Below are positions 1 to 64,000 of a DNA stretch of 64,000 nt, piece by piece. The position numbers and the translations under genes are program-made. The number at the start of each line of letters is the position of its first letter. Position 1 is the stretch's first letter. The notes under the pieces are model-generated. The model was given only the letters and a program-made list of their open reading frames with translations. It had not been told where the DNA came from and did no database searches. This DNA comes from an uncultured bacterium (GTDB taxonomy: Bacteria > Desulfobacterota_D > UBA1144 > Nemesobacterales > UBA2774): contig CAVPJU010000010.1 in the NCBI GenBank assembly GCA_963705505.1, positions 802,017-866,016 on the forward strand, read 5' to 3'.

Positions 1-627
1 GATCTTGCTGCCGTCGGGAGAGCAGTCCGGGGACATGACCAGGGCGCCGTGCCTGGTCAGCTGGTTCAACTTGGCGCCGTCATAGTCCATTATAAAGAGG
101 TTCCTGCTCCTGCTCCCGCCGAGGACAAAAGCTATCCTCGACGTAAAGAAGCCGTCGTTCCCGGTGATCTGTTTCATCACCTGGTCGGCGAACCTGTGTG
201 CAGCCTCCCTCACCTTGCCCGGAGTTGCTTCGTAAGACCTTCCGAGTATGGGCCTCTCCTCCCTGACGTTGAAAAGCTGGACCGCGAATTTTATTTTTCC
301 GCCGCTCACCTGGTATTGACCCGCTATTAAATAGTCGGCGCCGGCATCGAAAAACGCCTGAAAACTGATGTTGTTGACGTCCGTTATTACCACCCCGCCC
401 GAGCTGACTTCAAATAGAGCGGCATTCTCAAGGTCGTTCCTCAGTACTTCCGTAAATTCCTTCCCTTTAGCGTCCGCAGGGCCGATGCTCGTCAGCTCCG
501 GAATGAATATCGGAATCCTCTGTATAGTCGGACCCGTGACGTCCGGCAGCTTGATCTGGGAATAAGCTCCGACAGTGACAGTGAAAAATATTGAAAGCGA
601 TAGTAAGAGAATTCTAAATGCCATCAT
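1..627 (-). CDS. tolB: Tol-Pal system protein TolB (5' part; runs off window start)
   Basis: Not in ORF track. Manual translation MMAFRILLLSLSIFFTVTVGAYSQ...EVLRNDLENAALFEV...AAHRFADQVMKQITGNDGFFTSRIAFV...LFIMDYDGAKLNQLT...SPDCSPDGSKI gives signal peptide, TolB_N domain and start of the PD40 propeller. Confidence 0.88.
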   Translation of the reverse strand, partial: MMAFRILLLSLSIFFTVTVGAYSQIKLPDVTGPTIQRIPIFIPELTSIGPADAKGKEFTEVLRNDLENAALFEVSSGGVVITDVNNISFQAFFDAGADYLIAGQYQVSGGKIKFAVQLFNVREERPILGRSYEATPGKVREAAHRFADQVMKQITGNDGFFTSRIAFVLGGSRSRNLFIMDYDGAKLNQLTRHGALVMSPDCSPDGSKI

Positions 628-744
628 AGTCCCCCTCTCAATCTATGGGTAGATTATTGAAATGATAAAAGTATCGAAAATAAATCTAGCCTATGCGGAA
701 ATGAAAAGCCACCTTAATTATTTTACCCGGTAAAGACAGGATTT

Positions 745-1344
745 TTATTCTTCGAGTTCCACGTTCCAGTATGAGATATCGATGAAATTCAGAAACGGTT
801 CCCATTCCTTGTACATTACGGTTTTTATGTAAATATTTGAAAACGGGTCCCAGAGGGGTTTCTTCGGTTTCCTTTTGAGCCTCATCCTCGCCTGCTCGGG
901 TGTCCGGCCGCCTTTTTTCCGGTTGCATTCGATACAGCAGCATACTACGTTATCCCAAATGCTCCTCCCCCCTTGTGAGCGGGGCACGACGTGGTCGATC
1001 GTGAGCTCGGAGCGGGAAAACTTTTTCACACAGTACTGGCACATTCCTCCGTCACGTCTGAATATGTTGATACGGTTGAACTTCGCCTCTTTCCGGATGA
1101 AGCCCTCGTATCTCACGAGCACGATTACACGGGGAGTCAATATCACCGCGTTTACCGTCCTGATTACGTCCGTTTCCGCCTTCATCGAGGATATCTGTGA
1201 CCAGGATTCGAAATCGAATGTCTCGTAGCCGGTGCCCACAGCCTTTGCGACACCGCTGTACATCAGAACGAAAGCCCTTTTAACGCTTGTAATTGTGACG
1301 GGGACGAAGTAACGGTTAAGAACTAACACGGGAGCGGTTAACAT
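745..1344 (-). CDS. HNH endonuclease (McrA-like family)
   Basis: VLVLN N-terminus, RINIFRRDGGMCQYC, LTIDHVVPRSQGG, WDNVVCCCIECNRKKG. Likely start ATG at 1344 (track start 1383). Confidence 0.9.
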   Translation of the reverse strand: MLTAPVLVLNRYFVPVTITSVKRAFVLMYSGVAKAVGTGYETFDFESWSQISSMKAETDVIRTVNAVILTPRVIVLVRYEGFIRKEAKFNRINIFRRDGGMCQYCVKKFSRSELTIDHVVPRSQGGRSIWDNVVCCCIECNRKKGGRTPEQARMRLKRKPKKPLWDPFSNIYIKTVMYKEWEPFLNFIDISYWNVELEE

Positions 1345-1493
1345 ACGGAATGAGAATTTACCCTTTTTTAAAGTGCTATTCAAGTAATAATGTGTTAAAG
1401 TTCCGTTAAGATATAATTTTTTCAGGAAAACCGGCGAAAAAAGAAATTACTTGACTTATAGCCTCGACCATTCAAATTATTAAAGGTGGCCCG

Positions 1494-1643
1494 ATGAATA
1501 CACTAGTCTCCGCATTTTTGATTCAGCTCCTTCTGTGCGCAATCCTATTCGCTCTGATTTTTTATCTCGTCGTCAGCAACACCGAGCTGAAAAAAGAGAT
1601 CGAGTCCCAAAGCGAAAACCGTATAAAACCCGCGAGAGACTAG
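1494..1643 (+). CDS. Small single-pass membrane protein (49 aa)
   Basis: Not in ORF track. AAGGTGG RBS then MNTLVSAFLIQLLLCAILFALIFYLVVSNTELKKEIESQSENRIKPARD; stops 4 nt before lgt. Confidence 0.55.
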   Translation: MNTLVSAFLIQLLLCAILFALIFYLVVSNTELKKEIESQSENRIKPARD

Positions 1644-1647
1644 CCGA

Positions 1648-2451
1648 ATGTATCCCGAATTAATCAAGATCGGAAACTTTACCATATCTTCGTTCGGCGT
1701 CATGATGGCGCTCTGCTTCATTGCCGGATACTGGGTCATAACACTGGAGGCCAAAAGAAAGGGGCTCGACGAGAAACTCGTCGGGAACATGTTCCTGGCA
1801 ACGATGTTAGGCGGCATCGTCGGGGCGAAGCTCCTCTATGTATTCGAGAACGTATCGTTATCGGAACTGGCAAGGCATCCCCTCAACAGCCTGCTGTCAC
1901 GAGGGGGATTGACGTATTACGGCGGATTTTTCGGAGCGATAATCCTGACCTGGATCATTGCATATAAGAACAGGCTCAGCATGTGGGTTGTCGGCGATCT
2001 GGCCGCCCCTGCCCTTGCCCTTGCATACGCGATCGGACGGATCGGCTGTTTTCTCGTGGGGGACGATTACGGAGTCCCGTCAAACCTCCCCTGGGCCATG
2101 CCGTTTCCGAAAGGGCTGCCTCCCACAAACGTACCCGTCCATCCGACTCAGCTCTACGAAATAATAATCATGTCGATCGTGTTCGTATTCATATGGAAGA
2201 TCCGGAAAAAGGAAAAGCCCGCGGGATGGCTGTTCTCCGTCTATCTCGTCATAGCGGGACTCGAAAGATTCCTGATCGAATTCCTGAGGAGCACGACGCC
2301 GAGCCCCATACCCGACCTGTCCGTGGCGCAGTTGATGGCGATCTTTCTAATCGCCATAGGAGCGTTCAAGCTCTACAAGACCCGCTCGGCTGGCGAAACT
2401 GCGGAAGAGCCCATAGACCCGAAAAAATTCGGAAAGAAGAAAAAGGCTTAA
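1648..2451 (+). CDS. lgt: Prolipoprotein diacylglyceryl transferase
   Basis: GGLTYYGG, AIGRIGCFLVGDDYG, HPTQLYE, RFLIEFLR motifs. Confidence 0.95.
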   Translation: MYPELIKIGNFTISSFGVMMALCFIAGYWVITLEAKRKGLDEKLVGNMFLATMLGGIVGAKLLYVFENVSLSELARHPLNSLLSRGGLTYYGGFFGAIILTWIIAYKNRLSMWVVGDLAAPALALAYAIGRIGCFLVGDDYGVPSNLPWAMPFPKGLPPTNVPVHPTQLYEIIIMSIVFVFIWKIRKKEKPAGWLFSVYLVIAGLERFLIEFLRSTTPSPIPDLSVAQLMAIFLIAIGAFKLYKTRSAGETAEEPIDPKKFGKKKKA

Positions 2452-2530
2452 CCAAAAATCCTTTCCGCTCGTAATCATCGACACCTATCGTCCTTCCCAT
2501 CACACGCGCGTTGGGTATCTTTTATGCACC

Positions 2531-4093
2531 ATGAACAAGATCGGCAGGCACGACCTCGTTTTATCGGCGCTCACAGGCATCTTATACCCGCTCACATTCA
2601 TGATCCCTTACACGGGGATCCTTTCCTGGGTGCTGCTCATACCGCTATTTTGGTCTATAGAGAAGAAGTCCCCTTCCGATGCCTTTAAGCTCGGGCTCCT
2701 CGCGGGGCTTGTATCGAACCTCGCCGGCACCTACTGGCTCATAGGGACTCTCAGCAGGTTCGGGGGGTTCCCGATTATAATTAGCGTACTGTTCATCGCC
2801 GTCCTGAGCGCGTTCTCCGGTCTCTCGTTCGCAATATTTTCATACATAGTCACAAAGCTCGGATTCCTTAAGAAACCGGGCGTGGTTTCCGCGCTCCTCG
2901 TCGCCGCCGTGTGGACATCGGTCGAGTACCTCTTTCCGTTCCTCTTCCCTTACGGAATCGCGAACGCGCAGGCGGACTACATACCCGTCATACAGATATT
3001 CGACCTCTTCGGCGTCTATGCGCTGAGCTTCATAATAGTTGTCGTCAATCTGACGCTCATGAGGGCGCTTAAAAGATTCACCGAAGGCGGCTCCTACCCC
3101 TCACATGAGACTTTATTATCGGCTGCGCTTATTATTGTCACACTCCTTTACGGGTTCTGGAGAATAGGCGAGGTCGACAGGGAAATCGCCCAGGCGCCAA
3201 AGCTCAAGATCGGCATGGTGCAGGCGAATTTCGATTTCCTGGAAAAGTCAGAGAGCCAGGAAGACGTCGTGACGGAAAGGCACAAGGAGATGTCTCAAGC
3301 TCTCAAATCCGCAGACCTCATAATCTGGCCCGAAACCGCCATACAGGCATGGTTTCCGACCGATTCGGATTATCTCCTGGTCAGGGACAAGATGGGCGTG
3401 CCCCGGATGGACGGGAAATACTTCATCGTAGGCGGCATGTCGTTCACCCCTAAGGACCCGGAAGCAGAGGTGCTTACGGACGACGACCTCCTCAAATACA
3501 ACACGGCGTTTCTCACTAATTCCGACGGCGTGATCCTCGGAAGGTACCATAAAATCAAGCTTCTGCTCTTCGGCGAGTATCTCCCGTTCGCAAATTTAAT
3601 ACCGGCGCTTAAGAATATCAGCCCTGCGTCAGGCGACTTCACTCCGGGCGGAGACCTCAACCTGTTCGAGATAAAGGACAAGGGCGCGAGGATAGCCCCT
3701 ATAATCTGCTACGAGGACATCATCCCTTCATTCAGCAGGAGGTTCGTCGAAAAGGGTGCAAACCTTATCGTCAATATAACGAACGACGCATGGTTCGGAA
3801 GGACCGTTGCCCCTTACCAGCACCTCTTCGTATCCATACCGAGGACTGTAGAGACCAGGAGGTACCTGTTGCGGTCAACGAACACGGGGATAAGCGCGAT
3901 CATCGATCCCGTGGGCAGAGTTGTCAAAAAAACACCTATATTCGTACAAACCGACCTCGAAGGGGAAGTGGGTCTCATGAACGGGGACAAAACGCTCTAT
4001 ACAAGAATAGGCGATGTATTCCCGGCGGCGTGCCTCGTTTTCTGGATAGGATTCGCAATATTAACGAAGCTAAGAGGCAAGAATTTCTCCTAG
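2531..4093 (+). CDS. lnt: Apolipoprotein N-acyltransferase
   Basis: N-terminal TM helices and nitrilase fold: IWPETA, YHKIKLLLFGEYLP, IICYED, NITNDAWFG, RSTNTGISA. Confidence 0.95.
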   Translation: MNKIGRHDLVLSALTGILYPLTFMIPYTGILSWVLLIPLFWSIEKKSPSDAFKLGLLAGLVSNLAGTYWLIGTLSRFGGFPIIISVLFIAVLSAFSGLSFAIFSYIVTKLGFLKKPGVVSALLVAAVWTSVEYLFPFLFPYGIANAQADYIPVIQIFDLFGVYALSFIIVVVNLTLMRALKRFTEGGSYPSHETLLSAALIIVTLLYGFWRIGEVDREIAQAPKLKIGMVQANFDFLEKSESQEDVVTERHKEMSQALKSADLIIWPETAIQAWFPTDSDYLLVRDKMGVPRMDGKYFIVGGMSFTPKDPEAEVLTDDDLLKYNTAFLTNSDGVILGRYHKIKLLLFGEYLPFANLIPALKNISPASGDFTPGGDLNLFEIKDKGARIAPIICYEDIIPSFSRRFVEKGANLIVNITNDAWFGRTVAPYQHLFVSIPRTVETRRYLLRSTNTGISAIIDPVGRVVKKTPIFVQTDLEGEVGLMNGDKTLYTRIGDVFPAACLVFWIGFAILTKLRGKNFS

Positions 4094-5179
4094 GGCGTGG
4101 AGGAACGCGTCGTTTTCCCGCGGCGTTCCGATCGTGACACGCATGCAGTTCTCGAGCCTCCCCGGCTTATTGAAGTTCCTTATGAGCACATCCCTCGCGA
4201 TGAGGGCCTTAAATACGTAGTCCGCATCCCCGACCTTAAAGAATATAAAGTTGGCGTCGCTATGATACGGCTCCACCCCTCTCATTTTAGAAAGGGATTT
4301 ATATACCCTGTCCCTCTCCCTTACGATGAGCTGGATATTTTCGTAGACGAATTCGTGGTTCCTCAGGACGACTTCCGCAACGCCCTGCGTCAGGGAGTTG
4401 ATGTTGTAGGGGTATCTGACCTTATTTATCTCGTGGACGAGGTTCGCCCTGCCGTATAGAATGCCGAGCCTTATCCCGGCGAACCCGACCTTGGACAGGG
4501 TGCGCAGTATTATCAGGTTCTCATGCTCTTCGATCAAAGGCAAAAACGTATATCCGCTGAAATCGGAATACGCCTCGTCAACGACTACCACACCCCTCGA
4601 GAGCCTTATTATCTCCCGGATTTTGTCTGCCGAGTACACGTTGCCGGTGGGGTTATTGGGGGACGCGAGGAAAATGAGGTCGGGGTCTTTTCGCCCGATC
4701 AGGTCGGCAATTTTATCTATGTCCAGATCGAATTTACGGTCGAGCTCGACCTCGAGCAATTCCATTCCGAGCGCAAGCCCGCTGATCCCGTACATCGAGA
4801 ACGTGGGAGTGGGGTAGAGAATCCTGCCTGTCCCTCCCGAAAATGCGGTTATGAGCATGCCTATGAGCTCGTCAGAGCCGTTCCCGAGAAGGATGCCGCC
4901 TAAGGGGAAACCGTTTATGTCGGATATCCGCTTCCGCAATTCTCGGGCTTCCGGGTCGGGATACCTGTTGACGTCGATCCTGCTTAGTTTATCCAAGACC
5001 TTTTTCGCGACTTCGGGAGGGAGGGAAAAGGGGCTTTCATTGCCGTCGAGTCTGACACCGGCATCATAGCGGGGAACGGAGTAAGCGGAGAGGTTTCTTA
5101 TCCCGGGTTTTACTCTCGATTCCGTGAGGGTTTTATTTTTCGACTTTCCCTTTTCTTTATCTTTAGCGGACATATTCAA
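4070..5179 (-). CDS. hisC: Histidinol-phosphate aminotransferase
   Basis: LDGNESP, NRYPDP, GNGSDELI, SPNNPTG, DEAY, RTLSK; adjacent to hisD. Confidence 0.95.
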   Translation of the reverse strand: MNMSAKDKEKGKSKNKTLTESRVKPGIRNLSAYSVPRYDAGVRLDGNESPFSLPPEVAKKVLDKLSRIDVNRYPDPEARELRKRISDINGFPLGGILLGNGSDELIGMLITAFSGGTGRILYPTPTFSMYGISGLALGMELLEVELDRKFDLDIDKIADLIGRKDPDLIFLASPNNPTGNVYSADKIREIIRLSRGVVVVDEAYSDFSGYTFLPLIEEHENLIILRTLSKVGFAGIRLGILYGRANLVHEINKVRYPYNINSLTQGVAEVVLRNHEFVYENIQLIVRERDRVYKSLSKMRGVEPYHSDANFIFFKVGDADYVFKALIARDVLIRNFNKPGRLENCMRVTIGTPRENDAFLHALGEILAS

Positions 5180-5229
5180 CGGTAAGGCATGCTGCCCGGA
5201 ATTACATCATCTCAATTAACGATGGATGC

Positions 5230-6531
5230 TCAGGAGGGCTGCTTTCCGCCGACCCTTACACCTACGGACAGGGCGTGGGCTTCAAGCTTTTCACTGTACG
5301 CGAGATTCATGACCGAACCTGAAAGCGAATCGAAGCCCTTTTTCGAAATAGAGATCACGCTCGGCATCCTCAGGAAATCGTAAACACTGAGTGGGGACGA
5401 GAACCGCGCCGCTCCCCCCGTAGGCAGGACGTGGCTCGGCCCCGCTATATAGTCGCCGAAGGCTTCTGTCGACATCGAGCCCAAAAATATCGCCCCAGCG
5501 TGTCTGATTTTTTTCAGGATTTCTTTGGGTTTTCTTACGCAAAGCTCCAGGTGCTCGGGCGCAAGCGCGTTTGCGATATCGATTGCCTGATCGATCGTTC
5601 CCGTGACGAATATCCTGCCCTGTTTCGTTATCGATTCTCGGGCGATTTCTTTTCTCTCGAGTTTCCGGAGCTGGAGGGACACCTCTTTTTCGATTTCCCT
5701 GGCGTAGGTAATGGAATCGGTGACAGCGATCGGAACCGCCATTTCATCGTGCTCAGCCTGAGCGAGGAGGTCGGCCGCCACCCACTGCGCGGGAGCGCTC
5801 CCGTCGGCGATGATAAGAACCTCGCTCGGCCCGGCTATCATATCGATATCCACCTCTCCGAAGACGAGCTTCTTGGCTATCGTCACGTAAATATTTCCCG
5901 GGCCGACGATCTTATCCACTTTCGGGACCGACTCCGTTCCGTAAGCGAGCGCCGCGACGGCCTGAGCGCCGCCGACTTTATATACGGCATCGACACCGGC
6001 TATTTCCGCGGCCGCAAGAACGGCGGGATTTAACTCTCCGCCCGGGCAGGGAGTGACGAGGATAATCTCTCTCACGCCAGCCACCTTTGCCGGGATCGCC
6101 GTCATAAGCACCGTAGAGGGATATGCCGCCTTTCCGCCAGGAACATATAATCCGGCCCTTTCGATCGGGCGTATGAGCCAGCCGAGCTCATTGCCGAGCG
6201 TGTCCCTGAATGTGTTTCCCGAGGGGAGCTTGAGTCTATGAAAATCCCTGATGCGCTTTCCGGCCCTAAGGAGGTCATCCATTAATCTTTTCGGGACGGC
6301 AGACCGGGCTTGCCTGAATTGCTTTTCCGTGACCTTAACGGTTTTGCTATTGAGCCCGAGCTTATCGAACTTCTTCGTATATTTGAAAAGCGCCCTGTCC
6401 CCGTTTTTCCTCACGTCCTCGACTATATTTCTGGTGGTGCTTTCAAGCCCGGGGTCCCTAAGCGAGGAGCCCCTCCTCAATCCCTTTAACGCACCGTCGA
6501 GATTCCTTTTATTTATCTCTATAATCTTCAC
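5230..6531 (-). CDS. hisD: Histidinol dehydrogenase
   Basis: GLYVPGGKAAYPSTVLM, KIVGPGNIYV, DMIAGPSE, AQAEHD, APEHLEL, GDYIAGPSHVLPT. Confidence 0.97.
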   Translation of the reverse strand: MKIIEINKRNLDGALKGLRRGSSLRDPGLESTTRNIVEDVRKNGDRALFKYTKKFDKLGLNSKTVKVTEKQFRQARSAVPKRLMDDLLRAGKRIRDFHRLKLPSGNTFRDTLGNELGWLIRPIERAGLYVPGGKAAYPSTVLMTAIPAKVAGVREIILVTPCPGGELNPAVLAAAEIAGVDAVYKVGGAQAVAALAYGTESVPKVDKIVGPGNIYVTIAKKLVFGEVDIDMIAGPSEVLIIADGSAPAQWVAADLLAQAEHDEMAVPIAVTDSITYAREIEKEVSLQLRKLERKEIARESITKQGRIFVTGTIDQAIDIANALAPEHLELCVRKPKEILKKIRHAGAIFLGSMSTEAFGDYIAGPSHVLPTGGAARFSSPLSVYDFLRMPSVISISKKGFDSLSGSVMNLAYSEKLEAHALSVGVRVGGKQPS

Positions 6532-6731
6532 AATGAGAGAGGATTATACATAGGAAAGGGGATAATCAAAAGTAAGCCGTATAGCCGCTGCGAAATGCTT
6601 CCGACCCTCCGGCGTGCCGAGATTAGCGCATAAACGAATTTTGCATGATCCGGTAAACTCAATATTATCTACTCCGCCGTGGGGGAAGGACCGAGTCCGT
6701 CGGTCCCCTGGAAAGCGGACCGGGTAATGAT

Positions 6732-7196
6732 ATGAAATTATATTTATTAGAGAGAAAACTGGGGCTCCCGATTACGGTGACGGAGGCGTGGGACTTCTTT
6801 TCGAATCCCGCGAACCTGACGCTTATCACGCCGCCGGGGCTCGGGTTTAAGATGATTTCGGAGACGCCCGGGAGAATTCATCCCGGTCTCATTCTGACAT
6901 ATGAGCTCTCGCCCTTTTTCGGCTTACGCGTAAAATGGGTTACCGAAATAACTCATGTGAACGAGCCCGAATTTTTCGTGGACGACCAGCGCCTGGGCCC
7001 GTACAAGTTCTGGCACCATATGCATATTTTTAAAGAAATTAAAGGAGGCGTTGAGGTCAGCGACCGGGTGCATTATGCCCTGCCTCTCGGCCCAATCGGG
7101 AGCATTGCTCATGAATTAATGGTGAAAAAGCAGCTCGACGAAATATTCGATTACAGAGGGGAGTATCTGGAAAAGAAGTTCGGGAGGATTTGCTGA
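6732..7196 (+). CDS. SRPBCC-superfamily protein
   Basis: EAWDFFSNPANL..ITPP, WVTEIT, FVDDQRLGPYKFWHH.H.F, IFDYR. Confidence 0.85.
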   Translation: MKLYLLERKLGLPITVTEAWDFFSNPANLTLITPPGLGFKMISETPGRIHPGLILTYELSPFFGLRVKWVTEITHVNEPEFFVDDQRLGPYKFWHHMHIFKEIKGGVEVSDRVHYALPLGPIGSIAHELMVKKQLDEIFDYRGEYLEKKFGRIC

Positions 7197-7240
7197 ACAT
7201 CCACTATAAATTTCGGCGGAGAGTCGGCGTTCTTATCCGA

Positions 7241-7268
7241 TTGACACTGTTGTCAGGGAAAATATAAT
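7241..7268 (+). promoter_or_regulatory. sigma70-type promoter
   Basis: TTGACA-16 nt-TATAAT, 8 nt before ATG 7277 (possibly a leaderless transcript). Confidence 0.7.
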
Positions 7269-7276
7269 TTTCTAAT

Positions 7277-8563
7277 ATGAAGGATCCGATAATAGATATC
7301 GCACAGTATAAATACGACCAGGCCGAGAAAGAGCTCCGCATCAAGCTCTCGGAGTACACCGAGCGGCCAGAAATACAATCGCAGATAGGGGAAGCCTTTT
7401 ATATATGGAAGGACGACCCAGACTTCCTGGACGAGGAGATATCCGAAGACAGGGTCGACGATCTCACATTCGAGAAGTTCTTCGACTGGTTCTTATACGA
7501 CTTCAAGCTTCTGGATACGGGTGAAAGGGTTATCGAAAATTTCTATGAAGATGCAAGAGGAACGCTTTCCGAGGCTGAAGAATCAATAATCAAAGGATGG
7601 CTCGATAGTATTTATAGCTTTTTCGAGGTCGAGGAGGTCGTACCGGGAGAATATTGCAGCGTAAGGGACCTGCTCTTGAAAAAAGAATACAAGGTCCACG
7701 ACTCTTCATCGTCGAAGAAGCTTCAGCGTTCCGATATTATAGGGGCAAGACCCCTGAACACAGGCGACAATACATACTTCTCGGGAGTCATCTCCGTCTA
7801 CCCTGCAGCCTTTAAAAAAATAATTCTCGAGTACTTCGACAGCGAATTTAGACACTACAGGAAATCCTACGGCGCGGATAGGAATGTAAACGAATACCTG
7901 AGAGACTGGGGCTTTCAGATATCCAACTACGTAGAGGACCTGGCAAATAACCCTCAATTCATTACTCCCGAAGGCGAAGAGGTGGTCCTGGCATCGGCAA
8001 CCTACATCATGAAGGACAGATCCGAAGTACTGAAACTGATAGAAAAAATCAAATCACTTAAGCTGATAAGCGGGACTAACGACGAGATACGGATATACAG
8101 CCTGGAAAAAGAAGGGGATAACAATATATCCGGCTCCCTGGAGGCTTCAGATAACAAAATTAAAATTGAGACTTATTCGCTCGATATGCTTAATAAAGCC
8201 AAATCCATGATCGAGAAAGAGCTTGAGGGCCGCATAGAGCACCTGGAAGACAGCACAAAGGGCCTGGATTCCTACATAAGAAAAAATAAAGATGAGAAAA
8301 TGAAATTGAAGAAACTCCCGCCGGGTGTCAAAAGCATAAAAGAACTTGAGAAGAAACTGGACGAATACTACGCCGGCTGGATAGACCAGCCTCTCCCCGC
8401 GCTCGAAGGCAGAACACCGAGAGAAGCGACAAGAACACCGGAGGGAAGAAAGGAGCTTAATCTTGTTTTAACCGAGCTCGAGAATATATACAAACACGCG
8501 AAAACGCGCGGCGAACCTTATTTTGATCTTAATAAAATAAGGAAAGAACTGAATTTGAAATAA
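7277..8563 (+). CDS. Hypothetical protein with C-terminal Xre/MbcA/ParS-like toxin-binding domain
   Basis: C-terminal WIDQPLPALEGRTPREA; N-terminus (FFDWFLYD, SFFEVEEV.PG) resembles SEC-C-associated hypothetical proteins. Confidence 0.55.
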   Translation: MKDPIIDIAQYKYDQAEKELRIKLSEYTERPEIQSQIGEAFYIWKDDPDFLDEEISEDRVDDLTFEKFFDWFLYDFKLLDTGERVIENFYEDARGTLSEAEESIIKGWLDSIYSFFEVEEVVPGEYCSVRDLLLKKEYKVHDSSSSKKLQRSDIIGARPLNTGDNTYFSGVISVYPAAFKKIILEYFDSEFRHYRKSYGADRNVNEYLRDWGFQISNYVEDLANNPQFITPEGEEVVLASATYIMKDRSEVLKLIEKIKSLKLISGTNDEIRIYSLEKEGDNNISGSLEASDNKIKIETYSLDMLNKAKSMIEKELEGRIEHLEDSTKGLDSYIRKNKDEKMKLKKLPPGVKSIKELEKKLDEYYAGWIDQPLPALEGRTPREATRTPEGRKELNLVLTELENIYKHAKTRGEPYFDLNKIRKELNLK

Positions 8564-8846
8564 CCGGCCGGCTCAAACACCGCGCCCTTTCCCGAACCGT
8601 AAGCAGGATTGAAAAACTTCGAGTGAATCGGCATAAACAGACCCGGTTATCAACCCGAATGCGGAGGAAGAGAAATCAAAAAGAAATAATAAAGGTTAAT
8701 AAACGGCAAATAGAAGAAAAATAATTATCACCTAACGATACTTAATGGCTTGTGACGGTTGGTAAGTACCCGTCATAATACTAAAGTATTAACCAATTTG
8801 TCAGAATACATACTTTCTTAGTATCAAAAGACCTACTTAAGTCTCG

Positions 8847-8875
8847 TTGACTGTGTCTAACCCCACACATATACT
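8847..8875 (+). promoter_or_regulatory. sigma70-type promoter at the start of the glycan locus
   Basis: TTGACT-17 nt-TATACT, followed by AGGAGG RBS and ATG 8909. Confidence 0.65.
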
Positions 8876-8908
8876 ATATTATAGATTCAGGAGGGGAGGG
8901 TAACGATC

Positions 8909-9662
8909 ATGTCCCAATGTAAAAAGATAACCTTTTCATTATTCGTGGCGGCACTGATATCACTCCAAACTGTCAGCACGGTATTTGCCCAAACTTCCCT
9001 GGACGCCCAGGTTTCGCTCGGTACAATGAAGGTATCGGACGAAGTGAAGGTTACACTCATTGACGGCAGTGAAGTTATGCTAAAGAACGAAAGTTATCCG
9101 ATTTACCCTGATATGATTATAGATACTCTCAATAACGGCAAAGCTACGCTTATAGTCAACGGCGGCAAATACGTGATTGAGCCCAATTCAGTTTTCAAAG
9201 TCCAATCCATAGGGGACGGAATGGCCGGGCTTTTACTCACTCAAGGGCGATCAGGGGGAAGTCTGTTATTGCTTTAATCCGAAAGGCGGTTTCCTTGTAG
9301 ATACGCCCGAGGCCGATACGATTCCTCCGAACGGGAGCGCGGTTAAAACGGGGACACCCCAGTACGTCGACGGCAGGACAAATGTCAAAAATAACATTAC
9401 TTCAGCTATTCAATACGACGGGTACGCCGATTTTAAAACGAATATCAATACTCAAACACTCGAGCCGGGAGACGCCGCTTCAAGTCCTAAGGAACAAAAC
9501 CCATATGATTCATTCGAAAACAAATCCGGATGTTGCACACCTGCTGCAGCTCCCCTACTGATACCGGCGGCGGTCGGCGCGGCTGCAGTTACCGGCGCTG
9601 TCATTTGCGGAGCCGCTTGCGGCAATGATGACGATAGTAACGCCAGCAACGTACTCAGGTAG
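8909..9662 (+). CDS. Exported FecR-like beta-rich protein with hydrophobic Cys-containing C-terminal tail (one frameshift near 9246)
   Basis: Signal peptide. Removing one G at CAAGGGCGA continues the frame: GDQGEVCYCFNPKGGFLVDTPEA...SGCCTPAAAPLLIPAAVGAAAVTGAVICGAACGNDDDSNASNVLR-stop (9662). Confidence 0.6.
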
Positions 9663-9770
9663 AGGCAATAGGGACTTTAATATCAACTAATAAAGATTAC
9701 TTAAATTTGCTATAACGATTATACTACTCGCACGGAGAGGATGTATAATTAAGTTATAGGTGGAGAGGGT

Positions 9771-10772
9771 GTGTATTTGAATAAATTTTTTAAATTCGGA
9801 TTATATTTGCTGGTGCTGGCGAGTGTTCTTTACACATCGTGCGGCGGGGGTTCAAAATCCAGCAGCGAATATACGCTGCCCCAGGCTAAAAGAGACGTTA
9901 ACACGGAGAGTCAGGAGCTCAACCGAAAGCTCATTCAGGAAACGTTCAGTTCAAACGTTGCAGTCGATTATCTCATAGGGCCGGGAGACCTCCTGAGTAT
10001 TCAAGTGCTTGAAGCGCCGGAACTCAATACGGAAGCAAGAGTGAACTCGCAGAACACCATCTCATTCCCGCTTTTGGGGAAGGTCGATATCGGAGGACTT
10101 ACAGCTCAAGAGTCGGAGCAAAAAATCCAGGAGCTTCTGACCGAAAAATATATGAATGATCCCCATGTCGTTGTATCCATAAAGGAGTTCAGGAGTCAAA
10201 GGGTAGCGGTGATAGGCAGTGTGAAAAACCCGGGGACTTATGAGCTTCTGGGTAAGGGAAACCTTCTCGACGCCCTTGCACTGGCAGGCGGATTGTCCGA
10301 AAAAGCCAGTCAGGTCGCGTATGTGTCCCGCAAGAACAAAGAGGGACAGGAAAAATCTGTCCAAATAGATCTCAATGAGCTGCTCGACGAAGGCAAATCG
10401 GATCTGAATATTCCTATTAATATGGGGGACGTCGTTTATATTCCTCAGGCCGGCGTAGTATACGTAGACGGAGCTGTAAACAAACCCGGAACATTCCAAA
10501 TACAGGAAAATATGACCGTCAGCCAGGCACTTACCGCGGCCGGAGGCCTCTCCAAAACGGCAGAGTCATCCGACGTGAGATTAATAAGAAATAAAAAAGG
10601 GCAGATGCAGGTCACTCCGGTGGATCTGGATCAAATAAAAGACGGGCAAACACCGGATATAATTATAGAGGATCAGGATGTAATAGTGGTAGGCAAGAAT
10701 GCAATAAAATCCTTCTTCGATACTATCAAACTTGGATTGTTCTTCCCGCCATTCAGCGTAGGGGTTCAGTAA
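9771..10772 (+). CDS. wza: Polysaccharide export outer-membrane lipoprotein (OPX/Wza)
   Basis: Lipobox YTSC; DYLIGPGDLLSIQV, ISFPLLGKV..GGLT (Poly_export); two SLBB domains. Confidence 0.9.
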   Translation: MYLNKFFKFGLYLLVLASVLYTSCGGGSKSSSEYTLPQAKRDVNTESQELNRKLIQETFSSNVAVDYLIGPGDLLSIQVLEAPELNTEARVNSQNTISFPLLGKVDIGGLTAQESEQKIQELLTEKYMNDPHVVVSIKEFRSQRVAVIGSVKNPGTYELLGKGNLLDALALAGGLSEKASQVAYVSRKNKEGQEKSVQIDLNELLDEGKSDLNIPINMGDVVYIPQAGVVYVDGAVNKPGTFQIQENMTVSQALTAAGGLSKTAESSDVRLIRNKKGQMQVTPVDLDQIKDGQTPDIIIEDQDVIVVGKNAIKSFFDTIKLGLFFPPFSVGVQ

Positions 10773-10803
10773 CACTAAATGAGATCGCAAGAGAAGACAC
10801 AAT

Positions 10804-13170
10804 ATGGAAAATAATAGAGATAATATGATCGGAGATAACAGAGGCAGGAACCTGGTTCCGGAAAATGAGGAGAGAGCACTCCGTACGTATCAACATGCCC
10901 CTGAGACATTAAGGGCTTACCCGGTCGAGGAAGAAAGCAGCATACACCGCTACGTGGAAGTCGTGCTGAGGCGGAAAAAAATTATCATCGCCTTTTTTGC
11001 AATCGTGCTGATATCGACCATGATTGCCACATATTTAACAGAGCCGGAATACAAAGCAACAGCCAAATTGGAAATCTCGCTTGAAAACCCGAAAGTAGTA
11101 AACTTTGACCAGGTGGTCGAACTCGAAACCAAATCCCAAGAGTTTTATGAAACGCAGTATCTGCTCCTTAAAAGCCAGACTCTGGCGAAACAGGTAGTAG
11201 AAAAGCTCAACCTGGCCGAGAACCCGGAATTCAGCGGGAAGAACAAGAAGCCGAGCCTGATCTCAAGGGTAACGTCCAGCATCAAGGGCACGATACGAAG
11301 CACCCTAAGCGGAATAAAAAGGATGATCATCAGGCCGCCCGACATCGTACCCTCGAGCGCCGACGCGGCAATTGCCGAGATCACCAAACAGGACGGACTC
11401 ATAAACGGTTTTATCGGCAGGCTTGAAATATCGCCCGTCGGCAACTCCCGACTCGTCGAAGTAAGCTTCGTATCACACGACCGCAAGCTCGCGGCCGACG
11501 CAGTTAATACATTGAGCGATACATTCATAGACTGGATCCTCAACAGAAAACTGGACGCGACTAAACAGGGAAGGGATTTCCTGAGAAAACAGATAGAGCA
11601 GGCCCAGACAAACCTTGAACAGTCCGAAGAGAAGCTCAATGAATTCGCCAAGAGCAACGATATCGTTTCTCTGGACGAAAAGATGAACATAACTTACCAC
11701 ACGTTCTCAGAACTGAACGACGCCCTGGCGAAAGCGGAGACATCGAGGCTCGAGAAGGAATCGCTTTACAAGCACGTTCAAAACGGAAACATAGGTTCAC
11801 TGCCTTTGGTGGTAAACGACCCGTATATACAGAACCTGAAGGGAGAGCAGGCTAAAGCAAATTCGGAATACAGCCAGATGAGTGCGACTTTCAAACCCGG
11901 CTACCCAAAGGTGAAGGAGCTCGGAGCCAAGGTAGCTGAATTGCAGAGGAAGATCGACGAGGCAGAAAACAGCGTAGCCGCTTCGATCAAATCCGATTAT
12001 GAAGGCGCATTGCAAAAAGAAGAAACTTTAAGAGAAAGCTACCAGAAGCAGAAGACCCTTGCATCCGCACTTAACGATAAATCGATCCAGTACAACATCT
12101 TAAAGAGGGAAGTGGAATCGAATGAAACCATTTATAACACTCTTTTACAAAGATTAAAAGAAACTGAGGTCTCTTCCGCTATCAAAGCAAGCAGCATACA
12201 GGTCGTAGATTATGCTCAAATACCCTTTATGCCGTTTAAACCCAATGTGACTTTGAATCTGCTTTTTGCCTGCATAATCGGGTTAGGCGGAGGAATTTTC
12301 CTGGCCTTTTTCATGGAGTTCTACGACAATACCATAAAGACACCCGAAGAAGTGAGGGACAAGCTGAAACTCCCGGTCCTCGGAGGGGTATTCGAATCGC
12401 ATCAGACGGACGGCTTAGGTTCTCCGGTGGAGAAATCGTTCCTGCTCGACCCGAGATCCCATATTGCCGAATCATTCAGGACGATCAGGACCTCCCTGCT
12501 CCTTTCGACCCCCGGAAAACCGCCCCGCTCGATTCTTATAACGAGCTGCTTCCCGGCGGAAGGAAAAACTACCGTTTCAATCAATCTGGCCTCGTCTTTC
12601 GCGCAGGCCGGAAGCAAAGTCCTTCTTCTCGAGGCCGACCTCAGGCGTCCGAGAATCGGAACGGTTCTGGGGAACAACGGGAACGGCCTCAGCAGTTACC
12701 TGACCGGCAACTCGAATCTCAGCGAGATCATATCTCAGGGGGAGATACCGAACTTATATGTACTCCCCGTCGGTCCGATACCCATCAACCCCGCAGAGCT
12801 TCTGGGCTCAAATCACATGAAAGAGTTACTTCAGACGCTGAGCCAGGAATACGACTACATTATCGTTGACGGTCCCCCTGCATTAGGGTTTGTCGATGCC
12901 CATATCATATCCAGTCTCGTGGACGGAGTCGCAGTAGTCATAAGGGCCGGAAAAACACCCAGGAATTCGATCAGGGAGCTGATAGAGAGACTCTGGAGCC
13001 TAAAATCCAATTTCCTGGGAGTAATTGTCAACGGCATAGAACTCAATCAGAACAGTTACTACTATAAGTCTTACAATTATTACTACGGCGAAGAGGAAGA
13101 AAAGAAAAAGCTCACAGCCGCGACGTCCGACGAGAAAAAAAGGCGGGACGATTTGGGTAAATCTTTATAA
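10804..13170 (+). CDS. wzc: Polysaccharide co-polymerase / tyrosine autokinase (Wzc)
   Basis: Wzz N-terminus, coiled coils, AESFRTIRT, Walker A SCFPAEGKTT, EADLRRP, DGPP, Tyr cluster YYYKSYNYYY. Confidence 0.93.
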   Translation: MENNRDNMIGDNRGRNLVPENEERALRTYQHAPETLRAYPVEEESSIHRYVEVVLRRKKIIIAFFAIVLISTMIATYLTEPEYKATAKLEISLENPKVVNFDQVVELETKSQEFYETQYLLLKSQTLAKQVVEKLNLAENPEFSGKNKKPSLISRVTSSIKGTIRSTLSGIKRMIIRPPDIVPSSADAAIAEITKQDGLINGFIGRLEISPVGNSRLVEVSFVSHDRKLAADAVNTLSDTFIDWILNRKLDATKQGRDFLRKQIEQAQTNLEQSEEKLNEFAKSNDIVSLDEKMNITYHTFSELNDALAKAETSRLEKESLYKHVQNGNIGSLPLVVNDPYIQNLKGEQAKANSEYSQMSATFKPGYPKVKELGAKVAELQRKIDEAENSVAASIKSDYEGALQKEETLRESYQKQKTLASALNDKSIQYNILKREVESNETIYNTLLQRLKETEVSSAIKASSIQVVDYAQIPFMPFKPNVTLNLLFACIIGLGGGIFLAFFMEFYDNTIKTPEEVRDKLKLPVLGGVFESHQTDGLGSPVEKSFLLDPRSHIAESFRTIRTSLLLSTPGKPPRSILITSCFPAEGKTTVSINLASSFAQAGSKVLLLEADLRRPRIGTVLGNNGNGLSSYLTGNSNLSEIISQGEIPNLYVLPVGPIPINPAELLGSNHMKELLQTLSQEYDYIIVDGPPALGFVDAHIISSLVDGVAVVIRAGKTPRNSIRELIERLWSLKSNFLGVIVNGIELNQNSYYYKSYNYYYGEEEEKKKLTAATSDEKKRRDDLGKSL

Positions 13171-13269
13171 GACAATTGAATCTCGGGGATATTCTCCCTT
13201 CGTAACGTATTTTCTTCAGCGATAAATACACTTATCCGTAAATTTTTTCTTAATTCCGCGGCTCGTCAT

Positions 13270-14496
13270 ATGAAATTTACGATAGGCTCGAGGCTTTCCC
13301 TCTATGTATCAATCCTCCTGACGATACTGATATCGTTATTTCTGGCCTGGAATTCGGCGAGGAACTGGCTCGCATACGTTTATGCGAGCGACCCGCCTCC
13401 CGAAGGATTCATGGAAGCTATCTCGATCGAGGGTGGGAATTCGGATTTCTACTTCCTGCTGGGGCAATATTATGATAATTACGACATCTCCGCTCCACGA
13501 GACCGGGTCTATAAACTGTATAGGAGCGCTCTTGAACTTAACCCGTTAAACTACAATTACTGGTACTACCTGGCCGAATTCCTTTCGGAGGAAGGCAAAC
13601 GGGACAAGGCGCTATTTGCCCTTAATCAGGCTACGGAGCTATCCCCCGGCGTCGTTGCACTCAGATGGAGGGCGGGAATGCTTGCCTCGAGGCTTGGAGA
13701 CGAGAAATCTCTCGCGGACAACCTCAGCCCCGTAATGGCCTTTGATCCGGAAAGGCGGAAAAAAGCTTTTATAGTCGTTTGGCAGTCACTCAGGAACGGA
13801 GATAAAATCTTAAAAATCATCCCCGAGATCGCACTCCCCGAATATTTGAATTTCCTCATAGAAACGCGGAGAATACCCGAGGCCCAAAAAGCTTTGGGGA
13901 AATTTTCAAATATCAAAGAAATCCCTGAATCTACATTCCTCAGATACGTAAGCATGTTGATCGATGAGAGCATGATTGAGAGCGCCAAACACACCTGGGT
14001 CAGCAAATTCGGAGACTGGGACGGAATCTGGAACGGTAATTTTGATAAGGGTCTCACGAACGGCGGGTTTGATTGGAATTTCAACGACGCGCAAGGTGCG
14101 AAGATAACAATGGACAATGACACCGGCGGAAAGGGGAACTCAGTCAAGATAGAATTCGACGGAACGAACAACGTGGATTTTTATAATTTCCGGCAACACG
14201 TTCCCGTTGAGGGAAATACACGCTACGAGCTCAGTGCGTTTATGAAAAGTCAGGATTTGTCGACGAGAAACGGCCTCTTTTGGGAAGTATATTGCCCCCG
14301 GAGTAAAGAATTAGACGCAAAAACCGAAGAAGTTCTGGGAACAACGGATTGGCATCCGGTTACCGTTACATTCCAAACACCCGAAGACTGCAATTTCCTC
14401 AGGATAGTACTGCGCCGTTCCAAAAGCGATGAAATACACGGCAATATTTCCGGGACTGTCTGGATCGATGATATAGCTTTGAAGAAAATAAACTAG
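13270..14496 (+). CDS. Membrane-anchored TPR protein with C-terminal carbohydrate-binding (CBM4/9-like) domain
   Basis: N-terminal TM; TPR-like ALELNPLNYNYWYYLA; C-terminal WNGNFD...GFDW...GTTDWHPVTVTFQTP...GTVWIDDIAL. Confidence 0.7.
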   Translation: MKFTIGSRLSLYVSILLTILISLFLAWNSARNWLAYVYASDPPPEGFMEAISIEGGNSDFYFLLGQYYDNYDISAPRDRVYKLYRSALELNPLNYNYWYYLAEFLSEEGKRDKALFALNQATELSPGVVALRWRAGMLASRLGDEKSLADNLSPVMAFDPERRKKAFIVVWQSLRNGDKILKIIPEIALPEYLNFLIETRRIPEAQKALGKFSNIKEIPESTFLRYVSMLIDESMIESAKHTWVSKFGDWDGIWNGNFDKGLTNGGFDWNFNDAQGAKITMDNDTGGKGNSVKIEFDGTNNVDFYNFRQHVPVEGNTRYELSAFMKSQDLSTRNGLFWEVYCPRSKELDAKTEEVLGTTDWHPVTVTFQTPEDCNFLRIVLRRSKSDEIHGNISGTVWIDDIALKKIN

Positions 14497-14512
14497 AACG
14501 ACGTTATCGTAG

Positions 14513-15895
14513 ATGCCCTTTATAAAAGACAAGCTAATACCTCTGATTATCAACGTCGGGATTGTGCTGATTCTAATGTCCCCTTTGCCATACGGTAATG
14601 TGGAGACATGGTCGGTATCCCTGATTGAGATAATCGCATTCCTGACATTCGGGGTCTGGTCGATCGGGGAAATACTTAAAAGACGCATACGTATATTACA
14701 GTCGCCCTTATATCTGCCGATAGCACTCTTTTTCATCGTTATTCTGTTTCAGACAGTGGAGCTTCCGGACTCAATTCTCGATTTCATATCCCCCCATAAG
14801 GCGGAGCTGTTTCAAAACAAGAGCGCAGCGCTCCGGAATATATTCGGCGACGGCATAAAACTCTCAAATTCAATCAGTCTCTACCCGTTCCTGACAAAAG
14901 AAAAATTACTAATATACCTTTCGTACGCCGCATTTTTCCTTATCGTTTCCAACTACATAAAAACAAGCACACAAATAAAGAGATTCATCCGTATTGTCTT
15001 TACAATATCGATCGTGGAATCACTGATCGGACTTCTCCAGTATATCGCCAGCGGGACTAAGGTGCCGGCGTCAGGCACTTACATCAATCCCAACCATTTC
15101 GCGGGACTGCTGATCGTAGTTATCCCTTTATTTTTAGGATACATACTATATCGTGGCACCAATAAAAATGCCGGATCAAACCGGCGGGAAGACAGAATAA
15201 AAATTCTATTTTCCGCTCAATTTCTCCTGCTGTTCGCAACGTCCCTTATGGCTATAAGCTTAATAGTCGCACAATCCCGGGGAGCGATATTCTCGTTTGT
15301 GGTCTCAATTATAATCTTTTATATATTGATCTCCCGCAATAAAAAAAGCGGTTCGATAAAATTATTTCTGGGCATATTTTTTGCGATTGTAATCCTCTAC
15401 TCGATATGGATAGGATTGGACCCGGTAATTGAAAAATTTTCGGATACGACAAAAGAACTCCCTAATCGTACGTACATATGGAAAGATTCGCTTAACCTTA
15501 TAAAAGACTTTCCTATTTTAGGCACAGGTCTAGGGAATTTTAACCTGGCTTACACGCTCTATAAAAAAGAAGCGTTTTGGCCCTATGTCTACGACCACGC
15601 TCATAATGATTATATCGAACTTGCCGCAGAGACCGGGTTGGTAGGATTCATCTTGGTTCTATGGGCATTGGTAGCGTTTTTTAAAACCGCGTTGTCTGAC
15701 GAGAGAAATTTCTCTCCGAACCGGGACCCTCTCAGGTATTATCTCTTCCTGGGGTGCCTGAGCGGGATGCTGGGTATGCTGACTCACGCTATTACAGAAT
15801 TCGATTTCCAAATACCGGCTAATACGTACTACTTCGTATTCTTATTGGGACTGTCGAGCAGCATGTCGAATGTGCTAATCGGAAGGAAGAAATAA
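14513..15895 (+). CDS. O-antigen ligase / Wzy_C family membrane protein
   Basis: SGTYINPNHFAG, SRGA, R..IWKDS...PILGTGLGNF, HAHNDYIELAAETGLVG. Confidence 0.88.
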   Translation: MPFIKDKLIPLIINVGIVLILMSPLPYGNVETWSVSLIEIIAFLTFGVWSIGEILKRRIRILQSPLYLPIALFFIVILFQTVELPDSILDFISPHKAELFQNKSAALRNIFGDGIKLSNSISLYPFLTKEKLLIYLSYAAFFLIVSNYIKTSTQIKRFIRIVFTISIVESLIGLLQYIASGTKVPASGTYINPNHFAGLLIVVIPLFLGYILYRGTNKNAGSNRREDRIKILFSAQFLLLFATSLMAISLIVAQSRGAIFSFVVSIIIFYILISRNKKSGSIKLFLGIFFAIVILYSIWIGLDPVIEKFSDTTKELPNRTYIWKDSLNLIKDFPILGTGLGNFNLAYTLYKKEAFWPYVYDHAHNDYIELAAETGLVGFILVLWALVAFFKTALSDERNFSPNRDPLRYYLFLGCLSGMLGMLTHAITEFDFQIPANTYYFVFLLGLSSSMSNVLIGRKK

Positions 15896-15957
15896 TTAAA
15901 ACGATTCGTTTCTGAACCCCTCGCAGCCGTCGGCACCCGGCTCGAACTGACCGTCTT

Positions 15958-17047
15958 CTACGATTTTGTATTTTCGGTCCTTGCCATCGTTTGCCTGTCC
16001 AAACAGTCCTTCAGCGCAAGTTCCGAAATATACCCCATATCGATCAGAATCTGCCCGACTCTTGCCGCCTTGATTTTTTTGACATTGTAATGCCTCTTCC
16101 AGTTGATCGACCGTGATCACGTTGGCGGCGAGCATTATTTCACCCAGCAAGTAATCATTTTTATTGTTTCTGAACGCCCAATTGGCGCTTGAATTCACGA
16201 ATACCTGCAAGTTCAGAAAGTCCTTCAATTTTTGTTCGGTAATATAACCCTTTTCAATCAGAATCTCCCCGACTTTCCCGCCCCATTTCTCCTGATGCTT
16301 AAGCGCTTCCTCAAGCTGCCCTTCGTTAATAACCCCGGATTCCAGTATGACCTGTCCTATCAGCTTATCTATACGCTTTTCCTTGCTGTCCCAATGGAGT
16401 GTGAACGTATACCATATAGAAGCAAAAATAAGCTTTAAATCGAGCCAGAAGCTCTGATTATAGATATAAATCAAATCATAGCGGAGCTTGTTCCTGGGAT
16501 GAGTATTATAATGTCCATGGACCTGGGCAATCCCGGTTAAGCCCGGCTTGACACGGAGCCTGTGATCAAAACCCGGGATCATTTTCCTGAACTCATTAAC
16601 CAATTCCGGCCGTTCGGCTCTGGGGCCGACGAAGCTCATGTCGCCCATAAGGATATTGAATAGTTGAGGAAGTTCGTCGAGCTTCGTTTTTCTGAGGAAT
16701 TTGCCGACTCTCGTGATCCTGTAATCCTTCTTATAAGCCCAGACAGGACCCGTATTGAGCTCCGCATTCTTGATCATGGAACGAAACTTGTAAATCTTAA
16801 ACCTTTTCCCGTTCACACCCAATCTTGTCTGAGAGAAAACTATGGGAACTCCGTCTTCCAGATAAATAGCTACAGCGACCAAAATCCAAACAGGCAAAGA
16901 AACTATGATACCTATAAGGGAAAACAAAACGTCGAAGGGCCTCTTTAAAATTGGCTCTCTTGTAGGGTAGGAATTATAATCCGTCAGCGAATACCTTCCG
17001 CCCAACTTGTTTATGCCGTTGCCGTAGCTTTTGAACATCTTTTCCAA
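15958..17047 (-). CDS. Monotopic priming phosphoglycosyl transferase fused to two MshEN-like domains (one frameshift near 16060-16080)
   Basis: KRPFD...YKFRSM...LRKTKLDELPQLFNILMGDMSFVGPRAERP...KPGLTGIAQV, then LIGQVILESGVINEGQLEEALKHQ-EKWGG-KVGEILIEKGYITEQKLKDFLNLQ. A second pair is completed by removing one base: ...VGQILIDMGYISELALKDCLDRQ...stop 15958. Confidence 0.88.
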
Positions 17048-17163
17048 TTCCGCTCAATTTACAAGTTATTTGTAATCCATTACCAAACAAAGCGACACTC
17101 CCGCAGACAACACCCTGCGGTTCTATCAATATGATACATTTAAATCAAAGCTTCGGTTCAAGA

Positions 17164-17197
17164 AATTTTATGACCCAATAAAGGAATTTTATGACCC
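17164..17197. repeat. 13-bp direct repeat AATTTTATGACCC x2, 21-bp period, in divergent promoter region
   Basis: Copies at 17164-17176 and 17185-17197. Confidence 0.75.
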
Positions 17198-17525
17198 CAT
17201 TAACAAATGACAACCTTCATGCCAAACGCTACAGCCATAATAACCCACCGGATTTATTTAATAATAAGTTTATACTAATTACATGCTTATACAAGAGTTG
17301 TCGGGAGATACAATCCGAAAAGACAATCTTCGTACATAATGTAATATTGACCAATCCGGCCATGTCGATAATATGATCTATTTACGCGTACAAGCCTCTA
17401 TTTTGTTCGACTTCCATAACAAAATTTAAGAAGTACTGTTGGGTTAAATGACATCCATACGCTTTCTAATCAGTTTATTTTGCATTATAATTCTTTGAGG
17501 TATTATCACCGTCTTTCAATCAATC

Positions 17526-18443
17526 ATGAACCATATCACAAAGAAAGTAAAGAATTACCCGGAGAAAACTGACAAAAAACCCAATATGGGTAATCCCGAG
17601 CGGGACAATGTCGGTTTTTCGAAAATAGAACCCTTTGCAGTACGCGAGCCCAGCGTAGGGGTTTCATTAAGACTTAGAGAGCTCCTGGAATATCACGAGC
17701 TTATTTATTTCCTTGTTTGGCGGGACCTTAAAGTACGGTACAAGCAAACCGCACTGGGTGTGGCCTGGGTAGCTATTCAACCGTTAATGACTATGATTGT
17801 GTTTACCATATTTTTCGGGAATCTCGCAAAAGTCCCTTCCGACGGACTGCCCTACCCTGTTTTTAGCTTTACGGCCCTATTGCCGTGGCAGCTCTTTGCT
17901 AACGCCTTAAACACCTCAAGCAACAGCCTTGTCAATAACCGCGACTTAATAACTAAACTCTATTTCCCCCGGTTAATTATTCCGTTGGCGTCGATAATAG
18001 CGGGATTTGTAGATTTTTGTATCGCATTCCTGGTGCTTATAGCCATGATAATCTATTATGGAATAGTCCCGACATCAGCCGTTTTTACGCTTCCCTTATT
18101 CATACTGTTGACAATCGCGACGTCAACAGCCGTAAGCCTTTGGCTTTCGGCGCTAAATGTAGAATATAGGGACGTACGTTACACAATTCCTTTCCTGACC
18201 CAATTCTGGCTCTTCCTCACGCCTATCGCCTATCCAAGCAATTTAGTGCCCGAGAAATGGCGTATCCTATACGGATTAAACCCGATGGCGGGCGTTGTCG
18301 AGGGTTTCAGGTGGGCTTTACTCGGAAAAACAAACGTTAGCTGGACCATAATTACGGTATCAGTGCTTATAGTTATAATTCTGCTTGTCGGCGGTTTGGT
18401 TTACTTCAGACGCATGGAAAGAACATTCGCGGATATAGTTTAA
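17526..18443 (+). CDS. wzm: Polysaccharide ABC transporter permease (Wzm)
   Basis: WRDLKVRYKQTALG..W..IQPL, LITKLYFPRLIIP, YRDVRY, FLTPIAYP, LNPMAG, ERTFADIV. Confidence 0.93.
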   Translation: MNHITKKVKNYPEKTDKKPNMGNPERDNVGFSKIEPFAVREPSVGVSLRLRELLEYHELIYFLVWRDLKVRYKQTALGVAWVAIQPLMTMIVFTIFFGNLAKVPSDGLPYPVFSFTALLPWQLFANALNTSSNSLVNNRDLITKLYFPRLIIPLASIIAGFVDFCIAFLVLIAMIIYYGIVPTSAVFTLPLFILLTIATSTAVSLWLSALNVEYRDVRYTIPFLTQFWLFLTPIAYPSNLVPEKWRILYGLNPMAGVVEGFRWALLGKTNVSWTIITVSVLIVIILLVGGLVYFRRMERTFADIV

Positions 18444-18444
18444 T

Positions 18445-19809
18445 ATGAACGGAATCGCAATAAAAGTCAGAGATATAGGAAAAGAATACAGGATAGGGGA
18501 GAGAAATGAATTCAGGACTATCCGGGACAGTATTTCAACCTTCGCCACAAAAATTTTCAAAAGACTAATTTCCGGTATTGACGGAAAATCCGTAAGGAAA
18601 AATAATTCCGCGGGTATCGGAGCTCCGCCTTCCGGTGGAAATTATCAATCCGACGTGTCGCAGATCCCGGGTACAACTGACAAGATAAATGATGAAAGAA
18701 CCGATAATTACATATGGTCACTCAGGAAGGTGTCTTTCGATGTCCGAAACGGGGAAATCGTCGGAATAATCGGCCGCAATGGCGCGGGAAAGAGCACGCT
18801 GCTGAAAATTATAGCGGGTATAACCGAACCTACGGAAGGAAGGATAGATATATACGGCAGAATCGCTTCGCTGCTTGAAGTCGGAACAGGATTTCACCTC
18901 GAGCTAACGGGGAGAGAAAATATCTATTTAAACGGGGCGCTGCTTGGAATGAAAAAACGGGAAATAGACCGTAAATTCGATGAGATAGTAGAGTTCTCGG
19001 AAGTTCATCAGTTTATCGACACGCCCGTTAAATTTTACTCCTCGGGCATGCGGGTGCGTCTGGGTTTCTCCGTGGCAGCACACCTCGAGCCCGAGATTCT
19101 GCTAATTGACGAAGCTCTTGCGGTAGGAGACGCAGCGTTCCAGAAAAAGTGTTTGGGCAAGCTGAACAATGTAGCTACCTCGGAAGGAAGGACCGTTATA
19201 TTCGTCAGCCACGACATGGCGGCCATCCTGTCATTATGCCAGAGATCTATTCTATTGGACAGCGGACGAATGATCGCCGAAGGCACCACTCATGAAGTAG
19301 TACAGCAGTACATGCAATCAATGAGTTCAACCTATGAAATCCCGCTTGACCAGAGAATGGATCGGACGGGAGACGGCAGTATCCTCGTTACATCACTTCA
19401 AATAGAGAATTCCGAGGGCAGAATACCTATTACACCGAGCTGTAAACTAAAAATCAAAATCGGTTATCGAAGCGAAAACCAAGTTCGCTTCCCTCAGTTC
19501 GTAGTTAATATTAAAGACTTTAGAACACACACGACTATACTCCGCCTGGATAGCGAAATGCTAAATGGTCTGCCTGAAACTCTTCCTTCCGCGGGAAGTG
19601 TGTCGTGCGTGACTGACAAAATATACCTGTCACCGGGACGATGCTACGTGGATGTCGGTATCAGAAAAGGGAAATCAACCGCCGATTACATTGAACATGC
19701 GGGATACTTCGATATCGAGACAGAAGACCTATACGGATCCGGAAAGATACCGTCACGTGACCAGGCTATATACCTCCTAAAATACAGATGGCTGGTTGAA
19801 AATGTTTAA
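18445..19809 (+). CDS. wzt: Polysaccharide ABC transporter ATPase with C-terminal Wzt_C domain
   Basis: GIIGRNGAGKSTLLK, LTGRENIYLNG, PVKFYSSGMRVRLGF, DEALAVGD. Confidence 0.94.
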   Translation: MNGIAIKVRDIGKEYRIGERNEFRTIRDSISTFATKIFKRLISGIDGKSVRKNNSAGIGAPPSGGNYQSDVSQIPGTTDKINDERTDNYIWSLRKVSFDVRNGEIVGIIGRNGAGKSTLLKIIAGITEPTEGRIDIYGRIASLLEVGTGFHLELTGRENIYLNGALLGMKKREIDRKFDEIVEFSEVHQFIDTPVKFYSSGMRVRLGFSVAAHLEPEILLIDEALAVGDAAFQKKCLGKLNNVATSEGRTVIFVSHDMAAILSLCQRSILLDSGRMIAEGTTHEVVQQYMQSMSSTYEIPLDQRMDRTGDGSILVTSLQIENSEGRIPITPSCKLKIKIGYRSENQVRFPQFVVNIKDFRTHTTILRLDSEMLNGLPETLPSAGSVSCVTDKIYLSPGRCYVDVGIRKGKSTADYIEHAGYFDIETEDLYGSGKIPSRDQAIYLLKYRWLVENV

Positions 19810-19964
19810 ATGATACCATTTAACAAGCGATTGATTGACGTTAACTAGTTGCAACCATTAAAATAAGTCTAAACATACGAGGTGAATTTAATAAAGGGTA
19901 TTTACACACTTTTTAAATTATTATAGATTTGCTTTAGCCAAATCAAAAAGTGAGGCATAAGAAT

Positions 19965-20708
19965 ATGAAGCGTGATCAGGTGTTTATTGAACAAAAGGGA
20001 AACATCAATGATTTTGAGTTCAATGACCAGGTGGTGGAAGTCTTCGATGATATGGTAAACCGGAGCGTTCCATTCTATTCGGAGCAGCAAAGGATGATAA
20101 ATGAAATCGGGAAAGTTTTTTCAACCAGCGGCACAAATATATATGATCTAGGGTGCGCTACAGCTACCACTCTCATTAATCTTTGTCAAGACTCCGACCC
20201 GTCGATCCGCCTGATAGGATTTGACAATTCCAAGCCAATGATTGAGAGGGCTCAACAGAAAATATCAGAGCATGGATATGAGAATCGAATCGAAGTGCGT
20301 TATGGTGACTTCAATGGAGATCTCGACTCTATCGATTTGAATAACGCCAGTCTGGTATTGATGTGCTGGACTCTGCAATTTGTGCGTCCTTTAAGAAGAG
20401 ACAAACTCATTAAAAAAATTTACGATTCACTCAGTAAAGGCGGTGCGTTGCTGATTACTGAAAAAATACTCACAAACCACTCACTCCTAAATCGCTATTT
20501 TATAAAATATTATTATGATTATAAGACGCGAAAAGGATATTCAACAGAAGAAATTGTAAATAAGAGGGAGGCACTGGAAAACATTTTGGTCCCGTATAGA
20601 GTTGAAGAAAATTTCGAATTGTTGAGGCGGAATGGATTCGAAACCGTAGATACTTTTTTTCAATGGTACAATTTTGCCGGATTTATTTGCATTAAAGACC
20701 CGGGTTAG
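19965..20708 (+). CDS. cmoA: Carboxy-S-adenosylmethionine synthase-like protein (CmoA family)
   Basis: DFEFNDQVVEVFDDMVNRSVPFY, YDLGC, DNSKPM, WTLQFVRP..R, YSTEEIVNKREALENILVP, FFQWYNF. Start ATG 19965 after GAGG. Confidence 0.82.
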   Translation: MKRDQVFIEQKGNINDFEFNDQVVEVFDDMVNRSVPFYSEQQRMINEIGKVFSTSGTNIYDLGCATATTLINLCQDSDPSIRLIGFDNSKPMIERAQQKISEHGYENRIEVRYGDFNGDLDSIDLNNASLVLMCWTLQFVRPLRRDKLIKKIYDSLSKGGALLITEKILTNHSLLNRYFIKYYYDYKTRKGYSTEEIVNKREALENILVPYRVEENFELLRRNGFETVDTFFQWYNFAGFICIKDPG

Positions 20709-20728
20709 TCATTTAAATCTACTTACCA

Positions 20729-21487
20729 ATGATTAACGAAAAACCTTTTAATTTGATTACTGGCAATATGAACATTCATACATTAATAAAGCGAATAGCC
20801 ATATATATAAGTGGTTTGATTTGTTACAGATGGGATAGATACTACAAATTACCGAGAAGTCTAAATCCTATAAGTCATAAATTCGGCTTTGACAGAGGAT
20901 TGCCCATCGACCGCTATTATACTGAAAAATTTATACGCGCAAACGCCAATGATATACATGGCCGTGTTCTTGAAATTGGAGACGACTACTACACTAAAAA
21001 GTTCGGAACCGATCTTATTACCAAAAGCGATGTATTGCATGTCGTCGATGGTAATCCTCAGGCAACGATCATCGCTGATTTGACTAAGGCTGATAATATT
21101 CCTTCCGATACCTTTGACTGTATAATATTCACTCAAACCCTTCAAATGATTTATGATACGCACTCCGCTTTAAAAAACCTCCACCGAATATTGAAACCCG
21201 GGGGCGTATTGCTAGTTACTACTCACGGAATATGCAAAGTGGGGAGATGGGAGGGTGAGGACGACTGGGGTAAATACTGGCATTTCACTTCTCAAGCAAT
21301 AAAAAAGATGTTTGATACACACTTCATGACCGGGAACTATAAAATCGAGGTATATGGAAACGTACTCTCCGCGATCTCTTATCTGCACGGACTCTCGTCA
21401 AATGAACTAACAATAAATGAGTTAGATTATTCGGATCGTGAGTATGAGGTTTTAATTGCCGTAAGAGCAGTAAAACCTGCCGTATAA
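20729..21487 (+). CDS. Class I SAM-dependent methyltransferase of a type common in polysaccharide loci
   Basis: FGFDRGLPIDRYY.EKF, GRVLEIGDD.YT, FDCIIFTQTLQMIYD, LHRILKPGGVLLVT. Confidence 0.85.
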   Translation: MINEKPFNLITGNMNIHTLIKRIAIYISGLICYRWDRYYKLPRSLNPISHKFGFDRGLPIDRYYTEKFIRANANDIHGRVLEIGDDYYTKKFGTDLITKSDVLHVVDGNPQATIIADLTKADNIPSDTFDCIIFTQTLQMIYDTHSALKNLHRILKPGGVLLVTTHGICKVGRWEGEDDWGKYWHFTSQAIKKMFDTHFMTGNYKIEVYGNVLSAISYLHGLSSNELTINELDYSDREYEVLIAVRAVKPAV

Positions 21488-21802
21488 ATCAATATTAATA
21501 ATACGATCGAGTAAAAAATGTTAAAACTAAATAACAAGCATCCGATCACACTTCAAAGGAATCATGATAAATTTTCAAAGAAAACTTTTAGAAAGAAATA
21601 AATCGCTATTTCGGAGTTAGATTCAGGAATATCTAGACTAATCTCGCTCCAATGCGATTCTTTAAAGGAGTAATAGCAGATAATCCCAAATAATATAGAG
21701 TTGTAGCCGCTCCGGCCCGAACTATGTAATGTTCGATACTGTGTTATTTTTTTAGCTGGTGTAATATTTATATTCAGACTGTTAGGAGACATGTAAATAC
21801 AA

Positions 21803-22615
21803 ATGAGGCGGAATCCGGATTTTTCCATACCCATTTTAATGTATCATCAGGTAAGCGACGATCCTCATCCAAATTTTCTGAAATTTACTGTGACGACAAA
21901 GGGTTTTGAATCACAGATGAAGACCCTGAAACTCCTCGGCTATAAACCCATAGATTTCAGCCAACTAGCAAGATATAAGGAAGGAAAGGACCGACTGCCA
22001 AAAAGACCCGTCATAATCACATTTGACGACGGGTTTCAGGAAGCGGTGGATAATGCTGTTCCAATATTAAATTCTTGCGGATTCACTGCGGTGTTTTATA
22101 TCACAACCGATTATATCGGGAAAAAAAGCGGCTGGATGATTCCTGAAACATCAATCGAATTCCAGGTTATAGATTGGCCCACCGTAATTCATTTGGATTC
22201 ACGCGGATATGAAGTCGGAGCTCACAGTATGACGCATCCTCATATGGATGCCATATCGTTGGAAGCCTGCTCAAAAGAGCTCCGCGGATCGAAAGAGGCT
22301 ATTGAAGAAGTTTTGGGCCACGAAGTACGGCACATGGCATACCCTCACGGCTCGTTTAACGACGATGTTTTGAAATTAGCGCACGAAACAGGCTATCAAA
22401 CGTCCTGTTCATGCGAAATCGCCATTGCGCATTCCGGGAATGACCTTCTGGCCCTGCCGAGAGTCAATATCGAGGCCAGTGACTCCTTGATCGATTTTAT
22501 ATTCAAGCTGCACAAGGCCAGAACACCTGACGAAATTATGCTGATCACGATGAATAGCGTGAAAAGCAAGATCCCGGGAAGATTGAGGAGATTTATTAAA
22601 AAATTTGTTAATTGA
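21803..22615 (+). CDS. Polysaccharide deacetylase (CE4/NodB)
   Basis: PILMYHQV, ITFDDGF, GAHSMTHP, AYPHG, LPR. Confidence 0.92.
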   Translation: MRRNPDFSIPILMYHQVSDDPHPNFLKFTVTTKGFESQMKTLKLLGYKPIDFSQLARYKEGKDRLPKRPVIITFDDGFQEAVDNAVPILNSCGFTAVFYITTDYIGKKSGWMIPETSIEFQVIDWPTVIHLDSRGYEVGAHSMTHPHMDAISLEACSKELRGSKEAIEEVLGHEVRHMAYPHGSFNDDVLKLAHETGYQTSCSCEIAIAHSGNDLLALPRVNIEASDSLIDFIFKLHKARTPDEIMLITMNSVKSKIPGRLRRFIKKFVN

Positions 22616-23652
22616 GGCCGTACGGTAACGACAATATTATTATGATCAAAGTGAGTGTAATAATACCCACATACCAAAGAAAACAATCCGTATTACGTCT
22701 TCTCGATGCACTTAGTTCGCAAACTTTTCCGTCAAACGAATTCGAGGTCATAATTTCGATCGACGGTTCGACAGACGGTACGAAGGAAGCGGTCGATAAT
22801 TACAAAACTCCTTTCGAACTAGGGTCTATTTGGGAAAGTAACGCAGGTAAATCGTCTGCATGCAATAAGGGAATTAAAGACGCCCGGGGAGAATTGTTAA
22901 TCATATTGGATGACGACATGGAGCCGTCTCCCGGACTAGTGCAAGCTCATTATACCGCACATCAGGGCCATACGAAAACCGGTGTAATAGGGGCCGCCCC
23001 TATAATAGTAGAAGAAAATTCACCGCTTGTTGTCCGTTATATCGCCGATAAGTTCAATTCTCATATAAAAAAAATATCAGAACCGGGTTTTAACCTAAGG
23101 ATTTGGGACTTTTACGGCGGGAATTTCTCTATAAGAAGAAAGCTCATGCTGGACGTCGGTCTATTTGACGAAAACTTTAAAGTTTACGGGTACGAGGACG
23201 TCGAGCTCGTAAACCGGCTGCTAAAGGCGGGTGTAAAAATAATATTCAGCCCGGATGCTTTATGCGTTCAGCATTATGAGGATGATCTCAAAGGCCAGGG
23301 GTACAAAACAATCAATTCGGGGAACAATGCTGTTCAACTAGTCAGTTCTCAACCGGAGACATTTACTGAACTCAAGCTCACCGAATATAACTTAACGGGA
23401 TGGAAGTGGCGCTCACTTCGTCTAACTTTAATATGGTTCAGTATCTTGATCCCCGTTACTACGGACATAGTAATCTCTTTAATTAACCTGTTTGAGAAAT
23501 CAAACCCGAAGATGCATAGGAGGCTTTATTCCTTAGCCATGGATTACTTCTTTTGGCTCGGGGTGTGGACAGCTTTGAGACGTGATAAAAACAAGCAACT
23601 CCGCTCCAAAATAAAATCCTTCAAGAAACCCCAAAAATGTCCAACACCGTAG
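22612..23652 (+). CDS. Glycosyltransferase family 2
   Basis: VSVIIPTY, DGSTDGT, LDDD, GLFDENF..YGYED. True start probably ATG 22642. Confidence 0.9.
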   Translation: MRPYGNDNIIMIKVSVIIPTYQRKQSVLRLLDALSSQTFPSNEFEVIISIDGSTDGTKEAVDNYKTPFELGSIWESNAGKSSACNKGIKDARGELLIILDDDMEPSPGLVQAHYTAHQGHTKTGVIGAAPIIVEENSPLVVRYIADKFNSHIKKISEPGFNLRIWDFYGGNFSIRRKLMLDVGLFDENFKVYGYEDVELVNRLLKAGVKIIFSPDALCVQHYEDDLKGQGYKTINSGNNAVQLVSSQPETFTELKLTEYNLTGWKWRSLRLTLIWFSILIPVTTDIVISLINLFEKSNPKMHRRLYSLAMDYFFWLGVWTALRRDKNKQLRSKIKSFKKPQKCPTP

Positions 23653-24773
23653 TTTACTATATAGACAGCAATAATTTCGGCGGCGCGGAACAGGTGTTAC
23701 TCAACCTCGTGAGTAAACTCGACCGAAATTCGTGGCGCCCGATCCTCGCATATCACCAGAGCCCCGGCATTTCCTCGTTTGTAGCAGCCGTAGAAAACCT
23801 GGACGTGGATACCATTTCTATGCCTGAGATTCGGAGCTATAAAGATATCAGGAACATTCTACAATTCGCAAAGAAACTGAAAACCATACGTCCCGCTATC
23901 TTTCATGCAAATCTAAGCTGGCCGCTTTCATGTTCTTATGGCATTATCGCCGCATACCTGGCCGGGGTTAAGACTATTTTAGCCACCCAGCACCTCTATT
24001 CGGATATGAACTCTCGACGGAGCCAACTAGAACAAAAGCTAATATCCTATTTCGTGGACAACTATATTGCGGTATCATTCGATGTAGCCAGACAGCTCAA
24101 AGAAATAATCACTTCCGAAAATAAAGTAAAAGTTGTGCACAACGGAATCATATTGGGAAATTACAGTCACGTAGCAAATAACACACCCGATAGCGACGTT
24201 TACAGCTCCGTGAAGATGAATAGAAATAATTTTCCGATCGTGCTTACCGTAGCACGTCTCGACAAGCAAAAGGGGCACACCTATTTACTTCAAGCCGCGA
24301 GTGATATCCCGGGGACGCTTTTTGTATTCGCCGGGGACGGTCCCGAGAGGGCGAATCTCGAAAATGAGGCGCGTGAGCTGAGTTTGACGGACAGAGTCAT
24401 TTTTTTAGGAAATAGGAACGACATCCCTGCATTGCTGCGCGGATGCGATTTGTTTGTACTCCCGTCTCTCTTCGAGGGATTGCCCCTTTCCATTATTGAA
24501 GCCATGGCGGCAGGCAAACCTGTCATAGCCTCCGATATCAGGGGAGTAGACGAACTGGTAATAAATGGCAAAACAGGATACCTGGCGCCCCCGGGAGACC
24601 CTACTGCTTTAGCGGCCGCGATAAAAACCATCGTGTCGAATCCCCAATTGTCTCAAAAAATCGCATCAGCGGGAAAAACCATGGTATTCAGTGAATTCTC
24701 CGCCGATCAAATGTTAAAAGGCATAACTGAAATATACAATGACAATCTATCCCGCAGAGGATTAATAAATTAA
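23637..24773 (+). CDS. Glycosyltransferase family 4
   Basis: GGAE, VARLDKQKGH, PSLFEGLPLSIIEAMAAGKPV. Confidence 0.92.
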   Translation: MSNTVVYYIDSNNFGGAEQVLLNLVSKLDRNSWRPILAYHQSPGISSFVAAVENLDVDTISMPEIRSYKDIRNILQFAKKLKTIRPAIFHANLSWPLSCSYGIIAAYLAGVKTILATQHLYSDMNSRRSQLEQKLISYFVDNYIAVSFDVARQLKEIITSENKVKVVHNGIILGNYSHVANNTPDSDVYSSVKMNRNNFPIVLTVARLDKQKGHTYLLQAASDIPGTLFVFAGDGPERANLENEARELSLTDRVIFLGNRNDIPALLRGCDLFVLPSLFEGLPLSIIEAMAAGKPVIASDIRGVDELVINGKTGYLAPPGDPTALAAAIKTIVSNPQLSQKIASAGKTMVFSEFSADQMLKGITEIYNDNLSRRGLIN

Positions 24774-24913
24774 GCAAATGGGAAATCACAGAATTACCGA
24801 AGAGCCCATTAATATCATCATAAGCTCGGGCTCACCCTGCTTCGTCGATCGATTGGAGCAGGGCAAATCAAACCTTTTTCTTACAGTTCTTCGTATGAAA
24901 TACGAATAAGGGA

Positions 24914-26167
24914 TTGGCGATAACAATGCGCATCCTCTTTATCTCAAGCTACTTCCCCGACGACATACGTACAAAGGCTCACGGCGTCTATAAGCGGATG
25001 GGGATGTTTATAGAGGCTATAAAAGAAATAGCCTCACTGGATATGCTCTTTTATACACGTCAGGATACGCATTACTCGCCCATACAGACGTCCGAGACGG
25101 AACGTTCGTTAAGCGAACACTGGAAAACGGATATCAGGCTGTCACTCTCGCCCATGGCGGAATACAGGAATCGAACCAAATCCGAAAAACTGACGTCCTT
25201 CGGAAAAGGCATCTTCAGTATTTTCAATCAGCATGGTTACTACGAGCTTAGCGGAGCTGAGCAGGTGCGGGCCCTTGAAGAGTGCCTCGACAGAAGGCCT
25301 GATGCGATCTTCGCACACCGGCTGCCCTCGATGTGCCCTCTGCTGCTCACGAGGAAACCCCTCCCTCCGATTTTTTTCGACTTCGACGATATTGAGCATA
25401 TAGTACAGTTAAGACACATCAAACAACTAAAAAGACTCCGGTCAAAGCTCTTATATCTGCTCATTCCTGCTCTGCGTTCGGGTGAAATGGATGCAGTAAG
25501 ATTAGCCACAGAGACATACGTTTGCTCCGAAAAAGACCGCGCATACCTGGAAAATAAGTTCAACCAGTCCCGTGTAATTACAGTCCCGAATACGGTATCG
25601 ATTCCGGCGTTACAGCCCCCCGCAAATGAAAAGACTCTACTTTTCATCGGTTCTTATTATACGGCCAATCTGCACGCCATAGATTTTCTCGTTAAAAAGA
25701 TCTGGCCTTACGTACATCGGGAAGTCCCGGACGCAAAGCTGATTATTGCCGGAATACCCGCTGATAAGCTCGACATAGATGTCTCCGGAGCACCGGATAT
25801 AGAAATCACCGGATTCGTGGACGACCTGGACGGGCTCTACGGAAGATCCCGCATTATTACCACTCCAATATTCGTCGGAGGCGGCACGCGGATAAAGATC
25901 ATCGAAGCCGCGGCTTACGGGAAGCCGGTAGTATCTAGCACGATAGGAATGGAAGGGATCGATTTGTCCCCCGGAACAGAAATTCTGATACATGACAATC
26001 CGAAAGAATTTGCAGAAGAGTGTGTAAAATTGCTTCGAGACCCCGAATTGTGTAAGGAAATAGGATCGGCGGCAAGGTCAAAAGCCAGACTCCTCTATGA
26101 CAGCAACTCAGTCCTCAAGTTAGTCAGAGACCGTATAATGCATAACATGAAAATATCTGCATCATAA
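24914..26167 (+). CDS. Glycosyltransferase family 4-like (GT-B)
   Basis: TGFVDDL, GGGTRIKIIEAAAYGKPVVSSTIGMEGI. Confidence 0.88.
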   Translation: MAITMRILFISSYFPDDIRTKAHGVYKRMGMFIEAIKEIASLDMLFYTRQDTHYSPIQTSETERSLSEHWKTDIRLSLSPMAEYRNRTKSEKLTSFGKGIFSIFNQHGYYELSGAEQVRALEECLDRRPDAIFAHRLPSMCPLLLTRKPLPPIFFDFDDIEHIVQLRHIKQLKRLRSKLLYLLIPALRSGEMDAVRLATETYVCSEKDRAYLENKFNQSRVITVPNTVSIPALQPPANEKTLLFIGSYYTANLHAIDFLVKKIWPYVHREVPDAKLIIAGIPADKLDIDVSGAPDIEITGFVDDLDGLYGRSRIITTPIFVGGGTRIKIIEAAAYGKPVVSSTIGMEGIDLSPGTEILIHDNPKEFAEECVKLLRDPELCKEIGSAARSKARLLYDSNSVLKLVRDRIMHNMKISAS

Positions 26168-26193
26168 AACATCATTCCGATGTATAATTTTAA

Positions 26194-27118
26194 ATGATGT
26201 CGCAAGTAAGCGTTATTATTCCAACTTATAACAGAGTGAAATTACTCAATAATTCAGTCGCGAGTGTGCTTTCCCAGACTTATCGGGATTTTGAGCTGCT
26301 GGTGATAGACGACTGTTCCACAGACAATACTTCCGATTTTCTTTCCAATATCGCTGACAAAAGAGTACGCTGCATAAAAAATACCTCGAATAAAGGAATT
26401 ACCGCGACAAGGAATATTGCTCTGTCCAATGCAAACGGGAAATACATCGCATTTCTCGACGACGATGATGAATGGATGCCGGACAAGCTGGAAAAACAGA
26501 TAAATTTAATGGAAAACAGTTCTAAGGGTCTCGGCTGCATATATACCGGATGCAATCTCGTCGACGCGGAAGATAATAGATTCAATCAAACAACTGTACC
26601 ACACTATAGAATAAGGATTTTGAATGAATTACTCTTGGAGAATTTCATTATCACTTCCTCGACTCTTATAAAGGCAGACTGTTTCGAAACAGTCGGGATG
26701 TTCGATGAAAGCATGCCGTTCGCCGAGGATTATGACATGTGGATACGAATAGCTCAGGAGTTCGAATTCGATTTCGTCAGATCACCTTTGGTAAATTACC
26801 GCATTCATCGAAATTCGATCAGTTTCAACAATAATGCGATAATAATCGGATTAGAGCGATTACTCACAAAACACGAAAAGCTATTCCTGAAAAACAAAAA
26901 GGCTTATAGTAATCACCTGCTTAGAATCGGTGTCGCATATTGCTATACTGGGAATACCAGAGAAGGCAGGAAAGCGCTTATGAAGTGCATTGGAATATTA
27001 TAAATTCGACAAAAGAGTTTATTATAATCTCCTGCTGACAATCCTTGGTGCGGACATCTTCAAAAAGCTAAAGGAGTTGAAAAAGCAGTATTTCCCTATA
27101 CGTATAAAAACCGGATAA
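26194..27118 (+). CDS. Glycosyltransferase family 2 (one frameshift near 26992)
   Basis: VSVIIPTYNR, DDCSTD, YIAFLDDDDEW.PDKLEKQ, EDYDMWIR. Removing one G extends the frame to ...YYNLLLTILGADIFKKLK...TG-stop 27118. Confidence 0.88.
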
Positions 27119-27179
27119 GCGGGAGGCAACGAAGTGCGGATTCTATAAAATACAGTCCGCGACTTAGGATCAGAGCGCA

Positions 27180-28595
27180 ATGCAGAGATTAAACTTCGCC
27201 GATATAAATATCCAACACATTCTGATATTCTCCGCAATAATACTCGGTGCGATCCTGGGTATTTATATAGGATATAACGGGGCTTCCAAGCTAATAATAG
27301 GAGGGTTATTAGGGGCTATATTTTTTGTTCTGAGCATTATGAGGCCGTGGATAGCAGTAGCGGCCTTCTTCGCATTAATACCTCTCGAAAACCTGTTCGT
27401 GCTGCAGGGCAGTTTGACGGCGACGCTATCCAAGCTGATGGGCGCTTATTTGATCTTTCTTGTGATCATTACAGGGTCACTAAAATATATACACGAAGTT
27501 TTTATAAATAAAAAGGTTTTGGTGCTGGTACTATACGGCGCCCTGGGAATAATTTCGGTCGCCGTATCCAAGCACAAAGATTACGGCATCCCGCTCTTAA
27601 TAACTCTATGGCTGTATATATTCCTATATTTCGTTTTTATAATCATGATAAGGGACATTAAGACGTTATATTATGCAACCTGGGCCTTGCTGGCGGGAGG
27701 AATAATTTCAATAATCAGCCCATACTTTTTCGGATTTGGGAGTGTCGGGGGCTACGAATTAAAACGCTATGGAGGGCTATGGGGAGACCAGAACGAGTTC
27801 GCAGCTCTGCTGCTCGTATTGATTCCACTTTCCATCATGAACTTCTTTATGGACCAGAAGTTAATTTACAAAGTAATCTCGGCAATTACTTCACTCATAC
27901 TTCTGACTGGTCTAATACTAACGTATTCGAGGGGTGGATTCATATCTCTGTTCCTCATGCTTGTACTAGCAATGTTTAAAATAGTAAGTGGGAAAAACAG
28001 GACTAAGATTCTTGCAATATCCGTTCCCTGTATCATCGTAGCTTTTATAATTTTTTATTACGCCTTTGCCGATCAGTTCCTTGCCAGAATGGAAACGCTG
28101 AGTGTATTGTCAAGCAGTGAATCGGCACAAACGGAAGGCTCGCTGAAGCAGAGATATTTCTACTACTTCCAATTAGCCCCGAAACTCTTTATGCAGCACC
28201 CTGTTTTCGGAGTCGGATTTAGGGAGTTCGTGTTTAGCAACCCTTACGGGCAGGTAACACATAATACTTATTTAGAGGTATTGGTAGGAATGGGTGTAAT
28301 AGGATTCATACCTTTCGTAGCCATATTATTTCTTTCATGGAAAGACCTGAGAAGCGCTCAGAAGTTCAATAACAACAATCCGTTTGTCCATTCTTATGCA
28401 GTTGCGCTTGAGATAGGATTCCTGGGTTATCTTTTCGCCAGTATGTTCCTTACGCTGGACTTAAATAAGGTGCTTTGGATGTCGATCGCTCTTACATCAG
28501 TAGTTCTTAATTTAAGCAGGATTTATAGTGGGACTCAGACTACGAATAAAGTCACTAATCGCAACTACAAGACATTAGGAGTAACATACTACTAG
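27180..28595 (+). CDS. O-antigen ligase / Wzy-like polymerase
   Basis: Multi-TM; RYGGLWGDQNEFA, TYSRGG, HPVFGVG, THNTYLEVLVGMGVIG. Confidence 0.85.
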   Translation: MQRLNFADINIQHILIFSAIILGAILGIYIGYNGASKLIIGGLLGAIFFVLSIMRPWIAVAAFFALIPLENLFVLQGSLTATLSKLMGAYLIFLVIITGSLKYIHEVFINKKVLVLVLYGALGIISVAVSKHKDYGIPLLITLWLYIFLYFVFIIMIRDIKTLYYATWALLAGGIISIISPYFFGFGSVGGYELKRYGGLWGDQNEFAALLLVLIPLSIMNFFMDQKLIYKVISAITSLILLTGLILTYSRGGFISLFLMLVLAMFKIVSGKNRTKILAISVPCIIVAFIIFYYAFADQFLARMETLSVLSSSESAQTEGSLKQRYFYYFQLAPKLFMQHPVFGVGFREFVFSNPYGQVTHNTYLEVLVGMGVIGFIPFVAILFLSWKDLRSAQKFNNNNPFVHSYAVALEIGFLGYLFASMFLTLDLNKVLWMSIALTSVVLNLSRIYSGTQTTNKVTNRNYKTLGVTYY

Positions 28596-28725
28596 ACGGT
28601 CGGGAAGACATAGCAGCGGCATTCCTCGCTCAAGAGTGTGAATATCGGTCTAAAGCAAACACATTATCCGATGAGAATTCAAATTATCCGGCCAGACTGA
28701 TAAGTACACATCGGGGAAAAAACAT

Positions 28726-29910
28726 ATGACAATATATATAATCGCGATTTTCATCTTCCTTATAATAGCGCCGTATGTTATCTATCCGGCGGTTATGCTG
28801 GCACTCGGATACGTACTGACGGGTGTTAATCAAGAAAGGTCCGGAGAGACCCCTTATGTAACTATAATAATTCCGACATATAACGAGGAAAAAGTAATAG
28901 CGGAGAGGTTCAAGAATCTGGAGGCCCTGTCGTATCCCATAGACTTGCTTCAAATCATAGTCATCGACAGCGGCTCAAAGGATAAAACTACAGAGCTGGC
29001 CAGGGAATTGGCAAAATCATCGAGCCTCGATTTCCATGTACTCAAACAGGACGAAAGGAAAGGGAAAGCCAATGCCGTCAATTTCGCCATTCAGCACGCA
29101 AAGGGTGAAATAATAATAGTGAGTGATGCGAATGCTCTATTCGAAAAAAACGGCATCGAAGAAATAGTAAAACCATTCGGGAACGCGGAGGTAGGGGGAG
29201 CCGGAGGCAGATTTATAACTTTGGGAAATAACACGGTCGGGAAAGGCGAGGAGTTATATTGGTCCATAGAGGATTACATAAGGCAGACGGAAAGCCGTAT
29301 ATACTCGCTGACTAATTTCAGCGGAGAGTTCAATGCTTTTAGAAAGGGTCTGGGGCTCGTTCTGGATGAAAAAGCTTTGTCGGAAGACCTCGACCTGACC
29401 ATACAAATAATAAAAATGGGGTATAAGGTGATTTATGTGCCGAGCGCCAGAGTTTACGAGCCCAGCGTCGAAAACACGGAGGATTTAATAAAACAGAAAA
29501 AGAGAAGAGCGATTGGAGCTTTACAAGTAGTGTTTAAACACATGGATATGATAGCAAAGCCGAAATTACTCGCATTCAACGTCTTGTTCTTCTTTCACCG
29601 TACCCTGCGTCTTTTTACACCTATACTGACGCTGATATTGCTGATACCCCTTTGCTATCTATTCTTCGCATCCGGCTACCGTTACAAATACGAGGCGCTC
29701 GGAATAACGGCTGCTGTAGTTGTTGTAGCGAGCCTCATAACCAGTCTTGTTTTTAAGAAAAGTCTAATACGGAATCTCTATTACTTTCTAGTACTGCAGT
29801 ATTCATACGTACTGGCTTGGATCGAGTTCATCACCGGCAAATATAAAGTCACGTGGGAGAAAACCGAAAGCAGCCGTGATCTGAAAAACGTGATGGGCAG
29901 GATGAAATGA
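28726..29910 (+). CDS. Membrane GT2 (cellulose-synthase-like, IcaA/PgaC-like fold)
   Basis: N- and C-terminal TMs; IIPTYNEE, DSGSKD, GKANAVN, SDAN, SED, QKKRR in place of QxxRW. Confidence 0.85.
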   Translation: MTIYIIAIFIFLIIAPYVIYPAVMLALGYVLTGVNQERSGETPYVTIIIPTYNEEKVIAERFKNLEALSYPIDLLQIIVIDSGSKDKTTELARELAKSSSLDFHVLKQDERKGKANAVNFAIQHAKGEIIIVSDANALFEKNGIEEIVKPFGNAEVGGAGGRFITLGNNTVGKGEELYWSIEDYIRQTESRIYSLTNFSGEFNAFRKGLGLVLDEKALSEDLDLTIQIIKMGYKVIYVPSARVYEPSVENTEDLIKQKKRRAIGALQVVFKHMDMIAKPKLLAFNVLFFFHRTLRLFTPILTLILLIPLCYLFFASGYRYKYEALGITAAVVVVASLITSLVFKKSLIRNLYYFLVLQYSYVLAWIEFITGKYKVTWEKTESSRDLKNVMGRMK

Positions 29911-29932
29911 GTTTATTAGTACAACATTATAT

Positions 29933-30871
29933 ATGAGCGTACTCGTCGCTATTCCTACATTATTTACCAGAAACGCGCTTAAAAATGTGCTTGAGAGCCT
30001 GGAGAATCAATCGGTCGAGCCTTATAAAATATTGTTAATCACCCCCAAGGGCAATATAGGCGGGGATTGGGAAAAATTTCTGGCTCAGTTTAAAAGGGTC
30101 GAATTAGCATACCTTGAGAACTATACGAGAGAAGAGGTGCTGAATAAGACAAAAAACAGCATGGTCGATGCCAGAAATTACGCGCTTTCCCGAGCCAAGA
30201 GCGAGCTCGAGGATGAGGATATCATTTTATTCCTGGACGACGACTGCATACTCGATAAGAACTGGATACAGGTGGCTGTCCAGAACCTGGAAACGGACGG
30301 TATCGGGGGATTTACGGGGAAGGTAATAAACCACAGAGATGAAGGACCCATGAGAAAGGCTGAAGTATTCGGGTTAGGTCTGATACAATATTTATTCGGC
30401 AGCGCCAAGACAGGAACAATTACGGACTGCGGGTTCGTATCAACGGCTTTCGACGGGCCGTCCAGGACCGAGGTGGATCACCTGCCGGGGGTTACAATGG
30501 CCTATAAGGCCGGATCCGTCAGGGATCTCAAATTCGATGAAAACTACAAGGGTAACTGTTACAGGGAAGAGACTGATTTTTCTCACAGGGTAAAAGAGAG
30601 AGCAAAGCTGATCTACGACCCGGGAGCCAAAGCCGACCACATGCTGGGTACTACGAGGAGAGACAAATTCTCCAACTATTATAAGAGCTACAACCATATT
30701 TACTTCTGGAAAAAGAATTTCAAATTTACCTTTTGTTTTTTCCTGAGGGAGGCACTGGAAGCTCTTCTCCTTATCGCGGCAGCCGCGGTCTCCTTTAAGA
30801 CGGATTACCTCTACGGCATAAAAGGGAAAATCGACTCTTACCGCCGGTATCTTTTATCCGGAAACGATTGA
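29933..30871 (+). CDS. Glycosyltransferase family 2
   Basis: ARNYAL, ILFLDDDC, FDENY.GNCYREETDFS.R. Confidence 0.85.
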   Translation: MSVLVAIPTLFTRNALKNVLESLENQSVEPYKILLITPKGNIGGDWEKFLAQFKRVELAYLENYTREEVLNKTKNSMVDARNYALSRAKSELEDEDIILFLDDDCILDKNWIQVAVQNLETDGIGGFTGKVINHRDEGPMRKAEVFGLGLIQYLFGSAKTGTITDCGFVSTAFDGPSRTEVDHLPGVTMAYKAGSVRDLKFDENYKGNCYREETDFSHRVKERAKLIYDPGAKADHMLGTTRRDKFSNYYKSYNHIYFWKKNFKFTFCFFLREALEALLLIAAAAVSFKTDYLYGIKGKIDSYRRYLLSGND

Positions 30872-30887
30872 TCTTAGACAGAACGAT

Positions 30888-32012
30888 ATGAAAATATTGC
30901 ATGTGTATACCGGCGGGGGCGAAATATACGGAGCCGAGAGGGTTATATTTAATCTGGCCATTGAGCAGATAAAGCGTGGGTTCGATACAAAGGTAGTTTA
31001 CTTTAAACGTTCCGGACGGAACTCGTTCCTGGAGTCGTTACACGAACATGGAATACCGGTATATGTAATCCCCTCAACAGGCAAATTGGATATAGGTGCT
31101 TTCTTGGCTTTAAGACGAATCTGCCTTGACTCACCCCCTCAAATACTACACTCGCACGGATATAAGGGATATATATTTTCAGCCATTTTAAAAAGAATCT
31201 CTAATTCGTTCATCATAGTATCGACCAAACATATATCGACAGACTCATCGTCGAGGATACAGATTTATGATTATCTAGGAGACACTTCCCTTAAATTCTT
31301 CGACTGGATTATAGCCGTCTCCGATTTCACAAAAGAAAGTCTGGTGGAAAGGCATATACCGGCCGATAAAATCGAGGTAATCCACAACGGAGTGGACATA
31401 CCGATAAACGGCCGGGAAGCCGGAGACAGACTGCGGAGCGAACTCAAGCTCGGTCCAGATTCCAAGCTCATAGGGTTCATTGGCCGTCTTACGCCTCAGA
31501 AAGGCATAAGCTATCTGCTCGAAGCAGCTCGTATAGTCTCTGCAGAAACTAAAGACATATATTTCGTATTGATCGGCGACGGCGAGTTGAGAGAGGATAC
31601 CGAATCCTTCATTTCCTCAAACAATCTTGAGGAACGTGTTTTGACGCTGGGATGGAGAAAAGATGCTACGGAGCTCCTTCGGGACATCGATATTCTTCTA
31701 CTCCCGTCTCTTTTCGAGGGCACTCCGATGATAATGCTCGAATCCATGGCCCTGGGCGTTCCGGTAGTCGGAAGCGCCGTCGGCGGTATAAGTGAAGTTA
31801 TTGAGGACAGAGAGAGCGGGCTTTTGATAAAACCCTGCGACCCCGATGCTATCGTTTCATCGATACATGAATTGCTGGAAAACCGGGAGCTTGCGGAAAA
31901 GATTTCACGGAATTCGATCGAGGAAATAAAAACGCGCTATAGCTCGGAGCATATGACCGAGATGTACAACGAAACCTATACCCGGCTCTTATCCGGCGTG
32001 ACTGCAAAATGA
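30888..32012 (+). CDS. Glycosyltransferase family 4
   Basis: YGAER, IHNGVD, GRLTPQKG, PSLFEGTPMIMLESMALGVPV. Confidence 0.92.
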   Translation: MKILHVYTGGGEIYGAERVIFNLAIEQIKRGFDTKVVYFKRSGRNSFLESLHEHGIPVYVIPSTGKLDIGAFLALRRICLDSPPQILHSHGYKGYIFSAILKRISNSFIIVSTKHISTDSSSRIQIYDYLGDTSLKFFDWIIAVSDFTKESLVERHIPADKIEVIHNGVDIPINGREAGDRLRSELKLGPDSKLIGFIGRLTPQKGISYLLEAARIVSAETKDIYFVLIGDGELREDTESFISSNNLEERVLTLGWRKDATELLRDIDILLLPSLFEGTPMIMLESMALGVPVVGSAVGGISEVIEDRESGLLIKPCDPDAIVSSIHELLENRELAEKISRNSIEEIKTRYSSEHMTEMYNETYTRLLSGVTAK

Positions 32013-32959
32013 GCGAAATGCTACTCCCTTTTGTATCATTCATTATCCCTACTAAAAATGAGGAATCCAACATAGAGAGATGCCTCGAGAGTATTTTAGC
32101 GCTTGACTATCCGAAGGACAGGTACGAGATAATCGTCGCCGACGGGCATTCAGAAGACAGGACCTGTGAGATCGCGCAAAGTCTCGGGGCCAAGGTCATT
32201 AGTAACGATAAGATCATTCAGTCTGCGGCGCGGAATATCGGAGCAATAAACGCGGCGGGAAACCTTGTCGCGTTTATCGATGCGGACATAATCCTCGGCC
32301 CCCAATGGCTGAAGAACGCTGTTGTACATTTTGGTGATCATCAGGTAGCCGCTGTCGGAAACTTCCCTGGGATCGCAGACGATGCGGACTGGATCGAGAA
32401 AGTTTGGTTTTTTCATATAAAGAGCAAATATGCCGGGAAAAACATAACCTATGTCGACTGGCTCGCTTCCGCTAACATTATCTTTGATAAAGAGGCATTC
32501 ATGAAGATAGGCGGGTTTGACGAGTCGATAAGGTATGCGGAGGACGTGGACATAGGTCTCAGAGCGACGATAGGCGGATACAGAATCATACTCGACCCAG
32601 GCCTCGAGTCCACACATCTCGATTATGAGAAGTCCCTTACAGGCTTCGCTAAAAGGCAGCTAGCCGGGGGGCGTGTTATCCTTCAGCTACTGAAGAAAAG
32701 CGGCTTCAAGAAGAACTGGAGAATAGCCTTTTTTATAAGCGTTTATCTGCTTTTCATTATCACATTCATACTGGGGATATTTTTCAGCATAAAGCTGTCG
32801 GCGGTTTCACTGATTTGCATGGTTTTAATGGCGGCGCTACTCGCCTTTCAGCGCTGTCATAATGCGGGATCGTATGTCTATTTTCTCCCGCTTTCACTAC
32901 TGCTTTTTTTGTCAGGTATCGTAAGGGCCGTCGCATTCGTTCTGCCGGCTAAGAAATAA
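32009..32959 (+). CDS. Glycosyltransferase family 2 with C-terminal TM helices
   Basis: SFIIPTKNEE, ARNIG, AFIDAD, GGFDESIRYAEDVD. Confidence 0.9.
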   Translation: MSEMLLPFVSFIIPTKNEESNIERCLESILALDYPKDRYEIIVADGHSEDRTCEIAQSLGAKVISNDKIIQSAARNIGAINAAGNLVAFIDADIILGPQWLKNAVVHFGDHQVAAVGNFPGIADDADWIEKVWFFHIKSKYAGKNITYVDWLASANIIFDKEAFMKIGGFDESIRYAEDVDIGLRATIGGYRIILDPGLESTHLDYEKSLTGFAKRQLAGGRVILQLLKKSGFKKNWRIAFFISVYLLFIITFILGIFFSIKLSAVSLICMVLMAALLAFQRCHNAGSYVYFLPLSLLLFLSGIVRAVAFVLPAKK

Positions 32960-32978
32960 TTCATATCCTGAAAACGGA

Positions 32979-33018
32979 AGCGGGTTGTAAATACGAATTC
33001 TCGTCTTGACAACCCGCT
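32979..33018. terminator. Hairpin between convergent genes
   Basis: AGCGGGTTGT...ACAACCCGCT 10-bp inverted repeat. Confidence 0.6.
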
Positions 33019-33069
33019 CGACATTCAATCAGACTTGTGGATTAAAGCATTATGCGTACATGAAGAAAG

Positions 33070-35032
33070 TTAAGGTGTTACAAAGATCTTACCCTTCTTC
33101 GGCTGCAAAGTGACGCTGCTCACGATACTTCCCGTTTCAACATCCCTATAATTACCTCCGAGTGAAATCGTGACAGTTTTCGTATCGCTGGGATTGACTA
33201 TAACCTTGCCGTACTGCCAGTCCCTTTGATACGCATTATTCAGATAGGCAAAAATCTTCAGGGGCTTACCCAGTTGGATGCCCTTAACCTTCTGAAGCAG
33301 GTCGTCCGGAAGGAAATTTTGCGCATAGGCCATGCCTCTTCCGTTTTCTCTGACAAGAAGCAGCGTGGAAAGAGCGTACCAGAAATCACCGAATCCGGTT
33401 TGAACAACCGGTTCCGCCCTTCTATTTTGGATCATGTCCTGAGCGGCCATCACTCTTCTCAACCAAATAGTTTCAGATTCAGGTTGTCCGTCCGGGTTGC
33501 TCGTCCATGTCTCAAAATAGGCATAATCCAGATACTGCATGAGCTCCGGATATATGTCTCTGTTAAAATATTCAGAATCGACATCGCTCCATACATTAGC
33601 AAAGTATTTTAGACCGCCCGCCTCGTTATCCGCTCTCTCTCTCAGCCTTTTAGTAGCATCTAGAACATCCTGCTCCCTTTCCGCTTGCGTGAAAGGCTTC
33701 TTTGTAACCGGGTTTACCGGCATCGCGCTCCATGCCCAGGGTGCGAAAACCAGGTAATTATCCAGCTCTCTCATGTTCCATGCCCTATCGGTATACGTTC
33801 CCTGCCACCTTCCGCCTGCTACCGACGACGGAACTTTAATGAAGTAATCAAAATAAAACTCGACGAAATTCGGATTCCCATGATCGAGTGCCTCCTCAGC
33901 CGGAATCCAGGGATGAAATCCCCGGCTCCGTTTGTATCTTTAAGTACCCATTCCGGGTTGTTTTTCATTATATAGTCGTTAAATAAGTCTCCACCTAAAT
34001 TCCAGGCGTCCTTATTGTTGGTAGAGTTCATAAATCCCCAATTATCGTAAGGACCGCAAAATTTAACTTGTGAATTATCCCTTATATAAGGGCACCAGGT
34101 TTGCGACGGTACAGCGCTCCACCAGGTCAGAACTATCTTGCAATTGTTCTTTATCTTATCGGCCGTTTTGAATTGATCCGAATTAGCGTTGGTCCGGTTC
34201 GGCAGCGAATAAGTGGAACAGGCCAGTTCTACGCTCGGAGAATCGGCACCCGATACGGGAGGAGGAGTTGGGGTTGGGGCAGGCGAACCAACGGGTGGGG
34301 GTGTGGGTGTCGGCGCGGGGGTTTGCGTAGGTCTCGGAGTCGGTACGGTGTCGGCACGGGGGTCGGTGTTGGTGTGGGTGCAGGAGTGGAGCCGCCGCCT
34401 TTTTTCTCAACATTTAATACGGGCTTGTTTTTTTTGTTATCTCCGCTGTTGATATAAACCTCACCGCTGCTCGCGACAAGATATATCCCGTTATTTTCTT
34501 CAGTTCCGCTGACCCAATCCTGAACCAAACCGGTTATATCCAACACATAGTATTTCCCGGCTTTTGAAACGGATACACTTCTTTCGCTGGTGGTCGCAAT
34601 CGGAGGTTTTTTACTCCAGGTCGTCATTTTACTCCATTGACCTTCTGCCGCATAAACAGCGACTGTATTCTTCGAACTGCTTTTCTGAGCAACATATATC
34701 GACAATGTCGCTTTCGAAATTGTGGTATTTTGCGGTATTTGAGATAGATCAAACTTAACAAGGCCTTGTTTCGTCTGAAGACTCTTGGCTTTAAGCTGGA
34801 GAGTAGAATTGGTGCCGAAACTGTTGTTTGCTTTTTGCTGGTCTACATAGGTGTCCTGAGTTGAAACATACTTATCGCCACTGCCGGTAGAGCTTGTAGG
34901 GCTTCCCGTTGAAGTTGGCGGCTGGGAAACAGGAATTGAAAAAAATGCTTGCGAATTTAATGGGCCATATAAGGACAGTACCGCCGCTAGAAGAAATATA
35001 TAAAATTTAATTGAATCGATCGAACGTCTCAT
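33070..35032 (-). CDS. Secreted DNRLRE(CBM96)-domain + Pro/Thr linker + putative glycoside hydrolase (GHL15-like TIM barrel); frameshifts near 34348 and 33915
   Basis: Joins ORFs 34229-35032, 33819-34031 and 33070-33774. DTYVD...GLVKFDLSQIP...ISKATL...DITGLVQDW...NNGI (DNRLRE); PTPTP linker; catalytic part collinear with the paralog at 40129-41405. Confidence 0.75.
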
Positions 35033-35111
35033 GTGAATGCCTCCTTTCGTCGGCTAACCACCCTTGTAAGGGAAGCATTACATTCGACCCTGCTTGAGAA
35101 GCAGGCAGGTT

Positions 35112-35156
35112 AGAAAAATCTAGGAAAGATAATGATACTTAAAATTTATCTTCCTA
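35112..35156 (-). terminator. Intrinsic terminator overlapping the riboswitch P1 3' strand
   Basis: Minus strand: TAGGAAGATAA ... TTATCTTTCCTA followed by GATTTTTCT. Confidence 0.55.
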
Positions 35157-35250
35157 TTTCGGTAACCCGGCCACCGTATGCTCATTTGAGCACTTAGGTC
35201 GAAGGCTTTGCGTCCCACCCTTTCGGATGGTTTGCCTTTATCGTTTAGGA
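35152..35250 (-). ncRNA. c-di-GMP-I (GEMM) riboswitch
   Basis: Minus strand TCCTAAACGATAAAGGCAAACCATCCGAAAGGGTGGGACGCAAAGCCTTCGACCTAAGTGCTCAAATGAGCATACGGTGGCCGGGTTACCGAAATAGGA: GGCAAACC..GAAA tetraloop..GGGACGCAAAGCC..CTAA..GGGTTACCG, as in the Vibrio cholerae Vc2 aptamer. Confidence 0.93.
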
Positions 35251-35289
35251 CACGCCTTTTTTAACTGTTTCTACATGTTGTCATTATAT

Positions 35290-35305
35290 TGCAATATTTA
35301 TACCA
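35290..35305 (-). promoter_or_regulatory. Putative sigma54 (-24/-12) promoter upstream of the riboswitch
   Basis: Minus strand TGGTATAAATATTGCA (GG-N10-GC); implied start near 35279, about 30 nt before the aptamer. Confidence 0.6.
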
Positions 35306-35575
35306 CTTCATAGAAACTTAAGTTTTCGCCTTAGATATTGGCAGACAACTAACTTATATCACTTAGACATTGGGATGCTTAAAAATGTCATAAAAAATGA
35401 TATTGGAAGGCTATTTCTGTCACATTTTGTCATTCTTTTGCATTGCATGACAAGATTAGTCAGAATAAAGATTCATGCGCCTAATTCTTGTATATTTCGA
35501 ATGTATATCGTTAATTATTTTTATACTCGAAGAGATAAGTCAGCAAAAGAGTTTATGCGGGATGTGTACAAGGAG

Positions 35576-36064
35576 TTACTCATACGAACCCTTCCGCGCA
35601 CTATATAAGAACCAGATAGTAATAATCATGAGTGCGGCGAGTGAAATCTGAAGGACCGTAACGGAGGCTATCTTTAGATAGGCGAAATCGGGGCTCACGT
35701 ATCTTATAAGCCATCCTCCGGCAATATCGCCCAGGGCGGATAAAAATGAAGATAAGATGAGCAGCAGCTTCCATAAATTCCCCAAAGCCGTAAACAGTAT
35801 CAAATGATTGAGGGTCACTAGTATTATCGCCATAGAAAAGAAGTGGAAATGGGCTTCTTCGAGCATGCCGAGATAGCTTTTAGGAGGCCTGAAGTTAGCT
35901 TCAGAACCCCTGTAATACTCGACTACCGAATCATAACTGAAGCCGACTTGCAGATACAGGAGGAGGTTGGTTAACCATAACAGTACAAAGAACACCACAG
36001 TGAAGACTATAATAAGTCTCAGGAGTGAATTTTTTCTTATGTCGGGGGAAATAAAGAACCGCAA
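35576..36064 (-). CDS. Hypothetical membrane protein, about 4 TM helices, with several His residues
   Basis: Hydrophobic helices, YYRGSE..FRPPKSY.GMLEEAHFHFFSM....TLNHL; starts 1 nt after the FMN-binding gene. Confidence 0.7.
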   Translation of the reverse strand: MRFFISPDIRKNSLLRLIIVFTVVFFVLLWLTNLLLYLQVGFSYDSVVEYYRGSEANFRPPKSYLGMLEEAHFHFFSMAIILVTLNHLILFTALGNLWKLLLILSSFLSALGDIAGGWLIRYVSPDFAYLKIASVTVLQISLAALMIITIWFLYSARKGSYE

Positions 36065-36065
36065 T

Positions 36066-36639
36066 TTATTCTGTCACCCCTTTATCTTTCTTAGCGTCCA
36101 GCACCCCGACCCGAAATACAGCCAACGCCCTTCTGACCGCCTGCGCCAGGGAATTGGACGTGATTGTTGCCCCCGTAATAAGGGGGATATCCTTTCCGAG
36201 CCTGAGCGAATCCTGAGCGCTCTTCCCGTAGAATAGCGCAATCCAATTATTCCCGGCCATATACTCGGGGGGCTCGAAAAAAGCGAGGATCTCGGCCTGC
36301 CTCAGCGTGCCGTCCGCATTCATAACAAACATAACAGTCTCGGTCATAGTCCTGAGCGAATGGGTGTCAATTATAGCATATCCGAGAGTTTCTCCTGCCT
36401 TCTCTACCCTCATAAACGATATAGAGCTTTGATTCGAGCTTGGACTTCGAAAGCGATTCTACCTCCTTTACCTGTTCGTCATTCAGAAAGAGTTCCAGCT
36501 TTTCTATCTTATCCGCATCAGGGAACGCAGTCTTAAGTGCCTCCTCTCTGTTCATAAAAACCTTCGACTCCGAGGGAGAATTAGAGAGATAGAGACACGC
36601 TAGAACCAATAATGGAAGTGCAGCCAAAAGTCTTTTCAT
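36066..36639 (-). CDS. Exported FMN-binding (flavinylation-motif) protein (one frameshift near 36405)
   Basis: Joins ORFs 36367-36639 and 36066-36413; signal peptide, EEALKTAFPDAD, EILAFFEPPEY, ITGATITS. Confidence 0.8.
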
Positions 36640-36663
36640 ATTTCAGGGCTTACAATAAAACAA

Positions 36664-36696
36664 AGAGGGCGCAGAAGATCTCGGACTGCGCCCTCT
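36664..36696 (-). terminator. Terminator/stabilising hairpin after the porin gene
   Basis: AGAGGGCGCAG/CTGCGCCCTCT 11-bp stem followed on the minus strand by TTGTTTTATT. Confidence 0.7.
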
Positions 36697-36719
36697 CGGA
36701 AAGGTATATTAAACCAGAT

Positions 36720-38303
36720 TTAAAATACATATCCAAGGCCGAAATTAAATTGATTTACAGCCTGATCCGCTTCGGTATCGAGCCACTGATACTCGGCCTT
36801 CACCACCACCTGAGGTATAGGCTTATAGTTAATTCCTATAGTCAGGTCTTTCTGGTTGTTTGCGGGGTCACGCTCGAATCCTGAAGGCACATGAGCCTGC
36901 GTGTCGAATGAGTCCCACCTCACGAACGGAGCCAGGTACTGAAAATATTGACTCGAGAAGTTTGCGAGTGAAAGGAGATTGTATCCCCCTTCGAGGTAGT
37001 ATCCCCACTGCTTATTGCCCACAGACTCGTTCCCGACTAATCCGTTGAGCGCGTTTATGCGCGCGGCGTCGCCGAGCCTGGTGAATACGACGAGCCCTCT
37101 ACCCTCAAACCCACGGTACTGGAACTGAATATCCCCTTCGTACATCTGAAAGAATCCCTTGACCTTCTGTCCGTTGAACTGCGATGTAGGATTATCTATA
37201 GTCGCATTCTGCCCGGTATTGCCGAGGAATAAGGAACCGGCAATAGTGATGTAGGGCAGAGGGTTATATTCGGCTCTGCTCACTAGCGCCACATCGTTGA
37301 ATAACGCCTCTGTGCCGTTGAACCTTATGCCCCTGTTGCTCGAAGCCGTAAACCCCCTGGCATCGAAACTGTTCATTACGTACGCCTTATAATTAAGCGT
37401 GCCCGCCTTGCTCAAATCAATATCTCCGAAAATCCCGAGACCGTTTTCCCTCCACGTTGTCGGGATAACGAAGAGCTCGGTCCTCGGTCTGAAAACACCG
37501 TAGAACGTCGTCGGCTCATGGACCTCGTTTATTATTCCGAACGGCGCAAGCAAGAGTCCGCCGCGGAGATTGATTTCAGGTACGAGCAGGAAATCGAGAA
37601 GCGCGAACTCGACCGAAACTGAGCCTTCCGCACCGTCGACGTTTTCCTCAGTAGAAGCGTGCTCGAACTCGACTTCCGAGTTGAAAATTATCCTGTCCGT
37701 AAATTTATATCCGAAATAGAGCACCACCCTCTGCGTATCGACAGTATTATTAGCTTTATCAACTACCTGACCCACTAACAGTTCTCCGTATCCTCCGATG
37801 GACAACCCTTTGTTGGAGAGATAAACCTTCGAGGCCGCAGGACCTCCTCCGAACACCTGCTCGTAAGTGGGCTCGGGACTTACAGACGCCTGCTTGATAT
37901 TGTCGATTTCCTCCGCAAGCACGCTCAATTTTTCTTCGATGGACTTTAATCTCTCGTCCGGTATTCCCTGAGATTTTAGCTGCTGCAGCTCCTGGCTCAC
38001 GCTGTTGAGCTTATTTTCAAGCTCCTGTATTTTCTGATCCTGGGACTGATTCGGAGCGCTGCTCTCCTGCTGAGCAACTACTTTATTTCCATTTTGAGCC
38101 ACTACCTTGTCACTGCTATTGTTTTGGAGGCTCTGAGCTCTGACTTTCTGGTAGGTGTCGAGCTCCTGAGCGAGCTGCTGCTGACCCTCCGTCATTTCGC
38201 CCGAGAATGCATAATGCGACATGAACGAAAACGCGATCAATATAAGTGGAACCAGAGATAGAAATCTCGTACACCGTGTTGTAAAAAAGAAAAGTGTTCC
38301 CAT
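36720..38303 (-). CDS. Outer-membrane beta-barrel porin (OprO/P-like) with N-terminal coiled coil
   Basis: IGGYGE, RVVLYFGYKFTDRI.FNSEVEFEH, INEVHEPTTFYGV.RP, IPTTWRE.G, C-terminal GLGYVF. Start ATG 38303 downstream of AGGAGG. Confidence 0.82.
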   Translation of the reverse strand: MGTLFFFTTRCTRFLSLVPLILIAFSFMSHYAFSGEMTEGQQQLAQELDTYQKVRAQSLQNNSSDKVVAQNGNKVVAQQESSAPNQSQDQKIQELENKLNSVSQELQQLKSQGIPDERLKSIEEKLSVLAEEIDNIKQASVSPEPTYEQVFGGGPAASKVYLSNKGLSIGGYGELLVGQVVDKANNTVDTQRVVLYFGYKFTDRIIFNSEVEFEHASTEENVDGAEGSVSVEFALLDFLLVPEINLRGGLLLAPFGIINEVHEPTTFYGVFRPRTELFVIPTTWRENGLGIFGDIDLSKAGTLNYKAYVMNSFDARGFTASSNRGIRFNGTEALFNDVALVSRAEYNPLPYITIAGSLFLGNTGQNATIDNPTSQFNGQKVKGFFQMYEGDIQFQYRGFEGRGLVVFTRLGDAARINALNGLVGNESVGNKQWGYYLEGGYNLLSLANFSSQYFQYLAPFVRWDSFDTQAHVPSGFERDPANNQKDLTIGINYKPIPQVVVKAEYQWLDTEADQAVNQFNFGLGYVF

Positions 38304-38327
38304 CCTTCCATGACCTCCTTGCTTAGC

Positions 38328-38346
38328 ATTGAATATCGTTTTCAAA
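38328..38346. promoter_or_regulatory. Fur-box-like site between promoter and RBS of the porin
   Basis: ATTGAATATCGTTTTCAAA, a degenerate 7-1-7 inverted repeat. Confidence 0.45.
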
Positions 38347-38377
38347 ATCAACATACATCAGGCACCGATTTTGTCAA

Positions 38378-38399
38378 GACAATGAAATTCATTTTCATT
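38378..38399. promoter_or_regulatory. Fur box abutting the -35 of the porin promoter
   Basis: GACAATGAAATTCATTTTC matches 15/19 of GATAATGATAATCATTATC; minus-strand TTGACA at 38377-38372. Confidence 0.7.
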
Positions 38400-38589
38400 A
38401 TTAACTATATCCTATGTAAAATACTTCCGAGAGGCAGGACGCGGTGGAACCCGGGACGTAACCCAAAGAGACGATACAACTATTTTCACATGGCTTTTCA
38501 AAACTGATTGCAATTTGTGTCCCCGATGATCGCAATTATTAAGGTTATCTGAGTCTTCCGCCGTCATTACCGTGAATGTATGTATAAGA

Positions 38590-38642
38590 AGAAGGGCGGC
38601 TAGCTAAGGTAATAGGACTAATAATTCGAGGGCCGCCCTTCT
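38590..38642 (-). terminator. Hairpin with large loop downstream of the small Cys-rich gene
   Basis: AGAAGGGCGGC ... GCCGCCCTTCT 11-bp inverted repeat. Confidence 0.45.
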
Positions 38643-38681
38643 CCCGGGAGTGTAAAGCAAATTTATATCATTTAATCGACC

Positions 38682-38909
38682 TCATGCCTGGTCCCGTATA
38701 TGACCGCCAAATCCCCGCTCGGCCACCGAGTTGACTTCGAGCGCTTCGATGATCATCTGCGTAAGCGTCAACAGGTACTTATGTTCGAGCCTAAGCGTAA
38801 TATTCCCGATGCAAAGGTGATAATAATTACAGCATCCGCATTTCGCGATACAGCCGATATTCGATGAAGAAAGAACAAGCGGTTTATCGGAATCACATAA
38901 GAAACCCAT
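38682..38909 (-). CDS. Small Cys/His-rich protein (resembles DUF6686-type CxxC..YHL proteins)
   Basis: GAGGAGG RBS, ATG 38909; GCIAKCGCCNYYHLCIGNITLRL. Confidence 0.6.
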   Translation of the reverse strand: MGFLCDSDKPLVLSSSNIGCIAKCGCCNYYHLCIGNITLRLEHKYLLTLTQMIIEALEVNSVAERGFGGHIRDQA

Positions 38910-38995
38910 CACTAGCCTCCTCACATATTGCGATAAAATATGAAATGACTAAATCCGTTTCGTTTATATTAGCCTGAAATCAGGTGCTTACGTTC

Positions 38996-39018
38996 ATATT
39001 GATAATCATATTCAATAT
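38996..39018. promoter_or_regulatory. Fur-box-like palindrome over the transcription start
   Basis: ATATTGATAATCATATTCAATAT, just downstream of minus-strand TTGACA(39047)-16 nt-TATTAT. Confidence 0.65.
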
Positions 39019-39133
39019 CATAATACCAGATGTTAATTGTGTGTCAAGACAGGATTTGTAAATTCGAGCAAGATTTATTAATTATTAACTCTTGGAACGG
39101 CAGGTCTATTGCTTTTTAAGGCAGAGTTTCCAA

Positions 39134-39784
39134 CTAAGGAGCTACTATGTAGAATCCCCGGGTTTCACACAGGGATGGACTGGGTTTCCATGCTTCAACT
39201 AATGAGTCCCCTTCCCGAATCTGCTCGGGCGTCATTTCAGGGACTATACGATTAAGAGACTCTTCAGCAACTTTTTTTTCATGAGGCGAACCGATCTCAT
39301 GAGCTACGCCGAACCATATATAGGCTTTTAAAAGGTCTTTGTCCTGACCGCAACCCTTTTTACAATCGAGAGACGTATAAGGAAGGCTCGTGCGCGAATA
39401 TACGACACCGAGGCTTATCTGCGCCTGCGCCTGGCCCTGGTCAGCGGACTCGCTCCAGAGCCGGATTGCATTCTCATAGCTTTGACCCACACCGAGGCCG
39501 TCGAAATACAATAAGCCCAATGCGTACCGGGCATCGCAGTCCCCCTCTTCGGCAAGGGGTTCCCAGAATTTGGCTGCGATCTGATAATTCTGCTGCCGGT
39601 ACCAGTTGAGCCCGATTATATAATTATCCTTTTCCGTAAAATCCTTCACCGGGTTCGGAAGCTGGCCGGGAATTTCATCGGGAATATCTTTTACCTGCTG
39701 GCAGCCGAGGGATAAAATCAATATAGCGAACAATAAAACTATATTAGTCCTGCTTTTAGATGCTTTCTCTCTTATGAAATACAT
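39134..39784 (-). CDS. Sel1-repeat lipoprotein
   Basis: Lipobox SLGC; LAEEGDCDARYALGLLYFDGLGV, SADQGQAQAQISLG, KAYIWF, MTPEQI. Confidence 0.85.
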   Translation of the reverse strand: MYFIREKASKSRTNIVLLFAILILSLGCQQVKDIPDEIPGQLPNPVKDFTEKDNYIIGLNWYRQQNYQIAAKFWEPLAEEGDCDARYALGLLYFDGLGVGQSYENAIRLWSESADQGQAQAQISLGVVYSRTSLPYTSLDCKKGCGQDKDLLKAYIWFGVAHEIGSPHEKKVAEESLNRIVPEMTPEQIREGDSLVEAWKPSPSLCETRGFYIVAP

Positions 39785-40128
39785 CTCCGCCTCATATCAA
39801 ATAATTTTGAAACCAAAATTCACATCCAAATATAGTAAATAAAAAATCGAAGTCAAATAAAAGCGGCTAATCGAGCTATATGGAATAAAGCATTAGATTT
39901 TGATTCCATCTTTCTGGAAGAATTAATTGTCTGTGGTTCTATTACGGGCTGAGGGCTCTTCCGGCGTACTTTAATTAGATGGATATAAGTCCGGTACTCA
40001 ATTACGAAACTTCCCGTGCTTATACGGGAAAGGTCACCAAAAAGTCGGGTACGGTATATTAAAGCTTATGATTGAGCTGTCGGGAAACCATTCATATGAA
40101 ACGGCTAATAAGGCATACAAATACATAA

Positions 40129-41405
40129 TCAGCGTATTACCAGAATCTTGCCTTTCTTTGGCTGGCAGCGTAACGCTGCTGACGGTATTGCCGGTCTCGA
40201 CATCTTCATAATTTTGGCCCAGAGAGATTGTGACAGTTCCTGAATCAGCCGGATTAACGATCACCTTGCCCTTCTGCCACTCCCTCTGATAGGCATTGTC
40301 GATGAGGGCAAATACGCCCAATGGTTCGCCCAAATCGAAGTCCTTTAATTTTTGCAGCACACTGTCTGACAACATAGTCTTTGTCCAGGCCATGCCTCTT
40401 CCGTTTTCAGTGACAAGAAGCAACGTGGAAAGTGCGTACCAGAAATCACCATATCCGGTTTGAACGACCGGTTCCGCCCTTCTGTTTTGTATCATGTCCT
40501 GAGCGGCCAGCACTCTCCTCAACCAGATATCTTCGGACTCGGGCACGCCCTCAGGGTTGCTGGTCCAAGTCTCAAACAGCACATAATCGAGATACTGCAT
40601 TAGTTCGGGATATATATCCCTGTTAAAATACTCAGCCTCTACATCACTCCATATATTTGCAAAGTATTTTAATCCGCCCGCTTCATCGTCCGCTCTCTGT
40701 CTCAGCTTTTTGGTAGCGTTCAAGACGTCCTGCTCTCTTTCTTCACGCGTAAAGGTTTTTCCGGTAGCGGGATTTACAGGCAGCGAGCTCCACGCCCACG
40801 GCGCATACACAAGGTAATTGTCCAGGAACCTCATGTTCCAGGATTTTTCTTTATAAGTCCCTTCCCATCTCCCATTGCCGATCGATGATGGTATTTCAAT
40901 AAAATAATCAAAATAAAAATCGACGAAGTCCATATTCCCGTGATCTACGGCATGTTCTTCCGGGAACAGTAGCATGAGTGACGGTCTCGCCGTTAATATC
41001 CGTCAATATCCACTCGGGATGGTTCGGTATAATGTAATCATTATAAATATCTCCTCCCAAATTAAATGCGTTCGGATCATCAGTAGAGTTCATAAATCCC
41101 CAGTTATCATAGGGACCGCAATATTCGACTTTTGATTTGTCCCTTAAATACGGGCACCAGGTTTGAGAAGGCAAGGCATGCCACGAGGTAAGCACTATCT
41201 TGCAGTTGTTTTTTATTTTGTCAGCCGCACTTAATTGAGATGCATTTGCCGAAGTACGACTTGGCAGTGAAAAGTCGGAACAGGCAAGACCCACGAAAGT
41301 GGAAGACGACCTTGCAGCATTAACAGATTGTCCTCCTCCGCCCTGACAGCTCGTGATGAACATCAAAAGGAAAAAAGAGAATACAGCCAGGAAATCAGAC
41401 CGCAT
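40129..41405 (-). CDS. Lipoprotein putative glycoside hydrolase, paralog of the catalytic domain at 33070-34230 (frameshifts near 40972 and 40165)
   Basis: Lipobox ITSC. Shared blocks ADKIKNNCKIVLT, PSQTWCPY, CGPYDNWGFMNST, LDNYLV.APWAWS, YFANxWSDV..EYFNRDIYPELMQYLDY..FETWTSNP. Corrected end VTLQPKKGKILVIR-stop. Confidence 0.75.
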
Positions 41406-41548
41406 GAATCTGTCACCCCACACACATCAATATAGTAAATAGAAAAGTGAAGTCAAATTTGCAACAGGCATTTAGAACCGTAAAAGCATCCATTTGACAA
41501 ACCGGTATAGAGGTGAAAGAATTTATTGGTTAAGGTTAAAGGTCAAAT

Positions 41549-42484
41549 ATGGTGTTGTCAGATTACTATAGATATGACGCTAAAAAGCCCGTAATCTCTT
41601 TTGAAATCTTTCCTCCTAAAACAGAGAGAGGAATGGCGAATCTGGAGACAGTACTCAGGGAACTTGTCGCGCTCGGTCCCCACTTCATTACCGTGACATA
41701 CGGCGCAATGGGCACGACTAGGGAAAGGACTCTCGAGATCGCATCCTTAATCAAAAACCGTTTCGACGTAGAAACCGCATGTCATCTGACCTGCGTAGGG
41801 GCGTCGAGGAAAGATCTCGACAGCATGCTGAATCGCATTTATGACGCCGGGATAGAGAATATTGTGGCTATCCGCGGGGACCCACCTTCAGGCACAAAAG
41901 ATTATTCCGCACCGGAGGACGGATATAAATACGGGGCCGAGCTCGTCCGGCACATAAGGGAATTCGAAATAAAGACGCTCAACCGCAGGTACTTCTGTAT
42001 AGCCGTGGGCGGATACCCTGAAAAGCATATCGAAGCGCCCGATATGGAAACCGACCTCATAAACCTCAAGCGTAAGATCGATGCGGGAGCGGACCTCGTG
42101 ATTACACAGCTCTTTTTTGACAACAGCCATTATTTCTCATTCGTAGAGAAGGCAAGGTCGCACGGCATCGAAACCCCTATAATTCCCGGACTGATGCCCA
42201 TTCTCTCAGCTAAGCAGATAGAGAGGATCACATCGATGTGCGGAGCTTCGATCCCTTCAGGCCTCAAGGAGAGACTGGACGCGTGTGGGGATAACGACGA
42301 GAAAGCGCGAGCGATCGGCATAGCCCAGTGCATAGAGCAATCCAAAGAGCTCCTCGCCAGCGGCGTACCCGGCATTCATTTTTACGTGCTCAATAAATCC
42401 GACCATATGAAAGAGATTATAGAGGCTTTACCGGTTAATCTTTACAAGTTCTCAGGCGCACAATTTGCCGCACATAATCCTTAA
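41549..42484 (+). CDS. metF: Methylenetetrahydrofolate reductase
   Basis: SFEIFPPKT, VTYGA, HLTC, RGDPP, GYPEKH, KRKIDAGAD..ITQLFFD, HFY.LN. Confidence 0.95.
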   Translation: MVLSDYYRYDAKKPVISFEIFPPKTERGMANLETVLRELVALGPHFITVTYGAMGTTRERTLEIASLIKNRFDVETACHLTCVGASRKDLDSMLNRIYDAGIENIVAIRGDPPSGTKDYSAPEDGYKYGAELVRHIREFEIKTLNRRYFCIAVGGYPEKHIEAPDMETDLINLKRKIDAGADLVITQLFFDNSHYFSFVEKARSHGIETPIIPGLMPILSAKQIERITSMCGASIPSGLKERLDACGDNDEKARAIGIAQCIEQSKELLASGVPGIHFYVLNKSDHMKEIIEALPVNLYKFSGAQFAAHNP

Positions 42485-42505
42485 TTAGCAGATCCTGACA
42501 AATAA

Positions 42506-43183
42506 ATGCCGGATACAATCGGACTTTTCAATAAAGTTGCAAAGCACTACGATGCGCTCAACACGTTTTTCAGCCTGGGCATGGACAGCCGCTGGAGAAA
42601 ACGCCTGACGGATGAGATAAAGGGGTCCCTACTGGTGCTGGATATAGCGACAGGGACGGGGGAGGTGGCGATAGAGACGGTAAGGAATCTCAAAGAGTGC
42701 AGAGTGATAGGGGCCGACCCGAGCGCCCAGATGCTGAAACTGGCCAAAAGAAAAATAGACTCGTCGGGGAATTTCAGAAGGATCGCTCTTTCTCAATGCA
42801 GCGCGGAGCATCTACCTTTCAGGGACGACTCGTTTGACGCAGCGACTATCGCTTTCGGCATAAGGAACACGGAAGACCCTCTACAATCGCTTTTCGAGAT
42901 GAAAAGGGTATTAAAGCCCGGGGGAAAAGTCGGTATCCTAGAGTTCGCCATACCCCGGAATAAATTATTTTCGCTCTTTTATTTATTCTATTTCAGGAAT
43001 TTTCTTCCCTTTATCGGATCGCTTTTCGGCACCGGGAGCGAATATAGGTATCTCTCCGATTCCACTTCTGCATTCCCTCAGCGGGAAGGCTTTATCAAGC
43101 TTATGGAGGAGGCCGGATTGAGGCCGGAAAAATCGATCGAGCTCATGATGGGAATAGCTATTATTTATCTGGGAGTTAAATAG
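42506..43183 (+). CDS. ubiE: Ubiquinone/menaquinone C-methyltransferase (UbiE/MenG)
   Basis: F..VA..YD.LN..FSLG.D.RWR, LDIATGTG, AEHLPF.DDSFDA.TIAFGIRN. Confidence 0.9.
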   Translation: MPDTIGLFNKVAKHYDALNTFFSLGMDSRWRKRLTDEIKGSLLVLDIATGTGEVAIETVRNLKECRVIGADPSAQMLKLAKRKIDSSGNFRRIALSQCSAEHLPFRDDSFDAATIAFGIRNTEDPLQSLFEMKRVLKPGGKVGILEFAIPRNKLFSLFYLFYFRNFLPFIGSLFGTGSEYRYLSDSTSAFPQREGFIKLMEEAGLRPEKSIELMMGIAIIYLGVK

Positions 43184-43231
43184 CGGGTTCGGGTAATACC
43201 TGGGGAGGAGAGGATATTCGCCGATAATCTC

Positions 43232-43867
43232 TCATGGCGCCAGCCGTTCTATCCGCCATCCGCCGCCTTTAATCTTCCTGTACCGAAGGCGGTCGTGGAG
43301 CCTGTTAGGCCTCCCCTGCCAGAATTCGATAGATGAGGGGATAAGCCTGTATCCGTTCCAGTATAAGGGTCTCGGGATATCCATGTCGGCATACTCGAGA
43401 TCAATCTTATGATACTGCTCATCGAGGTATTCCCTGCTGCGTATGACCCGGCTCTGCTGAGACGCCCACGCGCCTATCTGGCTGCCCCTGGGCCTGGTCG
43501 CAAAGTATAAATCCGCTTCCGCCTCGGGCACTACATACACTTTTCCCTCGATACGCACCTGGCGCTCGAGCTTATCCCACCAGAAACAGATTGCAGCATC
43601 GGGGTTTCCGGAGAGCTCGCCCCCTTTCCTGCTTTCGGAGTTCGTATAGAAAACGAACCCGTTCTCATCGAACCCCTTCAGAAGAAGCATCCTTGCGGAC
43701 GGCTTTCCTTCGGGGGATACGGTGGCGAGCGCAAAAGCGTCCGGATGTACGAGACCCGCGTTCAATGCAGTGTCATACCAGAGCTGAAACTGCTTGAATG
43801 GATCGGGATCGAGGTCTTCTTCAAGGAGCTGAAAGATACCGAATTGTTTCGACTCAGAATTCTCCAA
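43232..43867 (-). CDS. pdxH: Pyridoxamine 5'-phosphate oxidase
   Basis: PSARMLLLK, FVFYTN.ESRKG, RQVRIEG, RPRGSQIGAWASQQS, EFWQGRPNRLHDR. Confidence 0.96.
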   Translation of the reverse strand: MENSESKQFGIFQLLEEDLDPDPFKQFQLWYDTALNAGLVHPDAFALATVSPEGKPSARMLLLKGFDENGFVFYTNSESRKGGELSGNPDAAICFWWDKLERQVRIEGKVYVVPEAEADLYFATRPRGSQIGAWASQQSRVIRSREYLDEQYHKIDLEYADMDIPRPLYWNGYRLIPSSIEFWQGRPNRLHDRLRYRKIKGGGWRIERLAP

Positions 43868-43891
43868 TGTCGGACTCGCTAGATTATGGAT

Positions 43892-44785
43892 TTAAGATAA
43901 TACATGCTCCAATGCATTTTTCAGGTCGGGATACCGAAACTTATAGCCCGAGCTCAGGAGTTTCACAGGCTCGGCCCGTGTGCTGGTCAGCATAGTTTCG
44001 TCGGCCATTTCGCCGAGCAAGCCGCGAAGCGCAAATGCCGGCAGGGGCAAAAGGGCCGGACGTCCGAGGACGTCTCCGAGTGTTCTTGTAAACTCAATAT
44101 TTGTTACCGGATTGGGCGCGACGAAATTGACGGGACCGCTGATGCTGTCCGTAGCAATGGAATGAATAATCGCCCCCAGCACATCGTCAATCGCAATCCA
44201 GCTCCAATACTGCCGACCGCTGCCTACCCTGCCTCCGATCCCGAGCTTAAACGGCAGGAGCATTTTCTCGAGCGCCCCGCCCTGGCGCGACAACACTATA
44301 CCCAGCCGCATGTTCACCACTCTGATGCCGGCTTCTATTGCCGGTCTCAGGGCATTCTCCCATTTCACGCTGAGCCCAGCCAGAAAACCCTCTCCCGGCG
44401 TGCTCTCCTCCGTTAAAATCTCGTCCCCTCTATTCCCGTAATATCCGACACCGGAAGCGGAGACTATAACACCGGGCTTTGACCTCAAACGAGCCAGGGT
44501 TTCGGAGAGGAGCCTCGTGCCTTTAACGCGGCTGTCTGCTATTTTGACCTTTTTCTCCCGCGTCCATCTTCCCGCAATACTTTCCCCCGCAAGATGAACT
44601 ACCGCTTCATGACCCTCGAGCTTATCGACGTCTATTTTCCCTTCATCGGGGTTCCAGTATGCCGTGTCCCCGGACGAATTTGACTTCGACCTCGTAAGTC
44701 TCGTTATGTTATGACCCTCTCCGTCGAGAAGAGGAATGAGCCGTGAGCCTATAAGCCCGGAGGGTCCGGTTACCAAGATTTTCAT
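43892..44785 (-). CDS. NAD(P)-dependent epimerase-like oxidoreductase (TIGR01777/YfcH type)
   Basis: KILVTGPSGLIG, HLAGESIAGRWT, GGRVGSGRQYWSWI, GPVNFVAPNPVTN. Confidence 0.9.
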   Translation of the reverse strand: MKILVTGPSGLIGSRLIPLLDGEGHNITRLTRSKSNSSGDTAYWNPDEGKIDVDKLEGHEAVVHLAGESIAGRWTREKKVKIADSRVKGTRLLSETLARLRSKPGVIVSASGVGYYGNRGDEILTEESTPGEGFLAGLSVKWENALRPAIEAGIRVVNMRLGIVLSRQGGALEKMLLPFKLGIGGRVGSGRQYWSWIAIDDVLGAIIHSIATDSISGPVNFVAPNPVTNIEFTRTLGDVLGRPALLPLPAFALRGLLGEMADETMLTSTRAEPVKLLSSGYKFRYPDLKNALEHVLS

Positions 44786-44838
44786 AGCCCGTTTACAGCG
44801 GTTAGATTATCATATCCTGACGCTCTTTGCAGAGAATT

Positions 44839-45852
44839 CTAACTGCCGAAGACCTCGAGTATCGCCCTCTGGTACTCGCCGACCTCCTCGAAATCAATAT
44901 AGTAATGAGGGGCGCTTAAAACGGGCATGTCGATATATTCCCTGTACTCGTTTATCTTCCTTCTGCACTGCTCCGCGTTCCCAACGACGGCGAAAGCGGA
45001 GACCATATCGTCGGTCACGCTCTTTATCATCGAGCTTACGTCCCGGTTGAGAAAAGCATCTCTTATAATCTTAGCCTCTTTCTCGAATCCGTGGAGCCTG
45101 AAGGGAGGCTCGTATGTGCGCACGGTCGCGTAAAATGCTATTGTGGCTCTGGCCGCATGCATCGCCCTCCTTTTGTCGTCGGAAATTGCGCACGTGATAA
45201 TGGAGGCAGTCCTGAATTCGCCTGACTTCCGCGGGGACTTGACCAGTCCCGCTTTCACGCTCTTTGTGACGACCTCCCTCAAGTACCTGAGCGAGCAGAC
45301 TACATGCCCGAGGTACCCGTCCGCCGACTCACCGGCAGCCTGACACATTTTACTCCCCACCCCGGCGAGATAGATGGGGATCATGTCTCTCTCGGGCTTA
45401 AACGGTCTCCTGTAGCCTCTTGTGTTTATCTTATAATATTCGCCCCGATATTCCACGGGAGTCTCGGAATGGAGGTTCCCGATCATAAGCCTTATGACCT
45501 CGATGCATTCCTTAATGCGCGTCACGGGCTTCCCGTGCGTGATCCCGTGCCACAATTCGTTCGTACGCATTGCTCCGGTGCCGAGGCCGAGTATAAGTCT
45601 CCCGCGGGAGATTTCATCGACGTCGAGCGCGGTCAGAGAGGTGACGAGGGGGCTCCTCACAAATGCGAGGGCGACTGCGGATCCGAGCTTGATTGTTGAG
45701 GTAGCCCCGGCCGCGGCACTCAGCTGCTGGAATGAAGTGCGGTAGAGCTCGGTAGCCCAGACGGAGTCAAAACCTGCGTCTTCGGCTTCCCGCGCGAGCC
45801 GGACGATATCGGATATTTTCTCCGCGTCGAGAATGATTCCTACGGGCTTCAT
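44839..45852 (-). CDS. Luciferase-like (LLM) flavin/F420-dependent oxidoreductase
   Basis: AEDAGFDSVWATE, AVALAFVRSP, SRGRLILGLG, PIYLAGVG, AGESADG. Confidence 0.85.
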   Translation of the reverse strand: MKPVGIILDAEKISDIVRLAREAEDAGFDSVWATELYRTSFQQLSAAAGATSTIKLGSAVALAFVRSPLVTSLTALDVDEISRGRLILGLGTGAMRTNELWHGITHGKPVTRIKECIEVIRLMIGNLHSETPVEYRGEYYKINTRGYRRPFKPERDMIPIYLAGVGSKMCQAAGESADGYLGHVVCSLRYLREVVTKSVKAGLVKSPRKSGEFRTASIITCAISDDKRRAMHAARATIAFYATVRTYEPPFRLHGFEKEAKIIRDAFLNRDVSSMIKSVTDDMVSAFAVVGNAEQCRRKINEYREYIDMPVLSAPHYYIDFEEVGEYQRAILEVFGS

Positions 45853-45876
45853 AAGGAAGGACCGCCTTAAAATAGA

Positions 45877-45899
45877 AAGGCGGCCTTGAGGCCGCCCTT
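45877..45899 (-). terminator. Terminator downstream of rplQ
   Basis: Minus strand AAGGGCGGCC-TCAA-GGCCGCCTT then TCTATTTT. Confidence 0.6.
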
Positions 45900-45999
45900 A
45901 GTATTATCTAAATTTTCAGTGATTACTCGAATTATCAATTCCCTTATCAAAATCCCAACCAATACCGGACTCTTGCACCGGGATATTGAACCGATATAT

Positions 46000-46683
46000 T
46001 TAATCTTCGTTTTTCTTCCCGGTACCTGTTTCAGTATCCGTTTCAGGTGTGCTCTCCTCTGCTTGCGGTGGCTGCACCTCTGCAGTCTCGGGAGCGGTGG
46101 CCGTCGGCGTTTCCGTTACCGGCTCTTCCGTCTTTACTTCCGGTTCATGCACGTGCTCCGGGGCCGCTTTTTCAGCCGCTATCTTTCCTTCTTCAGTCAA
46201 TCCCAGCTCTTCGGCAGACTCCTTTTTCGAGCTCTTTGCTTTTGGCTTTCCTTCAGCCGGGGTCTCCCCGGTCTTGGGCTGTTTTTTGGCAGACGTCTTG
46301 GCTTTCTTCTTCTTTGCGGGCTTATAATCCTCTTCCACAAGCTCTATTACGGAGATCGGCGTGTTGTCGCCTTTCCTGAAGCCGAGCTTGACGATCCTCG
46401 TATAACCGCCCGGACGGTCTTTGAATTTGGCGGCAATCTCATCGAATAGCTTCTTCAGAACACTCTTATCGCGTATGTAAGCCGCGGCCTGCCTTCTTTT
46501 GTGAAGTGTCCCTTCCTTTGCGAGAGTTATCATTTTTTCCGCAATTCTCCTGAGTTCCTTGGCCTTCATGTCGGTCGTCTTTATTTTGTCGAAACGGAAT
46601 AAATCCGTAACCATATTGCGGAACATGGATTTTCTGTGTTTTGTTGTGACTCCGAGTTTACGTCCCAGTCTCTTATGCCTCAT
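46000..46683 (-). CDS. rplQ: 50S ribosomal protein L17 with long C-terminal extension
   Basis: [11 protein letters not shown]...[17 protein letters not shown]. Confidence 0.96.
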
Positions 46684-46713
46684 CTTGCAGTCTCCGATTC
46701 TCCACTCAAAAAG

Positions 46714-47745
46714 TTATTGAGAAACCATCCTCTCGCTACGCTTTGCTTTTTCACTGTTAAAGACTTCCTGGTCAATTTTGAGCCCGAGTCCGAGACCCAT
46801 TTCGATCAGCCTCTCTTTGATTTCATAAAGAGAGCGCTTGCCGAAATTCTCCAAATTCAGCAGGTCTTCCTCGGTCTTCTGAATCAAATCACCGGCATAC
46901 TCGACACCGGCCTTTCTCAAACAGTTAAGAGACCTTGCAGAGAGGTCCATTTCATCGATCGTATTGAATAGAATTTCCTCTGTACCTTTTATCTCCTGCT
47001 TGTCTTCGCTTTCGGGAGCTTCGTCCACCTCCGCTTCGTCGAAATTGATAAACACCGAAAGCTGGTGTTTTACTATTTTAGAAGCGTAAGCCAGCGCATC
47101 CTCGGGTAATATCGTACCGTTCGTCCAAATCTCCAGAGTGAGCCTCTGGAAATCCGTACGCCTTCCGACTCTCGAGTTGGTAACAGCATAATTTACCTTT
47201 CTGACAGGCGAGAACAAAGCGTCTATCGGAATAACGCCTATCGTGCTCTGAAGCTCGCCGCGTCTTTCTACGGGCTCGTAACCCCTCCCCATCTCGACCT
47301 TCATCTCCATCTCGAGCTTTGCGCCTTCGGAAAGGGTCGCAATATGGTGATCGAGGTTCAGTATTTCAACATTATGACCCGTGCTTATATCCCCCGCCGT
47401 GATATCGCATTCCCCGCGCCCGCTGACACGGATGGTCTGAGGCTCGTAGGTGTGCATTTTGAGCTCCAAGCCCTTTAGGTTGAGAATAATCTCCGTAACG
47501 TCCTCTTTTACCCCCGGGATGGACGAAAACTCATGCAGAACGCCGTCTATCTTGATAGAGGTAATAGCGGGCCCCTGAATTGAGGACAGCAGCACCCTTC
47601 TTAATGCATTTCCAAGTGTAACTCCGTATCCGCGTTCCAGAGGTTCGCACACGAATTTTGTGTAAAATGGAGAAGCGCTTTTCTCTTCCTTCTCTATCCT
47701 TTTAGGTTTAATTAGATCTTGCCAATTTTTTTGAAAATCCTTCAC
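46714..47745 (-). CDS. rpoA: RNA polymerase alpha subunit
   Basis: EPLERGYGVTLGNALRRVLLSSI, LSARSLNCL. Likely GTG start 47745 after GGAGG. Confidence 0.97.
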   Translation of the reverse strand: MKDFQKNWQDLIKPKRIEKEEKSASPFYTKFVCEPLERGYGVTLGNALRRVLLSSIQGPAITSIKIDGVLHEFSSIPGVKEDVTEIILNLKGLELKMHTYEPQTIRVSGRGECDITAGDISTGHNVEILNLDHHIATLSEGAKLEMEMKVEMGRGYEPVERRGELQSTIGVIPIDALFSPVRKVNYAVTNSRVGRRTDFQRLTLEIWTNGTILPEDALAYASKIVKHQLSVFINFDEAEVDEAPESEDKQEIKGTEEILFNTIDEMDLSARSLNCLRKAGVEYAGDLIQKTEEDLLNLENFGKRSLYEIKERLIEMGLGLGLKIDQEVFNSEKAKRSERMVSQ

Positions 47746-47793
47746 CTTGTTCCCTCCGTTTTCGGAACTGAACACATTTTTACAGCTGAAATG

Positions 47794-48426
47794 CTATACT
47801 CTTGAATAAAATTCGACAATTAGCTGTTCCTCAATCGGAAATGTCACGTCGTCCCTCGCAGGAACCCTGAGCACTGACCCTTTATAATTCTCTTCGTCGA
47901 GCTCAAGCCAATCGGGGACCCCTCTTCTCGAATTGAATTCAAGGGCCTGATTTATCCTTTTAAGTTTTTTGCTTTTCTCCCTGATTTCTATCTTATCGCC
48001 TTCCTTGACCTGGAAAGACGGGATATTGACCACATCGCCGTTCACCATTACATGCGCATGGCTCACGAGCTGCCTCGCGTCATTCCTCGAGCTGCCGAAA
48101 CAGAGACGGTAGATTACGTTATCAAGCCTCCTCTCGAGCATCGATATAAGAATGGTGCCTGTTACACCCTTCACCCGCGAGGCCTTTTCGAAATACCCCC
48201 TGAACTGCTTTTCTCTGATCCCGTACATCCTCTTTACTTTTTGCTTTTCTCTCAGCCTGAGACCGAATTCAGAGAATTTGCCGCGGAATTTGCCGTGTTC
48301 GCCCGGAACCTGGTCCGGTCTTTTTTCGACTGCGGTTTTGCCGTTATAGCTCCGTTCACCCTTCAAGAAAAGGTTCACGCCTTCCCTTCTTGAAAGTCTG
48401 TCAGTAGGCCCGGTATATCTTCCCAT
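47794..48426 (-). CDS. rpsD: 30S ribosomal protein S4
   Basis: LREKQK, LERRLDN, ARQLVSH.H, EQLIVEFYSR. Confidence 0.97.
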   Translation of the reverse strand: MGRYTGPTDRLSRREGVNLFLKGERSYNGKTAVEKRPDQVPGEHGKFRGKFSEFGLRLREKQKVKRMYGIREKQFRGYFEKASRVKGVTGTILISMLERRLDNVIYRLCFGSSRNDARQLVSHAHVMVNGDVVNIPSFQVKEGDKIEIREKSKKLKRINQALEFNSRRGVPDWLELDEENYKGSVLRVPARDDVTFPIEEQLIVEFYSRV

Positions 48427-48484
48427 TTACTGCTTAACCTCCTTGGAATACTTAACTAAAATTTCGCGTAAATAATCCGTCTCG

Positions 48485-48871
48485 TTATACCCTTCTTCTG
48501 CCCGGCGGTCTGCAGCCGTTGTGCGGTATGGGTGTGACGTCCCTGATGAAAGTAATTTTAAGACCGGATGCCTGAAGAGACCTTATCGCAGGCTCCCTGC
48601 CCGGACCCGGACCCTTCACATACACCGTTACACTCTTCATTCCTACGGTCGCAGCTTTTTTCGCCGCGTCCTCAGCCGCGATCTGAGCCGCAAAGGGCGT
48701 CCCTTTCCGCGTCCCCTTAAACCCTTTCATACCGCCGCTCGACCATGCTATAACATTACCGCTGTTGTCGCTAATCGTTATGATAGTATTATTGAACGTT
48801 GCCTGAATATTAACTACTCCCTGTTCGACAAACTTTCTAGCTTTCTTCTTTCCGCTCTTTTTAGCCGCCAT
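48485..48871 (-). CDS. rpsK: 30S ribosomal protein S11
   Basis: [23 protein letters not shown]. Confidence 0.97.
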
Positions 48872-48890
48872 ACGTTATCTCCAGACAATA

Positions 48891-49271
48891 TTATTTAGTT
48901 GTTTTCTTCTTTTTGGCAATCGCGGTCCCGCGGGGTCCTTTTCGTGTACGCGCGTTCGATTTGGTCTTCTGGCCGCGCACGGGAAGCCCCATCCTGTGTC
49001 GCACGCCCCTGTAACAGCCTATTTCGATCAACCGTTTGATATTGGACTGGACTTCCTTCCTCAATTCCCCTTCCACGGTGTATTTGTTCTCCAATAAATC
49101 CCTTATCACCGCAACCTCATGATCCGTGAGATCCTTCGCCTGTGTATTCACATCGATCTGCGCTTCCCTGAGGATTTCTTTCGATAAAACCCTGCCGATG
49201 CCGTATATATACGTCAGTCCGACCTCTATTCTCTTGTTAAGCGGTATATCGACGCCTGCGATCCTGGGCAT
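48891..49271 (-). CDS. rpsM: 30S ribosomal protein S13
   Basis: [34 protein letters not shown]. Confidence 0.97.
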
Positions 49272-49283
49272 AGTGCTTCCCTC

Positions 49284-49397
49284 CTACCCTTGCTTTTGTT
49301 TATGTCTCTTATTCGTGCAAATAATCCTTACTACGCCTTTTCTTTTAATAATTCTGCACTTTTCGCAAATCTTTTTAACTGACGCTCTGACCTTCAC
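49284..49397 (-). CDS. rpmJ: 50S ribosomal protein L36 (Zn-ribbon form)
   Basis: Not in ORF track. GTG start, [37 protein letters not shown]. Confidence 0.96.
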
Positions 49398-49417
49398 TTG
49401 AAGTCACCCCGCTAAAA

Positions 49418-49639
49418 TCATTTTTTCAGCCTATAAGTTATTCTGCCCTTTGTAAGATCATAAGGGGAAAGCTCAAGCTTTACCTTATCCCCGGGCAGGA
49501 TACGTATAAAACGTGTCCTCATTTTACCGGAAACATAAGCGAGCACTTCATGCCCGCCCTCAATTTCTACTCTGAACATTGCATTAGGCAGTGCCTCGAT
49601 TACCGTACCCTCAAACTCTATTCTTTCTTCTTTCGCCAT
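49418..49639 (-). CDS. infA: Translation initiation factor IF-1
   Basis: [28 protein letters not shown]. Confidence 0.97.
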
Positions 49640-49646
49640 ATATTTT

Positions 49647-50405
49647 TTATTGTGTCAGTACTACCGGCCCTTCTTCCGTAACTGCAACCGTATGTTCGAA
49701 ATGAGCCGAGAGCGTGCCGTCAACCGTCACAGCCGTCCACCCGTCGCTCAATATCTTGACATCGGGCCTGCCGACATTGACCATCGGCTCTATTGCAATC
49801 ACCATTCCGGCCTTGAGCTTAATCCCCTTTCCGTGGCTCCCGTTCTCGGGAACGAAGTTCGGGACCTGAGGGTCTTCATGAAGCTTCCTTCCGATCCCGT
49901 GTCCGACAAAGGACCTCACGATCGAAAACCCCTCCTCCTCAACGTAACTTTGAATAGCGCCCGAAATATCGAAGAGCCTGTGTCCCGGATGAGCCTCCGT
50001 GATCCCCCTCTTAAGGGATTCCTCGGTGACCATCAATAGCTTCCGGGCGAGCGAGGATACGTTCCCCACGGGCACCGTTATCGCGGAATCGCCGTAATAC
50101 CCGTCCAGGTTGACGCCGAAATCAAGGCCGATTATATCGCCTTCCTTCAGAATCTTTTTCTTAGACGGTATCCCGTGCACGACCTCGTCGTTCACTGCAA
50201 AACAGACCGATGCAGGGTAATTCGAATAGCCCTTGAACGCAGGCTTCGCGCCCTTTTTCAATGCGAGCTCCTCTGCCATCCTGTCGAGGTCCCACGTAGA
50301 AACTCCGGGCACGACGTTCTCCCTGAGCCTGCCTAGGGCCTCCACGACCACCTGTGCCGCATTGCGCATCTTACCGATCTCTTCCTTGTTCTTTAAATAA
50401 ATCAT
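49647..50405 (-). CDS. map: Methionine aminopeptidase type I
   Basis: VVHGIP, GYYGDSA, GHGIG..LHEDP, AIEPM, SAHFEHT. Confidence 0.96.
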
Positions 50406-50974
50406 ACATTCAAACCCGCCAATACCCCGTCTATCCTGTCGAACACCGCGTCTATAGTCCCCATACCTTCAATTTCAAATAATACGCCCTCATCGGCATA
50501 GTACGACTTTAAGGGTTCAGTCTGACTACGGTAGACCTTGAGTCTGTTCCTGACGACTTCCTCCGTGTCATCCTTTCTTCCTTCTATTTTTTGACGTTCG
50601 AGTATTCTCTTCACTATTTCCTCATCCCCAACTTCTATAGATACGACGGCATCTACCGTCTTCCCCTCGGAATTCAGCATCTCGCTCAAAGCCTCGGCCT
50701 GGGGCACGGTGCGGGGGAAGCCGTCCAACAAAAATCCGTTCTGCGCGTCCCTCTCCGCGATCCTGTCCTTAATGATACCGATGACCACACCGTCGGGCAC
50801 AAGCTCACCCTTTTCCATGTAGGAATTTGCCAATATGCCTAGCTCGGTCCCTTGTCTTACAGCGGCTCTCAGCATATCACCTGTCGAAATGTGCGCAGTC
50901 ATGTATTTATCCGTTATCTTCTTTGCCTGAGTCCCTTTCCCTGCTCCGGGCGGACCGAATAAAATCAATCTCAT
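50402..50974 (-). CDS. adk: Adenylate kinase (short LID)
   Basis: GPPGAGKGTQA, HISTGDMLR, LLDGFPRT. Confidence 0.96.
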   Translation of the reverse strand: MRLILFGPPGAGKGTQAKKITDKYMTAHISTGDMLRAAVRQGTELGILANSYMEKGELVPDGVVIGIIKDRIAERDAQNGFLLDGFPRTVPQAEALSEMLNSEGKTVDAVVSIEVGDEEIVKRILERQKIEGRKDDTEEVVRNRLKVYRSQTEPLKSYYADEGVLFEIEGMGTIDAVFDRIDGVLAGLNV

Positions 50975-50989
50975 TCATTAACTCCGAGG

Positions 50990-52309
50990 TCAAACGTTGT
51001 ATCTCCTGGGACCCTTCATTCCGCGCTTCCTGACAAAACCCTCATAACTATGGGTAATCAGGAAGGACTCTATCTGCTGTACAAAATCGAGCGTCACACC
51101 CACGACGATCAGGAGGGATGTGCCTCCGAAGCGGAACGGGAGATTGAACGGCTCCCGCTGCAGGAAGGAAGGTATCACGCAAATAAAAGCCACATATATA
51201 GCACCTATAAAAGTAATTCTTCCCAGGATTTTGTCAATGTATTCGGCTGTCTTCTTACCCGGCCTGATTCCCGGAATAAATCCGCCGTTTTTCCTCAAAT
51301 TATCCGCCAGGTCGTCCGGGTTGTATATTATTGCAGTATAAAAGTACGCGAAAAATATGATTAAAGCCGCAAATATAATATCATACACAATTATATTTCG
51401 AAATAACAAATCCGACATATCCCTCAGGAACGGAACGTTTATGAAAGTGAGCACCGTAGCGGGAAATATGAGGAGTGACGATGCGAAAATCGGAGGTATT
51501 ACTCCGGCGGTGTTCGTCTTGAGCGGGAGGTGCGAGGACTGCCCCCCGAACACCTTTCTGCCCACGACCCTTCTCGGGTATTGTACCGGTATCTTGCGGT
51601 AAGACCTCTCCATAAATACTATAAACCCTACTATAAGCACGAGCAGCATAAAAATCAGAGCGACTCCGAATACGGTCAATTCGCCCGTGCTGATGAGCCT
51701 TATTATATCCCACAGCCCTCTGGGCAAACCGACGATGATCGACGCCGCGATAATGAGGGATATTCCGTTCCCTATGCCCCGTTCGGTTATCTGCTCCCCG
51801 ATCCACATTACGAAAAGAGAACCCGCGGTCAGGGTGAGCACTGTCATGATCCTGAACGTCCATCCGGCGTCCTTCACGACGGCTGCGCCGGAACCTATCC
51901 CGCCCTCGAGCGTGATCGCAAGCATAAAACCCTGAATTAAACAAATCAAAACTGTTCCGTAACGGGAGTATTGATTTATCTTTCTCCTTCCGGCTTCCCC
52001 TTCTTTTTGCATTGCCTCAAGCGTCGGGAACGCCTTAACGAGCAGGGACATGATAATAGAGGAGGTAATGTAGGGCATTACTCCCAAAGCGAAGACGGAT
52101 GCATGCTGAAGCGCCCCGCCCGAAAACATATTCAAGATGTCAAAGATCGTACCCTTTGTCTGGTCGAAGAGCTTTACTATCTGTTCAGGGTCTATTCCCG
52201 GTATCGGAACAAAAACGCCGAGCCTGTAAACTACCAGCATTACCGCTGTGAAAAGAAGGCGTTTATTAAGCTCGGGTATTCTGGGAATAGCACCTATATT
52301 TCTATTCAT
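50990..52309 (-). CDS. secY: Preprotein translocase SecY
   Basis: ALGVMPYITSSII, GEQITERGIGNGISL, AGVIPPIFASS, FIPGIRPG, GGTSLLIVVGV. Confidence 0.97.
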   Translation of the reverse strand: MNRNIGAIPRIPELNKRLLFTAVMLVVYRLGVFVPIPGIDPEQIVKLFDQTKGTIFDILNMFSGGALQHASVFALGVMPYITSSIIMSLLVKAFPTLEAMQKEGEAGRRKINQYSRYGTVLICLIQGFMLAITLEGGIGSGAAVVKDAGWTFRIMTVLTLTAGSLFVMWIGEQITERGIGNGISLIIAASIIVGLPRGLWDIIRLISTGELTVFGVALIFMLLVLIVGFIVFMERSYRKIPVQYPRRVVGRKVFGGQSSHLPLKTNTAGVIPPIFASSLLIFPATVLTFINVPFLRDMSDLLFRNIIVYDIIFAALIIFFAYFYTAIIYNPDDLADNLRKNGGFIPGIRPGKKTAEYIDKILGRITFIGAIYVAFICVIPSFLQREPFNLPFRFGGTSLLIVVGVTLDFVQQIESFLITHSYEGFVRKRGMKGPRRYNV

Positions 52310-52737
52310 ATAGTGTTTGCCTTTCCGCCCTTTCCTTCAATTTTCAGAAGCGCGCTCTTACTGAAGGCGTCCGCTTCGACGGTGAGGGCCCGGTCGATAG
52401 ATCCGTTCCCGAGTATCTTTATAGGGTTCTTCCCCCTGACAAGGCCGGCGCCGACGAATTCATCCCGCGCCACTACATCCCCTTCGGCAAACCTGTTGAG
52501 GTCGCTAACGTTTATTATGTCGTATTTGAGCGTTTTCCTGCTCGTGAAACCGCGTTTCGGAGACCTCATTTTTAAAGGCGTCTGTCCGCCCTCGAACCAC
52601 GCGGAAACCTTTCCGCCCGACCTGGCTCTCTGGCCTTTGTGCCCCTTTCCGCTCGTTTTTCCGGTGCTCCCCGTACCCCTTCCCACTCTCTTTTTATTTT
52701 TTTTCGAACCCGGCTGGGGAGATAAATTATTAAGCAT
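52306..52737 (-). CDS. rplO: 50S ribosomal protein L15
   Basis: RVGRG.GS.GKTSGKGHKGQ, FEGGQTPL. Confidence 0.96.
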   Translation of the reverse strand: MLNNLSPQPGSKKNKKRVGRGTGSTGKTSGKGHKGQRARSGGKVSAWFEGGQTPLKMRSPKRGFTSRKTLKYDIINVSDLNRFAEGDVVARDEFVGAGLVRGKNPIKILGNGSIDRALTVEADAFSKSALLKIEGKGGKANTI

Positions 52738-52824
52738 TCTAACCCTCTTCATTCAAAATTTTTGCTAACTTACCCACAATTAATCCGCTGGGGGCAAGGT
52801 TTAACAATTACGTAAGCGAAAGCT

Positions 52825-53349
52825 TCAGTTTAAAAAAGATTTCGGAAGATCCAACTCTTTTATGTCCTTTCCCCTGACCCTTGCCACATCCTCAGGCATC
52901 CTCAGCATTGCAAGCCCGTTTATAGCAGCCTTGACTACATTGAGAGGGTTGGTCGATCCCACTACCTTCGAAAGAATGTCGTGGATTCCCGCTAGCTCCA
53001 CTACGGCCCTGACAGCTCCTCCGGCTATAACGCCCGTTCCGGGGGACGCCGGCTTTAACATCACACTGCTCGATACATGCTCACCCAGCACTTCGTGAGG
53101 GATAGTCGTGCCCTGAATAGGGATCCTGATCAGGCCTTTCTTGGCCTTTTCTATCGCCTTGCGTATCGCATCAGGCACTTCGTTCGATTTACCCAAACCT
53201 ACGCCGATAACCCCACCGGCATTACCCACCACTGCAAGCGCGGTGAAATGAAACCTCTTTCCGCCCTTGGTCACCTTGGCCACACGCCTGATGTGAACGA
53301 CTTTTTCCTTGAGCTCGAATTCGCTCGGATCAATCTTTTCTTTCTGCAA
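52825..53349 (-). CDS. rpsE: 30S ribosomal protein S5
   Basis: [24 protein letters not shown]. Likely TTG start after GGAGG. Confidence 0.96.
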
Positions 53350-53379
53350 GAACACCTCCACCAATTAATAACGGTATTA

Positions 53380-53751
53380 TCAAAACTCGAGACCGGCTTC
53401 TCTCGCCGCATCCGCAAACGCCTTAATCCTTCCGTGATAGGGGTAGCCCCCACGGTCAAAACAGACCCGCTTTATTCCCAAAGAGACCGAAAGCTCCCCG
53501 AGGTACTTGCCGATAATTTTTGCCGTATCCGTCTTTTTTCCCTTTTCCTTGCCGAGTATCTCTCTCAGTTCAGGGGTAAGCGACGAAACGGATACGAGAG
53601 TGTGTGCGTTCGAGTCATCGATTATCTGCGCATAAAAATGCTTCGACGATTTGAAGATATTCAGTCTCGGCTTTTCAGCCGTTCCGGCCAAATTCCTTCT
53701 TACCCTGATGTGCCTTATATCCCTCTTGGTATTTCTGCTAATTCTTTTCAT
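53380..53751 (-). CDS. rplR: 50S ribosomal protein L18
   Basis: KPRL..FKS.KHFYAQIIDD, FDRGGYPYHGR. Confidence 0.96.
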   Translation of the reverse strand: MKRISRNTKRDIRHIRVRRNLAGTAEKPRLNIFKSSKHFYAQIIDDSNAHTLVSVSSLTPELREILGKEKGKKTDTAKIIGKYLGELSVSLGIKRVCFDRGGYPYHGRIKAFADAAREAGLEF

Positions 53752-53752
53752 T

Positions 53753-54301
53753 TTATCCCTTTGCACCCGCCTTGCCGGGTTTAAGTTTCATTTTCTCACC
53801 CGAATACCTGATCCCTTTACCCTTATAGGAATCGGGCGGTCTCAACTCCCTCATCCTTGCCGCCGTTTGTCCGACCACCTGTTTGTCTATTCCCTGAAGA
53901 ATGATCCTGGTGCCCCTTTCCTCGACAGCCGCAGAAATCCCGTCGGGGAGTGCAAATTCGACAGGATTCGAATACCCCAGACTAAATTTGATCAAGCCCT
54001 TTCCGAGTGCCTCCGCCTTGTAGCCGACCCCGACTATGTCGAGGGTGCGTGAGAAACCTTCGCTGACGCCCATAACCATATTAGATATAACGGCCCGCGT
54101 CAGACCGTGAAGGGCCTTAATCCTCTTTTCGTCGTTCCGGCGGTCGATGAGGATTTTCTCGTCCTCAATTTTTGCATTAATTCCGTCAGGAATATCCCAG
54201 GAAAGCTTCCCTTTCCCGCCTTCGATTTCCACAATGTTTCTCCCGAGGCGTATCTTTACGCCGCTCGGAACTTTTATCGGTTTTCTTCCAATTCTAGACA
54301 T
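53753..54301 (-). CDS. rplF: 50S ribosomal protein L6
   Basis: MSRIGRKPI, RPPDSYKGKGIRY. Confidence 0.97.
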   Translation of the reverse strand: MSRIGRKPIKVPSGVKIRLGRNIVEIEGGKGKLSWDIPDGINAKIEDEKILIDRRNDEKRIKALHGLTRAVISNMVMGVSEGFSRTLDIVGVGYKAEALGKGLIKFSLGYSNPVEFALPDGISAAVEERGTRIILQGIDKQVVGQTAARMRELRPPDSYKGKGIRYSGEKMKLKPGKAGAKG

Positions 54302-54312
54302 TCAAACCTACC

Positions 54313-54705
54313 TCACAAAATTGAACAAATAAGCTCGCCGCCGACACCCTGCTGACGCGCCTCGGAGCCTGTCATGATTCCCTTGGATGTCGAAAGGATA
54401 CAAATACCTAACCCGCCCTTTACACGGGGAATTTCATTCTTGTTTACATATACCCTTCTGCTCGGCTTGCTGATTCTCTGAATCTCTTTTATAACGCTTT
54501 CTCTTTGAGGAGTGTATGCGAGAGTAATATTGATCACCTTTCTTCCGCCTTCCCCTTCAACTTTGTAATCGGCCATAAAACCCTGTTCTTTTAATATTCT
54601 TGCCAATTCGACCTTTATCTTCGAAGAAGGCAATGCCGCGGATTTATGCCCGGCTATTATGGCGTTTCGAATCCTCGTTAACATATCTGCAATTGGGTCT
54701 GTCAT
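54313..54705 (-). CDS. rpsH: 30S ribosomal protein S8
   Basis: TDPIADMLTRIRNA, STSKG. Confidence 0.97.
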   Translation of the reverse strand: MTDPIADMLTRIRNAIIAGHKSAALPSSKIKVELARILKEQGFMADYKVEGEGGRKVINITLAYTPQRESVIKEIQRISKPSRRVYVNKNEIPRVKGGLGICILSTSKGIMTGSEARQQGVGGELICSIL

Positions 54706-54757
54706 TTCTTTGATCGCCCCTCTTTCTAGTATCCCTTAATAGAAATCACCGCTTGAT

Positions 54758-54943
54758 TCACCAGCTCGACTTCCTTACCCCCGGAATCTTCCCGAAGCTG
54801 GCAAGGTCCCTGAAACACAATCTGCACATATTGAATTTCCTCAGGAATGCTCTGGGTCTGCCGCACAACGGACAACGATTCCTGCTCCTCACCGGGAACT
54901 TCGGCTCCTTAATCGATTTCTCCATCAGTGCTTTTCGCGTCAT
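54758..54943 (-). CDS. rpsN: 30S ribosomal protein S14 (short Zn-binding type Z)
   Basis: [11 protein letters not shown]...MCRLCFR...IPGVRKSSW. Confidence 0.96.
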
Positions 54944-54957
54944 TGCAACCCTCTCCC

Positions 54958-55512
54958 TTAATTTGCTATAAACGGCATACCGAACTCTTTCAAGAGACCC
55001 CTGGCCTCTTCGTCGGTAGCAGCAGTAGTGACTATGCTGATATTCATACCTTTGACATGCTGAACCTTGCTGTAGTCGATCTCTGGGAAAATAATCTGCT
55101 CCCTGAGACCCAAGGTGTAGTTCCCCCGCCCGTCAAAAGCCTTTGCGGACACGCCGCGGAAGTCCCTGACTCTCGGGAGCGCGAGATTAACGAGTCTGTC
55201 CAGGAACTCATACATTTTGTTCCCGCGGAGCGTGACTGAGCATCCCACAGGCACGCCTTCTCTCAATTTGAACCCCGCGATAGACTTCCTCGCCAATCTG
55301 ACTACGGGCTTTTGTCCCGTAATGAGCGAGAGCTCCTCTATGGACTCGTCTATCACCTTTTTATCCTTACCGCCGTCGCTCAGTCTGCCCAACCCCATGT
55401 TTATGACGATCTTCTCGATCCTGGGAATCTCCATGGAGTTCTTGTAAGAAAACTTTTCCTTCAGTGACGGAACCACTTTGCTTTTATAAACTTCTTTCAG
55501 CCTGGGAGCCAT
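54958..55512 (-). CDS. rplE: 50S ribosomal protein L5
   Basis: [26 protein letters not shown]. Confidence 0.97.
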
Positions 55513-55868
55513 TATTTCTTAATCTCCTCTCCGCTCTTTTTGCTGTATCTCACTTTTTCCCCGCTGCCGAGGACTTTATGCCCGACACGCACGGGTTTTC
55601 TCTCGGAAGTATCGTAAAGCATCAAATTAGAGATATGTATCGGGGCTTCCTTCTCGACAATCCCGCCCGTAGGGTTCTTTTGAGACTGACGTTCATGGCG
55701 CTTTACTATGTTGAGCTTCTCTACAAGTGCGCCGTCCTTTTTACGCAATACCTTTATGACCTTGCCCGTCTTGCCTTTTTCCTTCCCCGATATAACGTAA
55801 ACAGTATCGCCCGACTTAATATTCAATTTCTTTCTTTTTTGAGAATCCTTCATTGCCTTGGCACCCAC
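55512..55868 (-). CDS. rplX: 50S ribosomal protein L24
   Basis: [23 protein letters not shown]. Confidence 0.96.
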
Positions 55869-55869
55869 T

Positions 55870-56238
55870 TTAAACTACCTCCGGTGCGAGAGAGATTATT
55901 TTCATAAACCCCTTAGTGCGGAGCTCTCTGGCGATGGGACCGAAAACGCGGGTTCCCAAAGGCTCATTGTCCTTCGTAATAAGCACGGCGGCATTGTTAT
56001 CGAACCTGACGTACGATCCGTCGGTCCTTCTCTGCTCTTTCCTGGTTCGCACAATCACAGCCCTGTGTACCGTCCCCTTTTCAACCTTTGAGTTGGGAAT
56101 AGCCTCTTTAATGGATACTACGATTATATCCCCGAGCCTCGCATACTTCCTGCGCGTGCCGCCAAGCACCTTTATACAGTAGAGTCTCTTGGCGCCGGTG
56201 TTATCCGCGGACTCCAAAAATGTTGTCGAGCTAATCAC
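55870..56238 (-). CDS. rplN: 50S ribosomal protein L14
   Basis: [25 protein letters not shown]. Confidence 0.97.
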
Positions 56239-56537
56239 TCCGATTTCCCTCCTACATTCTCTCCGTCCACTTCAATCTCCACTTGAACGCCGTGCTCCAG
56301 AATCTTGCTGACCCTCCATCTTTTTGTCTTGCTGTAGGGCCGGGTTTCGAGTATCAGGACCTTATCGCCCACCTTGCACTGCTCATTTTCGTCGTGGGCT
56401 TTGAATTTAGTATTGCTCTTGACAGCCTTTTTATATCTAGGGTCCTTCTTGATCTGTTTCACGTCGACGACGACAGTCTTATCCATTTTATCGCTGACGA
56501 CGGTCCCGATTTTCGTTTTATATTTCCCTCTCGGCAT
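56235..56537 (-). CDS. rpsQ: 30S ribosomal protein S17
   Basis: [28 protein letters not shown]. Confidence 0.96.
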
Positions 56538-56541
56538 TAAA

Positions 56542-56745
56542 CTAGCTTCTCCCTGTTGAAATTTCCTTCTCTCTTATTATGGTCAGGAGACGGGCGAGGT
56601 CTTTTTTCAACTTCCCCATTCTCGCTACATTCGTCGTCTGCTGGGTGCTTATCTGGAGCCTCAGATTGAAGATTTCCTCAGTTAATTCGGTCCTCTTCTT
56701 ATTCAACTCGCTCTCGGTCAATTCTCTGATTTCGCTTGCCTTCAT
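56542..56745 (-). CDS. rpmC: 50S ribosomal protein L29
   Basis: MKASEIREL...FNLR.Q...KDLARLLT. Confidence 0.94.
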
Positions 56746-57167
56746 CCGAGTATCTCCCCCTCGTGACGGGATACGAGACGCGTTTTAACGGGTAGCTTAT
56801 GAGACGCGAGTCTGAAAGCTTCTTTGGCAATGTCCAGAGGAAGCCCGCTAATCTCATATATCATCGTCCCCCTCCTCACCGGAGCTACGTAGCTGTCGAC
56901 GTCCCCCTTACCTTTACCCATCCTTGTCTCGGCAGGTTTTTTGGTTATCGACTTATGGGGGAATATCCTTATCCAGAGCTTCGCTCCCCTCTTAACATGG
57001 CGGGTTATTGCGATTCGGGCGGCTTCGATCTGCCTTGATGTCAGCTTTCCGCCCTCGACGGACTGGAGTCCGTATTCGCCGAAAGCCATCGCCGCTCCTT
57101 TCGTCGCCTTCCCCCTTATTCTTCCCTTATGGAGCTTTCTATATTTTGTACGTGCGGGCTGTAACAT
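56742..57167 (-). CDS. rplP: 50S ribosomal protein L16
   Basis: [24 protein letters not shown]. Confidence 0.97.
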
Positions 57168-57179
57168 TTTTTATCACCG

Positions 57180-57833
57180 TCAAACTGCCTGTTTGTGTCT
57201 CCTTTCGAGGACTTCGCCTTTAAAAATCCAAACCTTTATGCCTATTATTCCGTATGTTGTTTTCGCCTGGGCAAATCCGTAGTCTATATCGGCACGCAGT
57301 GTCGCAAGGGGGACTCTGCCCTCCCTGTACCACTCCTGCCTCGCTATTTCCGCTCCGCCCAGCCTTCCGGAGACCATAATTTTTATACCTAAGGCGCCTA
57401 ACCTGAGAGCGGATGCGATGCCCCTCTTCATGGCGCGCCTGTAAGCCACACGCCTTTCTATCTGAAGCGCAACATTCTCCGCCACAAGCTGGGAATCGAT
57501 TTCAGGTCTTTTGACTTCGCGGATATCCAGATAAATATCCTTGCCGGTCATTTTGGACAGCCTCTGGCGGAGCGATTCGATCTCCTGCCCTTTCCGTCCG
57601 ATTATCATGCCGGGGCGGGCGGAATTGATCACGATTCTCACCCTTTCAGAAGCGGCGCGCTCGAGCTCGATCTTGGAAATCGCGGCCTGATAGAACTCTT
57701 TTTTGATAAGATTCCTGATTTTAATATCCTCGTGCAGAAGCGCCGTGTATTTCTTCTTCTCCGCAAACCACTTGGAGTCCCAAGTTTTAGTAATTCCCAG
57801 TCTAAGCCCTATCGGGCACACTTTCTGACCCAA
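57180..57833 (-). CDS. rpsC: 30S ribosomal protein S3
   Basis: [36 protein letters not shown]. Likely TTG start. Confidence 0.97.
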
Positions 57834-57834
57834 T

Positions 57835-58173
57835 TTATAGCCCCCTCTCTTCAAGTACTATCGTAATATGGCTCATTCTTTTTTTCCTCGATGCAGCCCT
57901 TCCCATGGCCCTCGCCCTGATTCTCTTAAGCGTAGGCCCCTTGGAGGCGTAGACTTCCTTGATATAAAGCGTTTCCGTATCGCCGTGACCCCTCTCCGCA
58001 GCATTCGCTACGGCGGATTTGAGCAGCTGTGCGATATCGGGCGCCGACCTTCTGCGGAGCGCAGAAAGTATCGTGAAGGCGTCTTCAACACCGTTCCCCC
58101 TTATTAAATCCAAAACGGGGCCCAGCTTCTTAGGCGACGACCTGTAGTATTTTCTTACGGCTTGCGAAACCAT
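57835..58173 (-). CDS. rplV: 50S ribosomal protein L22
   Basis: [32 protein letters not shown]. Confidence 0.96.
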
Positions 58174-58185
58174 TGTATTCCCTTT

Positions 58186-58479
58186 TTACTCGGATTTGGG
58201 TTTAGTAATTTTTGCCTTTCTATCACCGGAATGACCCGTAAAGGTTCTCGTAGGAGAAAATTCGCCCAATTTATGGCCGACCATATGCTCAGTGACATAT
58301 ACGGGAATGAACTTCCTCCCGTTGTGGACCGCAAACGTGACGCCGATCATATCCGGGGTGACCATGGAATTCCTCGACCACGTTCTTACAATACGCGAGC
58401 TGCCCGTAGACTTTTCGGCTTCCGCCTTTTTCAGCAGCTTTTCACTGACATAGGGACCTTTCTTACTCGACCTCGGCAT
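58186..58479 (-). CDS. rpsS: 30S ribosomal protein S19
   Basis: [25 protein letters not shown]. Confidence 0.97.
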
Positions 58480-58488
58480 AACCTCTCC

Positions 58489-59331
58489 TTAATCCATTCC
58501 GTAACCGATTCTTCTGCGTTTTACTATGAATTTATCGGTTCTCTTATTCTTTCTCGTTTTGTACCCGATCGTTATCCATCCCCACGGCGATACAGGGTGA
58601 GGATTCCCCTTGCTGGCCTTTCCTTCTCCGCCGCCGTGCGGATGATCGACGGGGTTCATTGCGACCCCTCTCACGTGAGGACGCCTGCCTATGTGTCTCT
58701 GTCTTCCCGCTTTTCCTATCGAGATCAACTCGTGCTCGGCGTTGCCGATCTTACCCACCGAAGCCATGCATTCGATGTTTATCAACCGTATCTCGCCGGA
58801 GGTCAATTTTATCTGGGCATACGCGCCTTCCTTGGCTACGATCTGCACCGAAGCCCCCGCCGCCCTCGCAAGCTTGCCTCCACCCTTCGGCTTCATCTCC
58901 ACATTGTGGACGACCGTACCGACAGGGATGCTTTTAAGGGGGAGCGCGTTGCCGACTGAAACTTCGACATTTTCCCCGGACATTACCGAATCCCCGACTT
59001 TCAAGCCCTCGGGCGCCAGCATGTATCTCTTTTCTCCGTCAGTATAAAAAAGCAGCGCTATCCTTGCCGAGCGGTTGGGATCGTATTCGATAGATACAAC
59101 TTTTGCGGGTATATCGTACTTGTCCCGTTTGAAATCAATTTCCCTGTAGAGACGCTTGTTGCCCCCTCCCTTCTGAAAACTGGTAATCCTTCCCTGGAAA
59201 TTCCTGCCGCCCCTTTTCTTCAACGGCGACGTAAGGGGTTTATGAGGACTGTCCGCCGTAATGTCGGAATAATCAGACCCTGATCTGAATCTCGTCCCCG
59301 CGCTTGTGGGTCGGAATTTTTTAATGCCCAT
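58489..59331 (-). CDS. rplB: 50S ribosomal protein L2
   Basis: [31 protein letters not shown]. Confidence 0.98.
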
Positions 59332-59333
59332 TA

Positions 59334-59621
59334 TTAAACTCCCTCAAATAACTCTATTGTGCCTTCCTTCAGTTCAACATAAGCCTTTTTAATCGACTGC
59401 CTCTTGCCCGCAACCCTTCCGGCCCTCTTCACCTTCTTGCCGGTCGTGACGAGCGTTCTGACTTTGCCGACTTTCACCTTGAATATTTTTTCGACAGCGT
59501 CTTTGATTTCCTGCTTGTTCGATTTCCTATCGACAGAAAAAACGTACCAATTCTTCTCTCTCGCATCCGAGGATTTTTCCGTTACGAGCGGACGCTTTAT
59601 TATTTGCCTGGGGTCTTTCAA
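59334..59621 (-). CDS. rplW: 50S ribosomal protein L23
   Basis: [30 protein letters not shown]. Confidence 0.96.
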
Positions 59622-60241
59622 TTTTTAAGGACCTCCTGAGCGCGGAGAAGCGATTCCTCAGTCATTACGAGCGTATCGAACCTGAGGATATCGTATACAT
59701 TAATCCCGTCTATCTTGATCACCTTTACGTTAGGTATGTTCCTTGAAGATTTAAGGAGATTCCCGTTATCGCCCCCTACTATTATGAGGGCGGATTTTAA
59801 TTCGAATTTCTTTATAAAGTCGGCGACCTGTTTTGTTTTCACAACCGGGAGATTGATTTCGTTGAGTGCCAGCATCCTGCCTTCACTGTATTTTAAGGAT
59901 AAGGAGCTTAACAAAGCCTGCCGCTTACTTTTCTTGTTTAACGAATAGGACCAGTCTTTGGGCTTTGGCCCGAATATTATTGCGCCCTTTCTCCACTGAG
60001 GCGCCCTTATGCTCCCCTGACGGGCGCGCCCGAGGTGCTTCTGTTTCCACGGCTTTTTTCCGCCGCCGCTGACTTCGCCCCTCTCCTTTGTCGAAGATGT
60101 CCCGGCGCGTCTTTTCGTAAGCTGCCAGCTGACAACGGTATGGAGCAGGTGCTTTCTGACCGGTACTTCAAATATAGCGGGATCGAGGTCTATACTGCCC
60201 ACTTTACCCTTATCCAGATTATAAACATCAAGCTGCGGCAC
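59618..60241 (-). CDS. rplD: 50S ribosomal protein L4
   Basis: RGEVSGGGKKPWKQK..GRARQGSIRAPQW. Confidence 0.97.
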   Translation of the reverse strand: MPQLDVYNLDKGKVGSIDLDPAIFEVPVRKHLLHTVVSWQLTKRRAGTSSTKERGEVSGGGKKPWKQKHLGRARQGSIRAPQWRKGAIIFGPKPKDWSYSLNKKSKRQALLSSLSLKYSEGRMLALNEINLPVVKTKQVADFIKKFELKSALIIVGGDNGNLLKSSRNIPNVKVIKIDGINVYDILRFDTLVMTEESLLRAQEVLKN

Positions 60242-60875
60242 TTTCTCTGCTCCCTTTAGAAGTTCTCTTTATAATTACCACGCCGCCCCTGGGACCGGGA
60301 ACCGATCCTTGTATAATGATCAGGTTCTTATCCGTGTCCACCTTGAACACCCGGAGGCCCTGCATTGTCACCCTCTCGTGACCCATATGTCCGGGCATTC
60401 TCTGCCCCTTCCATACCCTCGCCGGATACGTGTTGGAGCCGATGCCACCCGGCCGTCTGTGAGCCATGCCGCCGTGAGACGCGGGCTGCCCGCTGAAATG
60501 GTGTCTCTTCATCGCTCCGGCAAAGCCCTTACCTTTGCTGGTCCCGACCACATCGACCGTTTCCCCTTCCTTGAATACGTCGGCTTTAATCTGATCGCCG
60601 GGCTTGTAATCGCCTTCGGATGCGCTGAACTCCGCAATATGCCTCAAGGGCGAAACTCCGGCCTTTTTAAAATGTCCCAGCATCGGTTTTGTAACCCTCT
60701 GGGGCTTAACCTCTTCAAAACCTATCTGAAGGGCTTCATAACCGTCCTTGCCTGCGGTCTTTTTCTGAACCACGAAGCACGGACCCGCTTCGATGACGGT
60801 GGCAACCACTGCCGTGCCGTTCTCGAGAAAAAATTCAGTCATTCCCAGTTTTTTGCCTATTATTCCTTCAATCAT
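60228..60875 (-). CDS. rplC: 50S ribosomal protein L3
   Basis: GKKLGMT, SKGKGFAG.MKR, GQRMPGHMG, GSVPG. Confidence 0.97.
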   Translation of the reverse strand: MIEGIIGKKLGMTEFFLENGTAVVATVIEAGPCFVVQKKTAGKDGYEALQIGFEEVKPQRVTKPMLGHFKKAGVSPLRHIAEFSASEGDYKPGDQIKADVFKEGETVDVVGTSKGKGFAGAMKRHHFSGQPASHGGMAHRRPGGIGSNTYPARVWKGQRMPGHMGHERVTMQGLRVFKVDTDKNLIIIQGSVPGPRGGVVIIKRTSKGSRESAAA

Positions 60876-60880
60876 TTGAA

Positions 60881-61201
60881 TTAGGATCCCGTTAGTTTTA
60901 TCTCAACCTCAACGCCTGAAGCCAGATCAAGCTTCATAAGCGCATCGATTGTCTGTTGTGTAGGCTCGAGTATATCCACAATCCTCTTGTGAGTTCTAAT
61001 CTCGAAATGCTCTCTCGAATTTTTATCGACATGAGGAGACCGCAGCACGCAATAGCGGCTTATGTGTGTAGGCAGCGGAACCGGTCCGGCTACTTTCGCC
61101 CCGGTCCTTTTGGCCGTATCCACAATTTCCACAGATGATCTGTCAAGCAGCCTGTGATCGAAAGATTTCAATTTTATACGTATTTTAGCAGCACGATTCA
61201 T
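60881..61201 (-). CDS. rpsJ: 30S ribosomal protein S10
   Basis: [38 protein letters not shown]. Confidence 0.97.
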
Positions 61202-61223
61202 AAATTAATTCCCTTTAGCACGG

Positions 61224-62408
61224 TCACTCCACGATTTTAGTAACAACACCTGCACCTACCGTCCTTCCGCCTTCCCTGATCGCAAACCGGAGCTGATCCT
61301 CTAACGCCACGGGCGCTATAAGCTCAACGTCCATGTTTATGTTGTCCCCGGGCATCACCATCTCCACTCCCTCGGGAAGCACTATCGACCCCGTCACGTC
61401 CGTCGTCCTTAAATAAAACTGAGGACGGTACCCGGGGAAAAACGGCGTATGCCTCCCACCTTCTTCCTTCTTCAACACATACACCTCCGCCTTGAACTTC
61501 TTATGCGGCGTTATGCTCCCAGGTTTTGCGAGAACCTGCCCCCTCTCAACCTCGTCCTTCCCCGTTCCCCTCAGCAGCACTCCCACGTTATCCCCCGCAT
61601 GCGCATCGTCCAGAATCTTCCTGAACATCTCAAGGCTCGTCGCCACAGTCTTGCGCGTATCCCTGAACCCCACTATCTCCACCTCGTCCCCTGCCAATAT
61701 CTTCCCCCTCTCCACTCTGCCCGTCACGACCGTTCCCCTTCCAGATATAGTGAACACGTCCTCTATCGCCATCAAAAACGGCTTGTCCATCTCCCTCACG
61801 GGCACCGGTATGTACTCGTCTATCGCTTTCATCAAATCCATTATCTGGTTCATCGCCGCCGGGTCTTCCTCAAGCGCCTTTAACGCGCTCACCCTCACCA
61901 CCGGCACATCGTCCCCGGGGAACCCGTACTGGCTCAATAAATCCCTTACCTCAAGCTCCACAAGGTCCAATAGCTCTTCGTCGTCCATCATGTCCACTTT
62001 ATTAAGCGCTACCACTATGTAGGGCACCCCTACCTGCCTCGCAAGCAGTATGTGCTCCCTCGTCTGGGGCATAGGACCGTCCGGTGCGCTCACTACCAAT
62101 ATCGCCCCGTCCATCTGCGCCGCTCCCGTTATCATGTTCTTTACGTAGTCCGCGTGCCCGGGACAGTCAACGTGCGCATAGTGCCTCTTCGGCGTCTCGT
62201 ACTCCACGTGCGCTATGTTTATCGTTATGCCCCTCTCCCTCTCCTCAGGAGCCTTGTCTATCTCCGAAAACTCCACGTACTTCGCACCCCCGGACTTGCT
62301 CAATACCTTCGTTATCGCCGCCGTCAGCGTCGTCTTCCCGTGGTCCACGTGACCTATCGTCCCTATGTTTAAATGCGGCTTCCCCCGCGCAAATTTCTCC
62401 TTAGACAT
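61224..62408 (-). CDS. tuf: Elongation factor Tu
   Basis: [39 protein letters not shown]. Confidence 0.99.
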
Positions 62409-62448
62409 CTCCTGTTACTACCTCCTTAACGCAAAACGGCATGCTTAT

Positions 62449-64000
62449 TTAAACAGCCCTTACGTTAGTCTTAAGATTTTCAGAAAGTAATTCCGGCAAA
62501 GCTGAATAATGCGAAAATTCCATTGTAAACGATCCCCTGCCCTCTGTCATCGATCTCAATTCCGTGGCATAACCGAACATTTCGGACAGCGGAACTTCAG
62601 ACTTTATGGCCTGCATGCTTCCGCGGAGCTCCGTGCCCATGATCTTCCCTCTTCTCGACTCAGATTGCCCATCACGGACCCATGAAATCCTCGGGCACCA
62701 CGACCTCGACTTTCATGAAGAGGCTCGAGAATTATAGGTTTTGCCCTCATTACGGCATCCTTGAAAGCCATAGAAGCCGCGATCTTAAATGCGATTTCGG
62801 AACTGTCCACTTCGTGATAAGTCCCGTCGTAGAGCCTCACCACCACGTCTATGACCGGATAACCGGCTACGACTCCCGTCTCGGATGCCTCTTTTATTCC
62901 TTTTTCCACAGCCGGGATATATTCCCTGGGTATCGTGCCGCCCTTGACTTCGTCCACGAACGTGACGCCTGACCCTTCCTCACCGCGCTCCATTTTTATT
63001 TTCACATGGCCGTACTGACCCCTGCCGCCCGTCTGTCTTATAAACTTCGCCTCGACATCGGAACTCTTCGTGATTGTTTCCCTGTACGCGACCTGCGGCC
63101 TGCCTACGTTTGCGTCGACGTTAAACTCGCGTCTCAGACGGTCAACGATTATTTCGAGGTGCAGTTCGCCGATGCCGGAGATTATGGTCTGGCCTGTTTC
63201 ATCGTCGATATATTTAACTTTAAATGTGGGGTCTTCGAGAGAGATTTTATTAAGGGATATGCCCAGCCTCTCCTGGTCGGATTTGGTCTTGGGCTCGATC
63301 GATATCGATATCACGGGTTCTGCAAAGTAGAGACTCTCGAGAAGGATCGGCTTGTCCTCATCGCATAACGTATCACCCGTAGTCGTCACTTTGAGCCCTA
63401 CCGCGGCGGCAATACCGCCCGCACCTATCTCTTTTATATCTTCCCTTTTATTGGAATGCATCCTGACGAGCCTTCCGATCTTTTCCCGTTTATCCTTAGT
63501 GGAGTTATAAACGGTGCTGCTCGAAACCAGCTTTCCCGAATACACCCTCAGGTACGTTAGCTGGCCTACGAACGGATCGGTCATGATTTTAAAAGCAAGA
63601 GCCAAGAAGGGCTCTTCGTCTTTCGGGCACGTAACCTCTCCCTGATCCGTATCGGTGTTTATACCCTCTATCGGAGGGACATCCACGGGGGAGGGCAGAT
63701 AGCTCACTATCGAATCCAAAAAGCAGCTGAAATCCGCTCATATTTCTTAAAATGCCGAGCCCGAGTATAACGGGCACTATCTTCACTCATTGTGGATTTT
63801 CTTATCGAAGCCTCTATCTCCTCTTGGGATACGGACTCTCCGTTCAGGTATTTTTCCATAATCGCTTCATCGAAATCGGCAAGCGATGTATGAGTTTATC
63901 TCTTCCGGCCTCCGCTTCCTGCTGCATGTCGCCGGGGATATCCGCCCAATCGTATTGAAGTCCCAGGGATTCCTCGTCCCAGAGGGCAAGCTTCATTCTT
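62449..64000 (-). CDS. fusA: Elongation factor G (3' part; several apparent frameshifts; runs off window end)
   Basis: [76 protein letters not shown]. Frame breaks near 62640-62720 and 63720-63900. Confidence 0.95.

Follow-up and report, generated by a model that had tools for sequence, protein, structure and literature searches.

Priming phosphoglycosyl transferases (PGTs) draw on a limited pool of carrier lipid that is shared with the cell wall. Direct control by c-di-GMP has been described for synthase-dependent polysaccharides; for priming PGTs, the cases set out in the same account involve phosphorylation and a response regulator only, with EpsW proposed to activate the priming PGT EpsZ post-translationally in Myxococcus xanthus (PMC12802240). 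The Escherichia coli GT2 enzyme NfrB carries an MshEN domain that is required for its function (PMC8669469), and Supplementary Table 4 of Wang et al. includes MshEN fusions to GT2 enzymes and kinases and none to a PGT (PMC5013675). Our literature search found no PGT-MshEN fusion, although the monoPGT network survey of O'Toole (2021) or domain databases could list one.

A PGT of this kind is encoded in the 64,000-nucleotide stretch of DNA from an uncultured bacterium that was analysed here (the window). PGT-MshEN_N is a real, conserved architecture of known parts and is apparently undescribed. Sequence comparisons suggest, as the best explanation overall, that c-di-GMP would directly control priming via the fused tail, to which we assign a probability of about 0.55.

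The PGT gene and its locus

The gene lies between a convergent block and a divergent block of polysaccharide genes. The convergent block and, on the other side, wzm-wzt form the conserved flanks of a PGT slot. The features are as follows:

9771..15895 (+): convergent export block, with a Wza-type OPX protein, a Wzc tyrosine kinase/co-polymerase, a TPR and CBM protein, and a Wzy_C (O-antigen-ligase-like) protein
15958..17038 (-): PGT-(MshEN_N)2 gene, 359 aa when intact
17047 (-): alternative TTG start of the same gene
16403..16945 (-): monotopic PGT catalytic domain PF02397 (profile match)
16684-16664 (-): Asp-Glu dyad in KLDELPQ
16205..16363 (-): MshEN_N unit 1, with motif LIG...Q, a 5-aa spacer and motif KVG...Q
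16151..16204 (-): 18-aa inter-unit linker, the least conserved part of the protein (48% mean identity, against 66-78% for the domains)
15991..16150 (-): MshEN_N unit 2, with LLG...Q (16150-16079), a spacer and RVG...Q (16062-15991, other frame)
17526..32959 (+): divergent block, with a Wzm/Wzt ABC exporter, two methyltransferases, a polysaccharide deacetylase, five GT2 and three GT4 glycosyltransferases, and a second Wzy_C protein

The catalytic core matches Bac_transf (PF02397) over residues 35-215 with an E-value of 2.3e-65, and it aligns to Campylobacter PglC (8e37; E 1.9e-35) with the LDELPQ dyad intact; the complete PglC-type monotopic PGT core with KLDELPQ that had been read from the sequence is thus borne out. 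DELPQ is present in 28/28 monotopic clusters, a set that was selected that way. From the family, the intact dyad and the genomic context, we infer that this PGT primes synthesis of the surface polysaccharide whose genes flank it, transferring sugar-1-phosphate to undecaprenyl phosphate.

The open reading frame from 17047/17038 to 15896 (-) holds the PF02397 domain and three in-frame 24-residue motifs. The frame of the PGT core continues through unit 1 (16363-16205) and the opening motif of unit 2 (16150-16079); the fourth motif, RVGQILIDMGYISELALKDCLDRQ at 16062-15991, is read in an adjacent frame that reaches a stop at 15958. What breaks the frame in the assembly is a single surplus base near 16062-16064. 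Contigs from two other runs, X2 (1411 bp, 50 differences) and X3 (278 bp, 2 differences), are each one base shorter at 16062 or 16064; runs X1 and X4 give no coverage of the indel. P0379, which is identical to the window protein at 325/326 residues up to the break, is intact at 359 aa and reads on past the break as GGRVGQ (motif 4 begins RVG). In the 90% cluster, five of six proteins have the full 359 aa, the exception being the window contig's own product. An assembly error is almost certainly the cause of the frameshift, given the intact near-identical relatives and the contigs of two other runs that are without the extra base. A private mutation of the window strain is possible, while programmed frameshifting and a true pseudogene are unlikely, near-identical relatives being intact. 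The sequence-only reading had already recognized a 1-nt frameshift hiding the last repeat, and its coordinates for both 24+5+24 units were all exact.

Several other genes of the window are of note. A frameshift-split gene of no known family (8847-9659, +) is conserved in relatives at 255-273 aa, always upstream of wza. A conserved 428-aa gene without a clear family (7277-8563, +) stands upstream of the polysaccharide genes in every long syntenic locus and has a weak Xre/MbcA-like C-terminal match. Genes for a CBM96 protein and GHL15-like proteins, apparently in pieces (33070-35032 and 40034-41423, -), adjoin the glycan locus, and the EF-G gene (62604-64000, -) is spread over several frames, as assembly indels in this essential gene would explain.

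Elsewhere the genome encodes one more monotopic PGT and a single PF00953 gene, which has an FMGDVGS motif and is probably mraY. There are five GGDEF domains (three of the four inspected read GGEEF, GGDEF or SGDEF), two HD-GYP domains and an MshEN-bearing PilB; no EAL domain was matched in this 94%-complete genome. GGDEF genes are found in 45/61 relatives with or without the fusion, and their co-occurrence with it is therefore weak evidence. A promoter/terminator scan was uninformative (9 found, against a mean of 4.8). Read by eye, MshEN-like units are also present on a protein with a receiver-like C-terminus (G000:C6:174159) and on a protein with J-domain/TPR-like features (G000:C3:256635).

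A double MshEN_N domain at the C-terminus

Two 53-residue units (24+5+24), both with complete motif pairs, follow the PGT core. The NCBIfam profile NF053729 (c-di-GMP motif) scores 111.5 bits against a cut-off of 38, in two stretches, on the intact ortholog P0003, and 65.3 bits on unit 1 of the window protein. In a PDB sequence search, all 14 matches at E<=10 are MshE, PilF or PilB, among them PilF (E 1.9e-14) and MshE (5htl; E 1.5e-7). An AF2 model of unit 1 (pLDDT 88) shows the four-helix fold, with 5HTL as the top match in both Foldseek and VIA. This match has a TM score of 0.81 and an rmsd of 1.4 with an E-value of only 5e-3, and a Z score of 10.2 with an rmsd of 2.1 over 58 residues, which does not reach the value of about 13 that is the VIA warning level for helical bundles; such modest statistics are expected because the unit has only about 60 residues. 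A full-length AF2 model from a 20-sequence alignment (mean pLDDT 54, pTM 0.36) was not used for domain contacts.

The tail is a double MshEN_N domain, as proposed from the sequence. The HMMER search suggested at that stage, with Bac_transf and a T2SSE_N/MshEN profile, succeeded for the former, whereas Pfam PF05157 has no match on the tail even at E<=10 and it was NF053729 that found it. The alpha/beta subdomain MshEN_C is absent: there is no PF05157 match, and the chain ends about 10 aa past unit 2. DUF4388 and FumaraseC_C were discarded as identities of the tail, their Pfam scores being sub-threshold. A six-frame scan of the 2.88 Mb genome gives five matches to the 24-residue pattern, four here and one in PilB, and three shuffles give 0, 0 and 0; this shows rarity only, since the pattern was written after the motifs had been seen.

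The same tail on two unrelated PGT folds

Of 54 candidates, 25 proteins matched with the tail as query: 20 have PF02397 and five have PF00953. One of them is labelled Candidatus Dadabacteria by its source, and on this label the family of the window bacterium is probably Dadabacteria. Tail matches are present in 16/61 related genomes, 14 of which belong to the family of the window bacterium (14/33). Nine of these have the monotopic fusion (G000, G009, G011, G012, G013, G017, G021, G027 and G029), and five have a WecA-type polytopic fusion of 491-500 aa (G003, G004, G007, G020 and G023). Both flanks of one slot are seen in 13 of the 14 fusion genomes, the short contig of G021 showing the Wzy_C side only; G013 has two extra genes ahead of wzm.

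The polytopic query matches monotopic genomes through the tail only, with the exception of one chimeric contig in G009, a 7%-contaminated and indel-rich genome. In this contig (L143; G009:C16; 6909-7648) a monotopic N-terminus runs into a polytopic C-terminus and the tail; the contig is probably a mis-assembly formed from a mixture of strains, possibly a relic of recombination, and was left out of all counts and trees.

Across the slot, the DNA of G007 (polytopic) and G009 (monotopic) is 82% identical over 8.6 kb of one flank and 84% over 4.0 kb of the other, falling to 68% in the tail. In the Wzc tree (12 rows) the two fusion types interleave with strong support and three changes are needed, and a clade of polytopic hosts is rejected by the AU test (p 3.6e-5); three changes are likewise needed on the Wzm tree. 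The eight polytopic tails form one clade in the tail tree (27 rows; 98/98), and in a quick tree the 19 fused polytopic domains are separated by a fully supported branch from 20 unfused relatives, which were hand-chosen from the matches. All of these trees are midpoint-rooted. These comparisons are most simply read as a single fusion, after which whole genes were repeatedly exchanged at the slot; alternatively, the ancestor may have had two genes that were then lost reciprocally. The monotopic fusion appears to be older than the polytopic one, judging from its wider spread and from unfused relatives, the best of which are 60-63% identical and some of which are labelled Alphaproteobacteria or Micavibrio.

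The polytopic allele scores 128.4 bits with PF00953 (against 27) and retains the DD, NLIDGLDG and HFHH motifs; its TIGR02380 score is below the cut-off. The Mg-binding Asp of its FxGDxGS site, which aligns to the FMGDVGS motif of MraY, is Asn in 19/19 fused polytopic clusters (FLGNSGS in P0022 and 18 relatives), whereas Asp is kept in 97/102 further matches; Asn is fixed only in the MshEN-fused clade. We take Asp252 of DPAGT1 to be the equivalent residue. The Asp of this type of site is essential in MraY (PMC6606608), and in DPAGT1 the Asp252Asn change raises activity 5-fold (PMC6218659). In the WecA-type allele, a change from Asp to Asn that raises activity may go together with an acquired switch.

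Other arrangements are also seen. Monotopic PGTs of a sister family have one unit (G044, G059) or two (G056, G066), and a single protein of G052 (L139:8150-10177) combines a WecB UDP-GlcNAc 2-epimerase, a monotopic PGT and MshEN_N. P0040, which is probably an independent fusion, has an MshEN-like N-terminus with a longer spacer, a VanZ-like membrane domain and a monotopic PGT; P0243 is a WecG/TagA-family glycosyltransferase (PF03808) with C-terminal MshEN-like repeats, and L162-L164 encode MshEN proteins without a PGT. Full-length matches are confined to the window bacterium's family and the sister family among the 120 genomes of the phylum searched. In a HMMER scan of 50% representatives, P0027, P0033 and P0040 carry MshEN units among the best 150, but as the catalytic domain dominates, this is no measure of spread outside the lineage. 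A contig scan, from which 80 of 117 loci were kept, contains one full ortholog, the rest being essentially catalytic domain only.

The presence of the same tail at the same locus on an unrelated enzyme of the same predicted reaction suggests that c-di-GMP may control the first step of the pathway, and the catalytic-domain swap makes c-di-GMP gating more plausible. A broader proposal, which we put forward more tentatively than gating itself, is that a portable double MshEN_N module gates undecaprenyl-linked priming (ABC- or Wzx/Wzy-type), and that the module would stay fixed in the slot while catalytic domains of two non-homologous superfamilies take turns there as long-lived alleles, so that the first sugar would change and the control would not.

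Predicted ligand binding and proposed control of priming

The 188 motif copies examined for conservation come from 47 clusters at 90%, of which 28 are monotopic and 19 polytopic; this set excludes the window protein with its frameshift, P0216, which is truncated, and P0040, which is built differently. The ligand-contact positions Gly3, Leu17, Leu21 and Gln24 (PMC5013675) are conserved in 188/188, 187/188, 184/188 and 188/188 copies, respectively, and are present in all four window motifs. Position 1 is L, K, W, I or R in 180/188 copies, which fits the extended high-affinity consensus, and is L, K, L and R in the window motifs (within R/K/L). The sequence-only reading had cautioned that replacement of the leading Arg might weaken binding, alter its specificity or abolish it. 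The Arg is indeed replaced in three window motifs (L, K, L), but PilF GSPII-B, with Lys/Leu at this position, binds at 6 nM, its K167L variant at 2 nM and K167R at 150 nM (PMC11731258); by this analogy the caution probably points the wrong way.

The real risks to binding are Ile/Val at position 2 and possibly an extended first helix. At position 2, which a Leu occupies in the stacking triad, 52/188 copies have Leu, 105 Ile, 21 Val, 7 Thr and 3 Met, and the window motifs read I, V, L and V. The L10A change costs MshE 36-fold in affinity (PMC5013675), and for L-to-I changes at positions 17 and 21 the loss is only 2.4-fold (PMC12002112). In the ligand-free model of unit 1, a helix of residues 2-17 crosses the start of the first motif, and in PilF GSPII-A a stabilized, capped extension of the helix can prevent binding even where the consensus is good (PMC12002112). 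An ideal N-cap at the PilF-A position is present in 0/47 clusters for unit 1 and 7/47 for unit 2.

The tail could thus have kept the MshEN fold and lost c-di-GMP binding, serving in oligomerization or protein interaction; the substitutions at position 2 and the predicted continuous helix through the site would fit this, and the fold has documented non-binding members. Those members (XpsE and PilF GSPII-A), however, have lost Gly3, position 1 and Gln24 (PMC5013675, PMC12002112), whereas Gly3 and Gln24 are invariant here and unit 1 is without an N-cap, and we regard loss of binding as unlikely. Less probable still is that the ligand is another cyclic dinucleotide such as 3',3'-cGAMP, or that the units differ in ligand: MshEN binds cGAMP weakly (KD 330 uM), and some deviations are conserved and unit-specific (e.g. 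Trp at position 1 in 19/19 polytopic unit-2 second motifs), but selectivity for guanine is conferred by two backbone amides, those of the invariant Gly3 and the next residue (PMC5013675). The motif data point to a double MshEN_N tail that probably binds c-di-GMP.

Binding need not mean direct gating, because c-di-GMP changes the activity of the purified MshE ATPase by less than 10% in vitro (PMC5013675). The tail might instead bind c-di-GMP for docking or localization (with a local diguanylate cyclase, Wzc or downstream glycosyltransferases) or for stability, with catalysis unchanged. Its portability between unrelated folds is compatible with such a role, as are the structural or partner-binding function proposed by the PilF authors for very tight binders (PMC11731258) and the contact of NfrB with a specific diguanylate cyclase. 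NfrB MshEN mutants lose function, however (PMC8669469), and the distance from the core to unit 1 is identical in 28/28 monotopic clusters, which suggests geometric coupling; docking is a serious alternative, though with clearly lower odds than direct control.

If c-di-GMP does control priming directly, the PGT would load sugar-1-phosphate on undecaprenyl phosphate for the flanking polysaccharide locus, and its cytoplasmic C-terminal tail would act as a double MshEN_N receptor with up to two c-di-GMP bound. Binding would directly alter PGT activity, most likely switching it on; activation is the likelier sign of control by analogy with NfrB. Carrier lipid would then be committed to the polysaccharide only at high c-di-GMP. 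The ligand unwinds the first turn of helix 1 in PilF (PMC11731258), and the same movement, here at the joint between receptor and enzyme, is a possible means of coupling. Given that one tail serves two catalytic folds with no relation to each other, the tail would be more likely to act by lifting a steric or oligomeric block than through an allosteric path specific to one fold. With such a putative receptor built into a small PGT, and occurring on both folds, whether c-di-GMP can gate priming becomes a question for a single purified protein, with a control supplied by nature. The tail is also a clear case of a regulatory domain retained across a catalytic swap.

Each part of the protein has a described counterpart. 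The window protein shares with PglC (8E37, 8G1N; PF02397) the catalytic core with its LDELPQ dyad and the N-terminal hydrophobic helix, but has about 140 extra C-terminal residues that form the predicted receptor. With MshE (5HTL) and PilF GSPII-B (8PDK) it shares the 24+5+24 spacing, the four-helix fold and Gly3, Leu17, Leu21 and Gln24, and with PilF GSPII-B also Lys/Leu at position 1; in contrast to both, it has two tandem C-terminal units, no MshEN_C and no ATPase, and position 2 is mostly Ile/Val in the PGT tails. The allele of the sister genomes has the predicted reaction type and the DD, NLIDGLDG and HFHH motifs of WecA-type PGTs (PF00953), to which it adds the double MshEN_N tail and Asn in place of the FxGDxGS Asp. 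NfrB resembles the window protein as a polysaccharide enzyme carrying an MshEN receptor, in both cases C-terminal (PMC8669469), but it is a processive GT2 synthase, whereas the window protein, with its two MshEN_N units, is predicted to prime a lipid-carrier pathway (Wzm/Wzt, Wza/Wzc). In the EpsZ-EpsW system post-translational control is likewise proposed at the priming PGT, a large monoPGT, but through a separate phosphorylated response regulator (PMC12802240), whereas in the window protein a putative second-messenger receptor is fused to the enzyme itself.

Follow-up and report, generated by a model that had tools for sequence, protein, structure and literature searches.

A CmoA-family gene paired with a methyltransferase in a glycan-export locus suggests carboxymethylation of a surface polysaccharide

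The locus described here raises the question of what a CmoA-family gene, a probable carboxy-SAM synthase, is doing inside a polysaccharide operon, and whether its product is used by the methyltransferase-fold gene that follows it. The locus lies in a 64,000-nucleotide stretch of DNA from an uncultured bacterium, the whole of which is referred to as the window. ORFs and profile matches confirmed the placement given in the original prediction, in which the CmoA-family gene and a class I methyltransferase gene (MT2) stand between wzt and deacetylase/glycosyltransferase genes (Table 1). The wzm-wzt pair is found upstream and, beyond the deacetylase, a run of GT2/GT4 genes extends downstream to position 32959. 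Twenty nucleotides separate the cmoA stop codon from the MT2 ORF (20729-21487, plus strand). Regarding the parts of a Wzm/Wzt-type pathway, the ABC-2 permease and the ATPase were matched by Pfam, and the Wzt_C domain remained just below the Pfam cut-off of 30.4 bits (28.9 bits over residues 306-426 of the wzt-like ATPase). The lowest GC content of the locus is that of cmoA and MT2, which are flanked on both sides by AT-rich spacers; no remnants of a displaced type B MT2 (see below) or of an FkbM gene were found in these spacers. The upstream one (19810..19964) contains a sigma-70-like match at 19835-19864, the promoter-like count of the region being equal to that of shuffled sequences.

Table 1. 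Features of the locus, with window positions and the evidence for each assignment
Feature	Position	Strand	Evidence
wzm-like ABC-2 permease	17526..18443	+	PF01061 ABC2_membrane, 76.8 bits
wzt-like ABC ATPase with C-terminal extension	18445..19809	+	ABC_tran, 81 bits
AT-rich spacer 5' of cmoA	19810..19964		28.4% GC
CmoA-family gene, probable carboxy-SAM synthase, glycan-type clade	19965..20708	+	TIGR00740, 1im8/4gek alignment; GC 39.2%
MT2A, class I methyltransferase-fold, CmoA-linked subtype, proposed carboxymethyltransferase	20729..21487	+	Pfam, AF2/Foldseek, type A clade; GC 38.7%
AT-rich spacer 3' of MT2A	21488..21802		31.4% GC
Polysaccharide deacetylase (NodB/PgaB type)	21803..22615	+	PF01522, 96.8 bits
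GT2 glycosyltransferase (GT2a), conserved partner of deacetylase and MT2	22612..23652	+	PF00535, 94.8 bits
Rest of locus: GT4, GT4, GT2, Wzy_C-like, GT2, GT2, GT4, GT2	23637..32959	+	Pfam

The ATG at 19965 opens an ORF of 247 amino acids that ends at 20708 on the plus strand, and the motifs FDDMVNRSVPFY, DLGCATA, MCWTLQF and NKREALEN read exactly as first reported. The protein matches the CmoA equivalog model TIGR00740 over its full length (233.7 bits, cut-off 193.3, profile positions 1-239); with the stricter enterobacterial model NF011995 it scores 163.5 bits, below the cut-off of 285. Alignment over the entire length was obtained with two CmoA/YecO chains of known structure, 1im8 (E 2.8e-46) and 4gek (E 1.3e-43). 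In E. coli CmoA, Arg199 binds the carboxylate of the cofactor (Byrne et al., PMC3663124), and the proposal that the arginine of KREALEN is its equivalent was borne out by the alignment to 4gek, which places KREALEN on KRSMLEN and Arg201 of our protein on Arg199. This position is occupied by arginine in 30/30 proteobacterial and 58/66 other non-phage CmoA sequences. Of the 11 residues that PMC3663124 names as cofactor contacts, nine, Arg199 included, are identical in the same alignment; besides Arg199, the residues compared were Tyr39, Asp62, Gly64, Ser66, Asp89, Asn90, Asp117, Asn132 and Phe137, plus Glu164, of which eight out of ten are identical, Ser66 being replaced by Ala and Asn132 by Cys. 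The genome also contains a chorismate mutase/prephenate dehydratase ORF, so prephenate-making genes are present.

The replacement of Asn132 belongs to the CWTLQF motif, which had been taken as a hint of divergence. The difference is real, and in the sequences compared it is a clade signature rather than evidence of decay: the position is Cys in 53 of the 66 sequences that are neither proteobacterial nor from phages, and Asn in all 30 CmoB-linked ones. It varies in phage CmoAs too, being Val or Ile in two phage sequences, one of which adjoins a cytosine-methyltransferase gene, an arrangement also known from the phage system that has been characterised. The signature also bears on a very unlikely reading, by which this Cys/Trp-type clade would make a SAM derivative other than carboxy-SAM, with another donor or substituent, to be passed on by the paired transferases. 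The clade-wide change from NF to CW adjoins, in the published contacts, the methionine moiety of the cofactor, and enzymatic formation of carboxy-S-adenosyl-L-ethionine is reported by Herbert et al. (PMC7496830), but the remaining cofactor contacts are kept, as is the arginine that binds the carboxylate, which argues against this reading.

The absence of cmoB from the window was confirmed by a profile search with TIGR00452, and the genome as a whole (93.6% complete) yielded no CmoB either: the best match, a UbiE-type gene at window positions 42506-43183, reached 22.1 bits, the cut-off being 275. CmoB was over the cut-off in 0/120 genomes of the phylum and in 0/5 other genomes carrying the same CmoA clade; in contrast, 26 of 29 tested ORFs adjoining proteobacterial cmoA genes are CmoB (427-505 bits). 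CmoA itself is sporadic in the phylum, being over the cut-off in 6 of 120 genomes. In the tree, the protein from the window falls in a 59-leaf clade that contains no CmoB-linked sequences and is separate from the CmoB-linked proteobacterial CmoAs, and in 10 of 17 genome loci other members of this clade have a methyltransferase of some other sugar-type family as neighbour. Although the window's cmoA is the only copy in its genome, and no separate cmoA/cmoB pair was found there, phylogeny and neighbourhoods show that close homologues recur in glycan loci; the sole cmoA is thus not accompanied by a distant cmoB and glycan-free homologues, the combination that the original prediction had set against itself.

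MT2 is a class I methyltransferase according to Pfam (Methyltransf_23, 39.7 bits; Methyltransf_11, 35.8 bits), and no NCBIfam model matched it above its cut-off. It is not recognised as CmoB, TIGR00452 giving no match at E up to 0.001. Among solved structures, the sequence search returned nothing better than E 7e-4. The AF2 model used, a Rossmann-like fold of seven strands with the motif I region, was built from a 106-sequence alignment (pLDDT 92.5), an earlier one from 36 close sequences (pLDDT 57.4) having been discarded. In a Foldseek search of the PDB it matched generic class I methyltransferases only (probability 1.00, TM 0.41-0.50), many of them SAM-bound, so that the acceptor, the cofactor and the choice between N- and O-transfer cannot be read from the fold.

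Two MT2 subtypes, A and B, were distinguished. The MT2 of the window belongs to type A (MT2A), a monophyletic group of 87 leaves (support 0.976) that takes in all 52 paired copies and leaves outside it 16/16 unpaired copies of the phylum and 146/150 family representatives. Four residues located in the loop after strand 5, His166, Lys170, Arg173 and Gln189, are conserved in type A. Arg173 is present in 87/87 leaves (85 by a signature filter, plus the HKRWKQ of the window's own copy and the PKRREQ of L107), and position 170 is conserved as Lys or Arg. In the type B copies examined, this loop is shorter or differently built and lacks His166 and Gln189, with Pro, Ser, Gly or Ala at position 166 and Gln, Asn or other residues at position 170. 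The basic residues of the type A loop are candidates for holding the extra carboxylate of carboxy-SAM, and could equally bind an anionic acceptor.

A CmoA-family gene lies beside 58 of the 64 type A loci with readable flanks, the other six having no cmoA nearby, and beside 0/27 type B copies, a count that excludes one further copy, L112, set apart; since type A is a single clade, the co-occurrence of CmoA with the basic loop has to be scored as one event in evolution. A second phylum, sampled with 301 genomes, contained only type B MT2, in 11 genomes and never beside cmoA. Eighty metagenome loci found via MT2 comprise 48 with a CmoA of the clade within 600 nt, six with a CmoA-family gene of 138-169 bits nearby, six without cmoA and 20 cut at a contig edge, many being near-duplicates of each other, so that these counts overstate independence.

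Ordinary methylation is an alternative explanation. By it the CmoA-like protein would be a plain or inactive methyltransferase, MT2A would use SAM, and two glycan positions would be methylated. Generic methyltransferase Pfam models do match both proteins, two residues of E. coli CmoA, Asn132 and Ser66, have not been kept, and the type B relatives evidently function without CmoA. Nevertheless, we regard it as quite improbable: two independent methyltransferases leave the 58/64 pairing unexplained, the CmoA score is over the equivalog cut-off with Arg199 and Glu164 conserved, the reviewed members of the family characterised so far are carboxy-SAM synthases, and a residue other than Asn at position 132 is also seen in the two phage CmoAs, including the one next to a cytosine-methyltransferase gene.

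Related genomes present the order wzt-MT2B-deacetylase-GT2a, MT2B being the type B enzyme, with cmoA absent; in eight genomes with this order there is no CmoA anywhere. The deacetylase follows MT2 in these relatives as well, and is itself followed by GT2a orthologues that are 49-63% identical. Judging by this gene order, the cmoA-MT2A cassette occupies the slot of the plain methyltransferase gene of sister lineages, and it was probably acquired laterally. In G077, a genome of the same genus, a cmoA-MT2A-FkbM cassette has no glycan locus around it, its neighbours being an Mrr endonuclease gene and efflux genes, and the nearest cassettes (G077/L056 and L068) both stand outside glycan loci. Some cassettes also carry FkbM, AsnB-like or AMP-binding genes, and at L057, L076 and L097 the pair follows AMP-binding and lipid-A-acyltransferase-like genes.

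The presence of cmoA and a specialised MT2 in the slot of an ordinary methyltransferase suggests that a surface sugar chain is decorated with carboxymethyl in place of methyl groups, which would be a modification not yet described. The further idea that a carboxymethyl cap is read by the C-terminal domain of Wzt gained no support. Residues 301-454 of Wzt are 49-63% identical to those of CmoA-less relatives, compared with 64-73% for residues 1-300, which amounts to little extra divergence, and the C-terminal part has no detectable likeness to the corresponding parts at the cmoA-MT2A loci L092 and L112.

The link with glycans comes from both domain architecture and gene context. Among 26 multidomain representatives scanned, 12 have the MT2 domain fused to a GT2 and seven have it fused to a polysaccharide deacetylase. 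Of 22 annotated loci, 16 are flanked by glycan or envelope families, the other six having no glycan genes nearby, and adjacency between MT2 and glycan enzymes was seen in three phylum-level samples. These data also bear on an explanation in which carboxy-SAM is made and its acceptor is something other than the exported glycan (a lipid, a small metabolite, a protein or tRNA), modified by MT2A or by another enzyme, the operon being the landing site of a mobile cassette. The six loci without glycan genes fit it, as do the position of the nearest cassettes outside glycan loci and the three pairs that follow AMP-binding and lipid-A-acyltransferase-like genes, and the carboxy-SAM users described in the literature cited here act on peptides, nucleotides or DNA. 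We consider it unlikely in view of the fusions to GT2 and deacetylase, the adjacency in three phylum-level samples and the insertion of the window's cassette exactly in the MT2B slot between wzt and the deacetylase.

The central proposal, that carboxy-SAM is repurposed for glycan carboxymethylation by the neighbouring enzyme, has therefore gained comparative support from the absence of CmoB, the separate CmoA clade, the pairing, the basic residues and the fusions, and on these sequence comparisons we think it probable, if some way from assured, that carboxy-SAM is made here and used by MT2A to carboxymethylate the exported glycan. The CmoA-family enzyme would convert SAM and prephenate into carboxy-SAM, which MT2A would bind via the basic loop after strand 5 (His166, Lys170, Arg173). 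The carboxymethyl group would then be transferred to a sugar of the lipid-linked glycan produced by the neighbouring GT2 and deacetylase, and the carboxymethylated glycan would be exported by Wzm/Wzt.

A more specific form of the glycan proposal, possible but doubtful, sees the cassette as a mobile charge-switch acting on surface glycans. Where export depends on an ABC transporter, the GT2 would add a terminal hexosamine that the neighbouring deacetylase would de-N-acetylate; sister lineages would methylate this residue with MT2B, and MT2A would here use carboxy-SAM to carboxymethylate it on N or O. The product would be a negatively charged end group resembling glycine or glycolate, which is not known to be listed in any glycan database. 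Where FkbM, AsnB-like or AMP-binding genes accompany the pair, the carboxylate might be further esterified or amidated, comparable to cmo5U by CmoM and 5cxmC by CmoY.

If a glycan is indeed the acceptor, it would represent a new target class for carboxy-SAM and a new route to negative charge on a surface polysaccharide, and MT2A would define a carboxymethyltransferase family usable together with CmoA for the enzymatic carboxymethylation of sugars. Types A and B provide a pair of homologous enzymes in the same operon position, one accompanied by CmoA and the other not, and a short basic loop sets them apart.

Two glycan systems resemble the locus in layout. WbdD, the chain terminator of E. coli O9a, is a methyltransferase-kinase encoded after wzm-wzt; as in the window, a methyltransferase-fold gene comes immediately behind wzt in the operon for an ABC-transporter-dependent glycan. 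Here, however, there is no kinase domain, and MT2 has no sequence match to a solved WbdD chain. One representative of the MT2 family (P0242) does present a methyltransferase, APH-kinase, methyltransferase layout. In Nod factor synthesis, NodC, NodB and NodS combine a GT2, a deacetylase and a methyltransferase, next to the ABC-2 exporter NodIJ. The same combination is found here, as an analogy only, since MT2 has no match to the NodS family; the likeness suggests the freed amine of a de-N-acetylated hexosamine as a possible acceptor.

Regarding the use of carboxy-SAM, E. coli CmoA/CmoB (tRNA cmo5U34) shares with the locus the fold and most cofactor-binding residues of its CmoA-family enzyme, whose gene is directly followed by one for a methyltransferase-fold protein that would use the product. 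It differs in that no CmoB was found here, the partner comes from another methyltransferase family, the CmoA belongs to the Cys/Trp-signature clade, and the context is glycan export instead of housekeeping. Carboxy-SAM is known as a donor for tRNA, two peptide-derived natural products and phage DNA (PMC10491745, PMC12783734). Users other than CmoB are TglE/TglF (3-thiaglutamate) and MccS with the methyltransferase domain of MccB (Bacillus microcin C), where, as proposed for our locus, CmoA homologues serve a purpose other than tRNA modification and have a transferase other than CmoB as partner (PMC10491745). Compared by description only, their acceptors are a peptide-bound thiol and cytidine, and the account given there links them to no glycan genes. 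A third is CmoX of Synechococcus phage S-B43, which works with CmoA and CmoY, again without CmoB, and leads to 5-carboxymethylcytosine (PMC12783734). In this system the acceptor is DNA and the transferase a homologue of C5-cytosine methyltransferases; the phage CmoAs examined, with S-CRM01 and Erwinia phage Y3 (themselves uncharacterised) standing in for S-B43, are 27-35% identical to the window's CmoA. The methyltransferase homologue of S-B43 has acquired an arginine in contact with the carboxymethyl moiety of carboxy-SAM (PMC12783734), a feature paralleled by the invariant Arg173 of MT2A.

The window's cmoA gene encodes a complete member of the CmoA family, whose score against TIGR00740 is 233.7 bits (cut-off 193.3) with a match spanning the entire profile, and whose product can be aligned along its whole length with two solved CmoA/YecO chains, 1im8 (E 2.8e-46) and 4gek (E 1.3e-43). 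Together with the neighbouring genes, these matches confirm the original observation of a CmoA-family gene and a methyltransferase gene within a polysaccharide operon, and all the motifs quoted for it are present in the reading frame. Byrne et al. (PMC3663124) name eleven cofactor-contact residues of CmoA, including Arg199, which binds the carboxylate. In the structure-chain alignment nine of these eleven, Arg199 included, are identical in the window protein, as is Glu164. The two differing contacts are Ser66, replaced by Ala, and Asn132, replaced by Cys; the latter position is Val or Ile in two phage CmoA homologues known from sequence alone (119 and 142 bits against TIGR00740), one of which directly precedes a cytosine methyltransferase gene, like the characterised phage system. 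The co-substrate is available, as a chorismate mutase/prephenate dehydratase ORF is present in the genome.

Coordinates of the genes and regions described, in the window and in metagenome loci (L numbers)
Sequence	Position	Strand	Feature
Window	19965-20708	+	cmoA; ATG start; TIGR00740 (NCBIfam equivalog, carboxy-SAM synthase CmoA)
Window	20729-21487		MT2; 252 aa, class I methyltransferase; start 20 nt downstream of cmoA
Window	9771-17047, 27180-28595		Wza-, Wzc- and initiating-transferase-like genes; two Wzy_C/O-antigen-ligase-like genes
Window	13270-14496		TPR-repeat protein inside the locus; weak CBM_4_9 match (21.6 bits, under cut-off)
Window	33070-40975	-	several ORFs (216-544 aa), none with a Pfam match at E up to 1e-10
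Window	34229-35032	-	CBM96-domain protein, after the glycan locus
Window	46000-64000	-	ribosomal protein/rpoA/secY/tuf/fusA block; strongly negative GC skew; ordinary
L056 (G077)	8596-11071		cmoA-MT2A-FkbM
L068	2352-4828		cmoA-MT2A-FkbM
L057	8882-12871		lipid-A-acyltransferase-like gene directly before cmoA-MT2A
L117	6438-8351		asparagine-synthase-like amidotransferase gene
L140	2518-4401		asparagine-synthase-like amidotransferase gene
L065	1061-1332		asparagine-synthase-like amidotransferase gene
L092	5001-6376		divergent CmoA type
L112	5001-6345		divergent CmoA type
L141	2578-4368		596-aa frame, CmoA homologue as C-terminal part

Regarding a tRNA role, the search for a separate cmoA/cmoB pair proposed earlier found a single CmoA above cut-off in the 2.88 Mb genome, the window's own, and no CmoB in this 93.6% complete assembly, the best model match reaching 22.1 bits where the cut-off is 275. 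CmoB was also absent, at E up to 1e-15, from all 120 genomes of the phylum, six of which have CmoA above cut-off (two further matches are weaker, at 166.8 and 140.3 bits), and from five genomes outside this phylum in which close relatives of the window CmoA occur (best 46.3 bits). By contrast, in a sample of 151 genomes from the phylum of one of these carriers (55 with CmoA above cut-off), the 30 best-scoring cmoA loci yielded 92 ORFs, and 26 of the 29 cmoA-flanking ORFs scanned were CmoB, at 427–505 bits. The suggested phylogeny, built from 99 CmoA sequences, unites all 30 proteobacterial members in one clade (support 0.999) and places the window protein in a separate 59-leaf clade (support 0.984) without any CmoB-linked member. 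The CWTLQF motif, read at first as a hint of divergence, is present as quoted and is better described as a clade signature, because Cys-Trp marks the window protein's clade, versus Asn (30/30) and Phe (29/30) in the CmoB-linked proteins.

The following gene, MT2, reaches the cut-off of no named NCBIfam family. The pair is flanked on one side by an ABC-2 permease and an ABC ATPase with a C-terminal extension (Wzt_C 28.9 bits, slightly below Pfam's 30.4), and on the other by a polysaccharide deacetylase and eight glycosyltransferase or Wzy_C-like genes. Wza/Wzc-type and Wzy_C-like genes stand beside this Wzm/Wzt exporter, and the cluster therefore contains parts of two export routes. Of the 120 phylum genomes, 14 carry MT2 homologues (E up to 1e-20), at loci of two kinds. 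MT2 directly follows cmoA in four genomes (the window's own, G077 of the same genus, G013 and G019), while the cmoA-less loci show either the order wzt, MT2, deacetylase, GT2 (G105, G103) or MT2 fused to a GT2 domain (G078, G102, G095), with an additional GT2-MT2 fusion in G099–G101. None of the MT2-bearing genomes outside those four has cmoA beside MT2, and eight of them lack any CmoA match. The relatives' loci represent the same operon, because their Wzt, deacetylase and GT2 are 47–66% identical to the window's. In G012, G020, G102 and G077, cmoA adjoins FkbM genes.

Within the locus, cmoA (39.2%) and MT2 (38.7%) have the lowest GC content, the other listed genes ranging from 39.8 to 48.5%. 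AT-rich spacers of 155 and 315 nt surround the pair, although the genes of this operon are elsewhere closely spaced. Nucleotide similarity to the nearest cassettes stops at the gene borders, and neither another MT2 nor an FkbM gene has left a remnant around the cassette. These features fit a lateral gain of the pair in the position of the resident methyltransferase, a resident gene presumably having been displaced.

An alignment of all MT2 copies splits cleanly, in the loop after strand 5, into a CmoA-linked type A (MT2A), which includes the window copy, and a type B of CmoA-less relatives (MT2B). CmoA-adjacent copies have the loop T-[ST]-H-G-[IT]-S-K-x-x-R-[RW]-x-G-x-D-x-W-G-E-Y-W-x-x-T-x-Q, with Arg173 and Gln189 each present in 52/52. 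The loop of the unpaired phylum copies is shorter and without Arg173, and shows Pro, Ser, Gly or Ala at His166, Gln or Asn at Lys170 (Arg in three divergent copies) and Leu, Ser, Val, Tyr or Ala in place of Gln189. In a tree of 251 MT2 domain sequences the signature-bearing copies form a single 87-leaf clade (support 0.976), composed of 52 paired copies, 6 beside a divergent CmoA, 6 unpaired, 19 edge cases and 4 database representatives. The window MT2 (signature HKRWKQ) lies within it; all 16 unpaired phylum copies and 146 of 150 representatives lie outside. The split also holds where both types share a genome or locus: G077 has one type A copy adjoining cmoA and two type B copies elsewhere, and the metagenome loci L092 and L112 each have one copy of either type, with a cmoA-like gene directly after type A and, in L112, the type B copy 113 nt further on. 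The 11 MT2 homologues in a second-phylum sample of 301 genomes are all type B, none beside cmoA, with GT2 matches beside 10 and deacetylase matches beside 7. An AF2 model of MT2 (pLDDT 92.5) is a class I methyltransferase, for which Foldseek returned generic relatives only, and in which signature residues 167–187 form the loop from strand 5 (155–166) to the next helix (188–198). In this fold, the loop after strand 5 borders the transfer site.

Metagenome contigs were scanned with 36 aligned MT2 relatives; of 497 stretches encoding relatives, the 80 best were kept, a choice made by likeness to the query. A clade CmoA gene lies within 600 nt in 48 of the 80 loci (47 directly upstream on the same strand, one downstream), a more divergent CmoA-type gene lies nearby in six (five on the same strand within 381 nt, one on the opposite strand at 1,444 nt), six have no cmoA in at least 1 kb of readable upstream sequence, and in 20 the contig end is too near to tell; these counts overstate independence, because several loci are near-duplicates. 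The six divergent genes score 138–169 bits over the full TIGR00740 profile, at least the level of the phage proteins. Overall, a CmoA-family gene is adjacent in 58 of 64 readable type A loci and in 0 of 27 type B, leaving out the second copies in L092 (2.5 kb from the divergent cmoA) and L112. Since type A is one clade, this represents a single evolutionary association that has persisted despite extensive lateral spread, not many independent ones. The divergent CmoA type (L092, L112, L127, L129, L130, L132) has its Arg shifted by one position (K-T-R), as in G102, and in L092, L112 and L129 its partner comes from an MT2A subclade particular to it (signature HKR[IVF]EQ); two of these pairs lie inside wzm-wzt loci with strong Wzt_C domains. 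The long frame in L141 may be an N-terminal fusion or a start-choice artefact in high-GC DNA.

In the full library 1,177 representatives match MT2 with E up to 1e-30, many of them long and multidomain. Among the 150 listed, 26 taken from the long and top-scoring ones were scanned for domains, and the MT2 domain was fused to GT2 in 12, polysaccharide deacetylase in 7, GT4 in 2, FkbM in 2, pyruvyl transferase in 1 and CBM_4_9 in 1. In one of the 26 (P0242, 853 aa) two MT2-like domains flank an APH-type kinase, a layout resembling that of the chain terminator WbdD. In three representatives the domains run GT2, MT2, deacetylase, as the genes do in the relatives' operons. Recurrence in glycan loci, a check proposed earlier, was found as well: with 22 of the 80 metagenome loci annotated (85 of 135 extracted ORFs scanned), glycan or envelope families appear within four ORFs in 16 and in none of the other 6. 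Two of the 16, L092 and L112, are likewise wzm-wzt loci, each with a clear Wzt_C domain. The 17 other CmoA-clade genome loci found through the CmoA sequence (149 ORFs, 48 Pfam-scanned, 12 NCBIfam-scanned) contain no MT2. Ten of them have another methyltransferase-fold gene directly beside cmoA, namely TIGR04325-like in six (64.7–78 bits, under the 80-bit cut-off), NanM-like putative sugar O-methyltransferase in two (91.5 and 93.8 bits; cut-off 44), FkbM in one and LmtA/PEMT-like in one; four of the other seven lie beyond crude ORF calling.

The most economical reading of these sequence comparisons is that the window pair carboxymethylates an exported glycan via carboxy-SAM. CmoA would produce carboxy-SAM, and MT2A, a putative glycan methyltransferase descendant with a gained basic loop, would move the carboxymethyl group onto the glycan built by the neighbouring GT2 and deacetylase, which Wzm/Wzt would then export. 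NodB and NodS likewise pair a deacetylase with a methyltransferase; by this analogy, and because a deacetylase constantly accompanies MT2, one may speculate that the acceptor is the freed amine of a hexosamine. Alternatively, the basic loop could bind an anionic acceptor instead. Glycan carboxymethylation is also weakened as a reading by the ability of the cassette to stand outside glycan loci (G077, L068).

The nearest cassette relatives, found at those two places, consist of three genes, cmoA-MT2A-FkbM, whose third product might add a methyl group to the new carboxylate, in the manner of CmoM on cmo5U. In four loci (L057, L076, L083, L097) a lipid-A-acyltransferase-like gene directly precedes cmoA-MT2A, itself preceded in three by an AMP-binding (adenylating) gene; in L073 an AMP-binding gene follows MT2A. 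Such neighbours point to a lipid or acyl setting, or to a carboxylate that serves as a handle. In some glycan loci (L117, L140, L065) asparagine-synthase-like amidotransferase genes are found close to cmoA-MT2A, and in Erwinia phage Y3 such a gene immediately follows cmoA; the carboxymethyl group might be amidated.

The gene order wzm-wzt-methyltransferase of the window recalls wbdD, the terminator gene of E. coli O9a. The further proposal that Wzt reads the added group as a chain cap found no support: the C-terminal part of the window Wzt is 49–63% identical to those of the CmoA-less relatives, versus 64–73% for the ATPase part, and shows no detectable likeness to those of L092 and L112. A full-text search, whose coverage leaves out most subscription journals, found no link of CmoA or carboxy-SAM to a glycan and nothing on Cx-SAM with O-antigen; its matches for carboxy-SAM with polysaccharide were unrelated, as were, by title and abstract, those listed for carboxymethyltransferase with polysaccharide and CmoA with glycosyltransferase. 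The known users of carboxy-SAM named in two papers are CmoB, TglF, the MccB domain of Bacillus and CmoX (PMC12783734, PMC10491745). According to the same texts, the cofactor carboxylate is held in CmoB by Lys91, Tyr200 and Arg315 (PMC10491745), and CmoX differs from ordinary cytosine methyltransferases by a gained Arg that contacts the carboxymethyl group (PMC12783734). What is new in the window is a natural comparison, in which two MT2 subtypes occupy the same operon position.
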